A stretch of 64,000 nucleotides of DNA from a virus, in IMG/VR virus record IMGVR_UViG_3300003323_000334, positions 1-64,000 of that record; one strand, given 5' to 3'. A model generated the notes under the pieces. The model was not told the origin of the DNA. It ran no database searches and saw nothing but the letters and a program-made list of their open reading frames with translations. Positions 1 through 64,000 of this stretch are shown in pieces; the stretch's first letter is position 1; each line of letters opens with the position of its first letter. Made by a program: the position numbers and the translations under genes.

Positions 1-644
1 TCTTCCTCTTCCTCCTCATCGTCCTCGCCCTCTTCAGAGTCTTCGGATTCTTCCGTTTCCTCTGTTTCTTCCTCTTCAGGCTCCTCTTCTTCCTCTTCCT
101 CTTCGACCCTCAGTTTCTTTTTCTTTTTAGGAAGAGGCTGATCTTCGGTCGCTTCTTCGGCTTGTTCTTGGAGGAATTGATCTTCCTCTTCCTCTTCGGT
201 CTGAGCAGTGGCGCCGCGGCGCCCGCCGTCTTTCGCCTTCACAGCGAAGCCTGTAGCGTTTGCCGCCTTAGTCGCGTTCGCTTTCGCGACCTTCTTGTTC
301 GTCTTTCCGGATCGCGCCTCACCCATGAGGGCGTCTTTGTCCCCTTGCATCGGCGGTTCTGCGAAGTTGGTGTGACCTGCTCGTTGCAGTTCCTTTTTGG
401 TTCGCAGGTGCAGCGGTTTGTCCATCACTCGTCCGCTGTTGTCCAGCGAGTGATCTGCTCCGCTAGCTCGTGCAGTCGGAGCATCTAGCCGGCGAAACTT
501 GTTGGCGAACATGACATCCAGCGGTTTGTCGCTCTCGACAGTTTCGCCGGCGAGCACCACGGTTTTCAAAAGCTGGTTGTTTTCCGGATCACGAGCCCCG
601 TCTCGAAGGGTAGCTCGTCCAAGCAAGCACTGAAACAATCCCAT
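1..644 (-). CDS. hypothetical virion-block protein, 3' end cut by window edge; C-terminal poly-Glu/Asp tract
   Basis: Absent from the ORF track because no stop lies in the window. ATG at 644-642 follows AGGAGA (reverse complement of 651-656), and the frame is open down to position 3. Translation MGLFQCLLGRATLRDG... ends ...KKKKKLRVEEEEEEEEPEEEE. It lies directly downstream of the capsid gene on the same strand. Confidence 0.5.
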   Translation of the reverse strand, partial: MGLFQCLLGRATLRDGARDPENNQLLKTVVLAGETVESDKPLDVMFANKFRRLDAPTARASGADHSLDNSGRVMDKPLHLRTKKELQRAGHTNFAEPPMQGDKDALMGEARSGKTNKKVAKANATKAANATGFAVKAKDGGRRGATAQTEEEEEDQFLQEQAEEATEDQPLPKKKKKLRVEEEEEEEEPEEEETEETEESEDSEEGEDDEEEEE

Positions 645-770
645 TGACAATCTCCTTGAAAAATGTTAGACAACGGGCCGAGCACTCGGTTAAAAGTGCT
701 CGGGCGGATATCGCGGCAGACCCGTGTCAGATTCCACCGACAGCGTCCACGGCTCCCGCTGGACGCGAAA

Positions 771-1862
771 TTACGCCGCAACCCCGTGGTTGATACCGGT
801 TTCGTTGTTTGCGTTGGCCCGCAACCGCGGCACCATGATACCCATGACCTTGAAGTTCTTCTGGAGACCGCCGTGCGAATCCCACTGAAGGGTCCGCATC
901 GACATCCCGGTTACCGCCTGCATCACGGTAGACTTCAGTTCGGCCAAAATGATCTGGAAGCCTGTGAGGTAATCGGCCTTGCGCCAGAAACTCACTCCGT
1001 CAGTTTCGGCCAAACGATTCTTCAGCGTGCCCCCTCGGTACGTCGCCGAGTAGTCACCGTTCATGTATTGAGACCATGAAGGCGAGTACCAGACACCGTA
1101 AGGCCCGTTGAAGTTGATGTCCTGAAGATCCTGGATCATACCGTTGATTTCTTCAACCAACAGTTGAGGAGTCCAACCTGGATCTGTCGGCAGCGTAAGA
1201 GTGGTCGTGACTCGCTGCGGGAAGTTCGTCAACCCGTAGATCGTACCGCCACCGTAAGTGTACGACGAAGCCGTACCCAGTGTCAACCGCTCGATCTGCT
1301 CCCAGCACTTCCGAGTGGCCTGTTCGGCCATCGTCAGATCGAGAGGCTGCCCGCGCTGAGCGACCAGCAGTTCTCGAAGACTGAAAGAGAAGTCCGAGTG
1401 AACGATCGGGAGCGGAATGTTCTTGATGTCGAACAGCACGCGATCCCGGTTCGTCTCGCGCAGAGCGTCCATGCTCAGCGCCGCCTCACCAGCGTCTGTC
1501 ATGGTCTGGTGCTGGATTACTGTCGTACCCATCCCGTTCGGGACGTTGTACGTCAGACCCAAGCCTTGGATGTCAGACCAGACCCGGAGTTCGTCTCGTG
1601 CGACCCGCACGAGCATGTCGTCCATCTGGATCCAGGCATCTTTAGGCAGCGAAGCGGATGCATTCGTCGCGAGCACCGTCTTTCGCTTCTGCTTGCCGTT
1701 GCCGTCCCAACCGTCTGGCACGTCATAACACGTTCGCCCGTATTTGTCGAGCCACGGCCGCAAAACACCGGTGTCGAACTCGCCACCAGTTTGCAGTGCA
1801 ACAGCAAGCAATTTGTCGGCGACTCCGCCGTGCGCTTGACCGTTGAAAATGAAATCGGTCAT
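771..1862 (-). CDS. major capsid protein, HK97 fold (encapsulin/linocin-like, DUF2184-type)
   Basis: 363 aa. The segment NIPLPIVHSDFSFSLRELLVAQRGQPLDLTMAEQATRKCWEQIERLTLGT fits the encapsulin-like capsid family as I recall it. Gene order is portal ... protease/scaffold, small decoration-like gene, then this gene. Confidence 0.85.
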   Translation of the reverse strand: MTDFIFNGQAHGGVADKLLAVALQTGGEFDTGVLRPWLDKYGRTCYDVPDGWDGNGKQKRKTVLATNASASLPKDAWIQMDDMLVRVARDELRVWSDIQGLGLTYNVPNGMGTTVIQHQTMTDAGEAALSMDALRETNRDRVLFDIKNIPLPIVHSDFSFSLRELLVAQRGQPLDLTMAEQATRKCWEQIERLTLGTASSYTYGGGTIYGLTNFPQRVTTTLTLPTDPGWTPQLLVEEINGMIQDLQDINFNGPYGVWYSPSWSQYMNGDYSATYRGGTLKNRLAETDGVSFWRKADYLTGFQIILAELKSTVMQAVTGMSMRTLQWDSHGGLQKNFKVMGIMVPRLRANANNETGINHGVAA

Positions 1863-1892
1863 GGACTGAAACCTTTCGTTGGTGTTGTTGGT

Positions 1893-2339
1893 TTAGGTAC
1901 GAGCGTAAGGACCCGCAACGACTTTGATCCGAGCGTCGGCACCACTCGGCGACAGAGCTTCTAGAGCCCGCACCAGCATAGCATCGGTGCCCGACGTAGC
2001 GGCCTTCAGTTTACCGTCGCCGTTAGATCCTAGTGGTGCGCCGATAGTTGCAACAGCGCCGTCCAGCAAGATCAACTGTGCCTCTTCGCCCGGCGCGAGC
2101 GAAATGAACCGACACAGGTCGCCTGCGGCGTAATCGGTGTCGATAGTGCCACCGATCAAACCGTCTTCAATCGCCACCAGGAGCTCGCCGCCTAAGTTCT
2201 GCCCGGAGTGAGGCTGAACGGTACCATCCGAGTACCGTTCGATCAGCATCCCCGGTTTGATCGTTTTCGTAGCCCGAACGCGAGCTTCTTCGTAGCGACG
2301 ACCCAAGTCGCCTTTTAGCAAAATTGTGTTGTTCGCCAT
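1893..2339 (-). CDS. DUF2190-like small beta protein, candidate head decoration/cement protein
   Basis: 148 aa with a Gly/Ala/Val-rich beta pattern (KPGMLIERYSDGTVQP, GELLVAIEDGLIGG, GAPLGSNGDGKL), typical of the family usually found between scaffold/protease and capsid genes. GAGGTG RBS upstream of ATG 2339. Confidence 0.45.
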   Translation of the reverse strand: MANNTILLKGDLGRRYEEARVRATKTIKPGMLIERYSDGTVQPHSGQNLGGELLVAIEDGLIGGTIDTDYAAGDLCRFISLAPGEEAQLILLDGAVATIGAPLGSNGDGKLKAATSGTDAMLVRALEALSPSGADARIKVVAGPYART

Positions 2340-2392
2340 GAACGTATCACCTCTGTGTCAGATGAGTAAAGGAAAGCGTTTATCGCGGTTTC

Positions 2393-3868
2393 TTACAGCT
2401 TGTTCGGAGGCGTGAACGTGAAGTCTGGAACCCCTAGCGGTGCGTCGAGTTCCGGAGCACCAGCCGCATTACCGATCATCGGAGGCGTCCCAGCGGCCCC
2501 ACGATAGTTCGGAGGAGCGAATCCAGGTTGGAACATAGCCGGAGCTTGCGACGCCTGGGTCACTGATTCTGCGAGACGCACCCAGCCTTCGAGTTCCGGA
2601 ATCTCTTTGGTTCCCAGAAACTCGGCTGTAAATCCGCTGCTCTGATTGGCCGCCAGAATCTTCTGAACGAGTTGGTCTTTGTACTGCTTGTCGCGGGCCA
2701 GAACGCCAGATAGTGCCGACCGAATTTCAGCCGGAACAGTCGGATCCGCCAGGTATTCGTTCACGGTCAGCGGGCGAGCCGGAGTTGTCGTGTTGGCGAC
2801 AACAGACTGTGTTACCGGAGGAATAGCGACTGGAGTCGCTGCAGGAATCGGAGTAGCTTTCGGTAGAATCCTCTGAAGACGGGTATCGTCCATTGATTCG
2901 AGGAATGGACGATCAGACTCATCCCAGCCGTTACCGATCAGGCTCTTGATGTGAGCCGCCTTGTCGAATGCCATCGTATCGTCCTTTTGGTTGGTGACGA
3001 GCGCGTAAGTGACCGATCTGGTCACTTCTTTAGCCTCGCCGGACAAAGAAACAACGTCGCTCTTGGTCGTGTATCCGACCTTCCAAGTTTTGTCCTTGTC
3101 GAAGAACACGACGTAATCAGGGAACACGTCCTGAATCCACCCACGCCAGTAGTGTCCCTTATCGCCGTAGGTCGAAGCGAGCAAATCGGCCAACTGCCGA
3201 GAAATCGCGTCGAACGACAACTCGTTACCTACCAGCTCGACGCCGATTCTCTTGAGCACTTCTAGCGCTGACACACCGAGAACGGTTTGAACTCCTTCGG
3301 GCTCTACGGCAGTGTTAGCGAACAGTCCACCGCCCATTGCCCGAGAGAACGCCCCGATCTGGTCAGGTAGAATAGCCAAGTGGTCCGGAAGCAAATCTAC
3401 GGCCCGTTTCTTATACTTTTCTGCTCCGAACTCACCTTCTTCAGGAATGTAGTCTACAGTAACTCCTGTAGACACTTCAGTTCCTTGATTGTTAACTATG
3501 GCCTCATAAATACGGCTATCAACCGATTTAGTGCGCTCTTCGTCAAACCAACACTCGGTTCGCAGTTTATCGTCAAACTTGGTGTTGAAAATGACGCCCA
3601 CTTTTCGCGAGTTAAAAAAGGTCGGGTTACGCGCTGATACGAACTTACCGTTTTTCTTGGGGTGATACACCACGATCGGCATACCGTCCCATTTACTAGG
3701 ATTGTTCGCGATCACCTCTTTCGGGTAAAAAACTTCTCCACCCGACCCTTTAACAACCGCTTCACCGAGCATCGCACAGTTGACGACCAGATGCTTTCGA
3801 CCTTCAAGCTCGTCGTATCGAAAACTGTTCGTTAACGCGGAGTTAACGAACAGGCCTACTTTCTCCAT
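2393..3868 (-). CDS. prohead protease/scaffold-like protein (DUF2213-type N-terminal domain)
   Basis: 491 aa. The N-terminal ~190 aa, including AVDLLPDHLAILPDQ, resemble the DUF2213 family that accompanies DUF1073 portals. The C-terminal half is Ala/Pro/Thr-rich. GGAG RBS present. Confidence 0.55.
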   Translation of the reverse strand: MEKVGLFVNSALTNSFRYDELEGRKHLVVNCAMLGEAVVKGSGGEVFYPKEVIANNPSKWDGMPIVVYHPKKNGKFVSARNPTFFNSRKVGVIFNTKFDDKLRTECWFDEERTKSVDSRIYEAIVNNQGTEVSTGVTVDYIPEEGEFGAEKYKKRAVDLLPDHLAILPDQIGAFSRAMGGGLFANTAVEPEGVQTVLGVSALEVLKRIGVELVGNELSFDAISRQLADLLASTYGDKGHYWRGWIQDVFPDYVVFFDKDKTWKVGYTTKSDVVSLSGEAKEVTRSVTYALVTNQKDDTMAFDKAAHIKSLIGNGWDESDRPFLESMDDTRLQRILPKATPIPAATPVAIPPVTQSVVANTTTPARPLTVNEYLADPTVPAEIRSALSGVLARDKQYKDQLVQKILAANQSSGFTAEFLGTKEIPELEGWVRLAESVTQASQAPAMFQPGFAPPNYRGAAGTPPMIGNAAGAPELDAPLGVPDFTFTPPNKL

Positions 3869-3871
3869 TTG

Positions 3872-4516
3872 TTACTCCGAAGTGATCTTCTTTTTGGGTT
3901 TCGGAGCCTGAGCCTGCTCGGCTTCCGCCTCCGCAGACTCCTTTTTTGATTCCGACTTTTTGGGCTCCTTCATTTCCACTCTAGTTACTCCAGGAACCGC
4001 AGAAGCGACTGTCCCGTTAGATGGAGTAACTGACGAAAGCCCTCCTGGTCCGAGATGAAGTCCAGTACTAGAAGGAATCGGACCGATGACAGGAGGATTA
4101 GTTACTGGCTTTGCCTCCTGAATTTTGGGGCTTGCTTTAGGTCGATACTCTGCGAGTTTCATACCGATCGCCAGAACATAGTTCACGTAAGCGGCCACTA
4201 CTGCCGAATGAAACTCGTCGTCACCTTGTCCGATACTTTTGGTCATGTTGTCTTTTGTCGCCGGTCCCATTTGTCTAGGGACAATTGACGCCAAAAGACC
4301 ATCGTATCGAGCGAAAACGTCTTCGAGCTTTTCGTCCTTCTGAACGGCGTTCAAACCGTCCATTTTAAGACGATCGAAGAAATCAGCCACTCCCTTAGAG
4401 TGCTTACCCAATTGCTGAAGGGCAGCAGAACCTTCAGCAATCGGATCACCGAAAGCAGAGTCAAGGAGGGTCTTGACTTCAGCCAAACCCTCCAAAGACG
4501 CGACGATACCGGCCAT
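3872..4516 (-). CDS. hypothetical protein with Pro/Gly/Ser-rich and Lys/Glu-rich C-terminus
   Basis: The ORF-track start at 4522 is TTG. ATG at 4516 (MAGIVASLEG) has an AGAGGG RBS 8 nt upstream. The gene is packed 3 nt from the downstream gene. Confidence 0.5.
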   Translation of the reverse strand: MAGIVASLEGLAEVKTLLDSAFGDPIAEGSAALQQLGKHSKGVADFFDRLKMDGLNAVQKDEKLEDVFARYDGLLASIVPRQMGPATKDNMTKSIGQGDDEFHSAVVAAYVNYVLAIGMKLAEYRPKASPKIQEAKPVTNPPVIGPIPSSTGLHLGPGGLSSVTPSNGTVASAVPGVTRVEMKEPKKSESKKESAEAEAEQAQAPKPKKKITSE

Positions 4517-4538
4517 TATCAAGACCCTCTTTGTTTAG

Positions 4539-4856
4539 TTACTCTTCGTCCTTCTTGGCGCACGTCACAGCGTCTTTGATGTCATCTTTGTCCACTTCTG
4601 ACAGACGCGGAGGGAAATCACGATCTTCGACCACCCACAGGATGTTCTTAAGGAGCATCCTGCGACCCGCTCTAACTCGAGGAGTCATGGCGATTGCTTT
4701 TTCGAGAACAGTGGTCATCTTGCTGTTCTCTTCTTCCAGATCAGACACATCGACCTTTTTAGCCGCTCTATTAAGAAGATCTTCCAACCATTTCTTAATA
4801 AGGGCCCCCAATAGGGGGCCCAGGAGGGCGATGAGTTGCTTGATTAGCTCTGACAC
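4539..4856 (-). CDS. hypothetical protein
   Basis: 105 aa with a GTG start preceded by a GGAGA RBS. Same-strand tight packing and a predicted helical, charged sequence. Confidence 0.45.
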   Translation of the reverse strand: MSELIKQLIALLGPLLGALIKKWLEDLLNRAAKKVDVSDLEEENSKMTTVLEKAIAMTPRVRAGRRMLLKNILWVVEDRDFPPRLSEVDKDDIKDAVTCAKKDEE

Positions 4857-4873
4857 GGTAATTTTCTCCGGTG

Positions 4874-5155
4874 TTAAATTCCGAATTCCTCTTGAATCTT
4901 GGAGATCAATGCCGGAATATCAACCGACGCTTTATTGATCTCCGCGAACAGTGCGGTAAAGTCGCGATCGGTGACCGCTTGAACCATGCGGAGAATCGTT
5001 TCGACCTCGTCAAGCACTTCCTTACCGTACTTGTCGAGGAGAACTATCGCCCGCTCTGCTACTGAACGGATACCGATCCAAGATAGGCCGTAAGTTCCCA
5101 TCTTTTCGGTCGGCGTCACTTGATTGGCCACCGCGAAACCGATGTTCTGTTGCAT
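4874..5155 (-). CDS. hypothetical protein
   Basis: 93 aa. ATG with an AAGGA RBS, in the same-strand operon. Confidence 0.45.
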   Translation of the reverse strand: MQQNIGFAVANQVTPTEKMGTYGLSWIGIRSVAERAIVLLDKYGKEVLDEVETILRMVQAVTDRDFTALFAEINKASVDIPALISKIQEEFGI

Positions 5156-5164
5156 GTCACGTCC

Positions 5165-5752
5165 TTATCGGAAAAGTCGAAAACCACGACGCTGAGGCGC
5201 ATAGCTGGTCGGGCAGTTTCCCGAAGCACACCCACCCGACGAACATCCGCCCATGATTGACGTTCCGCTGGCAGATTGTGGACTTCGCATGGTCCACACC
5301 TGCTTAGCGTTACCGTCGTTGTCGTAAATGGTCTCTTGCGTGAGACCTGATTGAACACTTCCTCGCATCGAACCGGAATCAACAATGTACTGAGACAACC
5401 CACACACCGGACACCGGTGTGTGCCTCCGTCCATTGTGTGGTCCCAGGTGTGCCCGTTCGCACAAGTGTGCGTGTGGCCTGAGAACCCGCGAGCAGGCAC
5501 GGAATACCGAGATGCTGTGGTCGCCTTGACGACCGGCTTGGTCGCGACGGTTTCGACCTTGAGGCTACACCCACCAGTAGAGCACTGACCGACGCACGCC
5601 TCTTTGTCGCAGTTAGCGCAGTCGCACACTTGAATCTTCGCCATCGCAACGGCTACCGCCGCTTGCGCTTTGGCCCGCTCACGCGCCCGATCACCGGCGA
5701 ACAGTGGCGAGGCGGTAAGCGCCAGTACCATCAGTGAGTAGAACAGACGCAT
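5165..5752 (-). CDS. secreted Cys/His-rich protein (Sec-type signal peptide)
   Basis: ATG at 5752 overlaps the upstream stop as TGATG. The product starts MRLFYSLMVLALTASPLFAGD (hydrophobic core plus an A-x-A-like site). The mature part has CDCANCDKEACVGQCSTGGCS, HTHTCANGHTWDH, HRCPVCG and GGCSSGGCASGNC. Confidence 0.55.
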   Translation of the reverse strand: MRLFYSLMVLALTASPLFAGDRARERAKAQAAVAVAMAKIQVCDCANCDKEACVGQCSTGGCSLKVETVATKPVVKATTASRYSVPARGFSGHTHTCANGHTWDHTMDGGTHRCPVCGLSQYIVDSGSMRGSVQSGLTQETIYDNDGNAKQVWTMRSPQSASGTSIMGGCSSGGCASGNCPTSYAPQRRGFRLFR

Positions 5753-6786
5753 CAGATTTTGCTCCAGTCTACCACTTGATCTTCGTCCCACAAAGGGAAA
5801 CCGAAAATCATGTGGAACGACCCTTTGAGGATCATGTCTCGTTCGAGCGTAACGTCGTCGGCCCCGAACGAGTAATTGGGCCAGCGACCGTCTTCGAGCG
5901 TTGGACCTGCCGGAGTATTTTCACCCCAGGACTGGTCGATAGCGCCGAATTTCTGCCCGTTCTTGTTAAGACCGCCGCCACTGACGGCCATGTAATGGTA
6001 CCAAGTTCCTGAGGGCTTACACATCCCGTATTTGTCACGGGTCATAGTAAACCCACGGGCGCTAGACACCAAACCGACACCGCCAGAAGCGAATCCGTCC
6101 ATCATTTCTTGAAAGGAACGAATCTTAACAAGGTTGGCTTCGACCTTGTTGTCCGACGCGAGTTCGAACATCTTCGTCGGAATATTGCTCCGACTAGCAC
6201 CCCATTTTACAGCCAGATCGTCCGATCCTTGACCGTAAAAGTTGGTGTCGCCGGCCTCATCAACAGTAACTAGCCCGTACTTGGCTAGCGTCGGCGGAAT
6301 ACCACCGTCAGGAACACCGTCGTCGTTTTGTCCGGAACCTGTCATACCGTAATCGGCGCGACAGGCCCCGTAAATGAAGGCGTGCGACACGTCTTTGAAC
6401 TTCGCAGGACGCCCACCTGCGATCAGGATGCACTGAATGAGCTGACCGGCTCGTTTCCCGGTACGAGACCCACAAGTACCTCGAGGCTGCAACTGAGCAG
6501 GCAAATCGTTTCCGAGAACCTTACGAGCCGCATCGTGGCAGCAAATGACCGATTTGCCGTCCCATCGCCCTTGGATGTGAGGCGCCACCGAGTACAAAGC
6601 TGGAGCACTGTCCGGAATGATCGGAGAATTCTCCAATCCCGGACGACCTCCGACCCCAAAATTGTAGATCGCGTTTTCAGGATCTTTGGGATCTGCTCCG
6701 AAAAGCGTCGTCTTGATCCCGCCGAATTGGGTCAAGTCTACTTTTTCAGGATCAATCCCTTTTAAAGGATTCTTGTTCTTAGCCAT
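5752..6786 (-). CDS. papain-like (C1-type) cysteine peptidase candidate
   Basis: 344 aa. Catalytic-type motifs occur in papain order: Q-x3-TCGS (QPRGTCGSRTG), WYHYMAVSGG (His) and DQSWGEN (Asn/Ser-Trp-Gly). Confidence 0.55.
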   Translation of the reverse strand: MAKNKNPLKGIDPEKVDLTQFGGIKTTLFGADPKDPENAIYNFGVGGRPGLENSPIIPDSAPALYSVAPHIQGRWDGKSVICCHDAARKVLGNDLPAQLQPRGTCGSRTGKRAGQLIQCILIAGGRPAKFKDVSHAFIYGACRADYGMTGSGQNDDGVPDGGIPPTLAKYGLVTVDEAGDTNFYGQGSDDLAVKWGASRSNIPTKMFELASDNKVEANLVKIRSFQEMMDGFASGGVGLVSSARGFTMTRDKYGMCKPSGTWYHYMAVSGGGLNKNGQKFGAIDQSWGENTPAGPTLEDGRWPNYSFGADDVTLERDMILKGSFHMIFGFPLWDEDQVVDWSKI

Positions 6787-6787
6787 G

Positions 6788-7510
6788 TTACTTGATCGCC
6801 TCCAGAATCGAAGAGAACCGCAAAAGTTGTTTAGCCGCCTCGCCCTTCTGCTCTGCTGTTAGTTGCTGTCCTGCTGCGCTCGGAAGGAATTTCGCCAACT
6901 CGGCTCCGAAAAGGGCTCGCACTGGTCTCATGTTGTCCTGGCCGATGACATCGTTGGTCGCTTGGTTAATTACTCCGAACAGTTGCGCACTGGTGTTCGT
7001 GGAGCCTACTTGATCGGACACCGCTTTGTAAATTTCCGACAGCTTGACTTTGTTCCCCTTCTCCGAATCCGTCAGTCCTTTATACGCTTGTAAAACCGGA
7101 GTGTAAAGCGGGTCTTTCAGAATCGGATTGTCAGGATTTGGATTCGGATCAGGGTCTGGATTCGGCTTCGGTTTAGGATCGACACCTCCAGAACCTACTG
7201 TAACCTTGATTACCACCGGGTTGCTGAGTTCGTCACCTTTTGCGGTGTACGCCAGCAGGTCGAACGTTCCTTCGGTTAGCGAGCTGACGACCGTTCCTTT
7301 GATGTTAGGATTCAGAAACGCAGGAGGGAACACCCGAAGTTCTTTAGAAAGCGGATGGAACTTGACCTCTTTTCCCTCAGTTTCCACCACGATCGGGATG
7401 AAGTCTCCTTTTGCGCCTTTCGCTTCACCCACGAGTTTGATCGTGGGTGGCGCCGCAATCGCTACGGCAGTCAAATAAAGCAGGACAAACAGACTTGACA
7501 CGGTTTTCAT
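6788..7510 (-). CDS. secreted protein with signal peptide, beta N-domain, PKPKPNPDPDPNPNPD linker and helical C-domain
   Basis: ATG 7510 (MKTVSSLFVLLYLTAVAIAAPP) has a GGGAGAG RBS. The track start at 7519 is GTG. The sequence shows a clear N-terminal hydrophobic signal and a low-complexity Pro/Asn/Asp linker. Confidence 0.6.
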   Translation of the reverse strand: MKTVSSLFVLLYLTAVAIAAPPTIKLVGEAKGAKGDFIPIVVETEGKEVKFHPLSKELRVFPPAFLNPNIKGTVVSSLTEGTFDLLAYTAKGDELSNPVVIKVTVGSGGVDPKPKPNPDPDPNPNPDNPILKDPLYTPVLQAYKGLTDSEKGNKVKLSEIYKAVSDQVGSTNTSAQLFGVINQATNDVIGQDNMRPVRALFGAELAKFLPSAAGQQLTAEQKGEAAKQLLRFSSILEAIK

Positions 7511-7527
7511 AACGAGCACTCTCCCTG

Positions 7528-7920
7528 TTACGTTCCGCCTTTCTTCAAAACCCCGCTATCCTTGCTTTCAAGAAGGTCTACAACCTTTGGCGGAACTTCT
7601 TCGACCTTCTCTTTAATTTCCGCCGCCTTTTGAGCGACGGTTTCCATTTGAGCAGTGGCCACGCTAACTACCTTGGAAACAGTGTCCTTGACCTTTTCGG
7701 CCGTTTTATGGAGTTCTTCCGATTCCTTCTTGACGTCCTGTAGAACCCGCTTACCGGCGGCCTCTTTACTTTGGCTGGCTTCGAAATACTCCTTGGCCAG
7801 TTTGAACCAGACAGCGGCACTGGTAGTAGCCTTATGAAGTGCCTGTAACCTGATAATCAGGTACACGGCCAAACAAATCAAAATCAACGTGTTAACGTGA
7901 ACGAACGTGAACCCCCACAT
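7528..7920 (-). CDS. membrane-anchored coiled-coil protein (single N-terminal TM)
   Basis: 130 aa. It has an N-terminal TM segment (TLILICLAVYLIIRL), then Lys/Glu/Ala-rich helical repeats. Confidence 0.5.
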   Translation of the reverse strand: MWGFTFVHVNTLILICLAVYLIIRLQALHKATTSAAVWFKLAKEYFEASQSKEAAGKRVLQDVKKESEELHKTAEKVKDTVSKVVSVATAQMETVAQKAAEIKEKVEEVPPKVVDLLESKDSGVLKKGGT

Positions 7921-7921
7921 T

Positions 7922-8344
7922 TCAACCCTCCGGAGGATTTGAACTCGGCAGCGATTGGTGGGTTTTTGACCCGTGACTAACGGTTATCACAGGTATGTTG
8001 TACCCGTGCTCGCGTAAGATGTTCTCCAAAAGCTCCACTCGCTCTTGCGTGTTCTCTTGTCGCTCTACGGCTAGGGCTAAGTCTATCTCGCACTTGTTCT
8101 TGTGATTGGTCAGTTCTTGGAGTTTGTTCCTGAGTTCGTGAATTTCTTTCCGGTGTTCGACTATCTCGGTGTTCTTAACCTCGATGAGGCGAAACGCCTC
8201 ATCGAGCGTTCGCTTCTGGGTCGATTCAGAATTGGAGTGTTTGGCGGACATAACCTTTATTACGGCTGCCCCAAACGCTCCTATAATACCGGTTATCACC
8301 GTACCGACTACTCCGATGACAGCGCCGTCGGCTGCATCCATCAT
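7922..8344 (-). CDS. membrane-anchored coiled-coil protein (single N-terminal TM)
   Basis: 140 aa. The TM segment is GAVIGVVGTVITGIIGAFGAAVIKV, followed by heptad-like LRNKLQELTNHKNKCEIDLALAVERQ. GGAGG RBS present. Confidence 0.5.
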   Translation of the reverse strand: MMDAADGAVIGVVGTVITGIIGAFGAAVIKVMSAKHSNSESTQKRTLDEAFRLIEVKNTEIVEHRKEIHELRNKLQELTNHKNKCEIDLALAVERQENTQERVELLENILREHGYNIPVITVSHGSKTHQSLPSSNPPEG

Positions 8345-8353
8345 TGCCTCCGG

Positions 8354-9883
8354 TTACTTAGGTTTAGCACGTCCGAGTCCATTTCGCTTACCGGCCGATC
8401 CCGTCGAGCGGTCCGGCGACGTTCCTGTCGTGTTCGGCGTCTTACCTGCCAGAGGATCGGAGAGTTTTCCGAGCTCCTTGACTATCTTATCTTCACCCCC
8501 ACAGGCATCTATGATTGCTTGCGATTCTTCCCGGCTAAAGCCGAGAACGAGGGTGAAATAGTGCATCGGCCGGATCGTATAAGACGCGCCACTGGTGACG
8601 TATTGGAGAACCGCCTGAGTGCGCTTCAAGGCGACATCGGCCTTGTCCTTGTCGTTCAGCGCGTTCAGGTCACGCCAAGCCGTGAACAGCGTCTTAGTCT
8701 TAGGCATCACACCAAGAGCTTGAAGTCTCCTGATGAGCGGGTGAATGTGTCGCTGGTTCAGAAACTTAGACTGCCTCCCACGAAGGCGTCGATTCCAATC
8801 CTCGCTGTTGTTTTCACCCGCCAAATGCCCGGTCTGATTCCCGAGTAACACAGGAACCGGACACCTTAGAGTCGCAGCTATGTATTGGTAGTGCTGCATT
8901 AAGTGGTTGGTCGGATCGGCGATTTGCGGCGCCATGCTCTTCGCCGTCATACCGATCAACCGAACATATCGCTGTAACCCTTGAGCGTAAGCCTCGATTT
9001 CGGCCTGAACTGACGCTTTGTCGAAGTCTGCGTTTTCCGTCAGTTCCGGGTACGTTTCGAAACTGATGCCAGGCCACGCTCCTTTATACCAGATTTCACC
9101 GTCCGATGCCAAAATTTTCCGGATGTCGTAAACGCGCTTGTGCAGGTTTCGCAACCTAGGCTGACCTAACCATAGGTTGCCTTTGCAGTTGTCGGCCAAG
9201 TGATGGATTCTTGACCAGTGTACCCGTAACTCTTCGGCCGCAGCAGGAATGACCTGAACGCTCTCGTTCAAGGATGCTGTGTCCCACTGTTTGATTCGGT
9301 AGTAAAGCGGTTGCTGATACCTACGACTGCTAGGATCAGGATTCAAACTGTCGATGCTGACCGCCGACTGATCATAAGGCATCAGATATATGACCTGCCG
9401 ATCTTTAACGTTGTCGGTTGGCATCCCGTTTTCGTCGATGCCGTCAGCAGGTCGCTCTAAATCCTGTCCGTCATCAAGTCCAATTATCATCGCGCCGAAC
9501 TGACCGATGCCGCAGATTTCGTCCAACTGGTGCATCCAGTACCAGAGATTTTGATCCTCTACGAACTGGTCGAAAAAGCGTTCGAACGCGGTTCTCCTGT
9601 TATCTTCGGTTTCGTACACCTCAGGATCAACAGTCCAGCATTCGTCTGGAAGAACACCTACGATTCTGGTTGCGATCCCTTCCGTGTTGAACATTTGCCG
9701 GTACTGCAAAGCGGTTGGTTCGCCTTGGATGTATCCGCACTCACTGTCCAACTTAGTCCATCGCGTCGAATCGATAGACGCTAACGCGGTCCGACTCATC
9801 AACAGGTTTGCAGTTACTTCCGAAAGTCGGTTCTGCAACCGGTTAATGATCATCTGGGTGTGATTCTTCGGCGGCGCTTTCAT
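8354..9883 (-). CDS. portal protein (DUF1073-type)
   Basis: 509 aa. The central segment LRVHWSRIHHLADNCKGNLWLGQPRLRNLHKRVYDIRKI resembles the DUF1073 portal signature. Size and position upstream of the protease/capsid genes fit. GAGGT RBS present. Confidence 0.8.
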   Translation of the reverse strand: MKAPPKNHTQMIINRLQNRLSEVTANLLMSRTALASIDSTRWTKLDSECGYIQGEPTALQYRQMFNTEGIATRIVGVLPDECWTVDPEVYETEDNRRTAFERFFDQFVEDQNLWYWMHQLDEICGIGQFGAMIIGLDDGQDLERPADGIDENGMPTDNVKDRQVIYLMPYDQSAVSIDSLNPDPSSRRYQQPLYYRIKQWDTASLNESVQVIPAAAEELRVHWSRIHHLADNCKGNLWLGQPRLRNLHKRVYDIRKILASDGEIWYKGAWPGISFETYPELTENADFDKASVQAEIEAYAQGLQRYVRLIGMTAKSMAPQIADPTNHLMQHYQYIAATLRCPVPVLLGNQTGHLAGENNSEDWNRRLRGRQSKFLNQRHIHPLIRRLQALGVMPKTKTLFTAWRDLNALNDKDKADVALKRTQAVLQYVTSGASYTIRPMHYFTLVLGFSREESQAIIDACGGEDKIVKELGKLSDPLAGKTPNTTGTSPDRSTGSAGKRNGLGRAKPK

Positions 9884-9891
9884 AACGACCT

Positions 9892-10212
9892 CTATGAATC
9901 GTAAGACCCGACGCCTTCGATGCGGGCCCTTCTGGTCTTCCCTCCGGGAGTCTCAGCGACCAGATTGATGTAAACGTACTGGTTTTCTTCTATCAGTCCG
10001 GTTACCGAATCGCCAACTAGACCTTCGTAATTCCCACCGCTACCGGTGTAGTTGAGAGTCCCGGAACCTAATGTTACCGGAGCAGTTTTCGGGTACTTAG
10101 TGGTAATCGTGAACGAACACACTGCGTCGGACACAACGGCGCCAGTCCGATCTTTGACATTTCTGAAGTACAGGTTGATGTCCGACCCTATCGGGATCTT
10201 TTTAGTTGCCAT
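9892..10212 (-). CDS. small beta-sandwich-like virion protein (hypothetical)
   Basis: ATG 10212 (MATKKIPIGSD) has a GAGGTG RBS. The track start at 10224 is GTG. The sequence is beta-strand-rich, and the gene lies directly upstream of the portal gene. Confidence 0.45.
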   Translation of the reverse strand: MATKKIPIGSDINLYFRNVKDRTGAVVSDAVCSFTITTKYPKTAPVTLGSGTLNYTGSGGNYEGLVGDSVTGLIEENQYVYINLVAETPGGKTRRARIEGVGSYDS

Positions 10213-10220
10213 TGAGCACC

Positions 10221-11015
10221 TCACGCCGACTCGAACCCAAATAGTCCTGTTATTTCTGGTTCGAAATCGAAAATACCGTAAAGAACTCCTCCAAATTCTT
10301 CAACGTGAACGACTACCGCTTTTACCGTTCCTAGTCCGATAATAGGAGCCACTCCTACAATATTGTCCAACACTGCTACAGGTTGAACTATAGAGGAGTT
10401 ACTAATTAAAGGAGAAATAACGGCTTCAATTGTGACCGAAACAATTAAAGTAGGACTTGTTCCTGTTCCGACAATAGGACTCAAACTGACCGATACATCG
10501 GAGTAAAGAACAGGTTCTATAACGGATTCGATCGCCACTACAGGTCCGATCTGTGCGACGTTGGCCCACACAACGCTCGGACCAACTGCCGAGCTGACCG
10601 AAGTCACAGAGTTCAGATCCACCAAAATGACGATAGCTACAGTCGGAGACGCTATAGCTCCTTGTGCGATAACGCTCGCCGTAGCTATCGTAACTGTTTG
10701 GGTGACAGTTGTCGCTGTTGGGGCGTTAGAAGCGACTACGGCGAGCAATGCAACGACGTTAGCTACGGTTGTCACAGGAGACACGACACTGCTTGTTTCG
10801 ACTACAGGGGTCGCATCTATCTGGTTTACCACGCTGACTACCGGACTTATCGAAGTCGTCGTTTCTACCACAGGACTCAAAACAACAGTGTTATCTATGG
10901 ATACTATAGATCCGGACGGTGTAACAGCCGATCCAATTACCGGAGAGGCTCCAATAACTATCGCACCGCCTCCGGCAGTCTTTCTGTAAAACCACCAGAG
11001 TGCTGCGGTACTCAT
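10221..11015 (-). CDS. extremely Val/Ser/Thr/Ile/Ala/Pro-rich low-complexity protein (hypothetical structural)
   Basis: 264 aa. The start overlaps the upstream stop as TAATG. It contains repeated SPVV/TPVV-type decapeptides and almost no charged residues across ~230 aa. Confidence 0.45.
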   Translation of the reverse strand: MSTAALWWFYRKTAGGGAIVIGASPVIGSAVTPSGSIVSIDNTVVLSPVVETTTSISPVVSVVNQIDATPVVETSSVVSPVTTVANVVALLAVVASNAPTATTVTQTVTIATASVIAQGAIASPTVAIVILVDLNSVTSVSSAVGPSVVWANVAQIGPVVAIESVIEPVLYSDVSVSLSPIVGTGTSPTLIVSVTIEAVISPLISNSSIVQPVAVLDNIVGVAPIIGLGTVKAVVVHVEEFGGVLYGIFDFEPEITGLFGFESA

Positions 11016-11566
11016 TATTCACTCCGGCCTAGAATGATGAACGGATCGCTGTTCGCAGGAGCGCTGCTAAAAGCCGTCGCTACAGTGATCGCACCGGTGC
11101 TGGTGTTGTACGCGCTGATCTTGCGTGACTGACCCTGGAGCGCCCCGTCGGTGAATAATAGGAATGAGTCCTTAAAAAAGTCTGTGCCCTTCCCGGTGAT
11201 CGTGGTGACGAAACTAGTAGCAATAGCTCCTGCATCGTTAACTGATCCTGTAAAGCCGAGACTAGATGGTTGAATATTAACTATCAGGTCTACCCATTCT
11301 GATCCGGCAGCATCTGATAAAACAACGGTAACGTTGTCTGCATCCATCTCAGCCGCGCTCAGATCCACCTGCACCATCTTGGACGATGCCGGGGTAACGG
11401 TCGGAAGCGTAGCCAGGTTCGCTAACGCGCCTCCGTCCTTACTGACCTTCGCGTCACCGGCCGCGATCGACGGGTTCACCTGCGCGCCCGTCGGGTCGGC
11501 TTGCGACGTCAATCCGACGAAGAAACGGAACGCCTGACCTCGGATGCACGGGTTATAGTTTGGCAT
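11015..11566 (-). CDS. hypothetical virion protein
   Basis: ATG 11566 (MPNYNPCIRGQAFRFFVGL) overlaps the upstream stop as TGATG. The longer track ORF (to 11692) would overlap the upstream gene by 127 nt. Confidence 0.5.
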   Translation of the reverse strand: MPNYNPCIRGQAFRFFVGLTSQADPTGAQVNPSIAAGDAKVSKDGGALANLATLPTVTPASSKMVQVDLSAAEMDADNVTVVLSDAAGSEWVDLIVNIQPSSLGFTGSVNDAGAIATSFVTTITGKGTDFFKDSFLLFTDGALQGQSRKISAYNTSTGAITVATAFSSAPANSDPFIILGRSE

Positions 11567-12693
11567 CAGAATATTCCCCCGCCAATGAAACGATTGCGTG
11601 AGCCTGGGCCGACCGCATTCGCAAACGGGTCCGCCGAGTCCAGAATCACCGCGAACGGATAAAACGTCTGACCTAGCGTCCCTTGAGTCCAACCAGACCC
11701 ATCGAAGTAAGTCGTGTTAGGCGTGCCCTGGAACGGCAACAAGGCAATGCTGTTAGCGGTGGCGTTATAGTCGCACTGGAGCAGATTGTATCGAGCTGTA
11801 CTAGCATCCGCGTTGCTCTCCTCGCCGCCGGTGACGCGAACGGTCGTGTTCGGTGGAATAATTACTGAGGACGAAAAGAATCCGGACACCATACCGCTAA
11901 CTCCGGATCCGGCTCCGGGAATCGAAGCGTATCCCAGATTGATTGGCGTGCTTCCGGTCCAAAGACCGACGCGAAACAACCCCGATGGAGTTCCCGTTCG
12001 ACCGTTCAGATAAATTCCGACTCCAGATACGCGTAGAGCGGTGTGAGGTGGCGACGTGAACACCATCCCGGCCTCACGGGCGCCGTAGATGCCGACGCCG
12101 ACCCCGGCGGCGGCGACGTTGTTCACCGGGAACCCGTCATAGGTCCCGTCCGAATACGCGACCCGAATCCCGACGCGCCCGGTGTTGACGGACCAGTTGC
12201 TGCCGCTGTTAGAGGAACTTCCAGCAGCCCACGCACCGGCGAACAGTCCTGTTCCCCCTTGAAGTCCCGTGACGAGTCCGCTTACGTATCGGAACTGCAC
12301 GTTGATCGACGCCGGCGTAGCATTCAAGTTCCGGAACACGATCCAATACAACGTGTTTGCCGTAAGTGCCGTCGTAAATCCGTTAAAATCATAGTATCCC
12401 GGTGCCGAAATTGTTGCAGTCGGAAGCTTACCGGTCTCGATCTGACTCAACGAGTACGGCTGACCATTCCCCGCGTTGGCCGCCCACAAGTCGGCAACTA
12501 TGTCTCCAGAGGCAGGCGCGCCGTTCACCGTCGATACGTAGACCCGAACGGCGTTAAGGGTCTTGTTCCCGGACGGGGAAAAGCTGAATGCCGCATAAGT
12601 TGCGGCAGCATTAGTTCCCATAGCTGTGGCGGTAGGAACCTGTGCAGAGCTGCACAGAATCCCCATTGCGTTGCTCATCAGGTTGGTGGCCAT
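11566..12693 (-). CDS. fibre/receptor-binding-like protein with two tandem beta-sandwich (DUF4082-like) domains
   Basis: 375 aa. An internal duplication is visible: FSFSPSGNKTLNAVRVYVSTVNGAPASGDIVADLWAAN versus VFTSPPHTALRVSGVGIYLNGRTGTPSGLFRVGLWTGS. AGAGGG RBS present. Confidence 0.5.
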   Translation of the reverse strand: MATNLMSNAMGILCSSAQVPTATAMGTNAAATYAAFSFSPSGNKTLNAVRVYVSTVNGAPASGDIVADLWAANAGNGQPYSLSQIETGKLPTATISAPGYYDFNGFTTALTANTLYWIVFRNLNATPASINVQFRYVSGLVTGLQGGTGLFAGAWAAGSSSNSGSNWSVNTGRVGIRVAYSDGTYDGFPVNNVAAAGVGVGIYGAREAGMVFTSPPHTALRVSGVGIYLNGRTGTPSGLFRVGLWTGSTPINLGYASIPGAGSGVSGMVSGFFSSSVIIPPNTTVRVTGGEESNADASTARYNLLQCDYNATANSIALLPFQGTPNTTYFDGSGWTQGTLGQTFYPFAVILDSADPFANAVGPGSRNRFIGGGIF

Positions 12694-12733
12694 AACACCC
12701 TCTTTAAATCCCGTTCAACCGAAACAACCTGAT

Positions 12734-13357
12734 TTAGAACCGGAACTCATAATCTGGAATAGCCTGAATCGCAGTTTTTCCTTCATTGAATCCGTTGATC
12801 GCCGGAGTTGTCAAATCGGTGTAACCTTCCATCCACATCCACGACCGCACATTCATAAGCACCAGATCGAGACTCCGATTGTCATCCATCAAATCAGCCG
12901 GCCACACTGTCGCGGTCGTTGTCGGACTGGTTTGCGACGACGACGTGCCAAATCCTAGTTCGTAGGATTGATCCTGGTTTAATTCTATACTGGTCAGGTA
13001 ATATCGACCCGTGTTGACGATAATCCCCTTCTCGTTGATCAACTGCCTAAACTCTTCGCTCCATAGTGCTTGTCCGGTGTACCCGCCGATCAGCGCTTTA
13101 AGCCTGATGTTCCCGATGATCTGTTCGGGCTCGTCGGTCGTCCGATCGAACAGGTAAGATATCGGCTTGGTGTAGGTATTCCCGCCGATGTTGATGTTAC
13201 ACGTCGTCGGCGGTTCGTTATTTTCGCCGGGAATCGGAACGATAGTGACACCACTGATGCGATCGGGCACGACGACTCTCCTGGATTTTCTGGGGTACAC
13301 AAAATGCACCGGCTGACGAACCGGTTTTCTGAACAAGTGCAGCACCGCAGCGATCAT
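12734..13357 (-). CDS. hypothetical virion protein
   Basis: 207 aa ATG ORF in the same-strand block. I recognise no motif. Confidence 0.4.
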   Translation of the reverse strand: MIAAVLHLFRKPVRQPVHFVYPRKSRRVVVPDRISGVTIVPIPGENNEPPTTCNINIGGNTYTKPISYLFDRTTDEPEQIIGNIRLKALIGGYTGQALWSEEFRQLINEKGIIVNTGRYYLTSIELNQDQSYELGFGTSSSQTSPTTTATVWPADLMDDNRSLDLVLMNVRSWMWMEGYTDLTTPAINGFNEGKTAIQAIPDYEFRF

Positions 13358-13367
13358 GCCACACCAA

Positions 13368-13640
13368 TTAACGGAGCAAGTACGAGGTGACTATGACAGC
13401 GACAAGAGCCGTGAGTAGCAAAAAGTTGATGGCGTTTCCGGTATTCCGGTACTCGGATACAAGGCGCCTAGCTTCCGGTCCGTATTCGCCCTTCCACTGT
13501 TTGCTGAGAACGTAAGCCTTCTGTTGATCCGTCTGAAACTCACCCGGCCGTTCACTCAGCCACATCATGAACCAGCCGATCAGTGCCAGCGCGCAAAGCC
13601 CCAGAATGGCGTACAGTTGCAGTATGGTAATGTCAGTCAT
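13368..13640 (-). CDS. small two-TM membrane protein (holin-like topology)
   Basis: 90 aa with two hydrophobic segments (ILQLYAILGLCALALIGWFMMWL and AINFLLLTALVAVIVTSYLL) flanking a charged loop. Confidence 0.5.
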   Translation of the reverse strand: MTDITILQLYAILGLCALALIGWFMMWLSERPGEFQTDQQKAYVLSKQWKGEYGPEARRLVSEYRNTGNAINFLLLTALVAVIVTSYLLR

Positions 13641-13983
13641 CGGTTTTGTCCTTTTTCCCGAGTTTGCCTCGGGTCATGAACTTGGCGACCCGCCCTTCGA
13701 CCGTTTTCTCGGTCATCCATTCGTTGCCGGGCGCCTCTTGCGCTTTGACCGCTTTACCTTTAACGGCGGTCAATTTGATCCCGCCTTCTTTCGGGCCGTT
13801 GAGTACGGCGTTAATGGTCCGTTGGAGTCCTTCCGGTGAGGTCGAGTAGTACGCGGACTCTTGCCCGTTGATCCTGAACGACCACATTCCGTCTTGTCGC
13901 TGGAACGTTTCGACGGTGAATCCCGTTCCTTCCTTCGGGTCACCGGGAGCTGGTTCGTCCTTCTTTCCCTTAGCCATTAGCAT
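13633..13983 (-). CDS. hypothetical protein (Lys-rich ends)
   Basis: 116 aa with a GGAGG RBS. It overlaps the next gene by 8 nt. Confidence 0.45.
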   Translation of the reverse strand: MLMAKGKKDEPAPGDPKEGTGFTVETFQRQDGMWSFRINGQESAYYSTSPEGLQRTINAVLNGPKEGGIKLTAVKGKAVKAQEAPGNEWMTEKTVEGRVAKFMTRGKLGKKDKTDD

Positions 13984-13992
13984 TTCCTCCGG

Positions 13993-14454
13993 TTACGCGG
14001 ACGTCAGTTGAATGAGGCCCTCGGCGTCGATCTGCACGCTGAACGTGCCGCCGCCCAGTGCCGCTCCACCGGTAAGCCCGGTCGCCGTGTCGATGTGCAG
14101 CACTAACGGGTCGTCGTTCGGTGTGGAATCGTTCCCACCAGTCTGCACGTACACGATCAGCGATTTGACAGTTTGCCCGGATTCGAGCGCCCCGAACGAT
14201 ATGTCGGCACAGTCCAGTTCAACCCGGTCGTTGGCGTCGTCGATGTTGACCGCGGCGCTCCCGAGCGTCTGCCTGGCGTAACTGGCCACACTGACCTCGA
14301 CCAAACCTGTAAGGTCTCCGACGAAATCATGGTCTTTGTTCGGACTGTACGTACTGGTGGAACGCTCCAACAACATCCGGATGACCGCACTCGCCCAGTT
14401 CAAGTTGCCGGAAGCCATCCGTTCAAAAAACTTGGTGTACAAGAAGTTAGCCAT
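13993..14454 (-). CDS. hypothetical conserved-looking virion protein
   Basis: 153 aa. The pattern NLNWASAVIRMLL...YSPNKDHDFVGDL...YARQTLGSAAVNIDDANDRVELDCADISF recalls a widespread phage structural family whose name I cannot place. Confidence 0.45.
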   Translation of the reverse strand: MANFLYTKFFERMASGNLNWASAVIRMLLERSTSTYSPNKDHDFVGDLTGLVEVSVASYARQTLGSAAVNIDDANDRVELDCADISFGALESGQTVKSLIVYVQTGGNDSTPNDDPLVLHIDTATGLTGGAALGGGTFSVQIDAEGLIQLTSA

Positions 14455-14481
14455 TGGTGTTGTCCGGAGTGTTTGTTTGGT

Positions 14482-14682
14482 GTGCTAACCGAGGCCGGGC
14501 CTTCGAGAATCTCCCCCTCCCGAATGATGAACTCGGCCCTCCTTGTGAGAAGTGGCCTGTCGTTCACTTCAGCCCGGCCTCGGCGGGGTGCTAACCGGAG
14601 TTCGGTCGAAAGGTTCGCCATTCCTTAGAGGACGCCCCTTGAGGTGCTGCCGCTCATCGTCCTCGTCCCGACCGAACTCCGG
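14482..14682 (-). promoter_or_regulatory. two tandem long-range stem structures in a 238-nt intergenic spacer
   Basis: There is a perfect 12-bp stem (14489-14500 with 14572-14583) and a perfect 14-bp stem (14595-14608 with 14669-14682). The second also has an inner 7-bp stem (14628-14634 with 14658-14664). GTGCTAACC precedes each unit on the plus strand (14482, 14588). Confidence 0.45.
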
Positions 14683-14692
14683 CGTGTATTAG

Positions 14693-15088
14693 TTACGCGA
14701 ACGCAATCGCTCCTGTTACCACCAGTCCACCGTCTGGCCTTCTGAACACCAGGTAAATTGTCCTTACAGCCGTGTCCGTGATAACCAGGTCCATTACACC
14801 TGCAGCGTTGGTCACAATCCTGCCTACCTGACCGGACGTCTGACTGATGAACACTCCGTTAGTACCGGCCGCAAAGTTAGAACTGGTCGCCGTCCCAACT
14901 GCCAACGTAGTCAGGTTCGTGGTCAGGTAAAAATCGGCACTGATCCGCTCTTTCACCGCTTTACCTTCTAAATCATTGAACGTCAAGGTCGCCGTTCTCG
15001 CGTTCGTCGCCTCTGCCGTGAGCGACATGCTGATGCTGTCCCACAACGCATCCCGGTACGGATTCCTATATTTCGGTACGCGACGCAT
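14693..15088 (-). CDS. small beta-sandwich (Ig-like) virion protein, first gene of the late block
   Basis: ATG 15088 (MRRVPKYRNPY) has an AAGGAG RBS 8 nt upstream. The track start at 15097 is GTG. The sequence is Thr/Ala/Val-rich and beta-type. Confidence 0.5.
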   Translation of the reverse strand: MRRVPKYRNPYRDALWDSISMSLTAEATNARTATLTFNDLEGKAVKERISADFYLTTNLTTLAVGTATSSNFAAGTNGVFISQTSGQVGRIVTNAAGVMDLVITDTAVRTIYLVFRRPDGGLVVTGAIAFA

Positions 15089-15153
15089 CTTACACACTCC
15101 TTTTCAGAGTTAAGGGTCATTCGCGATCAAGGGTGGTTTCGTGTTTGGTGTTT

Positions 15154-15182
15154 ATTCTGGGTTACCGGTTGTGTCCTGTCAA
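15154..15182 (-). promoter_or_regulatory. possible sigma70-like late promoter
   Basis: On the minus strand the sequence reads TTGACA (15182-15177), a 17-nt spacer, then CAGAAT (15159-15154), about 65 nt upstream of ATG 15088. The -10 element is weak. Confidence 0.25.
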
Positions 15183-15188
15183 CCGAAG

Positions 15189-15211
15189 TTGAACACCCTT
15201 TGGGTGTTCAA
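15189..15211. repeat. perfect 10-bp inverted repeat TTGAACACCC-TTT-GGGTGTTCAA
   Basis: Read directly from the sequence. It sits immediately upstream (minus sense) of the candidate late promoter. Confidence 0.7.
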
Positions 15212-15369
15212 ACGCCGGAAAACCAGCTAAAATCTGGCGGTTTTATCACTCCTTAAAATTTCCAAAAAATTTTTATTTTTGGCCGTTTTTAAGCACTTTT
15301 TGGAGCATTCCGGAAGTTTTTGGGACTATAGTTGCTCCGGTAAATGTTATGGGCGATTTATTTAGATTA

Positions 15370-15445
15370 GGAAAATTTTTGGAGGCAAATGAGCTAGAGG
15401 AAATTCATTTAAGGGAAATTTTTTGGAGGTAAATAACTTAGAGGA
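15370..15445. repeat. two ~32-nt imperfect direct repeats (AAATTTTTGGAGG-AAAT-N-CTTAGAGGA type) in an AT-rich tract
   Basis: 15370-15401 reads ggaaaatttttggaggcaaatgagctagagga. 15413-15445 reads gggaaattttttggaggtaaataacttagagga. Confidence 0.7.
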
Positions 15446-15505
15446 GCTAACCCCGGTGCAGAAAAGGTCGTAAATCCGTCAGATGACCGGTACCCAAATT
15501 GGACC

Positions 15506-15664
15506 TGTAGATCTAGATGTCTGGTTTGACCCGAGCCTGCTCCTAAACCCGATATGTAGATCGATTTGTCTAGTACCGGAACATTCTAGATATGTAGATA
15601 CAGATGTCGGGTTTACCGAACCACTCCATTAAACCCGATATGTCGATACAGATGTCTGGTTTGA
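15506..15664. repeat. iteron cluster: 3 direct copies of AGATGTC(T/G)GGTTT plus 2 inverted partners AAACCCGATATGT
   Basis: Direct copies lie at 15514-15529, 15601-15616 and 15649-15664. Inverted partners lie at 15545-15557 and 15631-15643. ATGTAGAT recurs at 15554 and 15592. Confidence 0.7.
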
Positions 15665-15734
15665 GTGCAAGCCGTGCGCCAAGGTGCAGACCAAAATGTA
15701 CTAGAAATTTCTTTTATTTTTTCGTGACATCGAG

Positions 15735-15763
15735 TTGACATCAGCGGGGGGAGAGAGTATATT
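15735..15763 (+). promoter_or_regulatory. sigma70-type promoter for the GC-rich island
   Basis: TTGACA (15735-15740), a 17-nt spacer, then TATATT (15758-15763), about 85 nt upstream of ATG 15846. Confidence 0.55.
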
Positions 15764-15845
15764 TACATCATGACAACTGAGTGACGCGACAACGCAACAC
15801 ACTGTTGCACTCGCGATCACAAGTGTCATGTAGAGAGTACGCAAG

Positions 15846-16340
15846 ATGTCGAAGACCAAGAAGAACGTCGCTGTCGTCGCGAGCACGAGCGAGAGCAAGA
15901 AGAACGTCAAGGCGCCGGCGCCCGTCGTCGCACAAGCGCCCGTCGAGAGCGAAGTCGTCGCGAAGACGACGAAAGAGAAGCGTGCCGAGCATCACACGAA
16001 AGCCGTCAACACGGGCGCCCTCATTACTAAGGGCGCCGGCGCCGATGTGCTCGGGGGCGCGATCGGGCGCCGCACGCACGCGATTCACGTCGTGCTGCTC
16101 GACGCTGCTCGTGCAGGGGCGCTGCTCACGACGAAAGAGATTACAGCGCAAGCGACGAGCGTTCTCGGGGTGACCTGCAACGCTACTGCGTCGCATCTCA
16201 ACACGATGAAAGAGCGCCTGTATCTGACTCGCGAGAACGGCGCCTGGCGCCTCACTGATCTTGCACTTAAGCTGTGCGGCGCGACGTGGGCGCAAGACTT
16301 GACGCCAGCGCCTACGAAGAAGCCGAGCAAGAAAAAGTGA
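15846..16340 (+). CDS. basic winged-helix (linker-histone-like) DNA-binding protein candidate
   Basis: 164 aa. Both ends are Lys/Ala/Pro-rich (MSKTKKNVAVV..., ...TPAPTKKPSKKK). The core IGRRTHAIHVVLLDAARAGALLTTKEITAQA...ASHLNTMKERLYLTRENGAWRL is paralogous to the C-termini of 37712-38917 and 39574-40683. Codon usage is GC-rich. Confidence 0.55.
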   Translation: MSKTKKNVAVVASTSESKKNVKAPAPVVAQAPVESEVVAKTTKEKRAEHHTKAVNTGALITKGAGADVLGGAIGRRTHAIHVVLLDAARAGALLTTKEITAQATSVLGVTCNATASHLNTMKERLYLTRENGAWRLTDLALKLCGATWAQDLTPAPTKKPSKKK

Positions 16341-16362
16341 GTGACGAGTCGTTGACACGCTC

Positions 16363-16385
16363 GGGCGCCCTCACAAGGGGCGCCC
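16363..16385 (+). terminator. GC stem-loop GGGCGCCC-TCACAAG-GGGCGCCC after the 15846 gene
   Basis: An 8-bp GC stem with only TT following, so it is a weak intrinsic terminator or a protein-binding palindrome. Confidence 0.3.
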
Positions 16386-16438
16386 TTACAGCATTGAGTG
16401 ACGACACTTCGTTGTCACGAGTCTACAGAGAGCACACG

Positions 16439-16702
16439 ATGAACGACACAATCACACTGATCGAGCTTCGCAACGTGATTCTGCGGGGCGCCGCACGAAT
16501 CAAGACGAACGAGAACGACGTTCACGCACTACTCGAAATCGTGCGGGAAGTGCTCGGCAAGGGCGCAGCACAAGACGACGCGAACGACAACGTTCTCGCG
16601 TTCGCGTGCAAGCTACAAGTCGAAATCGAACAGTACACATCGAGCGCCGAAGACTATCACACGTTCGACTACATAGAGCGATGGGCGCCGTTCACAAAAT
16701 GA
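16439..16702 (+). CDS. hypothetical protein
   Basis: ATG 16439 (MNDTITLIELRN) is preceded by AGAGAGCACACG. The track ORF start at 16274 overlaps the previous gene. A strong terminator follows. Confidence 0.5.
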   Translation: MNDTITLIELRNVILRGAARIKTNENDVHALLEIVREVLGKGAAQDDANDNVLAFACKLQVEIEQYTSSAEDYHTFDYIERWAPFTK

Positions 16703-16715
16703 TCTTGCGTCAACG

Positions 16716-16757
16716 AAACGTCGCGAGTTATAATGCTCGCGACGTTTCTTCTTTTTC
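16716..16757 (+). terminator. rho-independent terminator
   Basis: A 13-bp perfect stem GAAACGTCGCGAG / CTCGCGACGTTTC with an 8-nt loop, then TTCTTTTTC. Confidence 0.75.
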
Positions 16758-16781
16758 ACACTCACTCTCAGAGGGCGCCCG

Positions 16782-17069
16782 ATGAACATGACTCGTGATG
16801 ATGCAATCGTGCTCGCTGCGTACACAGCACTGATCGCGTCTCGAAACGACGACAGCTACTTCAAAGCGATGACGCGTCAATGCGAAGTTCTCGACGCGAT
16901 TCGCAGTTATGACAAGACGTGTCAGCTCGACGACGCAGTATATGTGTTCTCGACGCTGCTCATGCTGACGAGCGCCGAGCACGCAGAGCACTACGGCGCC
17001 GACAAACAGGTTGAGTATCACGCGATCCACGACCGATTCATCCGAAAGCTGAACGAAATTTCTGAGTGA
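16782..17069 (+). CDS. hypothetical protein
   Basis: 95 aa ATG ORF preceded by CTCAGAGGGCGCCCG. GC-rich codon usage. A 9-bp stem (17092-17100 with 17114-17122) follows. Confidence 0.5.
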   Translation: MNMTRDDAIVLAAYTALIASRNDDSYFKAMTRQCEVLDAIRSYDKTCQLDDAVYVFSTLLMLTSAEHAEHYGADKQVEYHAIHDRFIRKLNEISE

Positions 17070-17195
17070 CATCTGAATGTCGCACATCTATACGACGCAT
17101 GTTTAATGGTCGTATGCGTCGTTAAACGCTCGTCGGATGAAGACCAAGTTTGCCGGTTCATTTCTGACCTCACACCTATATACACATTTCCGCGT

Positions 17196-17411
17196 CCAGT
17201 CAAAACCATACGTCCGATCAAAACCAGTCAGAACCGGAAACTTCCAGTCAAAACCGCGTGACCAGTCAGAACCAGTCAGAACCGGTATGTTCTGGAGTTT
17301 ACCTGCGGTTCAGCCTCGGTACACCTACGTGCGTGCGTCCAGTCAGAACCAAAATGTTTCGGTAAACGCGTGTGCGTAAACTCGCCCTAGAATGGGTGAC
17401 CAGTCAGAACC
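17196..17411 (+). repeat. iteron array: CCAGTCA(A/G)AACC x7 plus one degenerate copy, all in one orientation
   Basis: Copies lie at 17196, 17224, 17244, 17262, 17272, 17339 and 17400 (12 nt each). A degenerate copy CGATCAAAACC lies at 17215. The array sits in a gene-free tract downstream of the terminase gene. Confidence 0.8.
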
Positions 17412-17709
17412 GAATAGCATTTTAGTGTGATAAATAAATTCGGGTCCCCCCGGTTGGAATACCTATAAAAAATGCCCCTCTATTTTGGGATAGTGCTCCT
17501 TTTATACTCCTTTTGGTTTCATTCCTAATACAGCACATACCGGCATACACGCACTGCGCATATGTGCGTACATATGTGCCGAGAGATGTGCTCAGTGTAA
17601 CAGTGCTGAGCACAGTAGCGGTTTGTGTTTCCCCTTAGGATTTTAAGGGGAAAGTAGATTATTCCCCGGAGTTCTTTTTCACTCAGGAAAATAAACCTAA
17701 ACGCTCCAA

Positions 17710-19473
17710 CTAAATCTTGGACGCATAGCCAAAATTAGAGTGGACTGCACCTGAGCCTTGTCGCAGGAGAACGCCACCCACTTGACCATAGGAATTCCTG
17801 GCCTCATAAAGTTGCTCCTCGGTAGACGGATTGAACCCGCCGACCCGGACCTTCTTCCTGTGACACATCGAGAACGCGAGCGCCGCCGAGTCCACCTGGT
17901 CTTTGTCCTTAGAATGGGGAAAGTATTTGACCTCTTCGACCCAGTCATACGCCCAGTCCACCCAGAACTTACCTTTACGAGTCGTTTCCGGCAGATACAC
18001 GTTCCCGGCATTAACCTGCGAGCTGAAAGGGTCGGCACGCTCCTTTTTATCACCCATGGCCTTGTTGACCTTTATGACCGTTACGCGGAAGCCTGCCAAC
18101 CTGCGGACCGTGTTTTCGGCCGATTCTTTGCCGCCTGATCCGCCTTCCTGTTCGATACCGACCTGCACCGCGTAACCGTCCTGTCTGGCCGTCCTTTCAA
18201 TAATACGTTCCCGCTCCGCAGAATCCTTTTTAAACCGGATGACGTCCAAAATCCAGAACTTACCTTCTAAGTCCAAACCCATTAGAGTACCGACTGTCCA
18301 GTTCCCACCGTCGGCCGTTCCTGCTTTGTCCCAGAACCGAACTAACCGCTGCCAACGGGTAGGTGGGGGCCCGTACTTCAGCCTCGACGTTTTGAACATG
18401 GCGCCCTCGGGGGGCGCCGGGCTCTGTCTGAACTGTGAGGCGTAAAATCCGGCACCGTTGCCTTTGTACTCCTTTAATACCTTTTTGGACAAACGGACAG
18501 GATCCAACAAACCCCAGCGGTAAAACTTCCTGATTCTTTTAGGAAACGGTCGGTCTTCCAGCTCCGCAGGAAGTTTGATGTGCTTGACGTTCCTCTTTGT
18601 GAGCATCTGGGCCGTAGGATCGTCCTGGTGTAGCCGTTGCATCACCAGGATTGTGACCGTTACGGCCTTGTCCACTTTGCGCGAGCTGAGCGTCTCCCGA
18701 ATCCAACGGTTCGCGGCGTTTAAGTCCAACTCCGAGAACGCCTGGTTCGGGTCGAGTGGGTCGTCAATGACGATGCAGTGGGCGTGCTTCCCCGTTACCG
18801 AGCCGTTTACGCCTACCGCGTACCGCCAACCACCGTGCGTGTTCTGAAACAACCCTTTCGTATTCTGGTCTTCACGCAGGACGATGTCCGTGAAGCACCG
18901 TTTGTACTTGTCCGATTCTACGATGTCACGGGTCTTCAGGCTCAGATCGTCACGGGCCAGTTTCTCCGAGTACGAGGCGCCGATGAACTTGAACCTGGGC
19001 ATGCGGGTCCACGCCCACGCGGGCAGCATGACCGACATGATCGTGGACTTAGTGGTCCCAGGCGGGATGTTTACCACCAGATCGAACTTCTTAGGTTCGC
19101 CTTTGAACACCCGCTCCATCATTAGCTGGACGCGGTGACACAGGTACTCGATGTGCCAGTTCCAGATTGGTTTCTCTTGGCTGACACACGACCAGAACTC
19201 CTTGACGAACTCGAAAAACGACTCCCGGCAGACCGAGGCCATTACGTCGTACGGATCGAACTCGACTTCTTCCGGTATTTCCGGGTTTAGTGCCTTGGTG
19301 CGTTTGATCTTTCGGACCATTCGCCTGATTTCACCTTTGAGTTCTTTAAGCGCAAGGCGTCTTATTTTGCGATTGTGACATTTCCTTTGACGTTCGAGGC
19401 GCGAAACAGGCAAAAGTGCAGGGCGAGCAATTTTGTTTTGCGGAATGCGTCGGTTTTTAACGGAAGACACCAT
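17710..19473 (-). CDS. terL: terminase large subunit
   Basis: 587 aa. Walker A-like NIPPGTTKST, Walker B HCIVIDDPLDP, and a C-terminal nuclease-type segment FWDKAGTADGGNWTVG...VGIEQEGGSGGKES. The basic N-terminal extension may mean the true start is internal. Confidence 0.85.
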   Translation of the reverse strand: MVSSVKNRRIPQNKIARPALLPVSRLERQRKCHNRKIRRLALKELKGEIRRMVRKIKRTKALNPEIPEEVEFDPYDVMASVCRESFFEFVKEFWSCVSQEKPIWNWHIEYLCHRVQLMMERVFKGEPKKFDLVVNIPPGTTKSTIMSVMLPAWAWTRMPRFKFIGASYSEKLARDDLSLKTRDIVESDKYKRCFTDIVLREDQNTKGLFQNTHGGWRYAVGVNGSVTGKHAHCIVIDDPLDPNQAFSELDLNAANRWIRETLSSRKVDKAVTVTILVMQRLHQDDPTAQMLTKRNVKHIKLPAELEDRPFPKRIRKFYRWGLLDPVRLSKKVLKEYKGNGAGFYASQFRQSPAPPEGAMFKTSRLKYGPPPTRWQRLVRFWDKAGTADGGNWTVGTLMGLDLEGKFWILDVIRFKKDSAERERIIERTARQDGYAVQVGIEQEGGSGGKESAENTVRRLAGFRVTVIKVNKAMGDKKERADPFSSQVNAGNVYLPETTRKGKFWVDWAYDWVEEVKYFPHSKDKDQVDSAALAFSMCHRKKVRVGGFNPSTEEQLYEARNSYGQVGGVLLRQGSGAVHSNFGYASKI

Positions 19474-20220
19474 TTATTCTTGCTCCTTTTCACGGTACTT
19501 GGCCAGGATCGCTTTACGGTGCTCTAACGGGAGATCAAGGTCGTCAATTTTTACGGTAGTGGTGTTCTTGGTGCCGCCGGTGATGTTCACGTTCTTTTCG
19601 ACCACGTTCTTGATGCTGTACCCGCGATCGCTATTAATGGTACGATTGGCGAACATGACCGCACCTGGGTGACCTTTCTTGACGAGGAGCATTAGGGCGC
19701 CCTCGAAGAAGTTCTTTTTGTGCCAGTCGATTTCGTCAATAAGTTCCGCGAACCTGCGGTCTTCTTTGATCCATCTTTCCAGTTTGCGCTTGGAAACGTG
19801 ACACAGACGGAGAGCTGTGGACAGATTAAATGCGGAGTGCACCAGTGCGTGGATGAACAGGTTTTGTTGACCCACTCGACCGAGTCCTTCTAACTTGGCT
19901 TCGAGCCTGCCTACCGGCGATTTGGCCTTTTCGCACTCCATTATTTCTTCCCACAGATAACGGAGCTCAGGATCAAGTTGCTTGTAAATGTACTCCTTGA
20001 AGTTATTGGCCTCTTCGTCTAGTTTTCGACCACGTTCGAGGGCTTCCATGACGTGCTTGCGTTTCATCCATTTCCTGAACGTGTTCCAGGATACGTCCAG
20101 GAGTTCCGCAATACGCATGTTTGAGTGACCGGCCTTGGCCAAGGCGTAAATGTCCAGAATCCGTTCCGCGATCGCCTCTTCCATTCTGACCTTAGGAATC
20201 TTTGGAGTGCCTTTAGGCAT
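19474..20220 (-). CDS. terminase small subunit candidate (HTH protein)
   Basis: ATG 20220 (MPKGTPKIPK) has an AGGAGG RBS. The HTH-like segment is GHSNMRIAELLDVSWNTFRKWMKR. Its stop abuts the terL start (TAA then ATG). Confidence 0.5.
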   Translation of the reverse strand: MPKGTPKIPKVRMEEAIAERILDIYALAKAGHSNMRIAELLDVSWNTFRKWMKRKHVMEALERGRKLDEEANNFKEYIYKQLDPELRYLWEEIMECEKAKSPVGRLEAKLEGLGRVGQQNLFIHALVHSAFNLSTALRLCHVSKRKLERWIKEDRRFAELIDEIDWHKKNFFEGALMLLVKKGHPGAVMFANRTINSDRGYSIKNVVEKNVNITGGTKNTTTVKIDDLDLPLEHRKAILAKYREKEQE

Positions 20221-20354
20221 CGGAATCCTCCTGTGATTGCGGGCGACACCAGCAGATAATATAAAGTACCGGAATGTTCCAGTCAATACGCTCACCTCGC
20301 GACGAGGTTCGCAAACCTTTGAGGAACCCATTAAAATCCTGCAAAATTTATCTA

Positions 20355-20384
20355 TTGACAACTTGTAGACGGGATCAGTATCTT
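20355..20384 (+). promoter_or_regulatory. sigma70-type early promoter
   Basis: TTGACA (20355-20360), an 18-nt spacer, then TATCTT (20379-20384), at the divergent junction with the terminase operon. Confidence 0.45.
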
Positions 20385-20463
20385 ACACAATACGCTCTCT
20401 TGCGCTGTGCGAGAGAACGGCGCACGGCGCCCGCTCGGCGCCCCGTACAGAGTGATTCGCACA

Positions 20464-21147
20464 ATGTATATCGACAAGCAAAACGGAACGACGTACACGA
20501 ACGAAATGCTCGCAATGCTCCAGACCATCAGCGAAAACTTCGCCGACGACAACGCAATTACTCCTGCTATCGACTACTGCGACGAAATGGGTTACGATCG
20601 GGTCAAATGGCTCCTCCAACTGCTCCTCAAGATCAGTCCAAAAAAACGAAGCCAAGCGATGCTGTTCACAGGTTCTCGCCGCTACGGGAAAGTTCACGAC
20701 CAATCAGACTTCGATTGGGTACTGGCGTACAGCAAAGACTCGTACAATCTGGCTGGCACACATCACCTCACACCTTACACGAGCGACACCGTTGACTTAG
20801 CAGACTACCTGATCAACTACTGCGACACCCGATCTGATGAATACGGCCACGATTGGCCAGATTACGAGAAATACGCATGTCCGCAAGTCGATATGTCATA
20901 TCGATTCGGCCCGATCAACCTTATATTAGTACACCGCAAAATCCAGTTCCAAACATGGAAAGAAGGAACAACGAATTGCCTAGCGTTGGTTAGAAATCAC
21001 AACTACAGAGTTCCACGAGATGTGGCGATATGCGTTATCAACAACGAATTCCAGCGCTTACTGCATTTCTACAGACCGGGACCACGTCGCACGGCGTTAG
21101 TTACTGAACTTTGTTCCTGTGCCGTCTCCTTGAAGGAGGTGCTGTGA
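20464..21147 (+). CDS. Pol-beta-superfamily nucleotidyltransferase-fold protein
   Basis: ATG 20464 (MYIDKQNG); the track start at 20407 is GTG. The motif FTGSRRYGKVHDQSDFDWVL fits the G-S ... D-x-D minimal NTase signature. Confidence 0.5.
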   Translation: MYIDKQNGTTYTNEMLAMLQTISENFADDNAITPAIDYCDEMGYDRVKWLLQLLLKISPKKRSQAMLFTGSRRYGKVHDQSDFDWVLAYSKDSYNLAGTHHLTPYTSDTVDLADYLINYCDTRSDEYGHDWPDYEKYACPQVDMSYRFGPINLILVHRKIQFQTWKEGTTNCLALVRNHNYRVPRDVAICVINNEFQRLLHFYRPGPRRTALVTELCSCAVSLKEVL

Positions 21148-21482
21148 TGTTGAGTGTCCGACAAAAAGCGTTCCTGAAACAGTACCCGAACAAACTCCTA
21201 GAATGTCTTTGGAAGTTAGAAGCCGAACGATTCGTTCCGGACGAACCGACAACGAAGCCTCAGCCGCTTATTAAAGACAAACCGAATTACGCACCGAGCA
21301 AACTAAAAATCCTGCACTACGCGAGCGCAACACGACCTAACGTGTACTACCTAGTGCGTTGCCACAGCAACGGCAAAGTCGAGTTCTGTTCCTGCGAGGG
21401 GTTTAAGTACCGCAAGACCTGTTGGCACCGTTCTGATGTCGAACTGAACGGTGCCAAATTGTCCGTAAAACCTGTTTCTTAG
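21147..21482 (+). CDS. SWIM zinc-finger protein
   Basis: ATG 21147 overlaps the upstream stop (TGATG) and has an AGGAGG RBS. CSCEGFKYRKTCWH matches C-x-C-xn-C-x-H. Confidence 0.6.
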   Translation: MLSVRQKAFLKQYPNKLLECLWKLEAERFVPDEPTTKPQPLIKDKPNYAPSKLKILHYASATRPNVYYLVRCHSNGKVEFCSCEGFKYRKTCWHRSDVELNGAKLSVKPVS

Positions 21483-21496
21483 GAAAAGGATTTCCT

Positions 21497-21724
21497 ATGA
21501 ACGTCATCCGCAAGTACGCTGTGGTCAAGTATCTCGTAAACGGTATCATCGACGAAATCACGGTGTCGAGTCTGTTCCTGAAAAGCGAAACAGACCGCAC
21601 AGTACAACTGGTACTAAACGCGCTGGCCAGATACGACATCGCTAAGATGCTCCTTGTTCCTTCGATATCCGTCAAAATTCTTACCGTAAAACTGGATGCG
21701 TTCTATGATCATCAGGTACTGTGA
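21497..21724 (+). CDS. hypothetical protein
   Basis: 75 aa ATG ORF with an AAAGGA RBS. Confidence 0.4.
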   Translation: MNVIRKYAVVKYLVNGIIDEITVSSLFLKSETDRTVQLVLNALARYDIAKMLLVPSISVKILTVKLDAFYDHQVL

Positions 21725-21920
21725 GGTCTGCAAGAAACAGATCCCTGAAGAGCGTCTAGAAGCCCTCCCAGACACATGGAGGTGCGTAAAATGCTCCAAT
21801 GAGACCAAAACACAAGGCGTGGTCGAGTACGGTCACAAAACCGCAGGCGTGATTCTAATTCTTCCTAAAGACTCGGAACAGCGTCGTCAAGTGCTCCGAG
21901 CATACAGGAGGGCCAGGTGA
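21696..21920 (+). CDS. TraR/DksA-type C4 zinc-finger protein
   Basis: CEVCKKQIPEERLEALPDTWRCVKC fits C-x2-C ... P ... C-x2-C of the TraR/DksA family. The start may be ATG 21705. Confidence 0.6.
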   Translation: MRSMIIRYCEVCKKQIPEERLEALPDTWRCVKCSNETKTQGVVEYGHKTAGVILILPKDSEQRRQVLRAYRRAR

Positions 21921-22123
21921 TGCCTAAATGCCTGAACGCTTACGGCTTGATTTACGATTATGCAGGAAGAATCTGTCACGCAGGTATAGTGAATCAGTGC
22001 GCCGAGTGCCCGTACAAATACCAATTACCTGTATTACATTCGGAATCAAAGATAGACACCGATTTTCTGTGTCCATCATGCTTCCTTAAAAACCGTGCCA
22101 AACGTAAAGAAAGGAAAAAGTGA
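21920..22123 (+). CDS. small Cys-rich protein
   Basis: ATG 21920 overlaps the upstream TGA. It has Cys pairs QCAECP and CPSC and a basic C-terminal tail. Confidence 0.4.
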   Translation: MPKCLNAYGLIYDYAGRICHAGIVNQCAECPYKYQLPVLHSESKIDTDFLCPSCFLKNRAKRKERKK

Positions 22124-22383
22124 ATCCTGTCAATCCGAACACCATCCCTTCGAACCACGCTCCAGAAGACTTAGCCATTTGGCTTTTTGGAGCGTGCTGC
22201 GGAGATAACGTCCGATTCGCCCAGCTCAGACTGCTCGCTCGCAGGGCTTTCATGGATGCGTCCGATATGTACGGTGACATCGACACCGATTCATACGGCA
22301 TTCTAGAAACGATCAGCCGGTTCAACGCCAGACTAGACGAACTAGACCGAGATTACAAAAAGGAGAATCAAAAGGATGTCTAG
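22120..22383 (+). CDS. hypothetical protein
   Basis: 87 aa with a GTG start overlapping the upstream stop (GTGA). Confidence 0.4.
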   Translation: MNPVNPNTIPSNHAPEDLAIWLFGACCGDNVRFAQLRLLARRAFMDASDMYGDIDTDSYGILETISRFNARLDELDRDYKKENQKDV

Positions 22384-23815
22384 CAACTTCACGTTCAGCC
22401 AAGCCAATCAAGTCCTCGACTACTTGAACAGACATTACCCCGCTGAACGGAAAACATCATGGAACTGGATCAGCACGAGGAAACTGCTGATTAACTCCGA
22501 TCTTTCAGGATCTATGGATCACAAGAACTTCAGGAGCATGATGCTCCGGCTATACAGTGCAGGTGTAGTGGAGAAAACTGGAGTAGGCACATTCCAGTGG
22601 CGTATGAAGGTCGATAAGTGGGATCGTGAATTTCCTACCAAACGACTCGATACGGCTCCTACTCCAACTATTAAACCGTTACACCAACATAATCACGGAC
22701 TGAACGTGACTGAGACTGAAAAGGAGATCATTCTGACCGAAAAGATAAAAGATCCGTCGGACGCAATTCGAGTTCTGTCCGAAATTACTACAGGACTCAA
22801 TCAGCGACTAAAAGCCGCAGAACAAGCTTACGACAAACTGGAGAAAGAATACGAAGCGTTCCGCACAGTGACCAAATCTCAGATAGACTCAGCGCTAGCT
22901 GCGGCGCGAAGTGCTCAGGAAACGTCAAACAGCAGGGTTAAAACGATCGAAATTAAAAAGCCTGATGGCAAAGTAGTTAAGCTCAAGAACAAAGTCCTAC
23001 CTAAAGTGTTCGACCGAGTTCTCGCACTGGCACAGTGTCGCAGGAACATCTTACTAGTAGGCCCGGCAGGGTGTGGTAAAACGCACCTGGCAAAACTGGT
23101 GGCAGAAACCTTAGACCTCGATTTCGGTAGTATTTCGTGTACCGCAGGTATGAGCGAATCGCACCTGCTAGGCAGGAGCACACCTAACGTAACTACAGGG
23201 GAATCGGTGTACAACGGCGCCTCCTTCATTGACTGCTACGAAGGCGGAGGAGTATGGCTGTTCGATGAGTTGGATGCTGCCGATCCGAACTTGTTGCTGT
23301 GCATCAACACAGCACTGGCTAACGGGTACGTCAACATTCCAAACAGGCGTAAAAAGCCGAGAGCGACCAAACATCCAGATTTCGTGTGCATCGGCACAGC
23401 AAACACGTTCGGAAGAGGAGCTAACCGCATTTACGCAGGACGCAATCAACTGGACGAAGCGACGCTGGATCGATTCAGAATCGGGATCGTAGAGTGTGAT
23501 TACGATCTTTCGGTAGAAATGTCGATCTGTCCGAACATAGGAGGCCAGCCTGACAGGAGCTGGCACTGGCCGGCAGAATCCCTTAACGGTCACGTGGACA
23601 TAAACAGACTGGTCAACAGAGGATACAATCTGAGAGAAACGCTCCAGTTCATCAGGCATCAAATAAGTAAAACCGGACTCAGGCGAATCATGAGCACCCG
23701 CTTCATAGAAGACGCCTACATAATGATGAGTCAGGGAGACTGGTCGATCAAGGACGTGCTCGACGCCTACTTCGAAGGTTGGAGCGATGAAGAAAAGGCC
23801 AAGGTGATCGTATGA
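22376..23815 (+). CDS. AAA+ ATPase (AAA_5 / MoxR-CobS-like) with N-terminal extension
   Basis: Walker A LLVGPAGCGKTHLA, Walker B GGVWLFDELDAADP, and sensor/arginine region RNQLDEATLDRF. The first ~200 aa are unrelated and include a coiled-coil. Confidence 0.75.
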   Translation: MSSNFTFSQANQVLDYLNRHYPAERKTSWNWISTRKLLINSDLSGSMDHKNFRSMMLRLYSAGVVEKTGVGTFQWRMKVDKWDREFPTKRLDTAPTPTIKPLHQHNHGLNVTETEKEIILTEKIKDPSDAIRVLSEITTGLNQRLKAAEQAYDKLEKEYEAFRTVTKSQIDSALAAARSAQETSNSRVKTIEIKKPDGKVVKLKNKVLPKVFDRVLALAQCRRNILLVGPAGCGKTHLAKLVAETLDLDFGSISCTAGMSESHLLGRSTPNVTTGESVYNGASFIDCYEGGGVWLFDELDAADPNLLLCINTALANGYVNIPNRRKKPRATKHPDFVCIGTANTFGRGANRIYAGRNQLDEATLDRFRIGIVECDYDLSVEMSICPNIGGQPDRSWHWPAESLNGHVDINRLVNRGYNLRETLQFIRHQISKTGLRRIMSTRFIEDAYIMMSQGDWSIKDVLDAYFEGWSDEEKAKVIV

Positions 23816-23955
23816 GCAAGAAAATCATTAAATGCCGGTGTAACGGCTGCAACCGCACAACCGTCCACATCGAGTTCAAGAACGTTTGCAACAAGCCTCC
23901 GGTGCGAGTTTGTTCTGCCTGTAACTACACTACAACGAACAGGAGAAAGAAATGA
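23812..23955 (+). CDS. 47-aa zinc-ribbon protein
   Basis: Below the ORF-track size cutoff. MSKKIIKCRCNGCNRTTVHIEFKNVCNKPPVRVCSACNYTTTNRRKK. Its start and stop both overlap neighbours as ATGA. Confidence 0.5.
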   Translation: MSKKIIKCRCNGCNRTTVHIEFKNVCNKPPVRVCSACNYTTTNRRKK

Positions 23956-24851
23956 GAGCATTCGAAGATCACGGTATGAAAGGATGGGCTATGATGTTCG
24001 ACGGCCCGCTAGAACTGGTCGAACTGGCCCGAGCAGCCTCTGAAAACAATCCTGCCGCACTGATAAAACGGATCAACATCAACTGGCCGGGAAGACGAGG
24101 TCACGACTGGAGCAAGGTCAGCGAATTCCTACGATCTCCTTGGCCTGAAGCGACCAAACTGATTCGGTACGTCACAGATGGAATCATGCGGGATAATCTC
24201 CCGCAACCCGCATCAGTCAAACGTCGTCCTAGATGGAATGAGGACGAAGGCGACGTAGACGTAGACAGATTACTAGGAGGCGAACCTGAGTACATGAGGC
24301 AGATGAAACGCGGGAAAAGTACCGGTCCTACGCACGTCGCACTGATCGGCAACCTAGACGCAGGAGAGTACCATAACTGCAACTCATCAGGAGTCTGGTT
24401 CAGATCGGCCGCTTGTATAGCTTTAGCCGACATTTTGGAGAACTTAGGATACACGGTCGAGATTTGGGTCTGGAACAGAGGTGAATCGGTCTATCCTGAA
24501 CCGTTACCGCATCAGTTCATCGCGTGCAGGCCCAAAGCCGCAGGCGAACCCGTAGACATTGACGCCTTGTGCGACACGATGTCGTCTTGGTTTACAACGA
24601 ACGCCATATTCGCGGCGATGAACACCTGTCCTGTTAAGCCGAAAGGTATAGGATATTTGGTCGAAGCCGATCACTATGAACTCGATCCCGAAAAGTCAGG
24701 AATAGGAGGCTGGTATCGATACCTACAAATCGGACAAGACGTGATACCGATATCCGTTCCTGTAGTTACCGGATGGAACGTACAAAATGGTTTGGATAAC
24801 GCGCGCGAAGTGTGCCGTCAGATCCTAACTAAGATCACGGAGAACAACTAA
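23952..24851 (+). CDS. CobT-like / degenerate vWA partner of the AAA+ ATPase (candidate)
   Basis: 299 aa. VALIGNLDAGEYHNCNSSGVWFRSAACIALADILENLGYTVEIWVWN resembles the vWA beta1-MIDAS-helix-strand layout of CobT-like proteins, with a degenerate MIDAS site. It is translationally coupled to the AAA+ gene through the zinc-ribbon ORF. Confidence 0.4.
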   Translation: MRAFEDHGMKGWAMMFDGPLELVELARAASENNPAALIKRININWPGRRGHDWSKVSEFLRSPWPEATKLIRYVTDGIMRDNLPQPASVKRRPRWNEDEGDVDVDRLLGGEPEYMRQMKRGKSTGPTHVALIGNLDAGEYHNCNSSGVWFRSAACIALADILENLGYTVEIWVWNRGESVYPEPLPHQFIACRPKAAGEPVDIDALCDTMSSWFTTNAIFAAMNTCPVKPKGIGYLVEADHYELDPEKSGIGGWYRYLQIGQDVIPISVPVVTGWNVQNGLDNAREVCRQILTKITENN

Positions 24852-25141
24852 TGGTAAATTGGCAAAATGATCCGAAAGAGCTTATAGGACGAAAGCTCTG
24901 GACTGTAGTTTATTGGAGCCGAGAGGATCGGATAGTTCAGTGTGCCATCACTGATGTTTTGACTGCCGATTTTCCCGAAATTTTTACCGTAACAGTTAAA
25001 TGCCACTTATCCCGAGAGGATCGCAAAAAAAGAAAACCGCATTTCGTAGGAATATTGCGTGAATTTAATCAGATATTCTACACACGAAAAGAAGGGAAAA
25101 AGTTCATAAAACCCATGCGATCGAAGTATCGCAGAGATTAG
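24851..25141 (+). CDS. hypothetical protein
   Basis: 96 aa with a TAATG overlap with the upstream gene. Confidence 0.45.
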   Translation: MVNWQNDPKELIGRKLWTVVYWSREDRIVQCAITDVLTADFPEIFTVTVKCHLSREDRKKRKPHFVGILREFNQIFYTRKEGKKFIKPMRSKYRRD

Positions 25142-25244
25142 GTTTAAAACTTGCTATTGTCGTGTCGTTTACTTGTCGCTAAACTGATTAAATGGCGCAT
25201 AGGGCGCCGAGCGAGCACTACAAATACTCAGAGAGGGCGCTGCA

Positions 25245-26327
25245 ATGTCTACTGAATTTCGATGCGAATCGTGCAACGAACTGTTCCCGTCAACCCGCTT
25301 ACGCTTCGACCGCAAGAGCGAGCAGTACCTGTGCACCTTCAAATGCTACGCCGATTATACCAGAGCGCCCCGCGTCTCTCGCTCTACAAAGGCGCGATGC
25401 GAGCACTGCGACCGTGAAGTCGATCGCAAGTACATGACCGAGAAGAACGCCGAGCACCTGTGCGTGTCGTGCGCGAGCAAAACTGGCTTGTGCTGGTTCG
25501 CGTGCGCCGTAGTCGGAAACGAAACCAAAATCACTAAAGCTATACGCGACCGCTTCACCGCTGACAACGTCCGAACGAAACTCGGCAAGATCGTCATACC
25601 TAAAGTTCGCGAAGCGAAACGATCCAAAGACCGATACGAAGTGCTCGACCTGAAAGGCGAACCTATCCAAGTCACTGACTGGCGAAGTGGTAAACTCGGC
25701 CCCGCAATAATCAGTGCCGACTCCGAAGAGCAAGCGCTCCACGAAGCCGTTAGATCGTTCGACGGGCGCGAAGAAGCCGTCACCGAAACTAAGCGGGTCA
25801 GAAAGACCATAGACAAGAAACGGCAGACGATCGATCAGACCCGAATTGTGGGTATGCGAAAAGTGGAAGTGGGCTCAGTACGCCTGGTTAAACAAGGAGG
25901 TGAGCTGAAGATCGGCAACACGAAAGCGATGCCCGGGTATCTGCTCGTGCAGGTCGAAAACGATCACGACCTGTTAATGCTGCTGAAGCAAGTCAAAGGG
26001 ATATACTCCGTTCTCCCGTTTACTGAAAAGGCGGACTTCGAGAAATACCAAAAGCTGGAAGAGGAAGGCGAAGTTCCAAAGCCTGCTGTGGTTAACGACG
26101 AGCAGGTCGAGAAGTTCGCAGTCAACCCGAAAACACTCCCTGTTCCGACGAACGTCGCTATAGGCGACGAGGTCAAGATCGTTTCAGGAATGTACGCCAG
26201 CAGTGAGCGTGGCTATGTAGTAGGTATAGTGGGAACGAATGTGGTCCCGCTCGTGCGGGTGCGAATCGTGTTGATGGGGCGCCCCGTCGAAACGAACGTG
26301 TCGATCGCAGACGTTCGCAAAGTGTAA
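25245..26327 (+). CDS. NusG-like transcription factor (NGN + KOW) with N-terminal Cys-rich extension
   Basis: NGN-type segment KAMPGYLLVQVENDHDLLMLLKQVKGIYSVLPF. KOW-type segment IGDEVKIVSGMYASSERGYVVGIV ... RVRIVLMGRPVETNVSIADVRKV. The N-terminus carries CESCN ... CTFKC ... CEHCD ... CVSC. Confidence 0.6.
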   Translation: MSTEFRCESCNELFPSTRLRFDRKSEQYLCTFKCYADYTRAPRVSRSTKARCEHCDREVDRKYMTEKNAEHLCVSCASKTGLCWFACAVVGNETKITKAIRDRFTADNVRTKLGKIVIPKVREAKRSKDRYEVLDLKGEPIQVTDWRSGKLGPAIISADSEEQALHEAVRSFDGREEAVTETKRVRKTIDKKRQTIDQTRIVGMRKVEVGSVRLVKQGGELKIGNTKAMPGYLLVQVENDHDLLMLLKQVKGIYSVLPFTEKADFEKYQKLEEEGEVPKPAVVNDEQVEKFAVNPKTLPVPTNVAIGDEVKIVSGMYASSERGYVVGIVGTNVVPLVRVRIVLMGRPVETNVSIADVRKV

Positions 26328-26358
26328 CCTGACCTATCTTCTCAGAAAGGGGACTACA

Positions 26359-26721
26359 ATGTCGGAAGAATTCCTTCAGAACGAAGTTTTCGAGAAGGTC
26401 TGGAAGAACGCCGTGATCTACGTCGGTTATAAAGGTAAACCGACAAAACGAAAACGGGAAATAGAAGTGTTCCTCTTCAGCCGCTTCGAGCACGAAGGAA
26501 ATAAACTGTTCCTGAACATAGGAGCCGGCTTTGATTTGACCAAAATAGATCAAGAACTCGAACTCCCTCTGGATAAAGAGGAACTTAAACTCATGGTGTC
26601 TACAATGCTTTCTGTGGGAAATCCGGCTCTGTGGTCCATTGACGACATCATGTACTCTTCCGCGGAAGAAGAGATGTCCGCAGACTGCATTAAACGCGGG
26701 CTGACTCGCGTGCGATTTTAA
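26359..26721 (+). CDS. hypothetical protein
   Basis: 120 aa ATG ORF in the same-strand series. Confidence 0.45.
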   Translation: MSEEFLQNEVFEKVWKNAVIYVGYKGKPTKRKREIEVFLFSRFEHEGNKLFLNIGAGFDLTKIDQELELPLDKEELKLMVSTMLSVGNPALWSIDDIMYSSAEEEMSADCIKRGLTRVRF

Positions 26722-26870
26722 CGCTCTGTGCGTGCGTTTTACGCGTCGAAAGCGTCAAGATGTAGACGCACACGTTTTGCGCCCCGTTCGTCGCTTTTAG
26801 ACGTGTTCTGTGCGATTTGGCGCGTGTCGCTTCTGACGCGCCGTCATTCAACGTGAGAGAGTAACTCCTT

Positions 26871-27593
26871 ATGATCGTTTCGAACAAGAAAACCGTGTCG
26901 ATAAAGCACCAGAACAGCAAGAAGCTGGACGAGCGCCAGAAAAACCTGGTTAAGTATCTCGAAGAGAGTGCGGCGACTCACAAAATCGGTCTCAGCGAGT
27001 TCGCAGGTGGGACCGACAAAAAAGGAGACATGGTCGCGATTACGTGGATGACAAATTTGGAACCTGCACCTAAAGTTCAGAAAGGTCGATTCGAACTGAC
27101 GGACAATTGGCGCTGGTCTATAGCACTGGTCATGGACGCAGCACACCGCAGGAAGCTGTCTGCGTTCTTAGGCATCAAATGTGGTAGTACAGGTATTCCC
27201 ATTATGTCATATCCGGCGAGCGAATACAACTCGTCTAAAATGGACGAACAGAGCGTCGCCAACGAATTCTTGATCCGTGTCAAAGCTACACTAGGTGTGG
27301 CGCAAGATCGAATAACCGATCTCAACTTCCTGATGAACCACGGAGACGTATGGTCTGCAATGGCCGACTGGTGCCGACTCGACAGTCGCGGAGAGCGGGA
27401 CGAAAAGTTCCCCTGGCCTAAACTGTGCACGGTGGACAAAATGCTAAACGAGGTGTGCGGTCGAGACGCGATCAGGCCGATAGATGTGCTGTGCATTGGT
27501 CACGCTGCTTTAGGCAGCGACACTTCACCAGTTCGCCAACTAGATACGATGTTCAAACTGGTGAACATATTGCACAGAAAATCGCCGAACTAA
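26871..27593 (+). CDS. hypothetical protein
   Basis: 240 aa ATG ORF preceded by a GAGAGAG leader and an upstream intergenic cassette. Confidence 0.5.
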   Translation: MIVSNKKTVSIKHQNSKKLDERQKNLVKYLEESAATHKIGLSEFAGGTDKKGDMVAITWMTNLEPAPKVQKGRFELTDNWRWSIALVMDAAHRRKLSAFLGIKCGSTGIPIMSYPASEYNSSKMDEQSVANEFLIRVKATLGVAQDRITDLNFLMNHGDVWSAMADWCRLDSRGERDEKFPWPKLCTVDKMLNEVCGRDAIRPIDVLCIGHAALGSDTSPVRQLDTMFKLVNILHRKSPN

Positions 27594-27599
27594 CAGACC

Positions 27600-27627
27600 T
27601 TGACACGCCCGATCGTCCTCATAAAAT
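27600..27627 (+). promoter_or_regulatory. sigma70-type promoter upstream of the phage sigma-factor gene
   Basis: TTGACA (27600-27605), a 16-nt spacer, then TAAAAT (27622-27627). Confidence 0.5.
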
Positions 27628-27662
27628 GTTGACTAAGCTAACCTTGTCGCACGAGTACGTCC

Positions 27663-28217
27663 ATGAGTAAGATTGATCGCTCCATTCCTGCAAATGAGAC
27701 CTACAAAGATCTAGAAAGGTGGGTGAACAAACTGATTCATCAGGCCGCATTCAGATGGCCTAACGTGAACACTGCCGAACTCAGGAGTGCCGCGTATCTC
27801 GGCTACTGCGTCGCATACCAAACGTATGAACCGGATCGCGGAGCTTTCTCGACTTGGGTCGGGTTGAAAGTCAAAACAGCGATGCTGGAGTATGTTCGCG
27901 CACAGATCGCAAAGGCCAAAAAGGTAGAAGCGCTGTTCTCACAACTGGTACCGGATCCGTTTGCGTTCGATACACCGGAACAACCGAAATCGAAATTTCG
28001 AGTTAACGAATGGTTACATCAACTTAGTCCGGACGCTAAGAAAGTGGCGAAGCTCGTGCTGTTCGATCCTCCGATCGACATAAAGCTCCTACTGAAACAG
28101 TTCGGAGAAGACCGGAAAGACGCTTACAGGCGAGCGATCAAAACGTTCCTAACTGAGATTAACTGGAGTCGAGACCGAATCAAGAAAGCGTTCCAAGAAA
28201 TAAAGGAATCTCTATGA
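27663..28217 (+). CDS. sigma-70 family (ECF-like, regions 2 and 4) sigma factor
   Basis: 184 aa. Region-2-like segment AELRSAAYLGYCVAYQTYEPDRGAFSTWVGLKVKTAMLEYVR. A C-terminal helix-turn-helix-like segment is also present. Confidence 0.65.
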   Translation: MSKIDRSIPANETYKDLERWVNKLIHQAAFRWPNVNTAELRSAAYLGYCVAYQTYEPDRGAFSTWVGLKVKTAMLEYVRAQIAKAKKVEALFSQLVPDPFAFDTPEQPKSKFRVNEWLHQLSPDAKKVAKLVLFDPPIDIKLLLKQFGEDRKDAYRRAIKTFLTEINWSRDRIKKAFQEIKESL

Positions 28218-28474
28218 ACGACGACGTGTTCTTCCACATGATCGTAGGAATTTTCATGTTCCTGTTCGTTGCAGGAGCATGGACTGTTTCCGGACTAATT
28301 GCCCACACAGTCGCAAAAATCGAATACGGCGTTGCATGTGCGTTCTGTCGACAATACATCAAGTTAGGAACACAAGGCGGATATTATGATCTAGACAACA
28401 AGAGACTGTATTGCGTCATGTGCTACCGGACTCAACAAAACTTTTCCAAAGAAAGGATTGGAAATGGAAAATGA
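28214..28474 (+). CDS. membrane protein with C-terminal double CxxC motif
   Basis: 86 aa. ATGA overlap with the sigma gene. TM segment FFHMIVGIFMFLFVAGAWTVSGLIA, then CAFC ... CVMC. Confidence 0.5.
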   Translation: MNDDVFFHMIVGIFMFLFVAGAWTVSGLIAHTVAKIEYGVACAFCRQYIKLGTQGGYYDLDNKRLYCVMCYRTQQNFSKERIGNGK

Positions 28475-28670
28475 AATCCGAATCGGGTTAAAACAGGACG
28501 ATTTTCCTAAAAACAAAATCAGGAGCGCGACGTTTCACCCGAAGAAGGACATTTGGTACATTTACACAACGGACGGCTGGTTAGTAATTATTACTGACAA
28601 AGTGGTTACTTCGATCGAAAAGAACAAATCAAAGGCGTTCGAACGGTTCCTAAAAATAGTGTCCAAATAA
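28458..28670 (+). CDS. hypothetical protein
   Basis: 70 aa ATG ORF that overlaps the upstream gene by 17 nt. Confidence 0.4.
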   Translation: MEMENEIRIGLKQDDFPKNKIRSATFHPKKDIWYIYTTDGWLVIITDKVVTSIEKNKSKAFERFLKIVSK

Positions 28671-28682
28671 AGGAGAACTAAG

Positions 28683-29432
28683 GTGGGAGTGCTTCCAGAC
28701 TGGATGATCGAGCGCGACATCAAGATCGAACCATTCGCGCCACAACAACACCGACCTGGTATCATAAGCTACGGAGTAACGAGCTACGGCTATGACACGA
28801 GGCTTGGATACAAATTCAAAGCGTTCATGCCGCGACACCCGTTTTCGATTATCGACCCGAAAAACTTCGATGACCGGATGATGGAGGAAGTTGACCTCAC
28901 TCCGCCCAAAGATCACACCTGTATAGACGAAACTGGAACTGACACGAGGCTGAGTTGCAAAGCCTGTGCATATGACAGCAACAACACGTTCATCGTCATT
29001 CCGCCTAACTCTTTCGTTCTCGGCGAATCGCTCGAACGTTTCTGGATTCCTCGAGACGTTCTGTGCGTAGTAGTAGGCAAGAGCACCTACGCCCGTACCG
29101 GACTGGTCGTCAACGTCACGCCGGGTGAACCTGAGTGGGGCGGTAAGTGGACTATCGAACTGAGCAACACCACGCCATTACCTATGAAGGTGTACGCCGG
29201 AGAAGGCATCATGCAATGCCTGTTCTTCCGAGGAGACGGTGTTTCGCAGAACGCCATCAATGCTATCCAGAAATTGCTTCCTAAACTAAGCATCAGCCAG
29301 GAAGACCAGAATAAAATCTTGACCACGCTAAACGTGAATGTCACCTGTGAAACCAGTTATGCGGACAAGAAAGGTCGTTATCAAAACCAAACCGGATTAA
29401 CTCTTCCGTTCGTAGAAGGAGAAAAGAAGTGA
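28683..29432 (+). CDS. dcd: dCTP deaminase (dUTPase superfamily) with insertions
   Basis: GTG start with an AAGGAG RBS. N-terminus [15 protein letters not shown], then GYDTRLG, and a C-terminal [21 protein letters not shown]. All are typical of Dcd. Confidence 0.8.
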
Positions 29433-29557
29433 GCCGCAGTGTCTACGATCCTTACGACCCTGAAGACAAACCTGATCCTATGTCAGTAGGATGCGCTTGC
29501 ATATTGGCGTTCATCGTCGTGTTCGTGTTCACCTATCGTATGCTCGGAGATCATTAA
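29429..29557 (+). CDS. possible small membrane peptide
   Basis: GTG 29429 (GTGA overlap with dcd) or ATG 29480. It ends TAATG, overlapping the SNF2 start. The hydrophobic core is [15 protein letters not shown]. Too short for the ORF track. Confidence 0.3.
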
Positions 29558-30972
29558 TGAGGAAAAGAGTCCTCAACGAGCGCCCGTTCAAGTATCAAAT
29601 GATTGGTCCTTGGAAAATCCACCGCTTCAAAGGAGAAGCCCTTCTAGGCGACGAGATGGGTCTAGGCAAGACGTTTCAGGTGCTCATCTACATGCGGATA
29701 TTCATGGACGAAGGTCCGTTTGTGGTTGTATGTCCGAAAACCGCTAAATACGTCTGGCTGAGAGAGGCGTTCGAAAAAGTAGGGATGCGGGTCGAAATTC
29801 TCGACAAGCGAACACCTCCTGAAAACCTGAACAACATTCTGGCCAATCCTAAGAACACCATTTACGTGGTGAACTACGAGATCCTGGGAAAGCTGCACGG
29901 CAGTCAGCGAACTTGGTGTAAGTTTCTTAGAAAACTAAAACCGAAGCTGATCGTAGGTGACGAAGCTCAGTACCTAATAAATCCTCGCGCTCAACGGACC
30001 AAGAACTTCAAAGACCTCAGGAGAAAAATTCCAAAATGCATTTTGGTCACTGGAACTCCTATGGATGACAATCCAAGTGACTTGTGGTCACTATTGAACA
30101 TCCTGAAGCCGAGACTGTTCCCCGGATACATGCCGTTCGTCAAACGGTACTGCAAGGTCAAGATGACCCATTGGGGCCCTAAAGTGTTCGGCGGTCAAAG
30201 ACTGGACGAACTCCACGAAATACTGAAACAGGAGGTGCTGATTCGCAGAACGACGGCACAGGTGCACAAAGACCTGCCGCCGAAAAGACGGGTGGTGATC
30301 CCGATCGATCTGCCTGACATGAAATCGTACCGTGCTGCCGAGAAAGATCTGATCGCCTGGCTGCGAGCGACTAAAAAGGACAAATCGAGCACACGGAAAC
30401 AGGAACGTCAGTCCAAGATGATGTACCTGAAACACATGGTCGGGCAGCTTAAAGTTCCGGTCGTCAAACAATGGATAGACGACTTCCACAAAGAGACGGG
30501 TGAAAAGCTGGTAGTGTTCGGCTATCACAGAGACGTTTTAAAGCCGCTACACCAGCATTACAAGAAACGGTCGGTAATTGTTGACGGCTCGGTGACCGAC
30601 AAGAAACGGGTCCACGCGATCGACACGTTTCTGAACGCCGACAGTTGCGACCTGTTCTTCGGCAACTTGAAAGCGGCGAGCAGTGCTTGGTCGGCTCGTG
30701 GTGTTACTAAATCACTTACCATAGAGCTTTGGTGGAAACCTGCTGTACACAACCAGGCCGAAAAGCGAACGCACGGTGTAGGTCGTGGTCGCAAAGGAGA
30801 AATAAGCACGGCTTACTACCTGATTGCCAAAGGAACGATCGAAGAGAAGTTAATGGCGATTCTGCAAGAACGGCAGCAAATCGTGGACGAGACTTTAGAC
30901 GGTCACATCCGCGAAGACAGTTTTGATGGGTTTGATAAACTGGAAGAAGCTTTACTAAAAGGAGGAATCTGA
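29557..30972 (+). CDS. SNF2-family helicase/ATPase
   Basis: Motif I is LGDEMGLGKT, motif II is GDEAQYL, and motif III is LVTGTPMDDNPSDLWSLLNIL. A C-terminal helicase lobe is present. ATG 29557 ([14 protein letters not shown]) was chosen over the track start at 29491. Confidence 0.8.
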   Translation: MRKRVLNERPFKYQMIGPWKIHRFKGEALLGDEMGLGKTFQVLIYMRIFMDEGPFVVVCPKTAKYVWLREAFEKVGMRVEILDKRTPPENLNNILANPKNTIYVVNYEILGKLHGSQRTWCKFLRKLKPKLIVGDEAQYLINPRAQRTKNFKDLRRKIPKCILVTGTPMDDNPSDLWSLLNILKPRLFPGYMPFVKRYCKVKMTHWGPKVFGGQRLDELHEILKQEVLIRRTTAQVHKDLPPKRRVVIPIDLPDMKSYRAAEKDLIAWLRATKKDKSSTRKQERQSKMMYLKHMVGQLKVPVVKQWIDDFHKETGEKLVVFGYHRDVLKPLHQHYKKRSVIVDGSVTDKKRVHAIDTFLNADSCDLFFGNLKAASSAWSARGVTKSLTIELWWKPAVHNQAEKRTHGVGRGRKGEISTAYYLIAKGTIEEKLMAILQERQQIVDETLDGHIREDSFDGFDKLEEALLKGGI

Positions 30973-31214
30973 TGCCGAAGTCGAAGCTCAACAAGAAAAA
31001 GAAGATCGACGTGCCCGAGTGCGCGATCTACCTGAGACACATTCCTCAATGGCTACGAGCCGAGTTCAAAGCGGCCTGCGCCATTAGAGGAGGCAGCATG
31101 CGCAAGGTGATCATTCGGTTCATGAAGGAGTATTCCGGCGTTTACGGTCCGTCTTACAAATTTCGCACCAGCGAACGCACGAAGTACAACATCAAGAAGA
31201 AGGCTAATATCTAA
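30972..31214 (+). CDS. ribbon-helix-helix-like small DNA-binding protein (candidate)
   Basis: 80 aa. CAIYLRHIPQWLRAEFKAACAIRGGSMRKVIIRFMKEY fits a beta-strand/helix/helix pattern. Both termini are basic. Confidence 0.4.
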   Translation: MPKSKLNKKKKIDVPECAIYLRHIPQWLRAEFKAACAIRGGSMRKVIIRFMKEYSGVYGPSYKFRTSERTKYNIKKKANI

Positions 31215-31238
31215 CCCGATTAACAACAGCCCAAAACA

Positions 31239-32129
31239 ATGACCTTCATCGAGTTACTGGAGGAACTCAATGTCCCTTTCCGAAGACACGGAGAGCATCA
31301 CCACGCTACCGCCGGATTCGTCAACATCGACTGCCCGTTCTGCTCTCCAGGATGGAATAAGTTTAGACTCGGTTACAGCCTTAGAAGCGGATACTTCTCG
31401 TGCTGGGTATGCGGAAGTGTCCGAACATCAGAGGTACTTAAATCACTATTTCAGGACGTACACAAAGAACGGCAAAGGGAACTTAGATCCCGCATTGGCC
31501 GAAATCTTCGATTTGACTCCGAATGGGCCGATACCGGAGGAGCAAAACTCCGAGGAAGGCTAGTTTTGCCGGATAAACTCGGTCCACTAAAAGAGCCTCA
31601 CAAAGCGTTCATCCGCAGAAAAAAACTAGACCCTGAAGAGATAGAAGCCGTTTGGAAGATTCAGGGCATCGCCCACGCCCCCCAACTGTTTTGGAGGATC
31701 TTCATCCCGATTCACTTAGGGAGTGAAGTCGTGTCCTGGACCACCAGATCGATCAAAGACAGAGCGGAGGTCAGGTATGTGTCAGCTCGTCCGGATCAAG
31801 AACGGATCAATCATAAGGATCTGTTGTACGGAGCCCACCGAGCCGGGAGTGCCGTCTGCGTCGTCGAAGGTCCAACCGACGTTTGGCGGGGTGGCCCAGG
31901 ATTTGTTGCAACAATGGGAACAGCATACCGGGCGCAGCAGGTCAGACGGATCGCAAAATACCCGGTCCGGGCGATCTGGTTCGATTCCGCCGCAATTGAA
32001 CAAGGAGAGGCGCTGGCGGAGGAACTGAAGCTGTTTCCGGGTACCACGTACCTGATAAATTCGGACTATAAAGACCCTGGGAGTGCCCCTATTAAAGAGA
32101 TCCGAGCAGTTAGAAAACTCCTTCGATAA
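31239..32129 (+). CDS. DNA primase (zinc-binding + TOPRIM)
   Basis: Zinc motif CPFCSPGWNKFRLGYSLRSGYFSCWVCG and TOPRIM-type VCVVEGPTDVWR ... WFDSAAIEQGE. Confidence 0.65.
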   Translation: MTFIELLEELNVPFRRHGEHHHATAGFVNIDCPFCSPGWNKFRLGYSLRSGYFSCWVCGSVRTSEVLKSLFQDVHKERQRELRSRIGRNLRFDSEWADTGGAKLRGRLVLPDKLGPLKEPHKAFIRRKKLDPEEIEAVWKIQGIAHAPQLFWRIFIPIHLGSEVVSWTTRSIKDRAEVRYVSARPDQERINHKDLLYGAHRAGSAVCVVEGPTDVWRGGPGFVATMGTAYRAQQVRRIAKYPVRAIWFDSAAIEQGEALAEELKLFPGTTYLINSDYKDPGSAPIKEIRAVRKLLR

Positions 32130-32370
32130 AGCTCGCCTTTGACGTTCTGTTATCGCAATCGCACTTTCTGACGTTGAGAGCACTAAATGCGAAAATAACG
32201 GCGGACAGTGCGATTTGGCGCTAAGTCCTCGGCGCTCGTGCAGATAATAGATGTGACGTTTCGACACGTCAGCGTGGGATAGACCGGAAGTAGCTAGCCG
32301 GTTGACAAGAGTTTGAGAGGGCTTTTCCCACGCCCTATTTTCTCTCGCTGACCTCTTGTACCAGGAAAAC

Positions 32371-33657
32371 ATGAAACCTCTACCGCCTGTTAAAGACATC
32401 CAACAATCCAACTTTCTAGACAAATTCCACGCCGATCATCTCGAAATACCGATTGAGGCTTTAAAACTATTTTGGGATACTCGAATAACACTTACCGAAG
32501 TTTTACTGGTATCTTTCGTCAATATGTTGGTCAACGTAAACAGAAATGAAGGATGCTACGCCTCAAATAAACGACTGGCATTACACGCGATGGCCAGAAA
32601 TCCAAAAAAAGTGTCGAGCATGATTTCCAAACTCAAACGGCTTGGTCTAATTAGAGAGGTTGGATATAAAGTAACAAAATTCGGAAGAATTCGAGTGTTG
32701 GACACTAAATGGAGACCGATTGGGGGGGTTATCTTAAAGGATAACCGGGGGGTTATCTTAAAGGATAACCCATACTCTTCTTCACTTCGTTCAGAAGAAC
32801 TACATAGTATTACCGACCCTGCTCCGCAGGGATCGGGAGAACTGATGACACCAAGTAAAGGAGATAATGAAATGTCCACCAAACATGGATTTAATGTGCG
32901 CCTCGGTATGAATACCGATAATAAAATCGCCAAGATGGATTTAATGTGCGCTCACCAATTGAGGCGCGCAGTGATATCCAATTCTGGCGCTCAAACGTAC
33001 TCACACCAACCAAATAAATGGGCTAATGAATTTAAAATACTCCGGAGTAGACGCCATATCGGAGACATTTGTTCCGTTTTAGATTGGTTGGAAGAAAACG
33101 CGAAGTCGCTCCGCGACGAGCGTGTCTTCTTCCCAAAAAACGCTAAAGTGTTCCGGCAGCATTTCGATTCCCTTTTGGAGCGCATGAACAAAGATCCGAA
33201 AAGAATCCAAGTCACGTTCGAAGCCGAACAGCACGCGCTCGCGCTAAAATTACTCCAATGGCCGAAGGGAGCGGCGGAGCAGCTCCCGCAGGCGGTACAA
33301 ATAACGCTCGAAAATTTCCAGCAACTGTGGCGCAGGCTTAAAGACTACACCACAGATAATCCGGAACTAATCATCCAAGGTAAAAAGGTGACATACGCCG
33401 AGCCGCACGTCAAGCTCGCCCACCAAATCATTCAGGTGATCATTCCTGGTAGTAGAACGTTAGACTGGTTTCATTCGTTGTACGCCCGCGTAAAAGATTG
33501 GAAAGATTGGTCAGGGAATATAATATCGGGAGCTTGGCACGGTGAACTTCTGTCCAAACAGTTCAAAAAGTTCATCATGCCTTTTGTGATCAGGCACGTT
33601 CCGGCGAAAGACGCAGATCGAACCTGGAGTACGCTCGCAAAGGAGGTCGAATCATGA
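32371..33657 (+). CDS. replication-initiator-like winged-helix protein (candidate)
   Basis: ATG 32371 (MKPLPPVKD) has an AGGAAA RBS; the track start at 32356 is TTG. wHTH-like segment SNKRLALHAMARNPKKVSSMISKLKRLGLIREVGY. It contains an in-frame 24-nt tandem repeat and lies upstream of the helicase gene. Confidence 0.45.
   Translation: MKPLPPVKDIQQSNFLDKFHADHLEIPIEALKLFWDTRITLTEVLLVSFVNMLVNVNRNEGCYASNKRLALHAMARNPKKVSSMISKLKRLGLIREVGYKVTKFGRIRVLDTKWRPIGGVILKDNRGVILKDNPYSSSLRSEELHSITDPAPQGSGELMTPSKGDNEMSTKHGFNVRLGMNTDNKIAKMDLMCAHQLRRAVISNSGAQTYSHQPNKWANEFKILRSRRHIGDICSVLDWLEENAKSLRDERVFFPKNAKVFRQHFDSLLERMNKDPKRIQVTFEAEQHALALKLLQWPKGAAEQLPQAVQITLENFQQLWRRLKDYTTDNPELIIQGKKVTYAEPHVKLAHQIIQVIIPGSRTLDWFHSLYARVKDWKDWSGNIISGAWHGELLSKQFKKFIMPFVIRHVPAKDADRTWSTLAKEVES
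32723..32770 (+). repeat. perfect 24-nt tandem duplication GGGGGGTTATCTTAAAGGATAACC x2
   Basis: 32723-32746 is identical to 32747-32770. It encodes GVILKDNR/GVILKDNP. Each unit contains a TTATC ... GATAA inverted element. Confidence 0.9.
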
Positions 33658-34520
33658 CCGAGACAGAGTGGGCCAAAATATCGGTCGGCAACGTCAAGAC
33701 CAAAAACGCTTTGAAGTTCAAGGCGAGCTCCCGCTTACAGGTCGTTTTAACTCCTTTTTACAAGTGCCATTGGTTTAGCACTCCGTATTCGGATCCTGAA
33801 AACAAATGTCCGATTTGTGGAGCTAAGCTCCTAATAACCTTAACACCAGGACACTCTACGCCTTCTTCCTTACGCCATTACGTCAACGAGTACGCCAATT
33901 TGATCGAAAGTTATCCGAACCAAGATCAAGTAGGAGAACACGAATATGACGAGGACGAACCTGACGCAGAACTGGACGAAACATTTGTTGTTCCGTACTC
34001 TTCCGTAGAATGCACAGAATGTGGTCTGTTCGCCCACCATACCAATCCGCAACCGATATTCGGTCCAGGAACCTTATACCTCCGAAGAGGGTTGATGTAT
34101 TTTGTCGGACAAGCGACAAACAACTACCAAAACGGTATACTGACTCTCGGTCGATTTCCTCCGTCGTTTACTCCTGAGTTTACGGCGATCCAGGATCAGG
34201 TTATAGATTATACAACCGAAAGCGCCGAACTGTTCGCATACGACGAGTTCCGGAATACATGGTGGAAAGATCACTGGCGTGATGTTCAAGCAAAACCTAT
34301 AAGGGAGATACGTCCTGAAGAACCAACAAGTGATACTCTGCGCCCGTTTTCACTTCCTGCGCGGAATTCACGGCCTAAAAAGCACATTCAAAGAAAGCAG
34401 TGCCATTTGGACGATAACGGTTTTATGGCTTTGTGCGACTGGCTTCAAGACCGCGTAGATATGTTCCCTTTGAACTTCAAAGCCCTGTACACCCAGATTT
34501 ATGGAAAGGCTCCTGAGTAA
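33654..34520 (+). CDS. hypothetical protein (Zn-ribbon motifs), helicase-loader position
   Basis: 288 aa. ATGA overlap upstream and TAATG overlap with the helicase gene downstream. CPICG and CTECG motifs. Confidence 0.45.
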   Translation: MTETEWAKISVGNVKTKNALKFKASSRLQVVLTPFYKCHWFSTPYSDPENKCPICGAKLLITLTPGHSTPSSLRHYVNEYANLIESYPNQDQVGEHEYDEDEPDAELDETFVVPYSSVECTECGLFAHHTNPQPIFGPGTLYLRRGLMYFVGQATNNYQNGILTLGRFPPSFTPEFTAIQDQVIDYTTESAELFAYDEFRNTWWKDHWRDVQAKPIREIRPEEPTSDTLRPFSLPARNSRPKKHIQRKQCHLDDNGFMALCDWLQDRVDMFPLNFKALYTQIYGKAPE

Positions 34521-35932
34521 TGGGATTCTCGATCACTAAAAAGGACGGCGCGATCGAACGCCAGATTATAACGGCCATGGTCGTCTCAGACCGAGTGCTA
34601 GCGAGGATCGCGTCTCGCTGGAAAAAAGATGGACTGTTCGCCAGTAAATGGTGTAACTTAGTAGGAACTTGGTGCGTTAAGTATCACACCAAGTTCGGTA
34701 AGGCGCCCCGCAAGTCGATCGTAGGCATTTTCGAAGCCTGGGCCGACAAGCGAGACGATCCTGATACGGTCAAAATGGTCGAGAAGTTTCTAGGCTCTAT
34801 TTCGGACGAGTACGCTTCACTCCGAAAGGGAATAAACGCCGACTTCACGATCGACATTGCCGGCAATTTGTTCAACGAAGTCGCCTTGAAAAAGCTCACC
34901 AAGCAGATCGAAGGAGATCTGGCCAAAGGCGAACTGATCAAAGCAAAAGAGCGGGTGTCGCTGTTTTCCGGCGTAAGTGTAGGAACGTCATCGGGCACCA
35001 CGCTGGCCGACGAGGCAATGGTCGAAGACGTTTTGGACAACAAAACCGAGATGCTGTTCAGATATCCAGGTGCTATGGGGCGCTTTTTGGGAGACACATT
35101 TGCTCGGGACACGTTCGTCTCGTTCATGGGTCCAGAAAAAGTAGGCAAAACTTGGTGGCTTCTGGACGCTTCTTGGCGGGCGATAATGAATAAAGTCCGG
35201 GTCGCGTTCTTCGAAGTCGGTGACCTGTCTCAACGGCAGATCATGCGCCGGTTCTACACCAGAGCGGCAAAACGTCCTTTAAAAAAGCCGAGACAGTTTC
35301 GACCTGTTCTAGTTCCTACCAAATTGGAGTTACTGGCTGAAGGTCAGTATGACGTTGGTCACGAGGTCATGAAGATCACTTCGGACATGTCTCCGAAAGA
35401 GGTGATCAGACGAAACCAAAGAGTAATCGAAAAGACCGGAGATGTTAACATTCTCAGGGTTTCGACGCACCCAAACGATTCGATCAGCGCCGAGGGCATT
35501 CACTCAATCCTGAAAGAATGGTCTAGTCGGGACGGTCAGCCTCCTGGACTGGTCGTAATCGATTACGCCGACATTATCGCACCTCCTCCTGGGTTTCAGG
35601 GGGAGTCTCGGGACGCAATCAACAAAACTTGGAAACATTTGCGCCGAGTGTCCCAGGAAGATCATTGCTGTGTACTCACCGCAACTCAGGCCAAAGCGAC
35701 CGCATATGCGAAGGAGCAACTCGACATGTCCGACTTTAGTGAGGACAAACGGAAGTTCGCCCACGTGACCGCAATGCTTGGCCTGAACGTGTCGGTCAAA
35801 GACAAGCCGTTCGGCGTCACCAGGTTGAATTTCTTGGTACTTCGGGAAGACGAATTCGTATCGACCAAAGAGGTGTACGCCGCTGGCTGTTTGGGTATTG
35901 GGAACCCTTGTATGTTCAGCACAGAACGGTGA
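34520..35932 (+). CDS. DnaB-family replicative DNA helicase
   Basis: 470 aa. Walker A FMGPEKVGKTWWLL, Walker B-like PGLVVIDYADII, then HCCVLTATQAK. Confidence 0.7.
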   Translation: MGFSITKKDGAIERQIITAMVVSDRVLARIASRWKKDGLFASKWCNLVGTWCVKYHTKFGKAPRKSIVGIFEAWADKRDDPDTVKMVEKFLGSISDEYASLRKGINADFTIDIAGNLFNEVALKKLTKQIEGDLAKGELIKAKERVSLFSGVSVGTSSGTTLADEAMVEDVLDNKTEMLFRYPGAMGRFLGDTFARDTFVSFMGPEKVGKTWWLLDASWRAIMNKVRVAFFEVGDLSQRQIMRRFYTRAAKRPLKKPRQFRPVLVPTKLELLAEGQYDVGHEVMKITSDMSPKEVIRRNQRVIEKTGDVNILRVSTHPNDSISAEGIHSILKEWSSRDGQPPGLVVIDYADIIAPPPGFQGESRDAINKTWKHLRRVSQEDHCCVLTATQAKATAYAKEQLDMSDFSEDKRKFAHVTAMLGLNVSVKDKPFGVTRLNFLVLREDEFVSTKEVYAAGCLGIGNPCMFSTER

Positions 35933-36036
35933 AATTTTGTTCTAAATTCCTGCTAGAAATTTTTGTCGAGGACGTTTACAGTAGACGATAGCTCTTGCTG
36001 CACTGTGCAGTGAGAGCGAGCAGAAACACTCAGTGA

Positions 36037-36285
36037 GTGCGTGCCGTGATTAAGTCCTTACAAGACAACCATCCAAACAAAACGTTCCCGCCGAAGGGGC
36101 CTGAAAATCCGCTCAGCATCGAGTACGGTGATTTGATCGAATACGGGTGCTCGATTCCCAACGTGACCGTAATGATCTACGCCTGTCGCTGGTCTGAAAA
36201 CCATATGATCTACGACGGAAACGTTGCCTGCTCGATGAGCCAAGTCACCCGCATCGTTAAGAAGAGTGCCCTTGGATCTTTTTGA
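36037..36285 (+). CDS. hypothetical protein
   Basis: 82 aa with a GTG start of uncertain position. Confidence 0.35.
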   Translation: MRAVIKSLQDNHPNKTFPPKGPENPLSIEYGDLIEYGCSIPNVTVMIYACRWSENHMIYDGNVACSMSQVTRIVKKSALGSF

Positions 36286-36330
36286 TATTATCCCTTTATC
36301 TAACCATCTACCAAAACACGAGTACGACCG

Positions 36331-36615
36331 ATGAACGCGACCAAGACTAGAGAAGCGAGCGTCAAGCTCCCGATCCGAATCGGCACGCTGAACGTCTACC
36401 TCACCGAACGCAACCGACTGCTCAAGCTCGGCGCCAACGGCTCGCCTAAGACTCCTGTTAACTTCGCCCTCAGCATCGAGAGCAAGGGCGCCCGGCGCAA
36501 GTTCCGCAAAGCACTCCACAAGATCGATTCGTCCCTCGCGGCCGACACGATGCCGAGCAAGCCTATGTCCGAAAAGAAGTTCCGACAATTGTTGGCCGAA
36601 GCCAACACTTTCTGA
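36331..36615 (+). CDS. small basic protein (hypothetical), stand-alone GC-rich transcription unit
   Basis: 94 aa. ATG preceded by ACGAGTACGACCG. GC-rich codons, with an intrinsic terminator immediately downstream. Confidence 0.5.
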   Translation: MNATKTREASVKLPIRIGTLNVYLTERNRLLKLGANGSPKTPVNFALSIESKGARRKFRKALHKIDSSLAADTMPSKPMSEKKFRQLLAEANTF

Positions 36616-36630
36616 TCCGATTCGATCCGA

Positions 36631-36662
36631 AGTGTCGCTCGTTGTAAGAGCGACACTTTTCT
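36631..36662 (+). terminator. rho-independent terminator
   Basis: An 11-bp perfect stem AAGTGTCGCTC / GAGCGACACTT with a 7-nt loop, followed by TTTCT. Confidence 0.65.
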
Positions 36663-36713
36663 ACCTAACTTCAAGCTAACATACCTATTATGTCGAATTA
36701 CTCCGACCAATAA

Positions 36714-37394
36714 GTGATTGCGGCCGTCAACTCGTGCGTCAACATCCACAAACTCAGTCAACTGCAACCGTATTGCGAGTGTAAAATGTTGTATCGTGTA
36801 GGCTACCAACTTATTCGTAATCGCAGTGGTCACGAATCTCGTCTGTTACTCGTGGCCACAACTCCTATGAGTGATCCGGGGTGGGGTCATGGGCCTGTAT
36901 ACTGGTGTCGGCCTAGTGAAGTAAATTATCGTATGCGTCGAATAGTGTCCGCTATGGGACTTCGTCCGGCAAGTCAACCAGTCATGTCTGAGGAGCGATT
37001 CGCGAGTTACACCATCACAGCTCCTTTGATTATCTTAGAATGCGCTGATTCAATCCAGTCAATAATGTTGGATTGGGGCATTAAAACCTGCAATTTTTCA
37101 TTCGGGGACTTTGAACAAAAGCTCGCTAGTGTTTTACCTCCGCCAACTCCTAAAATGCCTTCTAATCGGGAGGTTCCTACACTCGAACGCCTTATAGAAA
37201 GAATCGCGATCGACTGTCGCCCCAGAACTATTGTAGCAGGAGTACCTCTCACTAGTGATTGGGCTGAAATCGTCGCATCTGCTGTCGGCGGATATTATGC
37301 TCAATTGCCTAGATCCGAGGTAATTGCCGCTGCTATCACAGCATTTGGACAACTCCCTGCGAATAGGCAAGCAGAGCTGATGAAGTCTATTTGA
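36714..37394 (+). CDS. hypothetical protein
   Basis: The ORF is open from GTG 36714. The true start is uncertain (ATG 36786 is possible). Confidence 0.4.
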   Translation: MIAAVNSCVNIHKLSQLQPYCECKMLYRVGYQLIRNRSGHESRLLLVATTPMSDPGWGHGPVYWCRPSEVNYRMRRIVSAMGLRPASQPVMSEERFASYTITAPLIILECADSIQSIMLDWGIKTCNFSFGDFEQKLASVLPPPTPKMPSNREVPTLERLIERIAIDCRPRTIVAGVPLTSDWAEIVASAVGGYYAQLPRSEVIAAAITAFGQLPANRQAELMKSI

Positions 37395-37492
37395 TTAGGT
37401 ATACACCAATCCGAACGGTGACGAGGCCGAAGCGTCCACTAAACCTTGATAAACAAGGTTAAGTGACCTAAACACCCAAACGAGTACAAACT

Positions 37493-37708
37493 ATGAAAGC
37501 CAAATACCATATCGTCCGTGATTCAGGAATTGCTCCTGTTATCGCACTCGTCACCAGGCTGTGTACACTACCAGGTGTTAAAGAGGCCAGCGTGTCCGGA
37601 CGCGAACTGAAGGTCACGACACTGACGATAGCTCCGGCTGAGCTACCAGATATCGTCACCAAGAAAACTCGCGGCAACGTCGTGATCGAACTGATCAGCG
37701 CGGAGTAA
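37493..37708 (+). CDS. hypothetical protein
   Basis: 71 aa ATG ORF. Confidence 0.4.
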   Translation: MKAKYHIVRDSGIAPVIALVTRLCTLPGVKEASVSGRELKVTTLTIAPAELPDIVTKKTRGNVVIELISAE

Positions 37709-37711
37709 ATC

Positions 37712-38917
37712 GTGACCATCAAACTGAACTGGTACACGACCGAGACCGGGTTAACAGCCCGGCTCGGTATCGGGAAGCATCAAAAGACGTTCCGGATTGA
37801 ACGGCGACCCCACGCTTACTGGAAGCGGAATGGGGAAGTGTGGGAACTGTTCTTCGAGAACAAGCGGATTTACGGTCTAGAATCCGTGTACATCGCACCC
37901 GATCTGTTCGGCAAACTGACCTCCGAAGAACAGGACGAGAACGTCCGCAGAAAGCGTGCCGCGAAACAGTCCTTAAAGGACGTTGCCAACGCCATCGCTA
38001 ACGGCAATCAGGCGTCCGTTTACCAAGAAGTGCTGTATTCCCTCCCGCAACGCGACAAGTTCGGCACAAAGCAAGCCTTTATCTACGCCATGAAGGAGGT
38101 GTTTCGACTAACGCATCTTCCGATAATGACTGTGACCGAAAAAGACAACACCAAACAATGGAGTACAGACTCCGAGTTCATTAGATCGTTTCCGCAACGT
38201 CACCGAGAGCAACAGCGACGAACACACGTTGCGTCGCCGATCGCAGCACAGGAAGTAAACGTCCCAGTAAAAACTGAGGCTTTGACAGCGAAGCCTGTCA
38301 AAGCTCTGAAGTACAAAGGTCCAGCTCCTGCTAACCGGAATAAAGAGACGCTAATCCCGGCTAGCATAGGGACCAAAAAGAAGTGTCCTGTTCTGATCGA
38401 AGGAACCAAGTTTAAGCACCTGTACAAATGGGCCGAAAAGACCCGAGACTGGTACCAAGCTAGAGGATATCACGCCGGGATTCTGTTCCTGATCCATACG
38501 TTGATGCACAGCCTTCCTACGTGCAAGCAGGCGTTAGCTGCGGGTCGCAAACTGTCCCTCATTTACAGGGAAGAATACGCCGCAGTCAACGCACAGTTCG
38601 CCGCGATGGTGTCTAAAGAACCTACCGAAGTTAAAAAGGAGGTGCCTGAAAAACAGCCGAAGCTTCCTAGGTCTAAAGAAAAGGACAAATGGGGCTACCG
38701 TGTGAGCACGCGGGCTGCGGCCGTTAACGCCGTGCTCAGCAAAGTGCCAATGTCGAAAGAGAAAATCACGGTGTTGGCAAAAGCACAAGGTGACATCGGT
38801 TCACATCTGTCCACTTTGATCAAACAGAAGTTGGTGGTTCGTACAGAAGAAGGGTTATACCGACTTCGCAAGAAAAAGAAGGTACCAAAACATGGTTCAA
38901 AAAAGAGCGGATCCTGA
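37712..38917 (+). CDS. hypothetical protein with C-terminal linker-histone-like winged helix and Lys-rich tail
   Basis: 401 aa with a GTG start. The C-terminus KWGYRVSTRAAAVNAVLSKVPMSKEKITVLAKAQGDIGSHLSTLIKQKLVVRTEEGLYRLRKKKK is paralogous to 40357-40560. Confidence 0.55.
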   Translation: MTIKLNWYTTETGLTARLGIGKHQKTFRIERRPHAYWKRNGEVWELFFENKRIYGLESVYIAPDLFGKLTSEEQDENVRRKRAAKQSLKDVANAIANGNQASVYQEVLYSLPQRDKFGTKQAFIYAMKEVFRLTHLPIMTVTEKDNTKQWSTDSEFIRSFPQRHREQQRRTHVASPIAAQEVNVPVKTEALTAKPVKALKYKGPAPANRNKETLIPASIGTKKKCPVLIEGTKFKHLYKWAEKTRDWYQARGYHAGILFLIHTLMHSLPTCKQALAAGRKLSLIYREEYAAVNAQFAAMVSKEPTEVKKEVPEKQPKLPRSKEKDKWGYRVSTRAAAVNAVLSKVPMSKEKITVLAKAQGDIGSHLSTLIKQKLVVRTEEGLYRLRKKKKVPKHGSKKSGS

Positions 38918-39152
38918 ATCCAAAGGATCTAGCGGACTGGTGATAACGGTCAGGTTCGTTATATCCACAAGGCAGTTTCACAAGTACCTGACCAGCGAAG
39001 GATACACCTGTTCTCTAGAACAGGTAGAAACTTTGCTAAAGGACGTAGACTTCACCAACAAGGTTCACAAGGATGTAGAACAATGGTGGCATGACCTTCC
39101 TGCCGAAGCGTTTAAAGATCTGCTCGTCCGCCACAACATTAAGAAAGGGTAA
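38892..39152 (+). CDS. hypothetical protein
   Basis: 86 aa. It overlaps the upstream gene by 26 nt, so the true start may be internal. Confidence 0.35.
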   Translation: MVQKRADPESKGSSGLVITVRFVISTRQFHKYLTSEGYTCSLEQVETLLKDVDFTNKVHKDVEQWWHDLPAEAFKDLLVRHNIKKG

Positions 39153-39161
39153 GGGTAAACT

Positions 39162-39416
39162 GTGCCTGTAATCAACATCGTGACTCAGGTCAACCTGACA
39201 CCGGATCAGATTGACGAACTGATGCACCTGAGCAAGTACAAATATTCCAAGGCTCAGCACGAACAGCTTTTAATGGACGCGACCTTTATCGAGTTGGTCG
39301 GTCTGGTGATCTCCAAGGAGATCAGTGCGGTGGATCGGGACGAATCGGAAATCGATCCAGACATGCAAAAGAGAATCGATTCGATCTGCTCCCTTTACGG
39401 GATTAAAGAAAGGTGA
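39162..39416 (+). CDS. hypothetical protein
   Basis: 84 aa with a GTG start. Confidence 0.35.
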   Translation: MPVINIVTQVNLTPDQIDELMHLSKYKYSKAQHEQLLMDATFIELVGLVISKEISAVDRDESEIDPDMQKRIDSICSLYGIKER

Positions 39417-39463
39417 GACGCCGAAAATCCAGCGATGTCACGCCTAGGTGAAAAATTCCTAAG

Positions 39464-39492
39464 TTGACGTTACGCACCGTGCGCAATAATAG
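39464..39492 (+). promoter_or_regulatory. putative promoter for the acidic wHTH gene
   Basis: TTGACG (39464-39469), a 17-nt spacer, then TAATAG (39487-39492). The GCAATAATAG-type element recurs at 32243, 45088, 57279 and 58667. Confidence 0.4.
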
Positions 39493-39573
39493 AAGCGATA
39501 GGGGCGCTACGTCGGCGCCCCGATTTAGTTTCAGTGTGTCACAACACCGTTCTCTAAAAGAGGCCTGAGTCCG

Positions 39574-40683
39574 ATGAAAATGTCCAAAGAAGACGCGATC
39601 GCAGTGCTCCTCGCTCTCAAGTTCCAGAACGCAAAGTCCTTTACGACCGCTAAGATCAAGGACAAGATCAACGCTCTGACCGAAATCGTGGACGACTCCA
39701 TGATCAAGGCTATCAAGAACGTCAAGATCGCGAAGCTGCTGCGGGATGCGGTGAAGGCCATCAAGAAGGGCACCGAAATCGAAATCGAAGACCCCAAGGC
39801 AAAGAAGGAGGCCTCCAAGAAGCCTGCAGCCAAGCCTGTGAAGGGCAAGAAGTCTAAGGCTAAGGCTGAAGAGGAGGAAGAAGAGGAAGATTCGGAGGAC
39901 GAAGAGGAAGAAGAGGAAGATTCGGAGGACGAAGAGGAAGACGAAGAAGACTCCGAGGAGGACGAAGAGGAAGACGAGACCGATGAAGACGAAGACGGCG
40001 AAGATGACGAGGACGATGATTCCGATGACGACGATGATGGAGAAGACGATGACAGTGAAGAGGACGATGACGAGTCTGTAGACGAGGATGAGGAAGAAGA
40101 GGACGACGAAGATAACGACTCTGAAGATGATGAAGAAGAGGACGACGAAGAGGACGACGAAGAGGACGACGAAGAGGACGACGAAGAGGACGACGAAGAG
40201 GACGACGAAGAGGACGACTCTGAAGATGATGAAGAAGAGGACGACGAAGAGGACGAACCCGTGTCACCCAAAAAGAAAGGTAAAGACAAAGTGAACAAGA
40301 CCAAAAAGCCGGCCGCAGCTAAGAGCGGTGCCAAGAACGCCGACAAGCCCAAGGACAAGTGGGGCGCGACTCTCGGCACGAGGACTGCCGCGATCAACGC
40401 GGCCATCACTGACAAGCCTCAAACGCTCGGAGAAATCGCGAAGCGGGCGAAGGCCGAATCCATCAGCAGCCACATTAGCAAGTTGAAGGCCGAAGGGTGG
40501 ATCGTTCGCGACGATGACGGCAGGTATTCCATCAATCCGAAGAAGAAGGCGAAGGCGGCAGTGATCCCATCGCCAAAGAAGGCCCCGAAAGAGACAGTAA
40601 AAGAGTCCGCGAAGACCAAGCCGACTGCTAAGGTCTCTAAGAAGGCCGAAGCGGCTCCTGTGAAGAAGACCAAGAAGAAGTAA
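39574..40683 (+). CDS. poly-acidic protein with linker-histone-like winged helix and Lys/Ala/Pro-rich tails
   Basis: 369 aa. A helical N-domain is followed by KKPAAKPVKGKKSKAKA, then ~130 aa made almost entirely of Asp/Glu (39866-40260). The wHTH segment is KWGATLGTRTAAINAAITDKPQTLGEIAKRAKAESISSHISKLKAEGWIVRDDDGRYSI, and the tail ends ...KKAEAAPVKKTKKK. Confidence 0.7.
   Translation: MKMSKEDAIAVLLALKFQNAKSFTTAKIKDKINALTEIVDDSMIKAIKNVKIAKLLRDAVKAIKKGTEIEIEDPKAKKEASKKPAAKPVKGKKSKAKAEEEEEEEDSEDEEEEEEDSEDEEEDEEDSEEDEEEDETDEDEDGEDDEDDDSDDDDDGEDDDSEEDDDESVDEDEEEEDDEDNDSEDDEEEDDEEDDEEDDEEDDEEDDEEDDEEDDSEDDEEEDDEEDEPVSPKKKGKDKVNKTKKPAAAKSGAKNADKPKDKWGATLGTRTAAINAAITDKPQTLGEIAKRAKAESISSHISKLKAEGWIVRDDDGRYSINPKKKAKAAVIPSPKKAPKETVKESAKTKPTAKVSKKAEAAPVKKTKKK
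40135..40218 (+). repeat. 7 perfect tandem copies of GAAGAGGACGAC inside the acidic tract
   Basis: Read directly from the sequence (encodes EEDD x7). A 30-nt unit GAGGAAGAAGAGGAAGATTCGGAGGACGAA is also duplicated at 39871-39930. Confidence 0.9.
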
Positions 40684-40707
40684 TCGATTGGCTCTTCCTC
40701 TTCGTTG

Positions 40708-40749
40708 AACAACCGGGAGCTTGAAAACTCCCGGTTGTTTCCTTTTTCC
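40708..40749 (+). terminator. rho-independent terminator
   Basis: A 12-bp perfect stem AACAACCGGGAG / CTCCCGGTTGTT with an 8-nt loop, then TCCTTTTTCC. Confidence 0.8.
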
Positions 40750-40763
40750 TACAGGAGTTTCCC

Positions 40764-41216
40764 ATGGCGATGTGTGTGTCGATCGACAAGACGTTCGAAG
40801 CGGCTCATCGTCTCCTTAATCACCCAGGCAAGTGCAGATTCTTACACGGCCACAGCTACAACCTCACCGTTACAATCGGCCGCAAAGACGGCGGCGTTGG
40901 TCCCAGACAAATGGTGATCGACTTCGGAAACGCCAAAGAAATTATAAACGCCGTAGTAGACGGCGGATGGGACCACAATACGATTCTGAACGCGATCGAT
41001 CCCTTGGCAAAACGGCCTGATCTGATCGGTCGAGATCCGATGATCGTTTCGTGTACCGGACACGATCAAGATCCTACAGCCGAAATGATCGCTTTGCGCC
41101 TCAAAGAAGACATTGAGTCGGCTTTGAACGGTCGTTTTCCGAACGCGTTCGAAATCCTCAACGTCGTCGTCAAAGAGACCGACAAGTGCTCGGCCGAATG
41201 GTACCCTGATCGTTAA
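40764..41216 (+). CDS. queD: 6-carboxy-5,6,7,8-tetrahydropterin synthase
   Basis: 150 aa. FEAAHRLLNHPGKCRFLHGHSYNLTVTI carries the T-fold C-x3-HGH signature of QueD/PTPS. Confidence 0.85.
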   Translation: MAMCVSIDKTFEAAHRLLNHPGKCRFLHGHSYNLTVTIGRKDGGVGPRQMVIDFGNAKEIINAVVDGGWDHNTILNAIDPLAKRPDLIGRDPMIVSCTGHDQDPTAEMIALRLKEDIESALNGRFPNAFEILNVVVKETDKCSAEWYPDR

Positions 41217-41228
41217 CAGGAGAGTGCG

Positions 41229-41954
41229 ATGTATCCGCTCATCATGCGACCGAACACGCAACACCCGAAAGGTCCGCTGTACCGACAAGACGGTCAACTC
41301 GACGTGGTCGAGGTGTTCGAAACGATTCAAGGCGAAGGTCCGTACACCGGTCGTCCCGCAGTGTTCGTTCGCCTCGAAGGATGCAACCTGAAGTGTCCTG
41401 GGTGTGACACCGACTACACCAGTAACCGTGAGTTGTATTCTCCGACCATGCTGTTGACTATGATCAACGACAGGTTCGCTCGGCGCAAAGAAATCGATGG
41501 TGACAACACGCTGATCGTCCTGACTGGCGGCGAACCACTCAGGCAGAACATCGCGCCATTCGTTCGTGACGCCAAGCACGATGGTTGGAACATTCAGCTG
41601 GAGACGAACGGAACACTCTTCAACGAAGACCTGCCCGTGCTCGGGATGGACATCGTGTGCAGTCCTAAAACACCTAACGTCCGAGACGAACTGAAGGATC
41701 ACATCTGCTGCCTGAAGTACGTCATCGAGGCCGGCTTCGTTAGCGAGGAAGATGGGTTGCCGATCAGTGTTATGGGTCTGAACGTCACTCCTGCTCGCCC
41801 GTGGCCAACGTTCAAAGGCGAGGTCATCGTTCAACCTTTCGATGTGGGGAACGCTCGCGCCAACATTAATAACTTGGACGCCGCGGTAGAAAGCTGTCTG
41901 AAGTTCGGGTACACACTCGGGGTTCAGGTACACAAGATTGCTCGGCTGAAGTGA
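41229..41954 (+). CDS. queE: 7-carboxy-7-deazaguanine synthase (radical SAM)
   Basis: FETIQGEGPYTGRPAVFVRLEGCNLKCPGCDTDY is the characteristic QueE N-terminus and cluster motif. Confidence 0.85.
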   Translation: MYPLIMRPNTQHPKGPLYRQDGQLDVVEVFETIQGEGPYTGRPAVFVRLEGCNLKCPGCDTDYTSNRELYSPTMLLTMINDRFARRKEIDGDNTLIVLTGGEPLRQNIAPFVRDAKHDGWNIQLETNGTLFNEDLPVLGMDIVCSPKTPNVRDELKDHICCLKYVIEAGFVSEEDGLPISVMGLNVTPARPWPTFKGEVIVQPFDVGNARANINNLDAAVESCLKFGYTLGVQVHKIARLK

Positions 41955-42155
41955 CTCGCTCAGAATCGATATTTTCGTTATGACCGAATGCTTCCGCGAA
42001 CCGAGGTGAACGATGCAGTGGATTCGTGGTCCGCCGGATGAACTAACGTCTGAAATGGGCGGCGATCGTGTGTATCGGCCATTAGACCTTCTTTGAGCGG
42101 TCGCTCATACGGAGGAAACTCGTGAGGAGAAACACCATGTAAAGTAATAAATCAA

Positions 42156-42190
42156 ACCTAGAGAGCTATTGGTAAGCTAGCTCTCTAGGT
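42156..42190 (+). other. 12-bp perfect stem-loop in the queE-folE spacer
   Basis: ACCTAGAGAGCT (42156-42167) pairs with AGCTCTCTAGGT (42179-42190) around an 11-nt loop. GTTATATAT follows, with no clean U-run. Confidence 0.6.
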
Positions 42191-42199
42191 GTTATATAT

Positions 42200-42296
42200 G
42201 GCAGGTGGAGCTAGCTCCAGCTAGGTGCTGTTATCGTACTCGGCACACTTAACTGGAGTCGGCAGCCCTCATGGGGTTGAAATCCCCAGCCTGCCC
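42200..42296 (+). other. tRNA-like three-way-junction RNA element (not a canonical tRNA)
   Basis: Acceptor-like 7-bp stem GGCAGGT (42200-42206) with GCCTGCC (42289-42295). T-arm-like TGGGG-TTGAAAT-CCCCA (42272-42288). Central long hairpin CTCCAG (42215-42220) with CTGGAG (42253-42258), enclosing GTGCTG/CGGCAC. No D-arm or 7-nt anticodon loop could be drawn. Confidence 0.35.
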
Positions 42297-42317
42297 TTCC
42301 TTTAAAAGGAGTATTTT

Positions 42318-42905
42318 ATGAAGTTCAACGCCACTGCCGTAAGCTACGCTGCTACCCAGGATTTGTTCCGAGAACTGATCAGCAGGTTCGACAACGAGCC
42401 TTCACGTCCAGGATTAAAAGATACTCCGGCTCGCTTAGAGAAAGCCTGGCAGGAAATGTTTTCAGGTTACTTCGTGACCGCCGAAAACATCGCCAAAATG
42501 CTCACCACGTTCGAAGAAGAAAAATCGGACGATATGGTGATTCAGAGGTTCATTCCGTTCAGCAGCACCTGTGAACATCATTTACTCCCATTTATGGGGC
42601 ACGCCACCATCGCGTACATTCCGGACGGACGCATCTTAGGACTGTCTAAATTCAGTAGGTTGCTAGACGTGTTCACCAAACGAATGCAGAATCAGGAACG
42701 CATTACGGTACAAGTCGCCGAAGCGTTTATGGAGCATCTGAAGCCGAAGGGTGCGGCTTGCGTTCTTACGGCGCAACACCTCTGCATGGAGTGTAGAGGT
42801 GTTAAAGTAGCAGGCGTCGAAACGACGACCTGTTGCCTGCGAGGCTGTTTCAGTTCCGAACCTACGCGATCTGAGTTCCTCAGGTTCGCAACAACGAAAG
42901 GGTAA
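42318..42905 (+). CDS. folE: GTP cyclohydrolase I
   Basis: PFSSTCEHHLLPFMGHATIAYIP, GLSKFSRLLDVFTKRMQNQERIT and TAQHLCMECRGVK are FolE type I signatures. AAGGAG RBS present. Confidence 0.9.
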   Translation: MKFNATAVSYAATQDLFRELISRFDNEPSRPGLKDTPARLEKAWQEMFSGYFVTAENIAKMLTTFEEEKSDDMVIQRFIPFSSTCEHHLLPFMGHATIAYIPDGRILGLSKFSRLLDVFTKRMQNQERITVQVAEAFMEHLKPKGAACVLTAQHLCMECRGVKVAGVETTTCCLRGCFSSEPTRSEFLRFATTKG

Positions 42906-42906
42906 C

Positions 42907-43191
42907 ATGGGCTTCAAGCAACAGCTTTTGAACTTCGAGAAGGCAAAGGTAAAAACGAAACCGCCGCAAACGCAAAAGAAAACCGAAGCAAAGCTCCCGA
43001 AAAAGGGAACACCTGAGTCCGCGTACAGAGATGGAGTGAAGGACATGGAACAACTTCGTTCCATGTTCAGCAAACGGTTTTGTAAACACCTGGTGTTCAT
43101 TCTCGGATTCTCCAGAAAAGGACCGCAGAGCGATCCGTTAATCAGGTCGTACTGTGACGGTTTTAACGACAAACTGGAGGACAAGGCGTGA
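42907..43191 (+). CDS. hypothetical basic protein
   Basis: 94 aa, 1 nt after the folE stop and overlapping the next gene (GTGA). Confidence 0.45.
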   Translation: MGFKQQLLNFEKAKVKTKPPQTQKKTEAKLPKKGTPESAYRDGVKDMEQLRSMFSKRFCKHLVFILGFSRKGPQSDPLIRSYCDGFNDKLEDKA

Positions 43192-43655
43192 CAACGCTCG
43201 AAGAATTCAATCAATGGTTTCAGACCAACAAATCGGTAGTAACGCGACGTTCTCCGTACGACGCGGCTAAACTCGCTTGGTTTGCTGCAAAGCAAACTCC
43301 TTTATTTGACGCAGGAAAATCGCCAGCAGATGTTTCGACGTTCATCATCGTTAAAACCGAGTTCGTTGGTTTTCACCGGTGGTGTGATGCGCCTGTGAAT
43401 GTGTCGTTCCTTCGCCAATTCCATCGACACGTGTTCAAAGTGGAGGTGACAATCAGAGTAGATCATCAAAATCGGGCCCTAGAGTTCTTCACCGAGCAAC
43501 AGAAAGTGGAGCTGTTCTGTCAAAAGTTTCACAACCAACATTTTGAAAAGTCCTGCGAAATGTTGGCTCAAGAAATCCTAGACAGTAATCCGGAGTATCA
43601 TTCCGTCAAGGTTAGCGAAGACGGTGAGAACGCCGGTATTGTGATTCGTAACTAA
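43188..43655 (+). CDS. divergent T-fold (QueD/PTPS-like) paralogue candidate
   Basis: 155 aa. FVGFHRWCDAPVNVSFLRQFHRHVFKVEVTIRV mirrors the F-x-A-x-H ... HGH-x-(Y/F)-x-V-x-V layout of QueD, but with HRH and no Cys four residues before it. Confidence 0.4.
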   Translation: MTTLEEFNQWFQTNKSVVTRRSPYDAAKLAWFAAKQTPLFDAGKSPADVSTFIIVKTEFVGFHRWCDAPVNVSFLRQFHRHVFKVEVTIRVDHQNRALEFFTEQQKVELFCQKFHNQHFEKSCEMLAQEILDSNPEYHSVKVSEDGENAGIVIRN

Positions 43656-43676
43656 CCTTTAACTTCTGAGTACGCC

Positions 43677-44966
43677 ATGCTCTACTACGTCCCTCTTGAG
43701 TGCTACCGTCAGCGTTACACCATGCAACTCTCAGCCCCAAAAGTCGGGTGGTTCGAGAGTAAATGGATCGAGCACAACATTCCATACGTTCGAGTCGAAC
43801 CGAGTTACGCCGCTCTCGGCGAAAACTTTCCGAACAGAATGATTAACAACGGATCGGTACTCGATGCTGTAGGACGCAGCCGATACGCCATGAGTCAAAT
43901 CGACAACCTGCTGCTGATGCTGGATCGAGGAGAAATCAAGGACTCTGACGTAATCTACTTTGACGACTTCTGGCACCCAGGTATCGAGGCGTTTAAATAC
44001 ACCTGTGACATTTTAGGTAAACGACCACGAATGTACGCCTACTGCTGGGCTCAGTCGGTCGATCAGTTCGACTTCACCAACAAGATGAAACACTGGATTC
44101 GTCTGATCGAAAAAGGATACAGCGCGATACTCGATGGGGTGTTCGTTGCGAACACAGGCCTAAAGGAGCTGCTGTACGATCACGCCGTGTGTGACAGTCT
44201 AAAAATCCATGTGGTCGGTCTACCGTTCGACACCAAAGAAGTGCTGAGTCGAATGCCGGATTCGTACCGCGAGTTCATCTTAAATCCGCAATCACAAGAC
44301 ACGCCTAGTCCTAGACTGGATCGGGTAGTGTTCTCGTCTAGATGGGACTCAGAAAAGAACCCGATATTCTTTTTGAGGCTCGCCGCACTTGCAGCACGCG
44401 ATCCGGAGATGAGTCACGTCAAGTTCGCAGTGTGTTCGTCGGCACCGGAAATGAAAAGCAACAACAGCGGGCTTTTGACCGTGCTGTTCGGAGCAACAAA
44501 GGATCTGTCGAACTTCGAACTTCACACCAATCTGTCTAAAGAGGCGTACTACAAGCTGTTGGCCGAGTCCAAAGTTCAGTTCAACTGTGCCGACCAAGAT
44601 TGGACTTCGTTCACACTGCTGGAAGCGGTTACTGCCGGATGCTATCCACTCTATCCGTACTTCAGGAGTTTTTCGGAAGTGTTCTTGAACGGGTCGAGGT
44701 TTTTGTACGAGCACAAAAACCTCGACGCGGCGTATTCGAAACTGAAACAGTCTATATTAAACCAGTACCCGTTGCCAGATTCAGGAAAGTGGTCACACGA
44801 AGAGATCATAGGTCGCATGTGGATCGCCAAACGATTCAACGCCACTTGGTACCGAATCGCCAAGCATATGGGCGTCATTCCTGAAAACTTCTCTACCACT
44901 GTAGAGCACATCACCCCACCGTACGATCGCGAGCAAGTGAAGCGTGTCGATTGGGCGCGTCTCTAG
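43677..44966 (+). CDS. GT-B fold glycosyltransferase (candidate)
   Basis: 429 aa. The C-terminal half VVFSSRWDSEKNPIFFLRLA ... FTLLEAVTAGCYPLYPYF fits the GT-B donor-binding domain and E-x7-E-type region. Confidence 0.55.
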   Translation: MLYYVPLECYRQRYTMQLSAPKVGWFESKWIEHNIPYVRVEPSYAALGENFPNRMINNGSVLDAVGRSRYAMSQIDNLLLMLDRGEIKDSDVIYFDDFWHPGIEAFKYTCDILGKRPRMYAYCWAQSVDQFDFTNKMKHWIRLIEKGYSAILDGVFVANTGLKELLYDHAVCDSLKIHVVGLPFDTKEVLSRMPDSYREFILNPQSQDTPSPRLDRVVFSSRWDSEKNPIFFLRLAALAARDPEMSHVKFAVCSSAPEMKSNNSGLLTVLFGATKDLSNFELHTNLSKEAYYKLLAESKVQFNCADQDWTSFTLLEAVTAGCYPLYPYFRSFSEVFLNGSRFLYEHKNLDAAYSKLKQSILNQYPLPDSGKWSHEEIIGRMWIAKRFNATWYRIAKHMGVIPENFSTTVEHITPPYDREQVKRVDWARL

Positions 44967-45001
44967 AATCGCTTTACGTCGCGTTTTAAGCGTGTTCGTT
45001 T

Positions 45002-45044
45002 CGCGATCGGGCGCCGAGTAGCGTTGCGCCCGATCGCGTGTTTT
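45002..45044 (+). terminator. rho-independent terminator after the glycosyltransferase gene
   Basis: A 13-bp perfect stem CGCGATCGGGCGC / GCGCCCGATCGCG with an 11-nt loop, then TGTTTT. Confidence 0.7.
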
Positions 45045-45130
45045 AGACGCGTTTAATCGCATTTGGCGCGTGCGCGAAAGCGACGCGCAATAATAAACGA
45101 AACTATACATCCTTGTGCGAGACTTCTACC

Positions 45131-45871
45131 ATGACCTCAACCTATACCACGCTCACGCATCCTATCCTTCAAAACACACTCCAAACCAACTCGATCAATT
45201 TCGGCATCACGACCAGATGTACCATGATTTGCCCGAAATGCTCGATCGACGTTCCTGGAATTAAGAACAGGAAAGAAGCTCAAGACGCCTCAATCTCTAC
45301 GATTCATTGGACGGCATCTGTGCTGACCGCTCGCGGTACATTCCAGCGAGTTCACATCACAGGAGGCGAACCGACGATTCACCATGCTTTCGGTTTGATG
45401 ACACCAGAGTTCAAAGACTGGTTCAAGGCTGAGTACCTTACTCTTGAAACCAACGGCGCTCTAGTCTTGAAGCACATCGAGGTCATCAAAAAGCACTTCG
45501 ACCTGGTGTTCATAACGCATTACGTTAAGGGCGCAATTTACCCGGACAATTTCGACAACACCGAAATCATCAAACGAGCTAAACAAGAACTCGGCGACAA
45601 GTTGATAACTGAGCCGCCGGTCCGACATGACCTAGAGCACATTAAATTGTCCTTGAGAACCGAGGATCAGAAGCGAGCGGAACACGTCGCCTGTTCCAAG
45701 TTTTACGAACCGGGATTACCGTGTGCGTGGTACGACGGATATTTGTACCCGTGCTGCGTCAGTTTCGGAATCGATCGCGACAGGTACAAAGTGCCGGTAA
45801 CCGAAGACTGGCGAACAGTGATTCAAGACCAGAACAAAGGGTGCAGCAATTGCCTCTATCGGGGAACCTAA
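45131..45871 (+). CDS. radical SAM enzyme with Cys-rich C-terminal (SPASM/twitch-like) region
   Basis: ATG 45131; the track start at 45113 is TTG. C-x3-C-x2-C motif in GITTRCTMICPKCS, SAM-binding ITGGEPT, and C-terminal CAWYDGYLYPCC ... GCSNC. Confidence 0.7.
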   Translation: MTSTYTTLTHPILQNTLQTNSINFGITTRCTMICPKCSIDVPGIKNRKEAQDASISTIHWTASVLTARGTFQRVHITGGEPTIHHAFGLMTPEFKDWFKAEYLTLETNGALVLKHIEVIKKHFDLVFITHYVKGAIYPDNFDNTEIIKRAKQELGDKLITEPPVRHDLEHIKLSLRTEDQKRAEHVACSKFYEPGLPCAWYDGYLYPCCVSFGIDRDRYKVPVTEDWRTVIQDQNKGCSNCLYRGT

Positions 45872-45872
45872 A

Positions 45873-46880
45873 ATGAGCGGTGCTAATCTAGGACACAAAC
45901 GTAAAGGCCGAGCCAAGACCATTGTGTCTCTAGACGGCCTGCCTCGCAGGTGCCGGAGCTTCATGCCTGATTCCGGTGCCCACAGTTTGTTCAACCTACA
46001 TTGCTTCGAAACCGCTAAACAAAACGGTAAAGAAGTCCGAGTTTTCAAAAAACCGAACGAACGGTATAAATGGTACTCACCTGACGGTAACAAGCTGTCT
46101 AAAGAGTTCCGTGCGTATCTGGACAAATACGTCGGCTTCATCGACAAGTACGGTAAAGGAATAGACCACTACGTTACAGTGGACGCGATCTACAATCCGG
46201 AGATATCATGGAAGAGTCTCAAGTACCTAGAGTCGTGGGGTCTGAAACCGATTCCAGTAATCCACCACAGAACCTCGATGCGCTGGATCGAAAAGCATTT
46301 GGACTCTGGTTACAACTACATCGGGCTTGGAGGTCTCGGGCAGCAAAGCACCAAGAACACTTACACGATATGGGCGGATCAGGTGTTCGACCGAATATGT
46401 CAGGGGAGCAAACGTCTGCCGTGTGTTAAGACTCACGGCTTTGCGATGACGAGCTATTCTCTAATACTCCGCTACCCTTGGTGGAGCGTTGACAGTTCTT
46501 CCGTGTTCAAATGTGCCGGTAACGGTAGCATCTTCGTTCCACACAAGAGACAAGGCTCTTTCACTTTCGGTGAGGAGCCTTACGTCATGGGTGTTAGTCA
46601 CAGGTCTAGTGCAAAGCAGTCCGACAAGCGACACTACGACAACCTAACAAAAGGTGAAAAGGCGATCGTCGCCGAATGGCTGAAGTCGATCGACATGATC
46701 CTAGGAACTGTGTCAGAAGACGGAGAAATGGACGAGTACGGAGTGTACTCGTCTTACAACGCCAGAGTGGTCGCTAATCTGAGGTTTTTCGAACGCTTTT
46801 TGGACTGGCTACCAAAATGGCCTTGGTCGTTTAAAATTCGACCGAAACGCGGCTTCTTGAAATGGGAGGATTTGACGTGA
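45873..46880 (+). CDS. dpdA: DpdA-type DNA (guanine) transglycosylase, TGT superfamily
   Basis: 335 aa. FMPDSGAHSLF, YIGLGGLG, KTHGFAMTS and WWSVDSSS match the phage DpdA/TGT motif series. It starts 1 nt after the radical-SAM gene stop. Confidence 0.8.
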   Translation: MSGANLGHKRKGRAKTIVSLDGLPRRCRSFMPDSGAHSLFNLHCFETAKQNGKEVRVFKKPNERYKWYSPDGNKLSKEFRAYLDKYVGFIDKYGKGIDHYVTVDAIYNPEISWKSLKYLESWGLKPIPVIHHRTSMRWIEKHLDSGYNYIGLGGLGQQSTKNTYTIWADQVFDRICQGSKRLPCVKTHGFAMTSYSLILRYPWWSVDSSSVFKCAGNGSIFVPHKRQGSFTFGEEPYVMGVSHRSSAKQSDKRHYDNLTKGEKAIVAEWLKSIDMILGTVSEDGEMDEYGVYSSYNARVVANLRFFERFLDWLPKWPWSFKIRPKRGFLKWEDLT

Positions 46881-46981
46881 GTGTTGATACCGGATTGATC
46901 GTAACTATTCAGTTGGCAGCTATTGCCTTCATTCTGTTGATGATCGTTAAACTCCTTGCTAACATCAAAGAGAAGTTGTAA
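46877..46981 (+). CDS. possible 34-aa membrane peptide
   Basis: GTG start (GTGA overlap with dpdA) and stop overlapping the next ATG (TAATG). Product VSVDTGLIVTIQLAAIAFILLMIVKLLANIKEKL. Below the track cutoff. Confidence 0.3.
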   Translation: MSVDTGLIVTIQLAAIAFILLMIVKLLANIKEKL

Positions 46982-47325
46982 TGAGCCAATGGAAGCCAAA
47001 CGGTAGACACCAATTCGACTGTTACAACAGGTGCCGCAAATGTAATTTGACCAGACGTGAGTTGGAATTGGAGCGGCTTGCATCCGGCATGGTCATATCG
47101 TGCAGCCGTCTTACCAAAAGAATCAATGACGATCTTCGGAAAAAGAAGGCCGAAGAAAAAGAAAAGCAGCATACAGAAACAAAAGAACTGGTGAAGCGGA
47201 TTATTGCTAGTTTGGACACAGGTCCGATATTACAAGAGACTCCTATCGTTCATTTAAGGAACTGTTATGAGGTTGTTTCTAAGCGGCGGGAGTTCGATTC
47301 CGGAAGTGACAATGGACAAGCCTGA
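46981..47325 (+). CDS. hypothetical protein
   Basis: 114 aa ATG ORF with a CYNRCRKCN motif. Confidence 0.4.
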   Translation: MSQWKPNGRHQFDCYNRCRKCNLTRRELELERLASGMVISCSRLTKRINDDLRKKKAEEKEKQHTETKELVKRIIASLDTGPILQETPIVHLRNCYEVVSKRREFDSGSDNGQA

Positions 47326-47461
47326 TATAATGCTGTCGTTCTACGTTGACGTAGGTAAGAAAGGACTACCTAACGCCAGAATGAGAGCAATACTTAAAAT
47401 CAGGACGTGCTCTCGCTGGATCAAGATATTGAACCATACGATCAAGAAAGGCGGCATTTGA
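47312..47461 (+). CDS. possible 49-aa protein
   Basis: ATG 47312 (MDKPDIMLSFYVDVGKK). Its stop overlaps the clamp ATG as TGATG, and it fills an otherwise empty gap. Confidence 0.3.
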   Translation: MDKPDIMLSFYVDVGKKGLPNARMRAILKIRTCSRWIKILNHTIKKGGI

Positions 47462-48489
47462 TGTCGATCAAGTTGAACCGGGAAGAGTTCTTGCAGAAAC
47501 TGGAAGAAGTCTCGCCGGGCCTGTCTAAAACAGGGATTCAAGACCAATCGGCCTGTTTCGTGTTCCGTAAAGGCAAAGTGTGCGCGTACAACGAGGAAGT
47601 GTTTTGCTCGGCAAAGACGAAACTTCCGAATGATTTCACAGGAGCAGTTCCTGCCAAGAAGTTACTAGAACTACTCCGAAAAATGACAGTGGAACACGTT
47701 GTACTAGATCCGAAGGACAAAAAGTTCGACATCGTAGGTCACAATGAAAAAGCCGAACTTCGAATGGAGTCAAACATTTTGCTTCCTATGGACTCTATAG
47801 AAATTCCGGAAAAAGGAGCGTGGCGCCCCATTCACCCTGATTTCACGGACGCTATTTCGATCGTCGGCGAGTGTGCCAGCACCAACCAAGAGCTGTTCAC
47901 TTCGACGTGCATTCACCTGACTCCCAAATACATGGAAGCGTTCGACAACGCTCAGATGACCAGGTATCGCATTAAAACAGGAGTCAGCAGTTCGTTTTTG
48001 GTGCGCCGGCAGTCACTCAAACATGTTCCGACACACGACTACAAAGATTTCGCCGAGACGGCAAAATGGATTCATTTCCGTACTGGTGCCGGATCCGTCC
48101 TTTCGTGTCTCAGGTACATCAGCGAAGGCAACGAGTTCGGCAAACTTTCGCAGTTTTTGGACATTAGGGGCACACCGACATCACTGCCGAAAGCTCTGTC
48201 AGATACGGCCGAAAAGGCCGAAATCTTCTCTAAGGACGAAGGTGACGATAACACGGTTCTTTGCAGTATTAAGGACAACAAGATCCAAGTGGTCGGTGAA
48301 GGTGCTGCCGGTAAATACACCAAAGTTATGAAGGTGCGATACAAGGGCCCACAAGTGAAGTTTCGGATCAGTCCTAAACTTCTGGTAGAGATTCTCAAGA
48401 GACATACGGAGTGCGAAATCTCGGACAAGAACGTGCTCCGTGTTAACGGCGGTAAGTTCATTTACTGCGTTTGTTTGTTTCCAACGTGA
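47461..48489 (+). CDS. DNA polymerase sliding clamp (beta-clamp-like)
   Basis: ATG 47461 (MSIKLNREEFLQKLEEV...). Length is ~342 aa. The N-terminal pattern and repeated beta-alpha-beta periodicity are typical of DnaN-like clamps. The call comes from pattern and replisome context only. Confidence 0.55.
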   Translation: MSIKLNREEFLQKLEEVSPGLSKTGIQDQSACFVFRKGKVCAYNEEVFCSAKTKLPNDFTGAVPAKKLLELLRKMTVEHVVLDPKDKKFDIVGHNEKAELRMESNILLPMDSIEIPEKGAWRPIHPDFTDAISIVGECASTNQELFTSTCIHLTPKYMEAFDNAQMTRYRIKTGVSSSFLVRRQSLKHVPTHDYKDFAETAKWIHFRTGAGSVLSCLRYISEGNEFGKLSQFLDIRGTPTSLPKALSDTAEKAEIFSKDEGDDNTVLCSIKDNKIQVVGEGAAGKYTKVMKVRYKGPQVKFRISPKLLVEILKRHTECEISDKNVLRVNGGKFIYCVCLFPT

Positions 48490-48495
48490 GGACTC

Positions 48496-49014
48496 ATGAA
48501 AGCACCTAAAAGCGGAATTTGGCCGTACTTCGTCAAGTACGCCGAAACGAATGGCATCGATCTGACTGATTTGCCCGGCGTTTGGTTTGAAGAATGGCAG
48601 GCCTTTTTAGCCGGGACGTCCATTGGCGCAAAGCTCGCCGTACAGCAAATGTTGTTCGGCAAGTCGATCGACGGCGAAGGCGCTGCCGTAGCGAAAGGAA
48701 AAGAAGGAGAGTCGTCAGAAGACAAAGGAGCTAGTGACAATCTGAGTGACGAAGAACTCGACGACATCATCTCCCAAAAGCAGAAGCTGGTCGATCAGTT
48801 CAACAAGGAAGTCGAAGAGATGCGAGGCGTGGTCGAAGAACTCAGGAAGGAGCTGAAGACCAGAAAAGACAAGAAAGATAAGGAGAAAAAGGCCGAAGTG
48901 GCGGCGCCAGAAATGGCTAAAGACAAACCGGTAGAAGTTCCCACTCCGCCGTTCGTTGTCGAGCCTCCGCCAGAGCCTAACAAAGTGGTCCGCAAACGCA
49001 AGATCCCGATTTAG
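48496..49014 (+). CDS. hypothetical protein with acidic/coiled-coil C-terminal half
   Basis: 172 aa ATG ORF. Confidence 0.45.
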   Translation: MKAPKSGIWPYFVKYAETNGIDLTDLPGVWFEEWQAFLAGTSIGAKLAVQQMLFGKSIDGEGAAVAKGKEGESSEDKGASDNLSDEELDDIISQKQKLVDQFNKEVEEMRGVVEELRKELKTRKDKKDKEKKAEVAAPEMAKDKPVEVPTPPFVVEPPPEPNKVVRKRKIPI

Positions 49015-49022
49015 GTCGAACT

Positions 49023-50246
49023 ATGAAATTTAATGGACGAGGCTTCTTCGCTCTGTCAACGCTCATGCAGACGAAGAAGCCTCTACCGATCGTAGCCAAC
49101 TGCCAATCGTGTCGGTTGTGTACCACGGGTTGTAAAACTCCATACATGAAACCGACAGGAAAGGGAAAGCAGAAGATCCTGATCGTCGGCGAGTTTCCGG
49201 ACTCGGCAGACGACAGAACAGGAAAACCTTTTAGAGGAGAATCCGGGAAGCGAGCCAGATCGGAAGTGTCGGCAGCCGGATTAGACACGGACGCTGACGT
49301 AGTTTGGACCAACGCTCTGATATGCAACCCGCCAGGCGATCGCCCTCCGATGTCGAAGATCATTCCGTACTGTCGTCCGAACTTGATCAAAACGATCGAG
49401 TCGGTCAAACCGAACGTCATCTTGTTAATGGGGTCTATCGCGGTTAAAAGTCTGATAGGCTTTCTTTGGAAAGAAGACGTAGGCAAACTAAACAGATGGA
49501 TCGGATGGCGTATTCCGTGTCAAAGGTTTAATGCATGGATATGTCCGACTTATCATCCAGATCACCTGAGGAACAAGAATCATCCGGTAATGGACTTGAT
49601 GTTCAAGCAGCAGGTCCGATGGGCGTGTTCACAAACGAAACCTCCTTGGGAAACTGTTCCTGATTTAAGGAGTAGAGTCCGCGTCGTATTCGACCCTGAC
49701 GAAGCCGCATCGATCATCCGAAAAATGACGGATAATGTGAAACGGCCGGTTGCGTTCGACTATGAAACCAACATGCTGAAACCGGAGAACGAGCGGGCCA
49801 AGATCGTGTGTTGCTCCGTCAGTGACGGAAAGACCACGATCGCGTTCCCATGGATCGGTGAAGCGGTCAAAGCGATGAAGGCGTTTTTCCGGTCGAACGT
49901 TCCTAAAATCGCCTCGAACATGAAGTTCGAAGATCGTTGGACGAATTGTAAAGTCGGTGTAAGCGTTCGAAACTGGAAGCTGGACACGATGTTGGCGGCG
50001 CACGTTCTGGACAACAGACCAGAAATCACAAGTATCAAGTTTCAGGCTTTCGTCCGTTTAGGACAAGAAAGCTACGACGACCACATTAAGCCGTTCTTGA
50101 AATCGAAAGAGTCCGGCGGGTACGCAGAAAACCGAATTGATGAAGTCGATCCGCACGACCTGATGACCTACTGCGCCTTAGACTCTCTACTCGAATGGCG
50201 CGTAGCCTTAAAGCAATACGAGGAGCTTAGCAATGATCACGGCTAA
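49023..50246 (+). CDS. family-4 UDG-like domain fused to DnaQ-like 3'-5' exonuclease (N-terminal part of a split family-A polymerase)
   Basis: UDG4 motifs: CQSCRLC, ILIVGEFPDSADDRTGKPFRGESGK, VWTNALICNPP. Exonuclease motifs: VAFDYETNML (Exo I) and YCALDSLL (Exo III). Confidence 0.75.
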   Translation: MKFNGRGFFALSTLMQTKKPLPIVANCQSCRLCTTGCKTPYMKPTGKGKQKILIVGEFPDSADDRTGKPFRGESGKRARSEVSAAGLDTDADVVWTNALICNPPGDRPPMSKIIPYCRPNLIKTIESVKPNVILLMGSIAVKSLIGFLWKEDVGKLNRWIGWRIPCQRFNAWICPTYHPDHLRNKNHPVMDLMFKQQVRWACSQTKPPWETVPDLRSRVRVVFDPDEAASIIRKMTDNVKRPVAFDYETNMLKPENERAKIVCCSVSDGKTTIAFPWIGEAVKAMKAFFRSNVPKIASNMKFEDRWTNCKVGVSVRNWKLDTMLAAHVLDNRPEITSIKFQAFVRLGQESYDDHIKPFLKSKESGGYAENRIDEVDPHDLMTYCALDSLLEWRVALKQYEELSNDHG

Positions 50247-50436
50247 AGTTTTTTCGGTAGAAGCTAAAACTGCGGAACAAGCCGAAGTTAAACTCGCCGA
50301 AGAGTTTAACGCTTGGACAGAGTCTTCCAAAATCGGAGCAATTGTCCACATATTCGAACCGGTGAGGAAGAGCTACTCATACGGAGACTCCAACTACAAC
50401 AAAACTACGGTCACATTAACTGTATTTTACTGCTAA
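50233..50436 (+). CDS. hypothetical protein
   Basis: 67 aa; overlaps the upstream gene by 14 nt. Confidence 0.4.
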   Translation: MITAKVFSVEAKTAEQAEVKLAEEFNAWTESSKIGAIVHIFEPVRKSYSYGDSNYNKTTVTLTVFYC

Positions 50437-50448
50437 AGGAAGCTTCTG

Positions 50449-50664
50449 ATGACTTTAACCGAGTACACCCAACTTCAAGACGACGGCTGTCCTAACTGCT
50501 CTGAACACGTGGACAGGAACTCGCGATTCGCTATGATAGGCATGTACGCACACGTCTGGGGATACATATTCATCCTGGAGGACAAATATGCTTACTGTGA
50601 CGATCGAACTGGACGTTCATGGCAAAGGAGAAGTGAAACGTGTGTTGGCCGTGATGGTAATTGA
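50449..50664 (+). CDS. hypothetical protein (CPNC motif)
   Basis: 71 aa. Its last 77 nt overlap the next ORF. Confidence 0.35.
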   Translation: MTLTEYTQLQDDGCPNCSEHVDRNSRFAMIGMYAHVWGYIFILEDKYAYCDDRTGRSWQRRSETCVGRDGN

Positions 50665-50842
50665 GAACGACGGTACAGGTACCGAATTTCTCGGCAACTA
50701 CAAGTACGCCTTGAGTCACGCCGGAAAATTCTTCGGCAATCGAAAAGGAGTGTTCAAGAAAGGGCGAATCACCGGGTTCAAGCGCAGTCTGAGCCCGTAC
50801 AGACTGGTACAACGGTGCTTAAAGCACGCAGGAGAAATATGA
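50588..50842 (+). CDS. hypothetical protein
   Basis: 84 aa with a strong GGAGGA RBS 5 nt before ATG 50588. Confidence 0.45.
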   Translation: MLTVTIELDVHGKGEVKRVLAVMVIENDGTGTEFLGNYKYALSHAGKFFGNRKGVFKKGRITGFKRSLSPYRLVQRCLKHAGEI

Positions 50843-51081
50843 CACTTCTCCAACGTTGGATAACAGGTTTAGAGGGCGTGCTCGATTCGTTAGCCAAACG
50901 GCTAACAGTAGACAAGAAAGACAAGTGGAACTTTAATCCGTTTGTTTTTCTGCTTTTTCTAGGCCTAGCAATAACAGTAACCTTTTTGGACGTTCTCGAC
51001 GAAGAAGTCCGAAAAGTCCAAAAATCAATCGAAAAACTCCGGTCTGCTTTTATCCTTTACGTGTTTCAGGAAAGAAAATGA
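50839..51081 (+). CDS. small membrane protein
   Basis: ATG 50839 (ATGA overlap). TM segment FVFLLFLGLAITVTFL. ATGA overlap with the RNR gene. Confidence 0.45.
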   Translation: MTLLQRWITGLEGVLDSLAKRLTVDKKDKWNFNPFVFLLFLGLAITVTFLDVLDEEVRKVQKSIEKLRSAFILYVFQERK

Positions 51082-53363
51082 TTCCTCACGAACCGCATAC
51101 TTTCTCCGCGAACTCTCAGGCCATCCATGAAAAGCGATACCTCGACAAAGACGCTGGCACTATTGAAAAGCTCCATCGTCGCGTCAGTGGAGGTAACGAA
51201 GAATACTTCCGGCTGATGAACAACGCATGGTTCATGCCAAACAGTCCGGCTCTGTTTAACATGGGTACCAAACAGGGAGGAACGTCTAGCGCCTGTTTCG
51301 TGTTCGACCTGGACGACTCTCTTCTGGGAGACTGGCCTAACGGCGGACTTCCCGAACCTTTCGCCAACAGCATTCTAGGAACTACGTTCAAAGCCGCAGC
51401 AGTCGCTAAAGCCGGCGGCGGTGTCGGTTACTATTTGGGCAAACTTCGCGAAGAAGGAGCCGAAGTAAAATCGACGCACAAGAAAGCGTGCGGTCCGGTG
51501 ACAGTGCTGCGCTGGCTTAACGGAATCAACCGACTTATCACACAAGGAGGGAAACGAGCGCTCGCTCAGATGGGGATTCTTGACGCTCATCATCCTGATA
51601 TCAGGAAGTTCATTCACGTTAAGGATGAAAATCCGGATGAACTGTCCAGTTTCAACATAAGCGTGAGCTGGCGTAATGACTGGCTTAAACAGGTCGATTT
51701 CGATATGTTCCCTGTGTTTAACGGGAAAGCGATTTCGACGTTAGGAAAGAACAACCAAACTGCGTTATGGTGGGAACAGTGTCACTCTGCCTGGAAGACA
51801 GGTGACCCTGGGATGTTCTTCTACGACACTATGAATCTATCGAATGTGACCCCTCATATAGGCAACATCAACGCAACCAATCCTTGTGGCGAGACTCCTA
51901 ACTTGTCAGACGAACCTTGTAATCTCGGATCAATCAGTCTGATTAAGTTCGTCCGTAAAATCGGCAACAAGTTCGTGTTTCTATGGGATCTGTTCAAAGA
52001 GGTAGTTCGGGCGTCAATTCGATTCATGGACGACATCCTTGATTGGAACGTATTTCCACATCCAGACATCACGAAAATGGCTTTGTCTACAAGGAAGCTG
52101 GGTTTGGGTGTGATGGGTTACGCCGCAACGCTCCACCTGCTCGGATACGACTACGACACGCAAGACGCGGTCGATTGGGGCGAAGAGTTGATGAAGGTCC
52201 AAAATCAAACGGCTTTGGACGAAAGTGACAAGCTCGGACATTCTAAGGGAGTGTATCCTGCGTTCGATAAAGTCCGATCGCCTCATTGGGCACCAATGGT
52301 CCGCAACAGCACCAGAACGAGCATCGCTCCAACAGGAACTATTTATCTGTTGTCTGACGCCCAGACTAGCGGCATCGAACCGTACTTCGCACTCGAAACA
52401 CAACGTACTACTGGAGAAGGGCTGAAACTGCGAGAATCGGTGAGTGCTGTCGCAGAAACAGGTCGAACGCCCAAACTGGCGAACGAAATCGGGATCGAAT
52501 GGCACGTTCGTCACCAGGCCGCTTTCCAGAAGCACACTGACTTAGGCGTGTCCAAGACGATCAATCTGCCAAAGTCCGCGTCGATCAAGGACGTCAGCGA
52601 TTGCTACCGTCTCATGTGGCAATTAGGTTGTAAAGGCGGGACTATCTATCGCGACGGGTGCCGAGACGATCAAGTGCTCCGAGACGTTAGCAAAAAGACC
52701 ACCAACGTCTATGTATCGGGTAACGTCGAATCAGAGGTGCTAAAGCCGTATCTCGAGGAGATCGAATCGCTCAAGAAAAACGTCGCAACGCTCGCCGCTG
52801 CAACGAAGACTTCGAAATCGCCCCAACGTCGTAAGATGCCGAACGAACGCAACGGCAGCACACACAAATTCAAAATCGGAGGGACTGAAGGATATCTGAC
52901 CGCGAACACCTACGAAGATGGGACTTTAGGCGAAATCTTCGTAGTAGTGGACGGACAAGGATCTACGCTCGACGGATTCCTGGATGCTTGGTGCAAAGCG
53001 TTTAGCACCGCGTTGCAGTACGGAACTCCGTTAGACAAGTTGATCAAACTCCACAAGCACTCGAAGTTTGAACCGGCCGGGTTTACAGGTAATCCTAAAG
53101 TGCCGAACTGCACTTCACTGGTCGATTACATCGTGCGCTGGCTAGAAATTCGTTTTCTCAAACAAACCAAACAGCCGAACATATCAAACGATGTTAAATC
53201 GGCAGTTTTAGAGATTCTAGGCAACACAATTAGCACTGCCGAAACTGAAGTGATGTCAATGATCCGGTCAGGTGAGTTCTGTCCGGATTGTCACGAAGAG
53301 TTGATCCGTCAGGCCGGGTGTCTAGTGTGTGTCACGCCGAAGTGCGGTTTTTCAAAATGTTAA
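51078..53363 (+). CDS. nrdJ: ribonucleotide reductase, large catalytic chain (class II-like)
   Basis: 761 aa. FMPNSPALFNMGT...SSACFV, NATNPCGETPN (active-site Cys/Glu loop), and C-terminal CPDCHEELIRQAGCLVCVTPKCGFSKC. No nrdB-like gene is in the window. The class assignment is inferred. Confidence 0.8.
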   Translation: MIPHEPHTFSANSQAIHEKRYLDKDAGTIEKLHRRVSGGNEEYFRLMNNAWFMPNSPALFNMGTKQGGTSSACFVFDLDDSLLGDWPNGGLPEPFANSILGTTFKAAAVAKAGGGVGYYLGKLREEGAEVKSTHKKACGPVTVLRWLNGINRLITQGGKRALAQMGILDAHHPDIRKFIHVKDENPDELSSFNISVSWRNDWLKQVDFDMFPVFNGKAISTLGKNNQTALWWEQCHSAWKTGDPGMFFYDTMNLSNVTPHIGNINATNPCGETPNLSDEPCNLGSISLIKFVRKIGNKFVFLWDLFKEVVRASIRFMDDILDWNVFPHPDITKMALSTRKLGLGVMGYAATLHLLGYDYDTQDAVDWGEELMKVQNQTALDESDKLGHSKGVYPAFDKVRSPHWAPMVRNSTRTSIAPTGTIYLLSDAQTSGIEPYFALETQRTTGEGLKLRESVSAVAETGRTPKLANEIGIEWHVRHQAAFQKHTDLGVSKTINLPKSASIKDVSDCYRLMWQLGCKGGTIYRDGCRDDQVLRDVSKKTTNVYVSGNVESEVLKPYLEEIESLKKNVATLAAATKTSKSPQRRKMPNERNGSTHKFKIGGTEGYLTANTYEDGTLGEIFVVVDGQGSTLDGFLDAWCKAFSTALQYGTPLDKLIKLHKHSKFEPAGFTGNPKVPNCTSLVDYIVRWLEIRFLKQTKQPNISNDVKSAVLEILGNTISTAETEVMSMIRSGEFCPDCHEELIRQAGCLVCVTPKCGFSKC

Positions 53364-53376
53364 AAGGAGATATATT

Positions 53377-54375
53377 ATGGGCTCGTTCGTTCAACCAAAA
53401 GTCTTCTTGGTCGGTGCTACTGGAGCAAACGTTTCCGGCATCATTGATTACTTGAAGTACACAAAACAGGAAGAGTTTCTCCAAGACATCAACACGGCGT
53501 TAGACAGCGGAATATCTTACGCAGAGGTGCTGTGCAGTCTGTTCGCCAAACTGTGCTACAAGAGTCTGGTGGTCGGCAAGAACGCGAACATCAGCAAGAC
53601 CCGAGAAATCAAAAAGAATCTGGAGGCCACTTACGACGCGGCTCACGGTTCAGTGTTCGAGCACGTCGGGTTAAACTTTCTGCTCACCGACGTTTCTCGG
53701 GTGCTGACGCACGAAGCGGTGAGGCATCGTGTTGGTACCGCATTCAGCCAAACTAGTGGGCGATACTGCCGGCTCGACTCGATCGATTTGGTATGGGATC
53801 CAATTCTTGATCCGGTAAAGGAGTTATTCGACAAGTGCGCGAAGAACATCGAAGACACGGTGTACCTGGCCGAGTGCAAACTCGGACTCAGAAAGCCTCC
53901 TGAAAGGCTTTCTGATAACATCAAGAGCTTAGTCGAACACAACCCGTTATGGTGGAAATACCATTCTGAAAACGGACCTGCTCCAGAACTTCAGTGGGTT
54001 CCAGACAACAGTTTCGATTTCGACAAACGGAAGAAGATCACGTCCGCAATTCGTAGGATTGCTCCTAACGGACAGTCCAACGAAATCGCGATGTCGATCA
54101 ACATCCGGGCATTACGTCACATAGTCCAACTTCGAACAGCACCGGGCGCCGAGTGGGAGATCAGGAACGTGTTCGCTCAGGTGTATCACCTGGTAGCGGC
54201 ACAGTATCCGACAATCTTCTATAAAGCGAAGACCAGGATGATCGACGAGCAGCTTCAGGTTTACGGTATGCGATTGCAACCGTATGAGATTGAAGCCGGA
54301 GATCCGAAAGCACTCAGTTTCTGGACGACAGCAGACCTCAAAGCCGAAGTCGCGAACAGGGAGCTTGCTGAATGA
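53377..54375 (+). CDS. thyX: flavin-dependent thymidylate synthase
   Basis: ATG 53377 has an AAAGGAGA RBS; the track start at 53329 lies inside the RNR gene. LTHEAVRHRVGTAFSQTSGRY is the ThyX RHR-x7-S motif. Confidence 0.85.
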   Translation: MGSFVQPKVFLVGATGANVSGIIDYLKYTKQEEFLQDINTALDSGISYAEVLCSLFAKLCYKSLVVGKNANISKTREIKKNLEATYDAAHGSVFEHVGLNFLLTDVSRVLTHEAVRHRVGTAFSQTSGRYCRLDSIDLVWDPILDPVKELFDKCAKNIEDTVYLAECKLGLRKPPERLSDNIKSLVEHNPLWWKYHSENGPAPELQWVPDNSFDFDKRKKITSAIRRIAPNGQSNEIAMSINIRALRHIVQLRTAPGAEWEIRNVFAQVYHLVAAQYPTIFYKAKTRMIDEQLQVYGMRLQPYEIEAGDPKALSFWTTADLKAEVANRELAE

Positions 54376-54530
54376 ACCGGATAAAATTCTTCTTCCATCG
54401 ATTATTCTATCACTGGATCTGGTATGACAGAAAGAAAGCGTCATACGAGACCATTTGTTTGATGGACGAGCCGTGTATTAAAATCCGCGAATGCGAGTGC
54501 GGATTTTGTCTGTCAACTTTAATCGAGTAG
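54372..54530 (+). CDS. possible 52-aa Cys-rich protein
   Basis: ATGA overlap with the thyX stop. Product MNRIKFFFHRLFYHWIWYDRKKASYETICLMDEPCIKIRECECGFCLSTLIE. It contains the 54480-54507 hairpin, so it may be non-coding. Confidence 0.25.
   Translation: MNRIKFFFHRLFYHWIWYDRKKASYETICLMDEPCIKIRECECGFCLSTLIE
54480..54507 (+). terminator. stem-loop AAAATCCGC / GCGGATTTT after thyX
   Basis: A 9-bp perfect stem with a 10-nt loop. The right arm ends in TTTT. Confidence 0.4.
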
Positions 54531-54533
54531 TCC

Positions 54534-56024
54534 ATGAAACTCCCGACGCTGATTCCTACAACGAAACAGGCCTACGAGTTTTTCCATCGTGGAACTTTAG
54601 CCTTCAGCCAAATGGAAGCTAGAGGAATTAAGATCGATGTGGATTATCTCGAAGCGACTATGACGGACGTGGGAAATCAGATCAAGCAGCTGGAGAGGGA
54701 GTTCAAAGGATCTAAAATCTGGAAGCAGTGGCAGCGACGCTTCGGGGACAAAGCAAACGTTCAAAGCGTGCCTCAATTAGGCACGCTTCTTAAAAGCATT
54801 GGCTACAAGTCGATCGAAAAGACCGATACAGGAAAGGACAAATGGGACGAACGCGCCGTTGAGCGAATCGGGTTGCCGGAACTCAACACCTACATCCTGA
54901 TGAAGAAGCTCAAGAAGGCGAACGGCACTTACTTGAAAGGGATTCATCGCGAGCTAGACTCGGATGGATTTCTTCATCCGTCGTACAATTTGGCGGGAGG
55001 CCTCGAAGACGACCAAAAAGGTGGTGCTATGAGCTATCGTGGCAGCTCTAGCAATCCAAACTTCACGAACATCCCGATCAGAAATAAGACCATTGGGAAG
55101 CTCATCAGAAAAGCGGTAGTCGGGTACGGTGATTTTGAAATCGGTGAAATCGATCACAGCACGATCGAAGTCCGGGTTGCAGGTATGGTGACCCGGGATA
55201 AGCGGCTGATGAACTACGTCAAGAACAGTCCGCCGCTAGACATGCACCGTGATCGAGCGATGGAACTTTTCTTTCTGAAAGAAGATCAGGTCGTAAAGAA
55301 AGGTACCAGAGACGCGGCCAAAAACAAGTTCGTATTTCCACAGTTCTATGGATCGTTCTACGTCGATTGCGCCGAAGCAATTTGGGAGGCTATGGAACGA
55401 GGTGAGTACAAAGTAGGTAAACTGGACGAGAACGGTAACGTTGTTGATTCGGACGTACTGATCAAAGATCACCTGAAAAAGCACGGCGTAACTAAACGCG
55501 GTTTGTGCGATGAGGAACAAGCTCCTAAAAAGGGGACGTTTGAGTATCACGTTAAGACCGTCGAAGACAAAATGTGGAACGAGGTCTTCAAGGAGTATAC
55601 AGCCTGGAAGAAGGCTTCGTACAACAAGTACCTTAAAACAGGCGAGGTTCAACTTCCTACAGGATTCATAGCCCGCGGACCGTACAGACGAAATCAAGTG
55701 TTGAATCTGCCGATTCAAGGACCGGCGTTCCATATTCTGCTTTGGGGGATCATAGAACTTCAGGCCGAGCTAAAACGGCTGAAAATGAAGTCCTACATAT
55801 TCGGCCAAATTCACGACTGCATATTGTGCTACATCCACAAGAAAGAGCGGCAGCAGTTCTTGAACATGGCTAAGGAAATTATGACACAAAAGATCCGCAA
55901 ACACTGGAGTTGGATTAATCTTCCTTTGGAGATTGAGGTCGATATCGTCCCTAGTGGGCTAAGTTGGAATGAAAAGCAACCGTGGCACCAAACTAAAGAG
56001 GGGTTATGGGTGAGCAAAGCGTAA
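54534..56024 (+). CDS. family-A DNA polymerase, polymerase domain only
   Basis: 496 aa. Motif B is RDAAKNKFVFPQFYGS and motif C region is IFGQIHDCILCY. No exonuclease domain is present here; that domain is encoded at 49023-50246. Confidence 0.85.
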   Translation: MKLPTLIPTTKQAYEFFHRGTLAFSQMEARGIKIDVDYLEATMTDVGNQIKQLEREFKGSKIWKQWQRRFGDKANVQSVPQLGTLLKSIGYKSIEKTDTGKDKWDERAVERIGLPELNTYILMKKLKKANGTYLKGIHRELDSDGFLHPSYNLAGGLEDDQKGGAMSYRGSSSNPNFTNIPIRNKTIGKLIRKAVVGYGDFEIGEIDHSTIEVRVAGMVTRDKRLMNYVKNSPPLDMHRDRAMELFFLKEDQVVKKGTRDAAKNKFVFPQFYGSFYVDCAEAIWEAMERGEYKVGKLDENGNVVDSDVLIKDHLKKHGVTKRGLCDEEQAPKKGTFEYHVKTVEDKMWNEVFKEYTAWKKASYNKYLKTGEVQLPTGFIARGPYRRNQVLNLPIQGPAFHILLWGIIELQAELKRLKMKSYIFGQIHDCILCYIHKKERQQFLNMAKEIMTQKIRKHWSWINLPLEIEVDIVPSGLSWNEKQPWHQTKEGLWVSKA

Positions 56025-56224
56025 ACGACAACCGTCCGATCGACGAAGACGGAAAACCGGTTAGCGATCGCGTTTTGAACACTATGATAACGGCCCGATC
56101 GTATTTAGACGCATTAACTCCACATCAGCGTGGATTCGTTATGTGCTGGTACTGTCCGGCGTGCCACGAGTTCATCGGCCCCGGGAAAAAGTTCACTTGC
56201 GGTAAACACACTGAAAACGCGTAA
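56006..56224 (+). CDS. hypothetical protein (CPACHEF...C motif)
   Basis: 72 aa; overlaps the polymerase gene by 19 nt. Confidence 0.4.
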   Translation: MGEQSVNDNRPIDEDGKPVSDRVLNTMITARSYLDALTPHQRGFVMCWYCPACHEFIGPGKKFTCGKHTENA

Positions 56225-56243
56225 CTAAAGGAGATGCTGCTTT

Positions 56244-56528
56244 ATGATCACCATAGTGATCGCAGTCACCTGTGCGGCGCCAGTTCCGACTCATTTAATG
56301 AAGGAACGTGCTCCTGTCGGAACATGGGTGAATCATGGATACGGCTACTTGAGAGTAGCGGAAATAAAAACCAAAAAGAACGGTGATAAGTTCTACCGGT
56401 TAACTGACGTGGTCGAGTCCAACAAAAATTGGAAAATGAATTGGGTCGCAGAACACAATCTGATTGCTGTAATGGAACATCCGGATAAGTTCTTCTTGAT
56501 ATTTAGCGACCCTGAGTTCAACAAATGA
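56244..56528 (+). CDS. hypothetical protein
   Basis: 94 aa with an AAAGGAG RBS. Confidence 0.45.
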   Translation: MITIVIAVTCAAPVPTHLMKERAPVGTWVNHGYGYLRVAEIKTKKNGDKFYRLTDVVESNKNWKMNWVAEHNLIAVMEHPDKFFLIFSDPEFNK

Positions 56529-57301
56529 AAACCTACAAGTTCAAAAGAGGAGTTCTGATCAACGGAGACTGTTTAGACGTCCTTCCAAAACTCAAAGCCG
56601 AATCGGTGGATTTAGTAGTAGCCGATCCGCCGTTTAACATCGGTTACGAATACGACCAATATTTCGACAATTTGCTACCGGAAGAATACTACGCTTGGTC
56701 GTGTAAGTGGATCGACTGCTGCGTTCGCGCACTGAAGCCAACGGGTTCGATGTTCGTGGTGATCGGCGACGAGTACGCGGCGGAGTTGAAGTTCGCGTTA
56801 GACCGCAAACTTCATATGCGGAACTGGATTATCTGGTACTACACTTTTGGTGTGTACTCGAAACACAAATTCGGAAGAGATCATGCTCACATACTTTATT
56901 ACTGCAAAGATCCAAAACAACGAACCTTTCGAGCCGATGATATTAAGGTGCCTTCTAGAAGGCAAACACTATATCAAGATAAACGGGCAGACGCTAAAGG
57001 TCGAGTTCCTGGAGACGTTTGGACCTTTCCTCGAGTCTGTGGAACCTTCAAAGAGCGGAACACCGTCGGCCACAAATGTCAACTCCCCGAATCCCTCGTT
57101 GATCGAATTGTTAAGGTCGCTTCGCGCCCAGGTGGACTCGTTCTCGACCCGTTTGCTGGAACTGGAACGACGCTTGCAGTTTCAAAGCGACTTAAAAGGC
57201 GGTTTATAGGCGTCGAACTGTCAACGCGATATTCACGCTACATTGCGTCGAGAGTGCGCAACGTGCGATCGGGCGCCGATAATAGCTCTGTGCGAAAATA
57301 A
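56525..57301 (+). CDS. DNA methyltransferase, beta-class N6-adenine/N4-cytosine type
   Basis: Motif IV DLVVADPPFNIGYEY precedes motif I VLDPFAGTGTT (beta permutation). No restriction endonuclease partner is seen. Confidence 0.75.
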   Translation: MKTYKFKRGVLINGDCLDVLPKLKAESVDLVVADPPFNIGYEYDQYFDNLLPEEYYAWSCKWIDCCVRALKPTGSMFVVIGDEYAAELKFALDRKLHMRNWIIWYYTFGVYSKHKFGRDHAHILYYCKDPKQRTFRADDIKVPSRRQTLYQDKRADAKGRVPGDVWTFPRVCGTFKERNTVGHKCQLPESLVDRIVKVASRPGGLVLDPFAGTGTTLAVSKRLKRRFIGVELSTRYSRYIASRVRNVRSGADNSSVRK

Positions 57302-57335
57302 CGCACGCTAGACGTGTTAAAAACGAGAGCACGCA

Positions 57336-57731
57336 ATGAGATTGATCGTCAGCGGGGCGCCGAGATACGACGACAAAGAAACCGTATTCAAAATATTGAC
57401 CCGGGAGACTTGGTGTGAAGACGAGGTGATCTTAATAGCCGATCAGCTTCCTGACAAAGAATGGAAGTCCTCGTTCGAGCTAGGACAAGAGTGGCTTCAG
57501 TCCCGATTCGTTCGAGGACACCGAAAGTTCAACAAAGTGATCAGACACTATCCGCCGTTCTCCGGACAAAAGAAATGGAGCGTAGGTGTTCACCACATGC
57601 GGGTGAACATGGTACAAGACGCCGACACTTTGATAGCTTTCAAGGATGTCGGAGCAAATGACTTTCACACGAATGAACTCATTAGACTCGCCAAACTATT
57701 CGACCTCAAAGTAAAGGTTTACTTGGTATGA
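57336..57731 (+). CDS. hypothetical protein (weakly DUF2493/SLOG-like)
   Basis: 131 aa. RLIVSGAPRYDDKETVFKIL ... TLIAF ... layout. The assignment is tentative. Confidence 0.3.
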   Translation: MRLIVSGAPRYDDKETVFKILTRETWCEDEVILIADQLPDKEWKSSFELGQEWLQSRFVRGHRKFNKVIRHYPPFSGQKKWSVGVHHMRVNMVQDADTLIAFKDVGANDFHTNELIRLAKLFDLKVKVYLV

Positions 57732-58657
57732 CCTCGCCTACTGAACTGTACCGCAAATATCGCCCGAAAACGTTGGAGCAAGTTTGCGGTAACGAGAGCG
57801 TCATTAAATCCCTGTCCTCTAAGTTCAAAAAAGGAACGCTGCCGCACGCACTGATGTTCACGGGTGACAGTGGTTGTGGCAAAACGACCTTAGCTCGCAT
57901 CATAAAAAGGAAGCTGAAGTGCTCCGATCATGACTACATGGAGATTAACGCGAGTGAGAACCGCGGGATCGAAATGGCCCGGATGGTTGGGGACACGATT
58001 AGAGCGGTGCCTATGTTCGGCGCCACCCGTCTGTACGTTATTGACGAGGCACAAGGACTGACATCACAGGCACAGAACGCGCTGCTGAAACACCTGGAGG
58101 ATCCTCCGTCACACGCCTACATCGTGCTGTGTACGACCGATCCTGCCAAGATCATCAAAACGATCCACACCAGGTGCACACAGTTCAAAATGACTCCGCC
58201 GTCGGAAGACAAACTCGAAGAACTGATAAAGGAGGTGTGCAAGCGGGAGAAGGTAAAACCACCATCCAGCAAAGTGATAAAACGGATCTGTGACGTGTCA
58301 GAGTGCTTGCCACGAAAAGTGCTGGTACTTTTGGAACAGGTGTACCAACTGAGCAGTGAAGCCGAAATGCTCGACACGCTGCACAAGACCGAAACGAGGC
58401 AGTTGGCGATCGATCTGACCAGGAAGCTAATGCAACCCAAACCTCAATGGAATCAAATCAAAGAGGTGATCAAACAACTGGACGATGACGCCGAACTCAC
58501 CAGGCGAACTGTAATCGGGTACGCTTCCAGTGTTTGTTTAGGAGGCGGTCCGCTCGCGAAACGAGCGGCAGTCATTTACGACGTGTTTCGCGACTTTTTC
58601 GCCAACGGCAAATCGGACTTAGTGTTCGCCTGTTACGCAGTGTGCGCAGGATCATAA
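57728..58657 (+). CDS. clamp loader AAA+ subunit (DNA pol III gamma/tau-like)
   Basis: YRPKTLEQVCGNESVIKSL...LPHALMFTGDSGCGKTTLARII, Walker B YVIDEAQGL, and sensor TTDPAKIIKTIHTRC. Confidence 0.8.
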   Translation: MTSPTELYRKYRPKTLEQVCGNESVIKSLSSKFKKGTLPHALMFTGDSGCGKTTLARIIKRKLKCSDHDYMEINASENRGIEMARMVGDTIRAVPMFGATRLYVIDEAQGLTSQAQNALLKHLEDPPSHAYIVLCTTDPAKIIKTIHTRCTQFKMTPPSEDKLEELIKEVCKREKVKPPSSKVIKRICDVSECLPRKVLVLLEQVYQLSSEAEMLDTLHKTETRQLAIDLTRKLMQPKPQWNQIKEVIKQLDDDAELTRRTVIGYASSVCLGGGPLAKRAAVIYDVFRDFFANGKSDLVFACYAVCAGS

Positions 58658-58693
58658 TCCGACTGCAATAATAGAACAATCAAGGAGAACACA

Positions 58694-59188
58694 ATGAGTA
58701 GTTTCGTCCACATCGATCTAGGCCAGTTAGAACAAGAATGGTTAAAACAACCTAGACTTTACGAGAAGTACGCCACTAAGCTGGCCGAGGCGAAAGCCGA
58801 ACTCGTGTCAGTGGAAGCGCAGTTCGACGTTACCGAAGCCGAGATTAAACTCGAAATCAGGAAGCGTCCTAAAAAGTTCGGTTACGCCGACAAACCGACA
58901 GAAGCGGTGGTGAAAGAACTGCTGGTATCAGACTTGAGATACCAAAAAGCACTGAAGCGAGTGAACGACGCCAAACACACCGTAGACATTTTGGTGGCGA
59001 CCGTTAACACGCTGGAACACAGGAAGCGCACTCTAGAGAACCTAGTAACGCTTCACGGACAGAATTATTTCAGCAAACCAAAAGTGTCCAAGGCGGCCGG
59101 AGATTCGGCCCGGTCCGCCATTGAGTCTCACGGTATGCACCGCGGGACCAAGATTAAGCGCCGAAAGAAGAAGTCCTCCGGTATCTGA
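58694..59188 (+). CDS. coiled-coil protein, recombination-mediator (UvsY-like) candidate
   Basis: 164 aa. Helical protein located immediately upstream of the SSB and recombinase genes. The call rests on context only. Confidence 0.3.
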   Translation: MSSFVHIDLGQLEQEWLKQPRLYEKYATKLAEAKAELVSVEAQFDVTEAEIKLEIRKRPKKFGYADKPTEAVVKELLVSDLRYQKALKRVNDAKHTVDILVATVNTLEHRKRTLENLVTLHGQNYFSKPKVSKAAGDSARSAIESHGMHRGTKIKRRKKKSSGI

Positions 59189-59207
59189 CTCTAACTAAGG
59201 AACAATC

Positions 59208-60602
59208 ATGGGTAAGCGCGATCGCGACCGCCGCAAAGTCAACTACGCGAGCACCAAGAAGTGGGTGGACGATTCGGCCGGTGGATTCACGCCGACAGCT
59301 TTCGAAGTCCCCGAAGGCATGAAGGTGTACCGCTGGAAGAAAGGGAAGAACCGGTTGCGGTTCATTCCCTTCGTCGTCACCAGCGATTACAACTTCGAGA
59401 ACGCCAAAGGTGAGGTGACGTGGACCAAACTCTACAAAGTCCACGACAAGATCGGGCCCGAAGAAAAGCGGTATGCGTGTGCCACGAACTTCGGCAAAAA
59501 CTGTGCGATCTGCATGGGTCTCGCCAAAGACTGGAGGAGGAGCGACTCCGACAAGGATCTGCTCGACGCACAGAAGCAAAAGGACCGACGGCTGTTTTAC
59601 GTTATCGACCTTGACGACAAGGAAGACAACGGTGTTCAGGTTCTAGAGACGGGTCACTACAAAACGTTTGGCGCCATGATGCGCGACGAAATGGACGCTC
59701 TGCCTGACGGTGATCCGGCTCTCGACTTCTGGCACCTCGAAGACGGCATGATCGTCGAGGTGATGTGCAAAGAGGACACGTTCAACGGTCGTCCTTATAA
59801 CGCTCCGTTCAAGATCAACTTCGTCAAGACCAAAGATCAGTACACCGACGACATGCTGGACGAGATCCCGAGTCTGGACGAAGTGCCAAAGGAGATGTCG
59901 CCGAAACAACTCAAAGCCCTCTACAACATGGAGACGGACGGCGACGATGAAGAGGTCGAGGATGACGAACCGGCTACCAAAGTTAAGATCAAGAAAAAGA
60001 AATCCAAAAAGGATGACGAGGACGAAGACGACGATGTTCTAGACATGGACGATGACGATGACACGCCCAAAAAGTCCAAAAACAAGTCCAAGTCCCGAGA
60101 CGAAGACGACGAAGAAGAAACCGACGAAGACGAAGACGAGTTGGACGATAGCGAAGATGAGGAAGAAGAGTCCGATGAGGATGCTGATAACGAAGACGGC
60201 GAAGATGATGAGGATGACGAAGAGGAGGAAGAGGAAAGCCGTCCGAAGAGCAAAGGTAAATTCAAACCAGGTGACCGAGTCACCTTCAAGTACAAAGGGA
60301 AAACATTGAAGGGCAAAATCACCAAAATCAACAAAGCGAACGGACTGGCACTCGTGACAGTTAAAGGACAGGAGCGCCCGGCTTCTGTCGATCTAGACGA
60401 TCTAAAGCTCCTGAAAGACGTGGTTTCAGAGGACGATTCTCCAAAGAAATCCAAAAAGAAGACGAAACCTTCCTCAAAGCGCTCTTCGCGGGACTCCGAA
60501 GACGATGACGAATCGGACGACGACCTCGATTTCTTCGATGACGAGGAAGAGGACGAAGAGGAAGACGAGGACGAGAAGCCGAAGAAAAAGAAGAAGCGTT
60601 AG
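59208..60602 (+). CDS. gp32-like ssDNA-binding protein with long acidic C-terminal region containing an SH3/KOW-like insert
   Basis: NRLRFIPF, the Cys cluster YACATNFGKNCAICMG, and RRLFYVIDLDDKEDNGVQVLETG parallel T4 gp32 features. The C-terminal ~220 aa are Asp/Glu/Lys-rich, interrupted by KFKPGDRVTFKYKGKTLKGKITKINKANGLALVTVKG (60258-60410). Confidence 0.6.
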   Translation: MGKRDRDRRKVNYASTKKWVDDSAGGFTPTAFEVPEGMKVYRWKKGKNRLRFIPFVVTSDYNFENAKGEVTWTKLYKVHDKIGPEEKRYACATNFGKNCAICMGLAKDWRRSDSDKDLLDAQKQKDRRLFYVIDLDDKEDNGVQVLETGHYKTFGAMMRDEMDALPDGDPALDFWHLEDGMIVEVMCKEDTFNGRPYNAPFKINFVKTKDQYTDDMLDEIPSLDEVPKEMSPKQLKALYNMETDGDDEEVEDDEPATKVKIKKKKSKKDDEDEDDDVLDMDDDDDTPKKSKNKSKSRDEDDEEETDEDEDELDDSEDEEEESDEDADNEDGEDDEDDEEEEEESRPKSKGKFKPGDRVTFKYKGKTLKGKITKINKANGLALVTVKGQERPASVDLDDLKLLKDVVSEDDSPKKSKKKTKPSSKRSSRDSEDDDESDDDLDFFDDEEEDEEEDEDEKPKKKKKR

Positions 60603-60618
60603 TCCTGTCTGACTCGCG

Positions 60619-60656
60619 AAGGCGGGGTGTTGCTCGCACAGCACCCCGCCTTTTCT
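60619..60656 (+). terminator. rho-independent terminator
   Basis: An 11-bp perfect stem AAGGCGGGGTG / CACCCCGCCTT with a 12-nt loop and a TTTTCTT run. Confidence 0.8.
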
Positions 60657-60671
60657 TATGGAGGGCTTTAA

Positions 60672-61748
60672 ATGAAGAAACTCACGAACGATCTGAAAAA
60701 GAAGCTACGGAAAGAAAAGACCCCACAAACTCCGATAAGCGCCGAAGACTTGCTCAGCACGGGCGCCACACAACTAGACTTGGCCTGTTCCGGTAAATTA
60801 AGCGGAGGTTTTCCGAAAGGCAAGTACGTTTTACTGGTCGGGGACAGTGAGAGCGGCAAAACCTGGTTCAGCATGTCGTGCTTGGCCGAAGCGTGCCATA
60901 ATCCGTACTTCAATAACTACAGATTGGTGCACATCGATTCGGAAGACGGCGCTTCAATGGACAAGGCCGAGTATTTCGGTCGAGCACTAGAAAGGCGACT
61001 CGAAATCGTAGACCCTCCGCCAACTACGGTAGAAGAGTTCTACGACTTAATGGACGATTTACAAAAGGACGGAAGACCGTTCATAGCGGTGCTAGACAGC
61101 GAGAACGCGCTGTCAGCTCAAGCGGATCTTGCCAAGATCGAAAAGCAAAAGAAAGCCCGCCGGGAGAACGAAAAAGAAGCAGGCAACTATGGCACAGAAA
61201 AAGCCCGCGTTCACTCACAGCGTTTGCGGGTGATCAGAAACAGGTTGCGTAAAACGAAATCAATCCTTATCATCATTTCACAGACCAGACAGAACATCGG
61301 TTTCGGTTCCATGTTCGAACCGAAATCTCGTTCAGGAGGTACGGCGCTAAAATTCTTCGCCGATTTGGAACTTTGGACTTCGGTCGTCAAGAAACTGAAA
61401 TCTCCGAAAATTCGCGGCAAAGAGCACGAAATCGGAATGACGACCAAGATCAAGATTAAGAAGAACAGGATCACAGGTAAGAAGCCGTCCGTAGAAGTCG
61501 ATTTCTACCACAATACAGGGATCGACGATACGGGTTCGATGGTCAAATACCTGACCATGAACGAACAATGGAAAACTATCAAAGGCGTGATTGACGCGAA
61601 AGACCTAGGAGTAAAGCTCCCGTTCGAAAAGCTGGTCAACTGGATTGAAGCGACGGACAACGAACCGAAGCTTAGAAAACTGGTCAGAGAAGTTTGGAAG
61701 GACATCGAATCGCGAACCGCAGTCAAACGCAAGAGGAGGTACGCATGA
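60672..61748 (+). CDS. RecA-superfamily recombinase (UvsX/RecA-like)
   Basis: 358 aa. Walker A LLVGDSESGKTWF, Walker B FIAVLDSENAL, and SILIIISQTRQNIG. Confidence 0.7.
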   Translation: MKKLTNDLKKKLRKEKTPQTPISAEDLLSTGATQLDLACSGKLSGGFPKGKYVLLVGDSESGKTWFSMSCLAEACHNPYFNNYRLVHIDSEDGASMDKAEYFGRALERRLEIVDPPPTTVEEFYDLMDDLQKDGRPFIAVLDSENALSAQADLAKIEKQKKARRENEKEAGNYGTEKARVHSQRLRVIRNRLRKTKSILIIISQTRQNIGFGSMFEPKSRSGGTALKFFADLELWTSVVKKLKSPKIRGKEHEIGMTTKIKIKKNRITGKKPSVEVDFYHNTGIDDTGSMVKYLTMNEQWKTIKGVIDAKDLGVKLPFEKLVNWIEATDNEPKLRKLVREVWKDIESRTAVKRKRRYA

Positions 61749-62245
61749 TCACTGTGAGCGCCGACAAAATCAAAGAACGTCTCGCAGAAATCCACAGCAA
61801 ACCGGACAAAGAACGAACACCGGAGGAAATCGAGTTCTTAAGGACCAGCGGAGCAGTATTCGGCGGATGCTGTGAGAACTTCGCGGACAATAAAGGATGC
61901 TATTGTCTGACCAACGCTATGCAGAGATGGGGGATTAAAAGTCCTGAATCGTACACACAAGCCGCAGAAGGGATAGTAGGTGTTCCGTTTACACCTGACA
62001 ACATAAAAGGGCACTCAGGTAACAAATACGTCCGAAAAATTAAGTCCTGCATCACAAGGAAAGAAATAGGAGAAGTGGACGTTTACTCGGTAGAAAACGC
62101 TTTCGGACCTATGCCGATGGCTAGGAGCCACGCTCTGAAGAAAATCCTATGTGCCGGTTTGCGAAGCAAAGGTGACGCACAACAAGACATCAAAGAAGCG
62201 ATCGACGCTCTCAAAGAAGATCTAAAACTTTTGGAAAACTCCTAA
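61745..62245 (+). CDS. DUF3310-like protein
   Basis: ATG 61745 has an AGGAGG RBS and an ATGA overlap. The C-terminal segment VDVYSVENAFGPMPMARSHALKKILCAGLRSKGDAQQDIKEAIDAL resembles DUF3310. Confidence 0.45.
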   Translation: MITVSADKIKERLAEIHSKPDKERTPEEIEFLRTSGAVFGGCCENFADNKGCYCLTNAMQRWGIKSPESYTQAAEGIVGVPFTPDNIKGHSGNKYVRKIKSCITRKEIGEVDVYSVENAFGPMPMARSHALKKILCAGLRSKGDAQQDIKEAIDALKEDLKLLENS

Positions 62246-62257
62246 AAAGGAGAGTCC

Positions 62258-62752
62258 GTGTCAAAGACTATATTCAAAAGCCAAAAGCGATCGTGTCCTA
62301 GAAAGTACGACCATGTAAAACAAAACGAACTTCTAGCGGCCGCAGAGTACCGATTCGTGGTAGATGAATGGATATTAGGCCGATCTATAGTCAGTATTTC
62401 GATTCGTCTCGATAGGCCCGAATCAGGCGTTCGACAAATCCTAAACAACGTTTCAGGAAAATACACAGAGAACGGAATCAGGAAATGTCCTATAAACGAT
62501 CGCCTCAGTTCAGCCAGGTCTGATCTAAGTAGACGGCGAGATCCTGTATTTCAATCCGCGCAAGAAAAGGAATACTTTATCGAATGTTGGAGAAAAGGAA
62601 GAACACTATCAGAAATGTCGATCATATTCCACGTCCACAAGGACACAATCGTTAAACTGGAAGCTGTTGCCTTCCCAGCGCGAGACTGGCCTTTCTTCGG
62701 AAAAGAGTTCCAATCGAAATACCGACGTTTAGCTAAGGAGTTTAAAAAATGA
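62258..62752 (+). CDS. hypothetical protein with two HTH-like segments
   Basis: GTG start with an AAAGGAGAG RBS. HTH-like segments GRSIVSISIRLDRPESGVRQIL and GRTLSEMSIIFHVHKDTIVKL. Confidence 0.4.
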   Translation: MSKTIFKSQKRSCPRKYDHVKQNELLAAAEYRFVVDEWILGRSIVSISIRLDRPESGVRQILNNVSGKYTENGIRKCPINDRLSSARSDLSRRRDPVFQSAQEKEYFIECWRKGRTLSEMSIIFHVHKDTIVKLEAVAFPARDWPFFGKEFQSKYRRLAKEFKK

Positions 62753-63639
62753 GTAAAACTTGGCTCGTCTTAGACGTGAACTATCTGGCCCACCGTGCCA
62801 TGCACACGACCGGAAAGTTAAAGTGGGCGGGCCAAGCTACTGGCGTAACTTACGGACTGTTCCGCGACATCATCCAAATGCAGGAACAGTTCGGCGCCGA
62901 CCACATCGTGTTCTGTTTCGACCACGGCCGTGGGATAAGAAAGACGATGCTGAAGGAATACAAAAGCGAGCGGGAAAAGAAAAAGAAGAAATGGACACCT
63001 GAGCAAGTTCAGGCGTACAAACTTTTAGAAAAGGAGATTGGTCTTCTTAAAGAAATGTACCTGCCGTTCGTCGGATACGAAAACATTCTATACCAAGACG
63101 GATACGAGGCCGACGATCACATCGGCCAATTCTGCAAAACGCACACGAACATTGGTGACATTGTTGTAGTCACGGCCGACAAGGACATGTACCAGGTCCT
63201 TAGAGAAGGAGTGATCATATACAACCCGACATCGAAACAGGTCACTACGATGGACTCCTTTTATAAGGACTGGAAACTTAATCCTAAAAAGTGGACTTCG
63301 ATCAAAGCTATAGCCGGGTGTGCAACTGATCAGGTTCCTGGTATACCTGGTGTCGGTGAGAAAACGGCCGCTAAATACCTTCGCGGCGAAATGACCGACA
63401 AAGACGCCAAAGCGAACGCCAAAATCGATGATTGGATTTTCAACGGCGGTTTCGACAAGAGCAAAGAACTCGTCACTCTTCCGTTAGACGGGTGCGACAC
63501 GCACACTCCAATAGAAGACGAAATAGATCCCAAACGCTGGAAGAAGTTCTGTGCTAAACTCGGCATGAAATCGCTGATCGACAAGATTCCTGGTTTCGGT
63601 TTCGGTATCGCCAAAGGCACTATTAGGAGGGCAAAATGA
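62749..63639 (+). CDS. 5'-3' exonuclease / flap endonuclease (PIN + H3TH)
   Basis: WLVLDVNYLAHRAMH, VVTADKDMYQV and IPGVGEKTAAKYL are classic FEN / Pol I 5'-nuclease motifs. Confidence 0.8.
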   Translation: MSKTWLVLDVNYLAHRAMHTTGKLKWAGQATGVTYGLFRDIIQMQEQFGADHIVFCFDHGRGIRKTMLKEYKSEREKKKKKWTPEQVQAYKLLEKEIGLLKEMYLPFVGYENILYQDGYEADDHIGQFCKTHTNIGDIVVVTADKDMYQVLREGVIIYNPTSKQVTTMDSFYKDWKLNPKKWTSIKAIAGCATDQVPGIPGVGEKTAAKYLRGEMTDKDAKANAKIDDWIFNGGFDKSKELVTLPLDGCDTHTPIEDEIDPKRWKKFCAKLGMKSLIDKIPGFGFGIAKGTIRRAK

Positions 63640-64000
63640 CGCAGACGGAACAATTGGCCGATTTCTTGCTCAACAAAAAAACGACCGCTAAAAATAAAAC
63701 CCTGTTCTTAGCGATAGATCCAGGTAGCGAAGGCGCTATCGGAATGTTGTCCGGACAAAACTACACGGTCATTGACATACCAACTTTGAAAATAAAACGC
63801 GGAAAAGGGAAAAAGACCGTATTCGATCTACCACAAATCGTCAAACTTTTCGATATACTAGACGACACCGTTCACAACCATCAAGTAGTTGCTATCGTAG
63901 AGCAGCCTCCGCCTAGCATGGGTAAAGGAAAAGGAAGTGCTTACGGTCAGTTCAGATTAGGATGTGCTTACGCTATGTGGCCATTATTCCTCATTTCTAG
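63636..64000 (+). CDS. RuvC-like Holliday-junction resolvase, 3' end cut by window edge
   Basis: Absent from the ORF track because no stop lies in the window. ATG 63636 (ATGA overlap). Product MTQTEQLADFLLNKKTTAKNKTLFLAIDPGSEGAIGML... carries an AIDPG catalytic-Asp motif. Confidence 0.5.
   Translation, partial: MTQTEQLADFLLNKKTTAKNKTLFLAIDPGSEGAIGMLSGQNYTVIDIPTLKIKRGKGKKTVFDLPQIVKLFDILDDTVHNHQVVAIVEQPPPSMGKGKGSAYGQFRLGCAYAMWPLFLIS

Follow-up and report, generated by a model that had tools for sequence, protein, structure and literature searches.

A Twitch-domain radical-SAM gene between a glycosyltransferase gene and dpdA in a viral 7-deazaguanine cluster: a candidate for sugar tailoring

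In the stretch of viral DNA analysed here (the window; 64,000 nt of the IMG/VR record IMGVR_UViG_3300003323_000334), a 7-deazaguanine gene cluster includes a gene for a Twitch-domain radical-SAM enzyme (rSAM), which lies between the gene of a glycosyltransferase (GT) and dpdA. We consider it an evenly balanced proposition that this enzyme tailors, by oxidation or epimerisation, the sugar that the neighbouring GT would attach to 7-deazaguanine. The case combines conserved gene context, family comparisons and predicted structures, from which we infer what the enzyme acts on, by which chemistry, and in what order the steps follow. The features discussed below are the following.

40764..41216, + strand: QueD (6-carboxytetrahydropterin synthase; Pfam PTPS, E = 1.3e-24; PHROG 2389, E = 3.5e-27)
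41229..41954, + strand: QueE (7-carboxy-7-deazaguanine synthase; PHROG 2076, E = 2.4e-53; Pfam Radical_SAM above the cut-off)
42318..42905, + strand: FolE (GTP cyclohydrolase I; Pfam PF01227, E = 4e-61)
42907..43191, + strand: small conserved ORF of 94 aa (counterpart at the same position in locus L001, 56% identical)
43188..43655, + strand: DpdL (proposed decarboxylase of 7-carboxy-7-deazaguanine, or CDG, to 7-deazaguanine; PHROG 17812, E = 2.1e-16)
43677..44966, + strand: GT, a GT4-like (retaining-type) glycosyltransferase of predicted GT-B fold (AF2 model, Foldseek)
45002..45038, + strand: perfect 13-bp inverted repeat (hairpin; arms 45002-45014 and 45026-45038), terminator- or attenuator-like
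45131..45871, + strand: rSAM, Twitch-domain radical-SAM enzyme (CX3CX2C at nt 45218-45241, GGE at nt 45362-45370, C188...C241 at nt 45692-45853)
45873..46880, + strand: DpdA-type guanine/7-deazaguanine DNA transglycosylase, DpdA1-like, 335 aa (PHROG 887, E = 4.9e-30)

The cluster forms a colinear array (QueD-QueE-FolE-DpdL-GT4 glycosyltransferase-rSAM-DpdA), in which QueE begins at 41229, as the original prediction had it. A QueC query found no QueC in the 64-kb window (of an 80-kb contig) or in eight related loci, so that the array resembles the 7-deazaguanine (dDG-type) pathway: FolE, QueD, QueE, DpdL and DpdA are all present and QueC is absent. With QueC lacking, DpdL, which carries the signature LxxxHRHxF, is proposed as the CDG decarboxylase. 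The 94-aa ORF has no family match in Pfam or PHROG. Regarding the GT, its GT4 fold and its conserved R-x4-K and E residues make it a credible enzyme of predicted activity: the AF2 model (pLDDT 90.7) is matched in Foldseek by GlgM, MshA, PglA and BshA (E ~1e-11, TM ~0.62), homologues carry Pfam Glycos_transf_1, and R222, K227 and E316 are invariant. The transglycosylase is extended by about 80 aa at its N-terminus; its identity is 34% to the enzyme of Edwardsiella phage ZHS (E = 8e-40) and 31% to that of phage 9g, and it shows no BLASTP similarity to DpdA3 of phage phiST. Neither the GT nor DpdA, searched as a single sequence against the PDB, returned a match. DpdA is strongly basic (pI 9.56), and both the GT and rSAM have near-neutral pI values.

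The spacer between the GT and rSAM genes is 164 nt long. A promoter-like cassette of rSAM had been proposed at 45041-45096, but a sigma-70 consensus scan finds no promoter of this type there. The hairpin at 45002-45038 is followed on its 3' side by GTGTTTTAG and fails the T-run rule of the terminator scan. The cassette TTTTAGACG[C/T]GTT...ATTTGGCGCGTG of the spacer has one further copy, at 26795-26826. No Rfam match was obtained with the gathering threshold on the window or with permissive settings on 41900-45200, and ARAGORN found nothing.

The rSAM ORF extends from the ATG at 45131 to 45871 on the + strand and encodes 246 aa; a TTG at 45113 is a possible longer start, while the homologues start at the position of ATG 45131. 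Its TAA (45869-45871) is separated by a single A (45872) from the dpdA ATG (45873), exactly the 1-nt gap of the original prediction. A homologue search yielded 25 clusters (best E = 3.6e-88); rSAM is a real, conserved gene. The motifs previously read from the sequence are all located in the protein: CTMICPKC, the CX3CX2C motif, at residues 30-37 (nt 45218-45241), ITGGEPT at residues 76-82, CAWYDGYLYPCC at residues 198-209 and GCSNC at residues 237-241. C30-X3-C34-X2-C37 is invariant both among 22 aligned members and among 50 diverse ones; T77-G78-G79-E80-P81 does not vary in the former alignment, whereas in the latter the same holds for G79 and E80, and G78 reaches at least 90% conservation. 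The Pfam profile PF04055 scores 28.2 bits on rSAM, against a gathering cut-off of 29.5 bits, and a precomputed match to it exists in 22 of the 25 homologue clusters. Judged by its CX3CX2C and GGE-type motifs and its partial TIM-barrel core, rSAM belongs to the radical SAM superfamily, and ORF, motifs and homologue clusters agree on a second such enzyme besides QueE.

Several more specific identities were rejected, since the matches behind them cover only the core and fall below the family cut-offs. A QueE paralogue, already discounted in the original prediction, would have to be reconciled with 13.5 bits against 260 on the NCBIfam QueE model (TIGR03963) and with 25% identity to the window QueE over 92 aa (BLASTP, E = 0.003). 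Considered as a MoaA orthologue, rSAM reaches 33.7 against 284 bits on TIGR02666, over residues 22-120 only. Matches to full SPASM peptide maturases are likewise restricted to the common core and far under the family cut-offs, the second half of the motif being missing, and those to viperin-like enzymes and NrdG-type activases are core-only and well under theirs. Homology places the gene in no family with an unrelated established substrate.

The C-terminal part of the protein reads C188-X14-G203-X4-C208(C209)...C238-X2-C241 and stops five residues past C241. None of 50 diverse family members departs from C188, C208, C238 and C241, and at least 90% of them keep C209. In a Twitch domain, CX9-15GX4C on a beta-hairpin is followed by a helix and further cysteines, for one auxiliary cluster, while the full SPASM motif has seven cysteines (CX9-15GX4C-gap-CX2CX5CX3C-gap-C) and two auxiliary clusters (PMC6231123). 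Neither the CX5CX3C nor the final cysteine of the full SPASM motif occurs in rSAM. Its AF2 model (pLDDT 86.8) displays the SPASM/Twitch-type beta-hairpin and helix (strands 198-201 and 204-206, helix 227-232), and 19 of the 50 family members match NCBIfam NF033640 (“twitch domain-containing radical SAM protein”). Motif and model together identify the C-terminal region as a Twitch domain, predicted to hold one auxiliary cluster; this replaces the SPASM-like label given earlier, the second half of the seven-cysteine motif being absent. An auxiliary cluster fully ligated by four cysteines, the BtrN state, is tied to two-electron oxidation, whereas in MoaA three cysteines bind the cluster and one iron site stays open (PMC9012708, PMC6231123).

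Among the full-length PDB matches of the rSAM model, SpeY (E = 7.8e-11, TMq 0.65, 248 columns) and BtrN (TMq 0.57) rank best, while viperin and MoaA match over the N-terminal ~150 residues only. Across about 150 residues, the core of the model deviates from those of viperin, MoaA and SpeY by an rmsd of ~3 Å. A profile of the C-terminal domain alone retrieved no significant match from the PDB, neither SpeY nor BtrN. Structural matches in BFVD, several Campylobacter phage rSAM proteins among them, are weak (TM 0.40-0.61, 11-18% identity) and without functional annotation. The Twitch fold hosts cyclisation (MoaA), epimerisation (EpeE, HygY), thioether formation (SkfB) and decarboxylation (BlsE). 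With several chemistries on one fold, structural likeness does not fix the reaction of rSAM.

Close rSAM homologues amount to about 20 clusters among 5.8 billion. Across 185,579 cellular genomes, only matches to the N-terminal core were found and no full-length relative, which makes the family virus-only as far as these sequence searches reach; neither tblastn with rSAM nor megablast with the cluster DNA found a match in 50,697 GenBank phage records. Close homologues (43-57% identity) occur at nine distinct loci, each time within a deazaguanine cluster, with QueD-QueE-FolE-DpdL-GT-DpdA wherever the contig extends that far, and the survey of co-occurrence beside dpdA finds the order GT-rSAM-DpdA, with rSAM directly before DpdA, in eight of them. 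This order is kept at L179, where the GT is divergent and DpdA carries an intein. At L003, rSAM shows a like stop/start overlap with a UDG-exonuclease gene, and dpdA is ~3 kb away.

The GT on the other side of rSAM points to a more informative link than the pairing with dpdA. None of 83 related GT-bearing viral loci searched contains rSAM, and in same-lineage phages devoid of it (L094-L096) the GT is directly followed by DpdA; this distribution suggests a rare, optional add-on, as expected of a tailoring step. DpdL occurs in 63 of the same 83 loci, which links the GT to the deazaguanine pathway, and the GT-DpdL pair is present in hundreds of viral contigs, GT loci numbering at least 589. Among cultured phages, Synechococcus phage BUCT-ZZ01, Burkholderia phage BCSR5, Xanthomonas phages X1 and BUDD and Sinorhizobium phage Phosso encode DpdL together with this GT and lack rSAM. 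The wider virus-restricted rSAM family comprises at least 105 clusters (50% identity) at E ≤ 1e-30. Its distant full-length members (24-33% identity) are found in phage cassettes with GT2 glycosyltransferases and FkbM/TylF-type methyltransferases, with no deazaguanine genes near them, and six of the ten multidomain relatives scanned are fused to GT2 domains (one also to GT9 and one also to FkbM), a seventh being fused to an O-methyltransferase domain. An intermediate homologue (P0146, locus L181) lies on a contig that ends upstream, and its context is uninformative.

Given the GT-side gene order, the relatives linked to glycosyltransferases and methyltransferases and the structural matches to dehydrogenases, rSAM is likely to act on a sugar carried by the base and not on the deazapurine ring itself. 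Briefly, FolE, QueD and QueE would produce CDG, DpdL would decarboxylate it to 7-deazaguanine, and the GT4-like enzyme would transfer a sugar from a nucleotide-sugar donor. The CX3CX2C cluster of rSAM would then cleave SAM, and the 5'-deoxyadenosyl radical would take a hydrogen from a sugar carbon. The resulting radical could be resolved in either of two ways: the fully cysteine-ligated auxiliary cluster would accept an electron and a keto-sugar would remain, with BtrN and SpeY as models, or a hydrogen would be returned from the opposite face to give an epimer, as in HygY. No keto-sugar-using partner, such as an aminotransferase or a reductase, is seen in the cluster. Finally, the strongly basic DpdA would insert the deazaguanine base into DNA in exchange for guanine. 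The sugar might be added and tailored while the base is still free, at the level of the nucleotide-sugar donor, or once the base is in DNA; the gene order (DpdL-GT-rSAM-DpdA) and the near-neutral pI values of the GT and rSAM speak weakly for steps that precede insertion. A precedent for the sugar transfer is HuiG, a GT4-type enzyme of huimycin biosynthesis whose acceptor is the free base of a 7-deazapurine (bioRxiv 10.64898/2026.04.15.718813).

A broader scheme, on which we are tentative and would lean somewhat to the negative side, is that guanine is replaced in these phages by 7-deazaguanine bearing a GT4-installed sugar, and that a minority with rSAM oxidises, epimerises or radical-cyclises this sugar onto the base. 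The eight known 7-deazaguanine derivatives of phage DNA are all devoid of sugar (PMC10516641); in the literature searched we found no report of glycosylated 7-deazaguanine in DNA, and searches on DpdL and SpeY/Twitch gave nothing further beyond that paper. If true, the scheme would be a double first, for a glycosylated purine analogue in DNA and for a DNA base with a sugar tailored by radical-SAM chemistry, and glycosylated deazaguanines would make up a class of DNA hypermodification that is widespread and has gone unrecognised. In that case rSAM would be a single-gene add-on altering the sugar, plausibly to evade host nucleases that recognise modified DNA. In any event, a testable role is assigned to an uncharacterised, virus-restricted radical-SAM family with repeated glycosyltransferase fusions.

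The original prediction took the pairing with dpdA to mean that the enzyme modifies the base, before insertion or in DNA. What endures of it is a radical-SAM enzyme other than QueE, in a 7-deazaguanine operon and packed against dpdA; the functional evidence, for its part, points to the sugar and the GT, and we regard as unlikely an rSAM acting on the 7-deazapurine ring or nucleotide (e.g., through a C-C bond or a C7/C8 substituent), whether before or after insertion by DpdA. Translational coupling to dpdA in eight of the nine loci argues for such a role, although the two genes are apart in L003. The nearest curated sequence model is MoaA, whose radical chemistry takes place on GTP, at guanine C8, but this match is limited to the common N-terminal core (33.7 vs. 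284 bits), and the four invariant auxiliary-cluster cysteines differ from the open iron site with which MoaA binds guanine. Moreover, decarboxylation by DpdL would leave an electron-rich C7-H fit for radical addition, and radical-SAM enzymes participate in phage DNA hypermodification in the thymidine systems. Against this, the relatives at 24-33% identity have no deazaguanine genes nearby and are beside or fused to glycosyltransferases.

These same distant relatives, in cases such as L002 where their GT2/FkbM cassettes neighbour terminase and structural genes, suggest glycan rather than DNA chemistry, and might indicate that rSAM is merely located in an early/replication operon and tailors another glycan, a protein or a peptide (a virion or host glycoconjugate, or a RiPP-like product). 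The peptide epimerase EpeE/YydG, matched weakly over the full length of the structure, goes in the same direction, as does a shared “YPCC” motif that is statistically not significant. We nevertheless judge a role outside the DNA-modification pathway improbable: the close clade occurs solely inside the deazaguanine cluster (9/9 loci), its insertion point between GT and DpdA is kept even with the divergent GT of L179, the GC content is that of the neighbours, and neither a small precursor-peptide gene nor a RiPP recognition domain is evident, the 246-aa protein having no extra domain. As for the C7 carboxyl of CDG, heterologous reconstitution of DpdL failed, and its authors raised possible missing enzymes (PMC10516641). 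An alternative or helper decarboxylase, comparable to the radical-SAM decarboxylase BlsE (a weak structural match, E = 1.9e-4), could supply the activity that DpdL alone lacked in E. coli. It appears very improbable that rSAM is this enzyme, considering that phiST and the other dDG phages have no homologue of it (tblastn, 50,697 phage records), that it is found in 0/83 of the DpdL/GT loci, and that its relatives occur in glycosyltransferase contexts without deazaguanine genes. The finding of rSAM may also bear on the failed reconstitution of DpdL alone.

Among known systems, the dDG system of Cellulophaga phage phiST consists of FolE-QueD-QueE-DpdL-DpdA3 (PMC10516641). The window shares with it QueD, QueE, FolE and DpdL in the same order, then a transglycosylase, without QueC, as well as the DpdL signature LxxxHRHxF and a position within the replication module, in a phage of ~80 kb. 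It differs in that its transglycosylase is DpdA1-like instead of DpdA3 and that a GT4 glycosyltransferase and a Twitch-domain rSAM, neither of which has a homologue in phiST, are inserted between DpdL and DpdA. By analogy, HuiG may be the closest parallel to the GT, as a GT4-family enzyme that puts a sugar onto a 7-deazapurine free base derived from the FolE/QueD/QueE route; yet it belongs to actinobacterial secondary metabolism, its pathway starts from preQ0, lacks both DpdA and a radical-SAM enzyme for tailoring, and yields a product that is not part of DNA.

MoaA (GTP 3',8-cyclase) resembles rSAM in being a Twitch radical-SAM enzyme, in its case working on a guanine nucleotide, and is the top curated sequence model for 50/50 family members, far under the cut-off. 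However, its auxiliary cluster has three cysteine ligands and an open iron site (PMC9012708), as opposed to four invariant cysteines in the rSAM family, and its 340-aa chains have another C-terminal region. QueE is a radical-SAM enzyme of the same pathway with common core motifs (PHROG 2076 matches rSAM weakly, E = 1.7e-6), but it is devoid of a Twitch domain and only 25% identical over 92 aa of that core. SpeY and BtrN are Twitch radical-SAM dehydrogenases acting on sugars or cyclitols in aminoglycoside/aminocyclitol biosynthesis. With 13-22% identity, rSAM does not belong to their families at the sequence level, its profile match to SpeY spans residues 21-145 only (E = 2e-3 for BtrN), and its own family appears virus-only and lies within a DNA-modification operon. 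In other respects the resemblance is broad: all are small single-polypeptide enzymes (246 aa for rSAM, 269-270 aa for the listed BtrN chains) that combine CX3CX2C with a C-terminal Twitch domain, whose four cysteines would hold one auxiliary cluster, and they share full-length structural similarity and a genomic tie to sugar-handling enzymes.

The radical-SAM ORF under study (hereafter rSAM) lies within a run of 7-deazaguanine genes organised as follows:

40764–41216, + strand, QueD
41229–41954, + strand, QueE
42318–42905, + strand, FolE
42907–43191, + strand, small conserved ORF
43188–43655, + strand, candidate DpdL (proposed decarboxylase of 7-carboxy-7-deazaguanine, CDG), T-fold, 155 aa, LRQFHRHVF motif
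43677–44966, + strand, GT4-like glycosyltransferase (GT), 429 aa, GT-B fold in an AF2 model
45002–45038, perfect 13-bp hairpin in the GT–rSAM spacer
45131 (ATG)–45871 (TAA), + strand, rSAM, 246 aa; motifs CTMICPKC (residues 30–37), ITGGEPT (76–82), CAWYDGYLYPCC (198–209) and GCSNC (237–241)
45873–46880, + strand, DpdA (DNA transglycosylase), 335 aa, strongly basic (pI 9.56), DpdA1-type resemblance

Among 5.8 billion protein clusters, rSAM has 25 relatives (E as low as 3.6e-88), 19 of them full-length (identity 44–57%), and the ORF is a genuine gene. An alternative start (TTG 45113) would add six residues, while homologues begin at the equivalent of the ATG. The original prediction was essentially correct in its observations: all four motifs that it quoted are located in the protein, a single base (A) does separate the rSAM stop from the dpdA ATG at 45873, and its exclusion of QueE is borne out, this identity being rejected both by curated-model scores and by BLASTP against the resident QueE.

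As to the enzyme class, C30, C34, C37, G79, E80, H84, C188, C208, W227, C238 and C241 are invariant in 50 diverse family members, and C209 is kept in at least 90% of them. The spacing C188-X14-G203-X4-C208 corresponds to CX9-15GX4C, the opening half of the seven-cysteine SPASM motif (PMC6231123), whereas its second half is absent from the sequence, C238-X2-C241 following a predicted helix just before the C-terminal end. This arrangement marks the domain as a Twitch, with a single auxiliary cluster, and the SPASM-like label first proposed should be changed to match. As four cysteines can serve as ligands, this site appears to resemble the fully ligated state of BtrN and not the open-site state of MoaA (PMC9012708). 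The AF2 model (pLDDT 86.8) is matched over its full length by the Twitch dehydrogenase SpeY (E 7.8e-11, TMq 0.65) and also by BtrN (TMq 0.57), the alignment to viperins and MoaA being confined to the N-terminal ~150 residues. MoaA is also the best curated sequence model (33.7 bits vs. a 284-bit cut-off, residues 22–120 only); a search with only the C-terminal domain gave no significant sequence match in the PDB. The Twitch fold is compatible with many chemistries. Weak BFVD matches (TM 0.39–0.51) include unannotated radical-SAM proteins of Campylobacter phages CP21, CP220, IBB35, F379, CP20 and CPt10; a 7-deazaguanine derivative (ADG) has been reported in the DNA of CP220 (PMC10516641).

Regarding the surrounding pathway, the LRQFHRHVF motif conforms to the published DpdL signature LxxxHRHxF (PMC10516641), and the GT model (pLDDT 90.7) matches GlgM, MshA, PglA and BshA (E about 1e-11). 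Since a QueC query detected nothing in the 64-kb window or in eight related loci, the base produced should be CDG or, via DpdL, 7-deazaguanine; DpdL activity is itself a proposal, and its reconstitution in E. coli failed (PMC10516641). The cluster is surrounded by a replication module (helicases, sliding clamp, UDG-exonuclease, ribonucleotide reductase, ThyX, PolA, a DNA methylase, clamp loader, RecA and FEN). This module includes an N6/N4 DNA methyltransferase (56525–57301; PF01555, E 8.9e-53), so a second DNA modification, independent of the cluster, is probable in this phage. The functions of DNA polymerase A are divided: one gene (49023–50246) encodes a UDG-like domain fused to the 3'-5' exonuclease domain and another (54534–56024) the polymerase domain, with ribonucleotide reductase and ThyX in between, a layout common to all related loci; UDG-fused phage PolA enzymes are treated in a 2025 preprint. 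Upstream of the cluster, the adjacent proteins 37712–38917 and 39574–40683 share a similar C-terminal segment (KDKWG...T/SRxAAxNA...), and the latter, with its very long Asp/Glu-rich low-complexity stretch and Lys-rich tail, may mimic DNA or be histone-like.

No full-length rSAM relative occurs in 185,579 cellular genomes, nor is any homologue detectable in GenBank phages. Close homologues come from nine distinct metagenomic phage loci (L numbers), all nine of which carry the QueD, QueE, FolE, DpdL, GT and DpdA genes as far as the contig extends. The order GT–rSAM–DpdA is found in eight (the window, L001, L007/L020, L021, L177, L178, L179 and L180), and L003/L004 departs from it, with the rSAM ~3 kb further downstream in the interval from ThyX to the UDG-exonuclease gene. 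Because a stop/start overlap joins rSAM to its downstream neighbour in every locus, L003 included, the rSAM–dpdA junction is a product of compact operon packing and not of a specific link. In L179, DpdL (7078–8010) is fused to a ~190-aa C-terminal extension, the GT, a GT-B protein, is divergent (21% identity to that of the window) but keeps its place in the DpdL–GT–rSAM–DpdA order, and DpdA (9760–11694, 644 aa) has two homologous halves ~340 aa apart. Intein or Hint-type insertions affect pathway and replication genes of related phages (L179, L180, L094), e.g., QueE in L180 (1378–2670) and ribonucleotide reductase in L094 (13494–16559).

The GT–rSAM spacer (164 nt) folds moderately (z = -2.6). 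A promoter-like cassette had been placed at 45041–45096, a claim that is unsupported, a consensus scan finding no sigma-70-like site there. The spacer does hold a cassette, TTTTAGACG[C/T]GTT...ATTTGGCGCGTG (45041–45072), with a second copy at 26795–26826, both upstream of genes (starts 45131 and 26871); it could be a phage-specific regulatory element, two copies being too few to judge. The GC-rich motif GCGATCGGGCGCC, one arm of the 45002 hairpin, recurs at about 16057 and 57263. The ORF-free QueE–FolE gap (41955–42317, 363 nt), occupied by two ORFs in L001, is predicted to fold much more strongly than shuffled controls (z = -3.84). It includes a long hairpin with almost perfect pairing (about 42155–42191) and, towards the 3' end, a stem-loop resembling a tRNA T-arm, and has no Rfam or ARAGORN match.

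The GT family is much larger than that of rSAM (at least 336 protein clusters and 589 IMG/VR loci). Across 83 GT-bearing viral loci, DpdL is present in 63, FolE in 45, QueE in 42, window-type DpdA in 21 and rSAM in none, while in the same-lineage phages L094–L096 DpdA directly follows the GT; rSAM is therefore a rare insertion into a widespread DpdL–GT module. GT and DpdL usually adjoin (window 43188–44966; L097–L176; L005; L093), and the two are found together in cultured phages as well: BUCT-ZZ01 (Synechococcus, L005), BCSR5 (Burkholderia, L093), X1 and BUDD (both Xanthomonas) and Phosso (Sinorhizobium). This pairing suggests an undescribed, rSAM-independent pathway to a sugar-bearing deazaguanine. 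In L005, an annotated xanthine-guanine phosphoribosyltransferase (4084–4545) between QueE and the DpdL/QueD/FolE/GT genes hints that some phages may turn the base into a nucleotide, instead of or besides DNA exchange.

What, then, does rSAM do? The most economical reading, to which we give an even chance, is that it tailors a sugar attached to 7-deazaguanine by the adjacent GT4 enzyme. An exhaustive profile search yielded 105 representative clusters at E ≤1e-30 (584 at E ≤1e-10). Six of ten multidomain relatives scanned are fused to GT2 (one also to GT9, one also to an FkbM domain) and a seventh to an O-methyltransferase domain, fusions that, without reference to the window, tie the family to carbohydrate chemistry. 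Full-length relatives at 24–33% identity are never near deazaguanine genes; their setting is phage cassettes that combine GT2 glycosyltransferases with FkbM/TylF-type methyltransferases, and they often come as paralogous pairs. For rSAM itself, a target outside the DNA pathway is nevertheless improbable, its close homologues keeping company with the pathway genes. The base-directed role first proposed from the pairing with dpdA is somewhat less improbable, though still unlikely, that junction being one of operon packing; the interpretation was right in part, and we would redirect it from a DpdA partner acting on the base to the GT's sugar-tailoring partner. Decarboxylation, the activity proposed for DpdL, is very improbable for rSAM.

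Under sugar tailoring, the GT4 enzyme would place a sugar on 7-deazaguanine, for which GT4 glycosylation of a 7-deazapurine base in huimycin biosynthesis is a precedent (bioRxiv 10.64898/2026.04.15.718813), and rSAM would remove a hydrogen atom from one of the carbons of that sugar. Either the auxiliary cluster would serve as electron sink, giving a keto-sugar as in BtrN and SpeY, or a hydrogen would be given back from the opposite face, giving an epimer, with C209, next to the ligand C208, as candidate donor. The gene order, together with near-neutral pI values for GT and rSAM beside the basic DpdA, weakly suggests tailoring before base insertion, although rSAM may act on DNA afterwards. We found no report of glycosylated deazaguanine in DNA in open-access papers and preprints.

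Finally, the window's DpdA (34% identity to that of Edwardsiella phage ZHS, E 8e-40) has no similarity to the DpdA3 of Cellulophaga phage phiST. Compared with known phage 7-deazaguanine systems, the cluster would represent a new variant, using an uncharacterised, virus-only family of Twitch radical-SAM enzymes.
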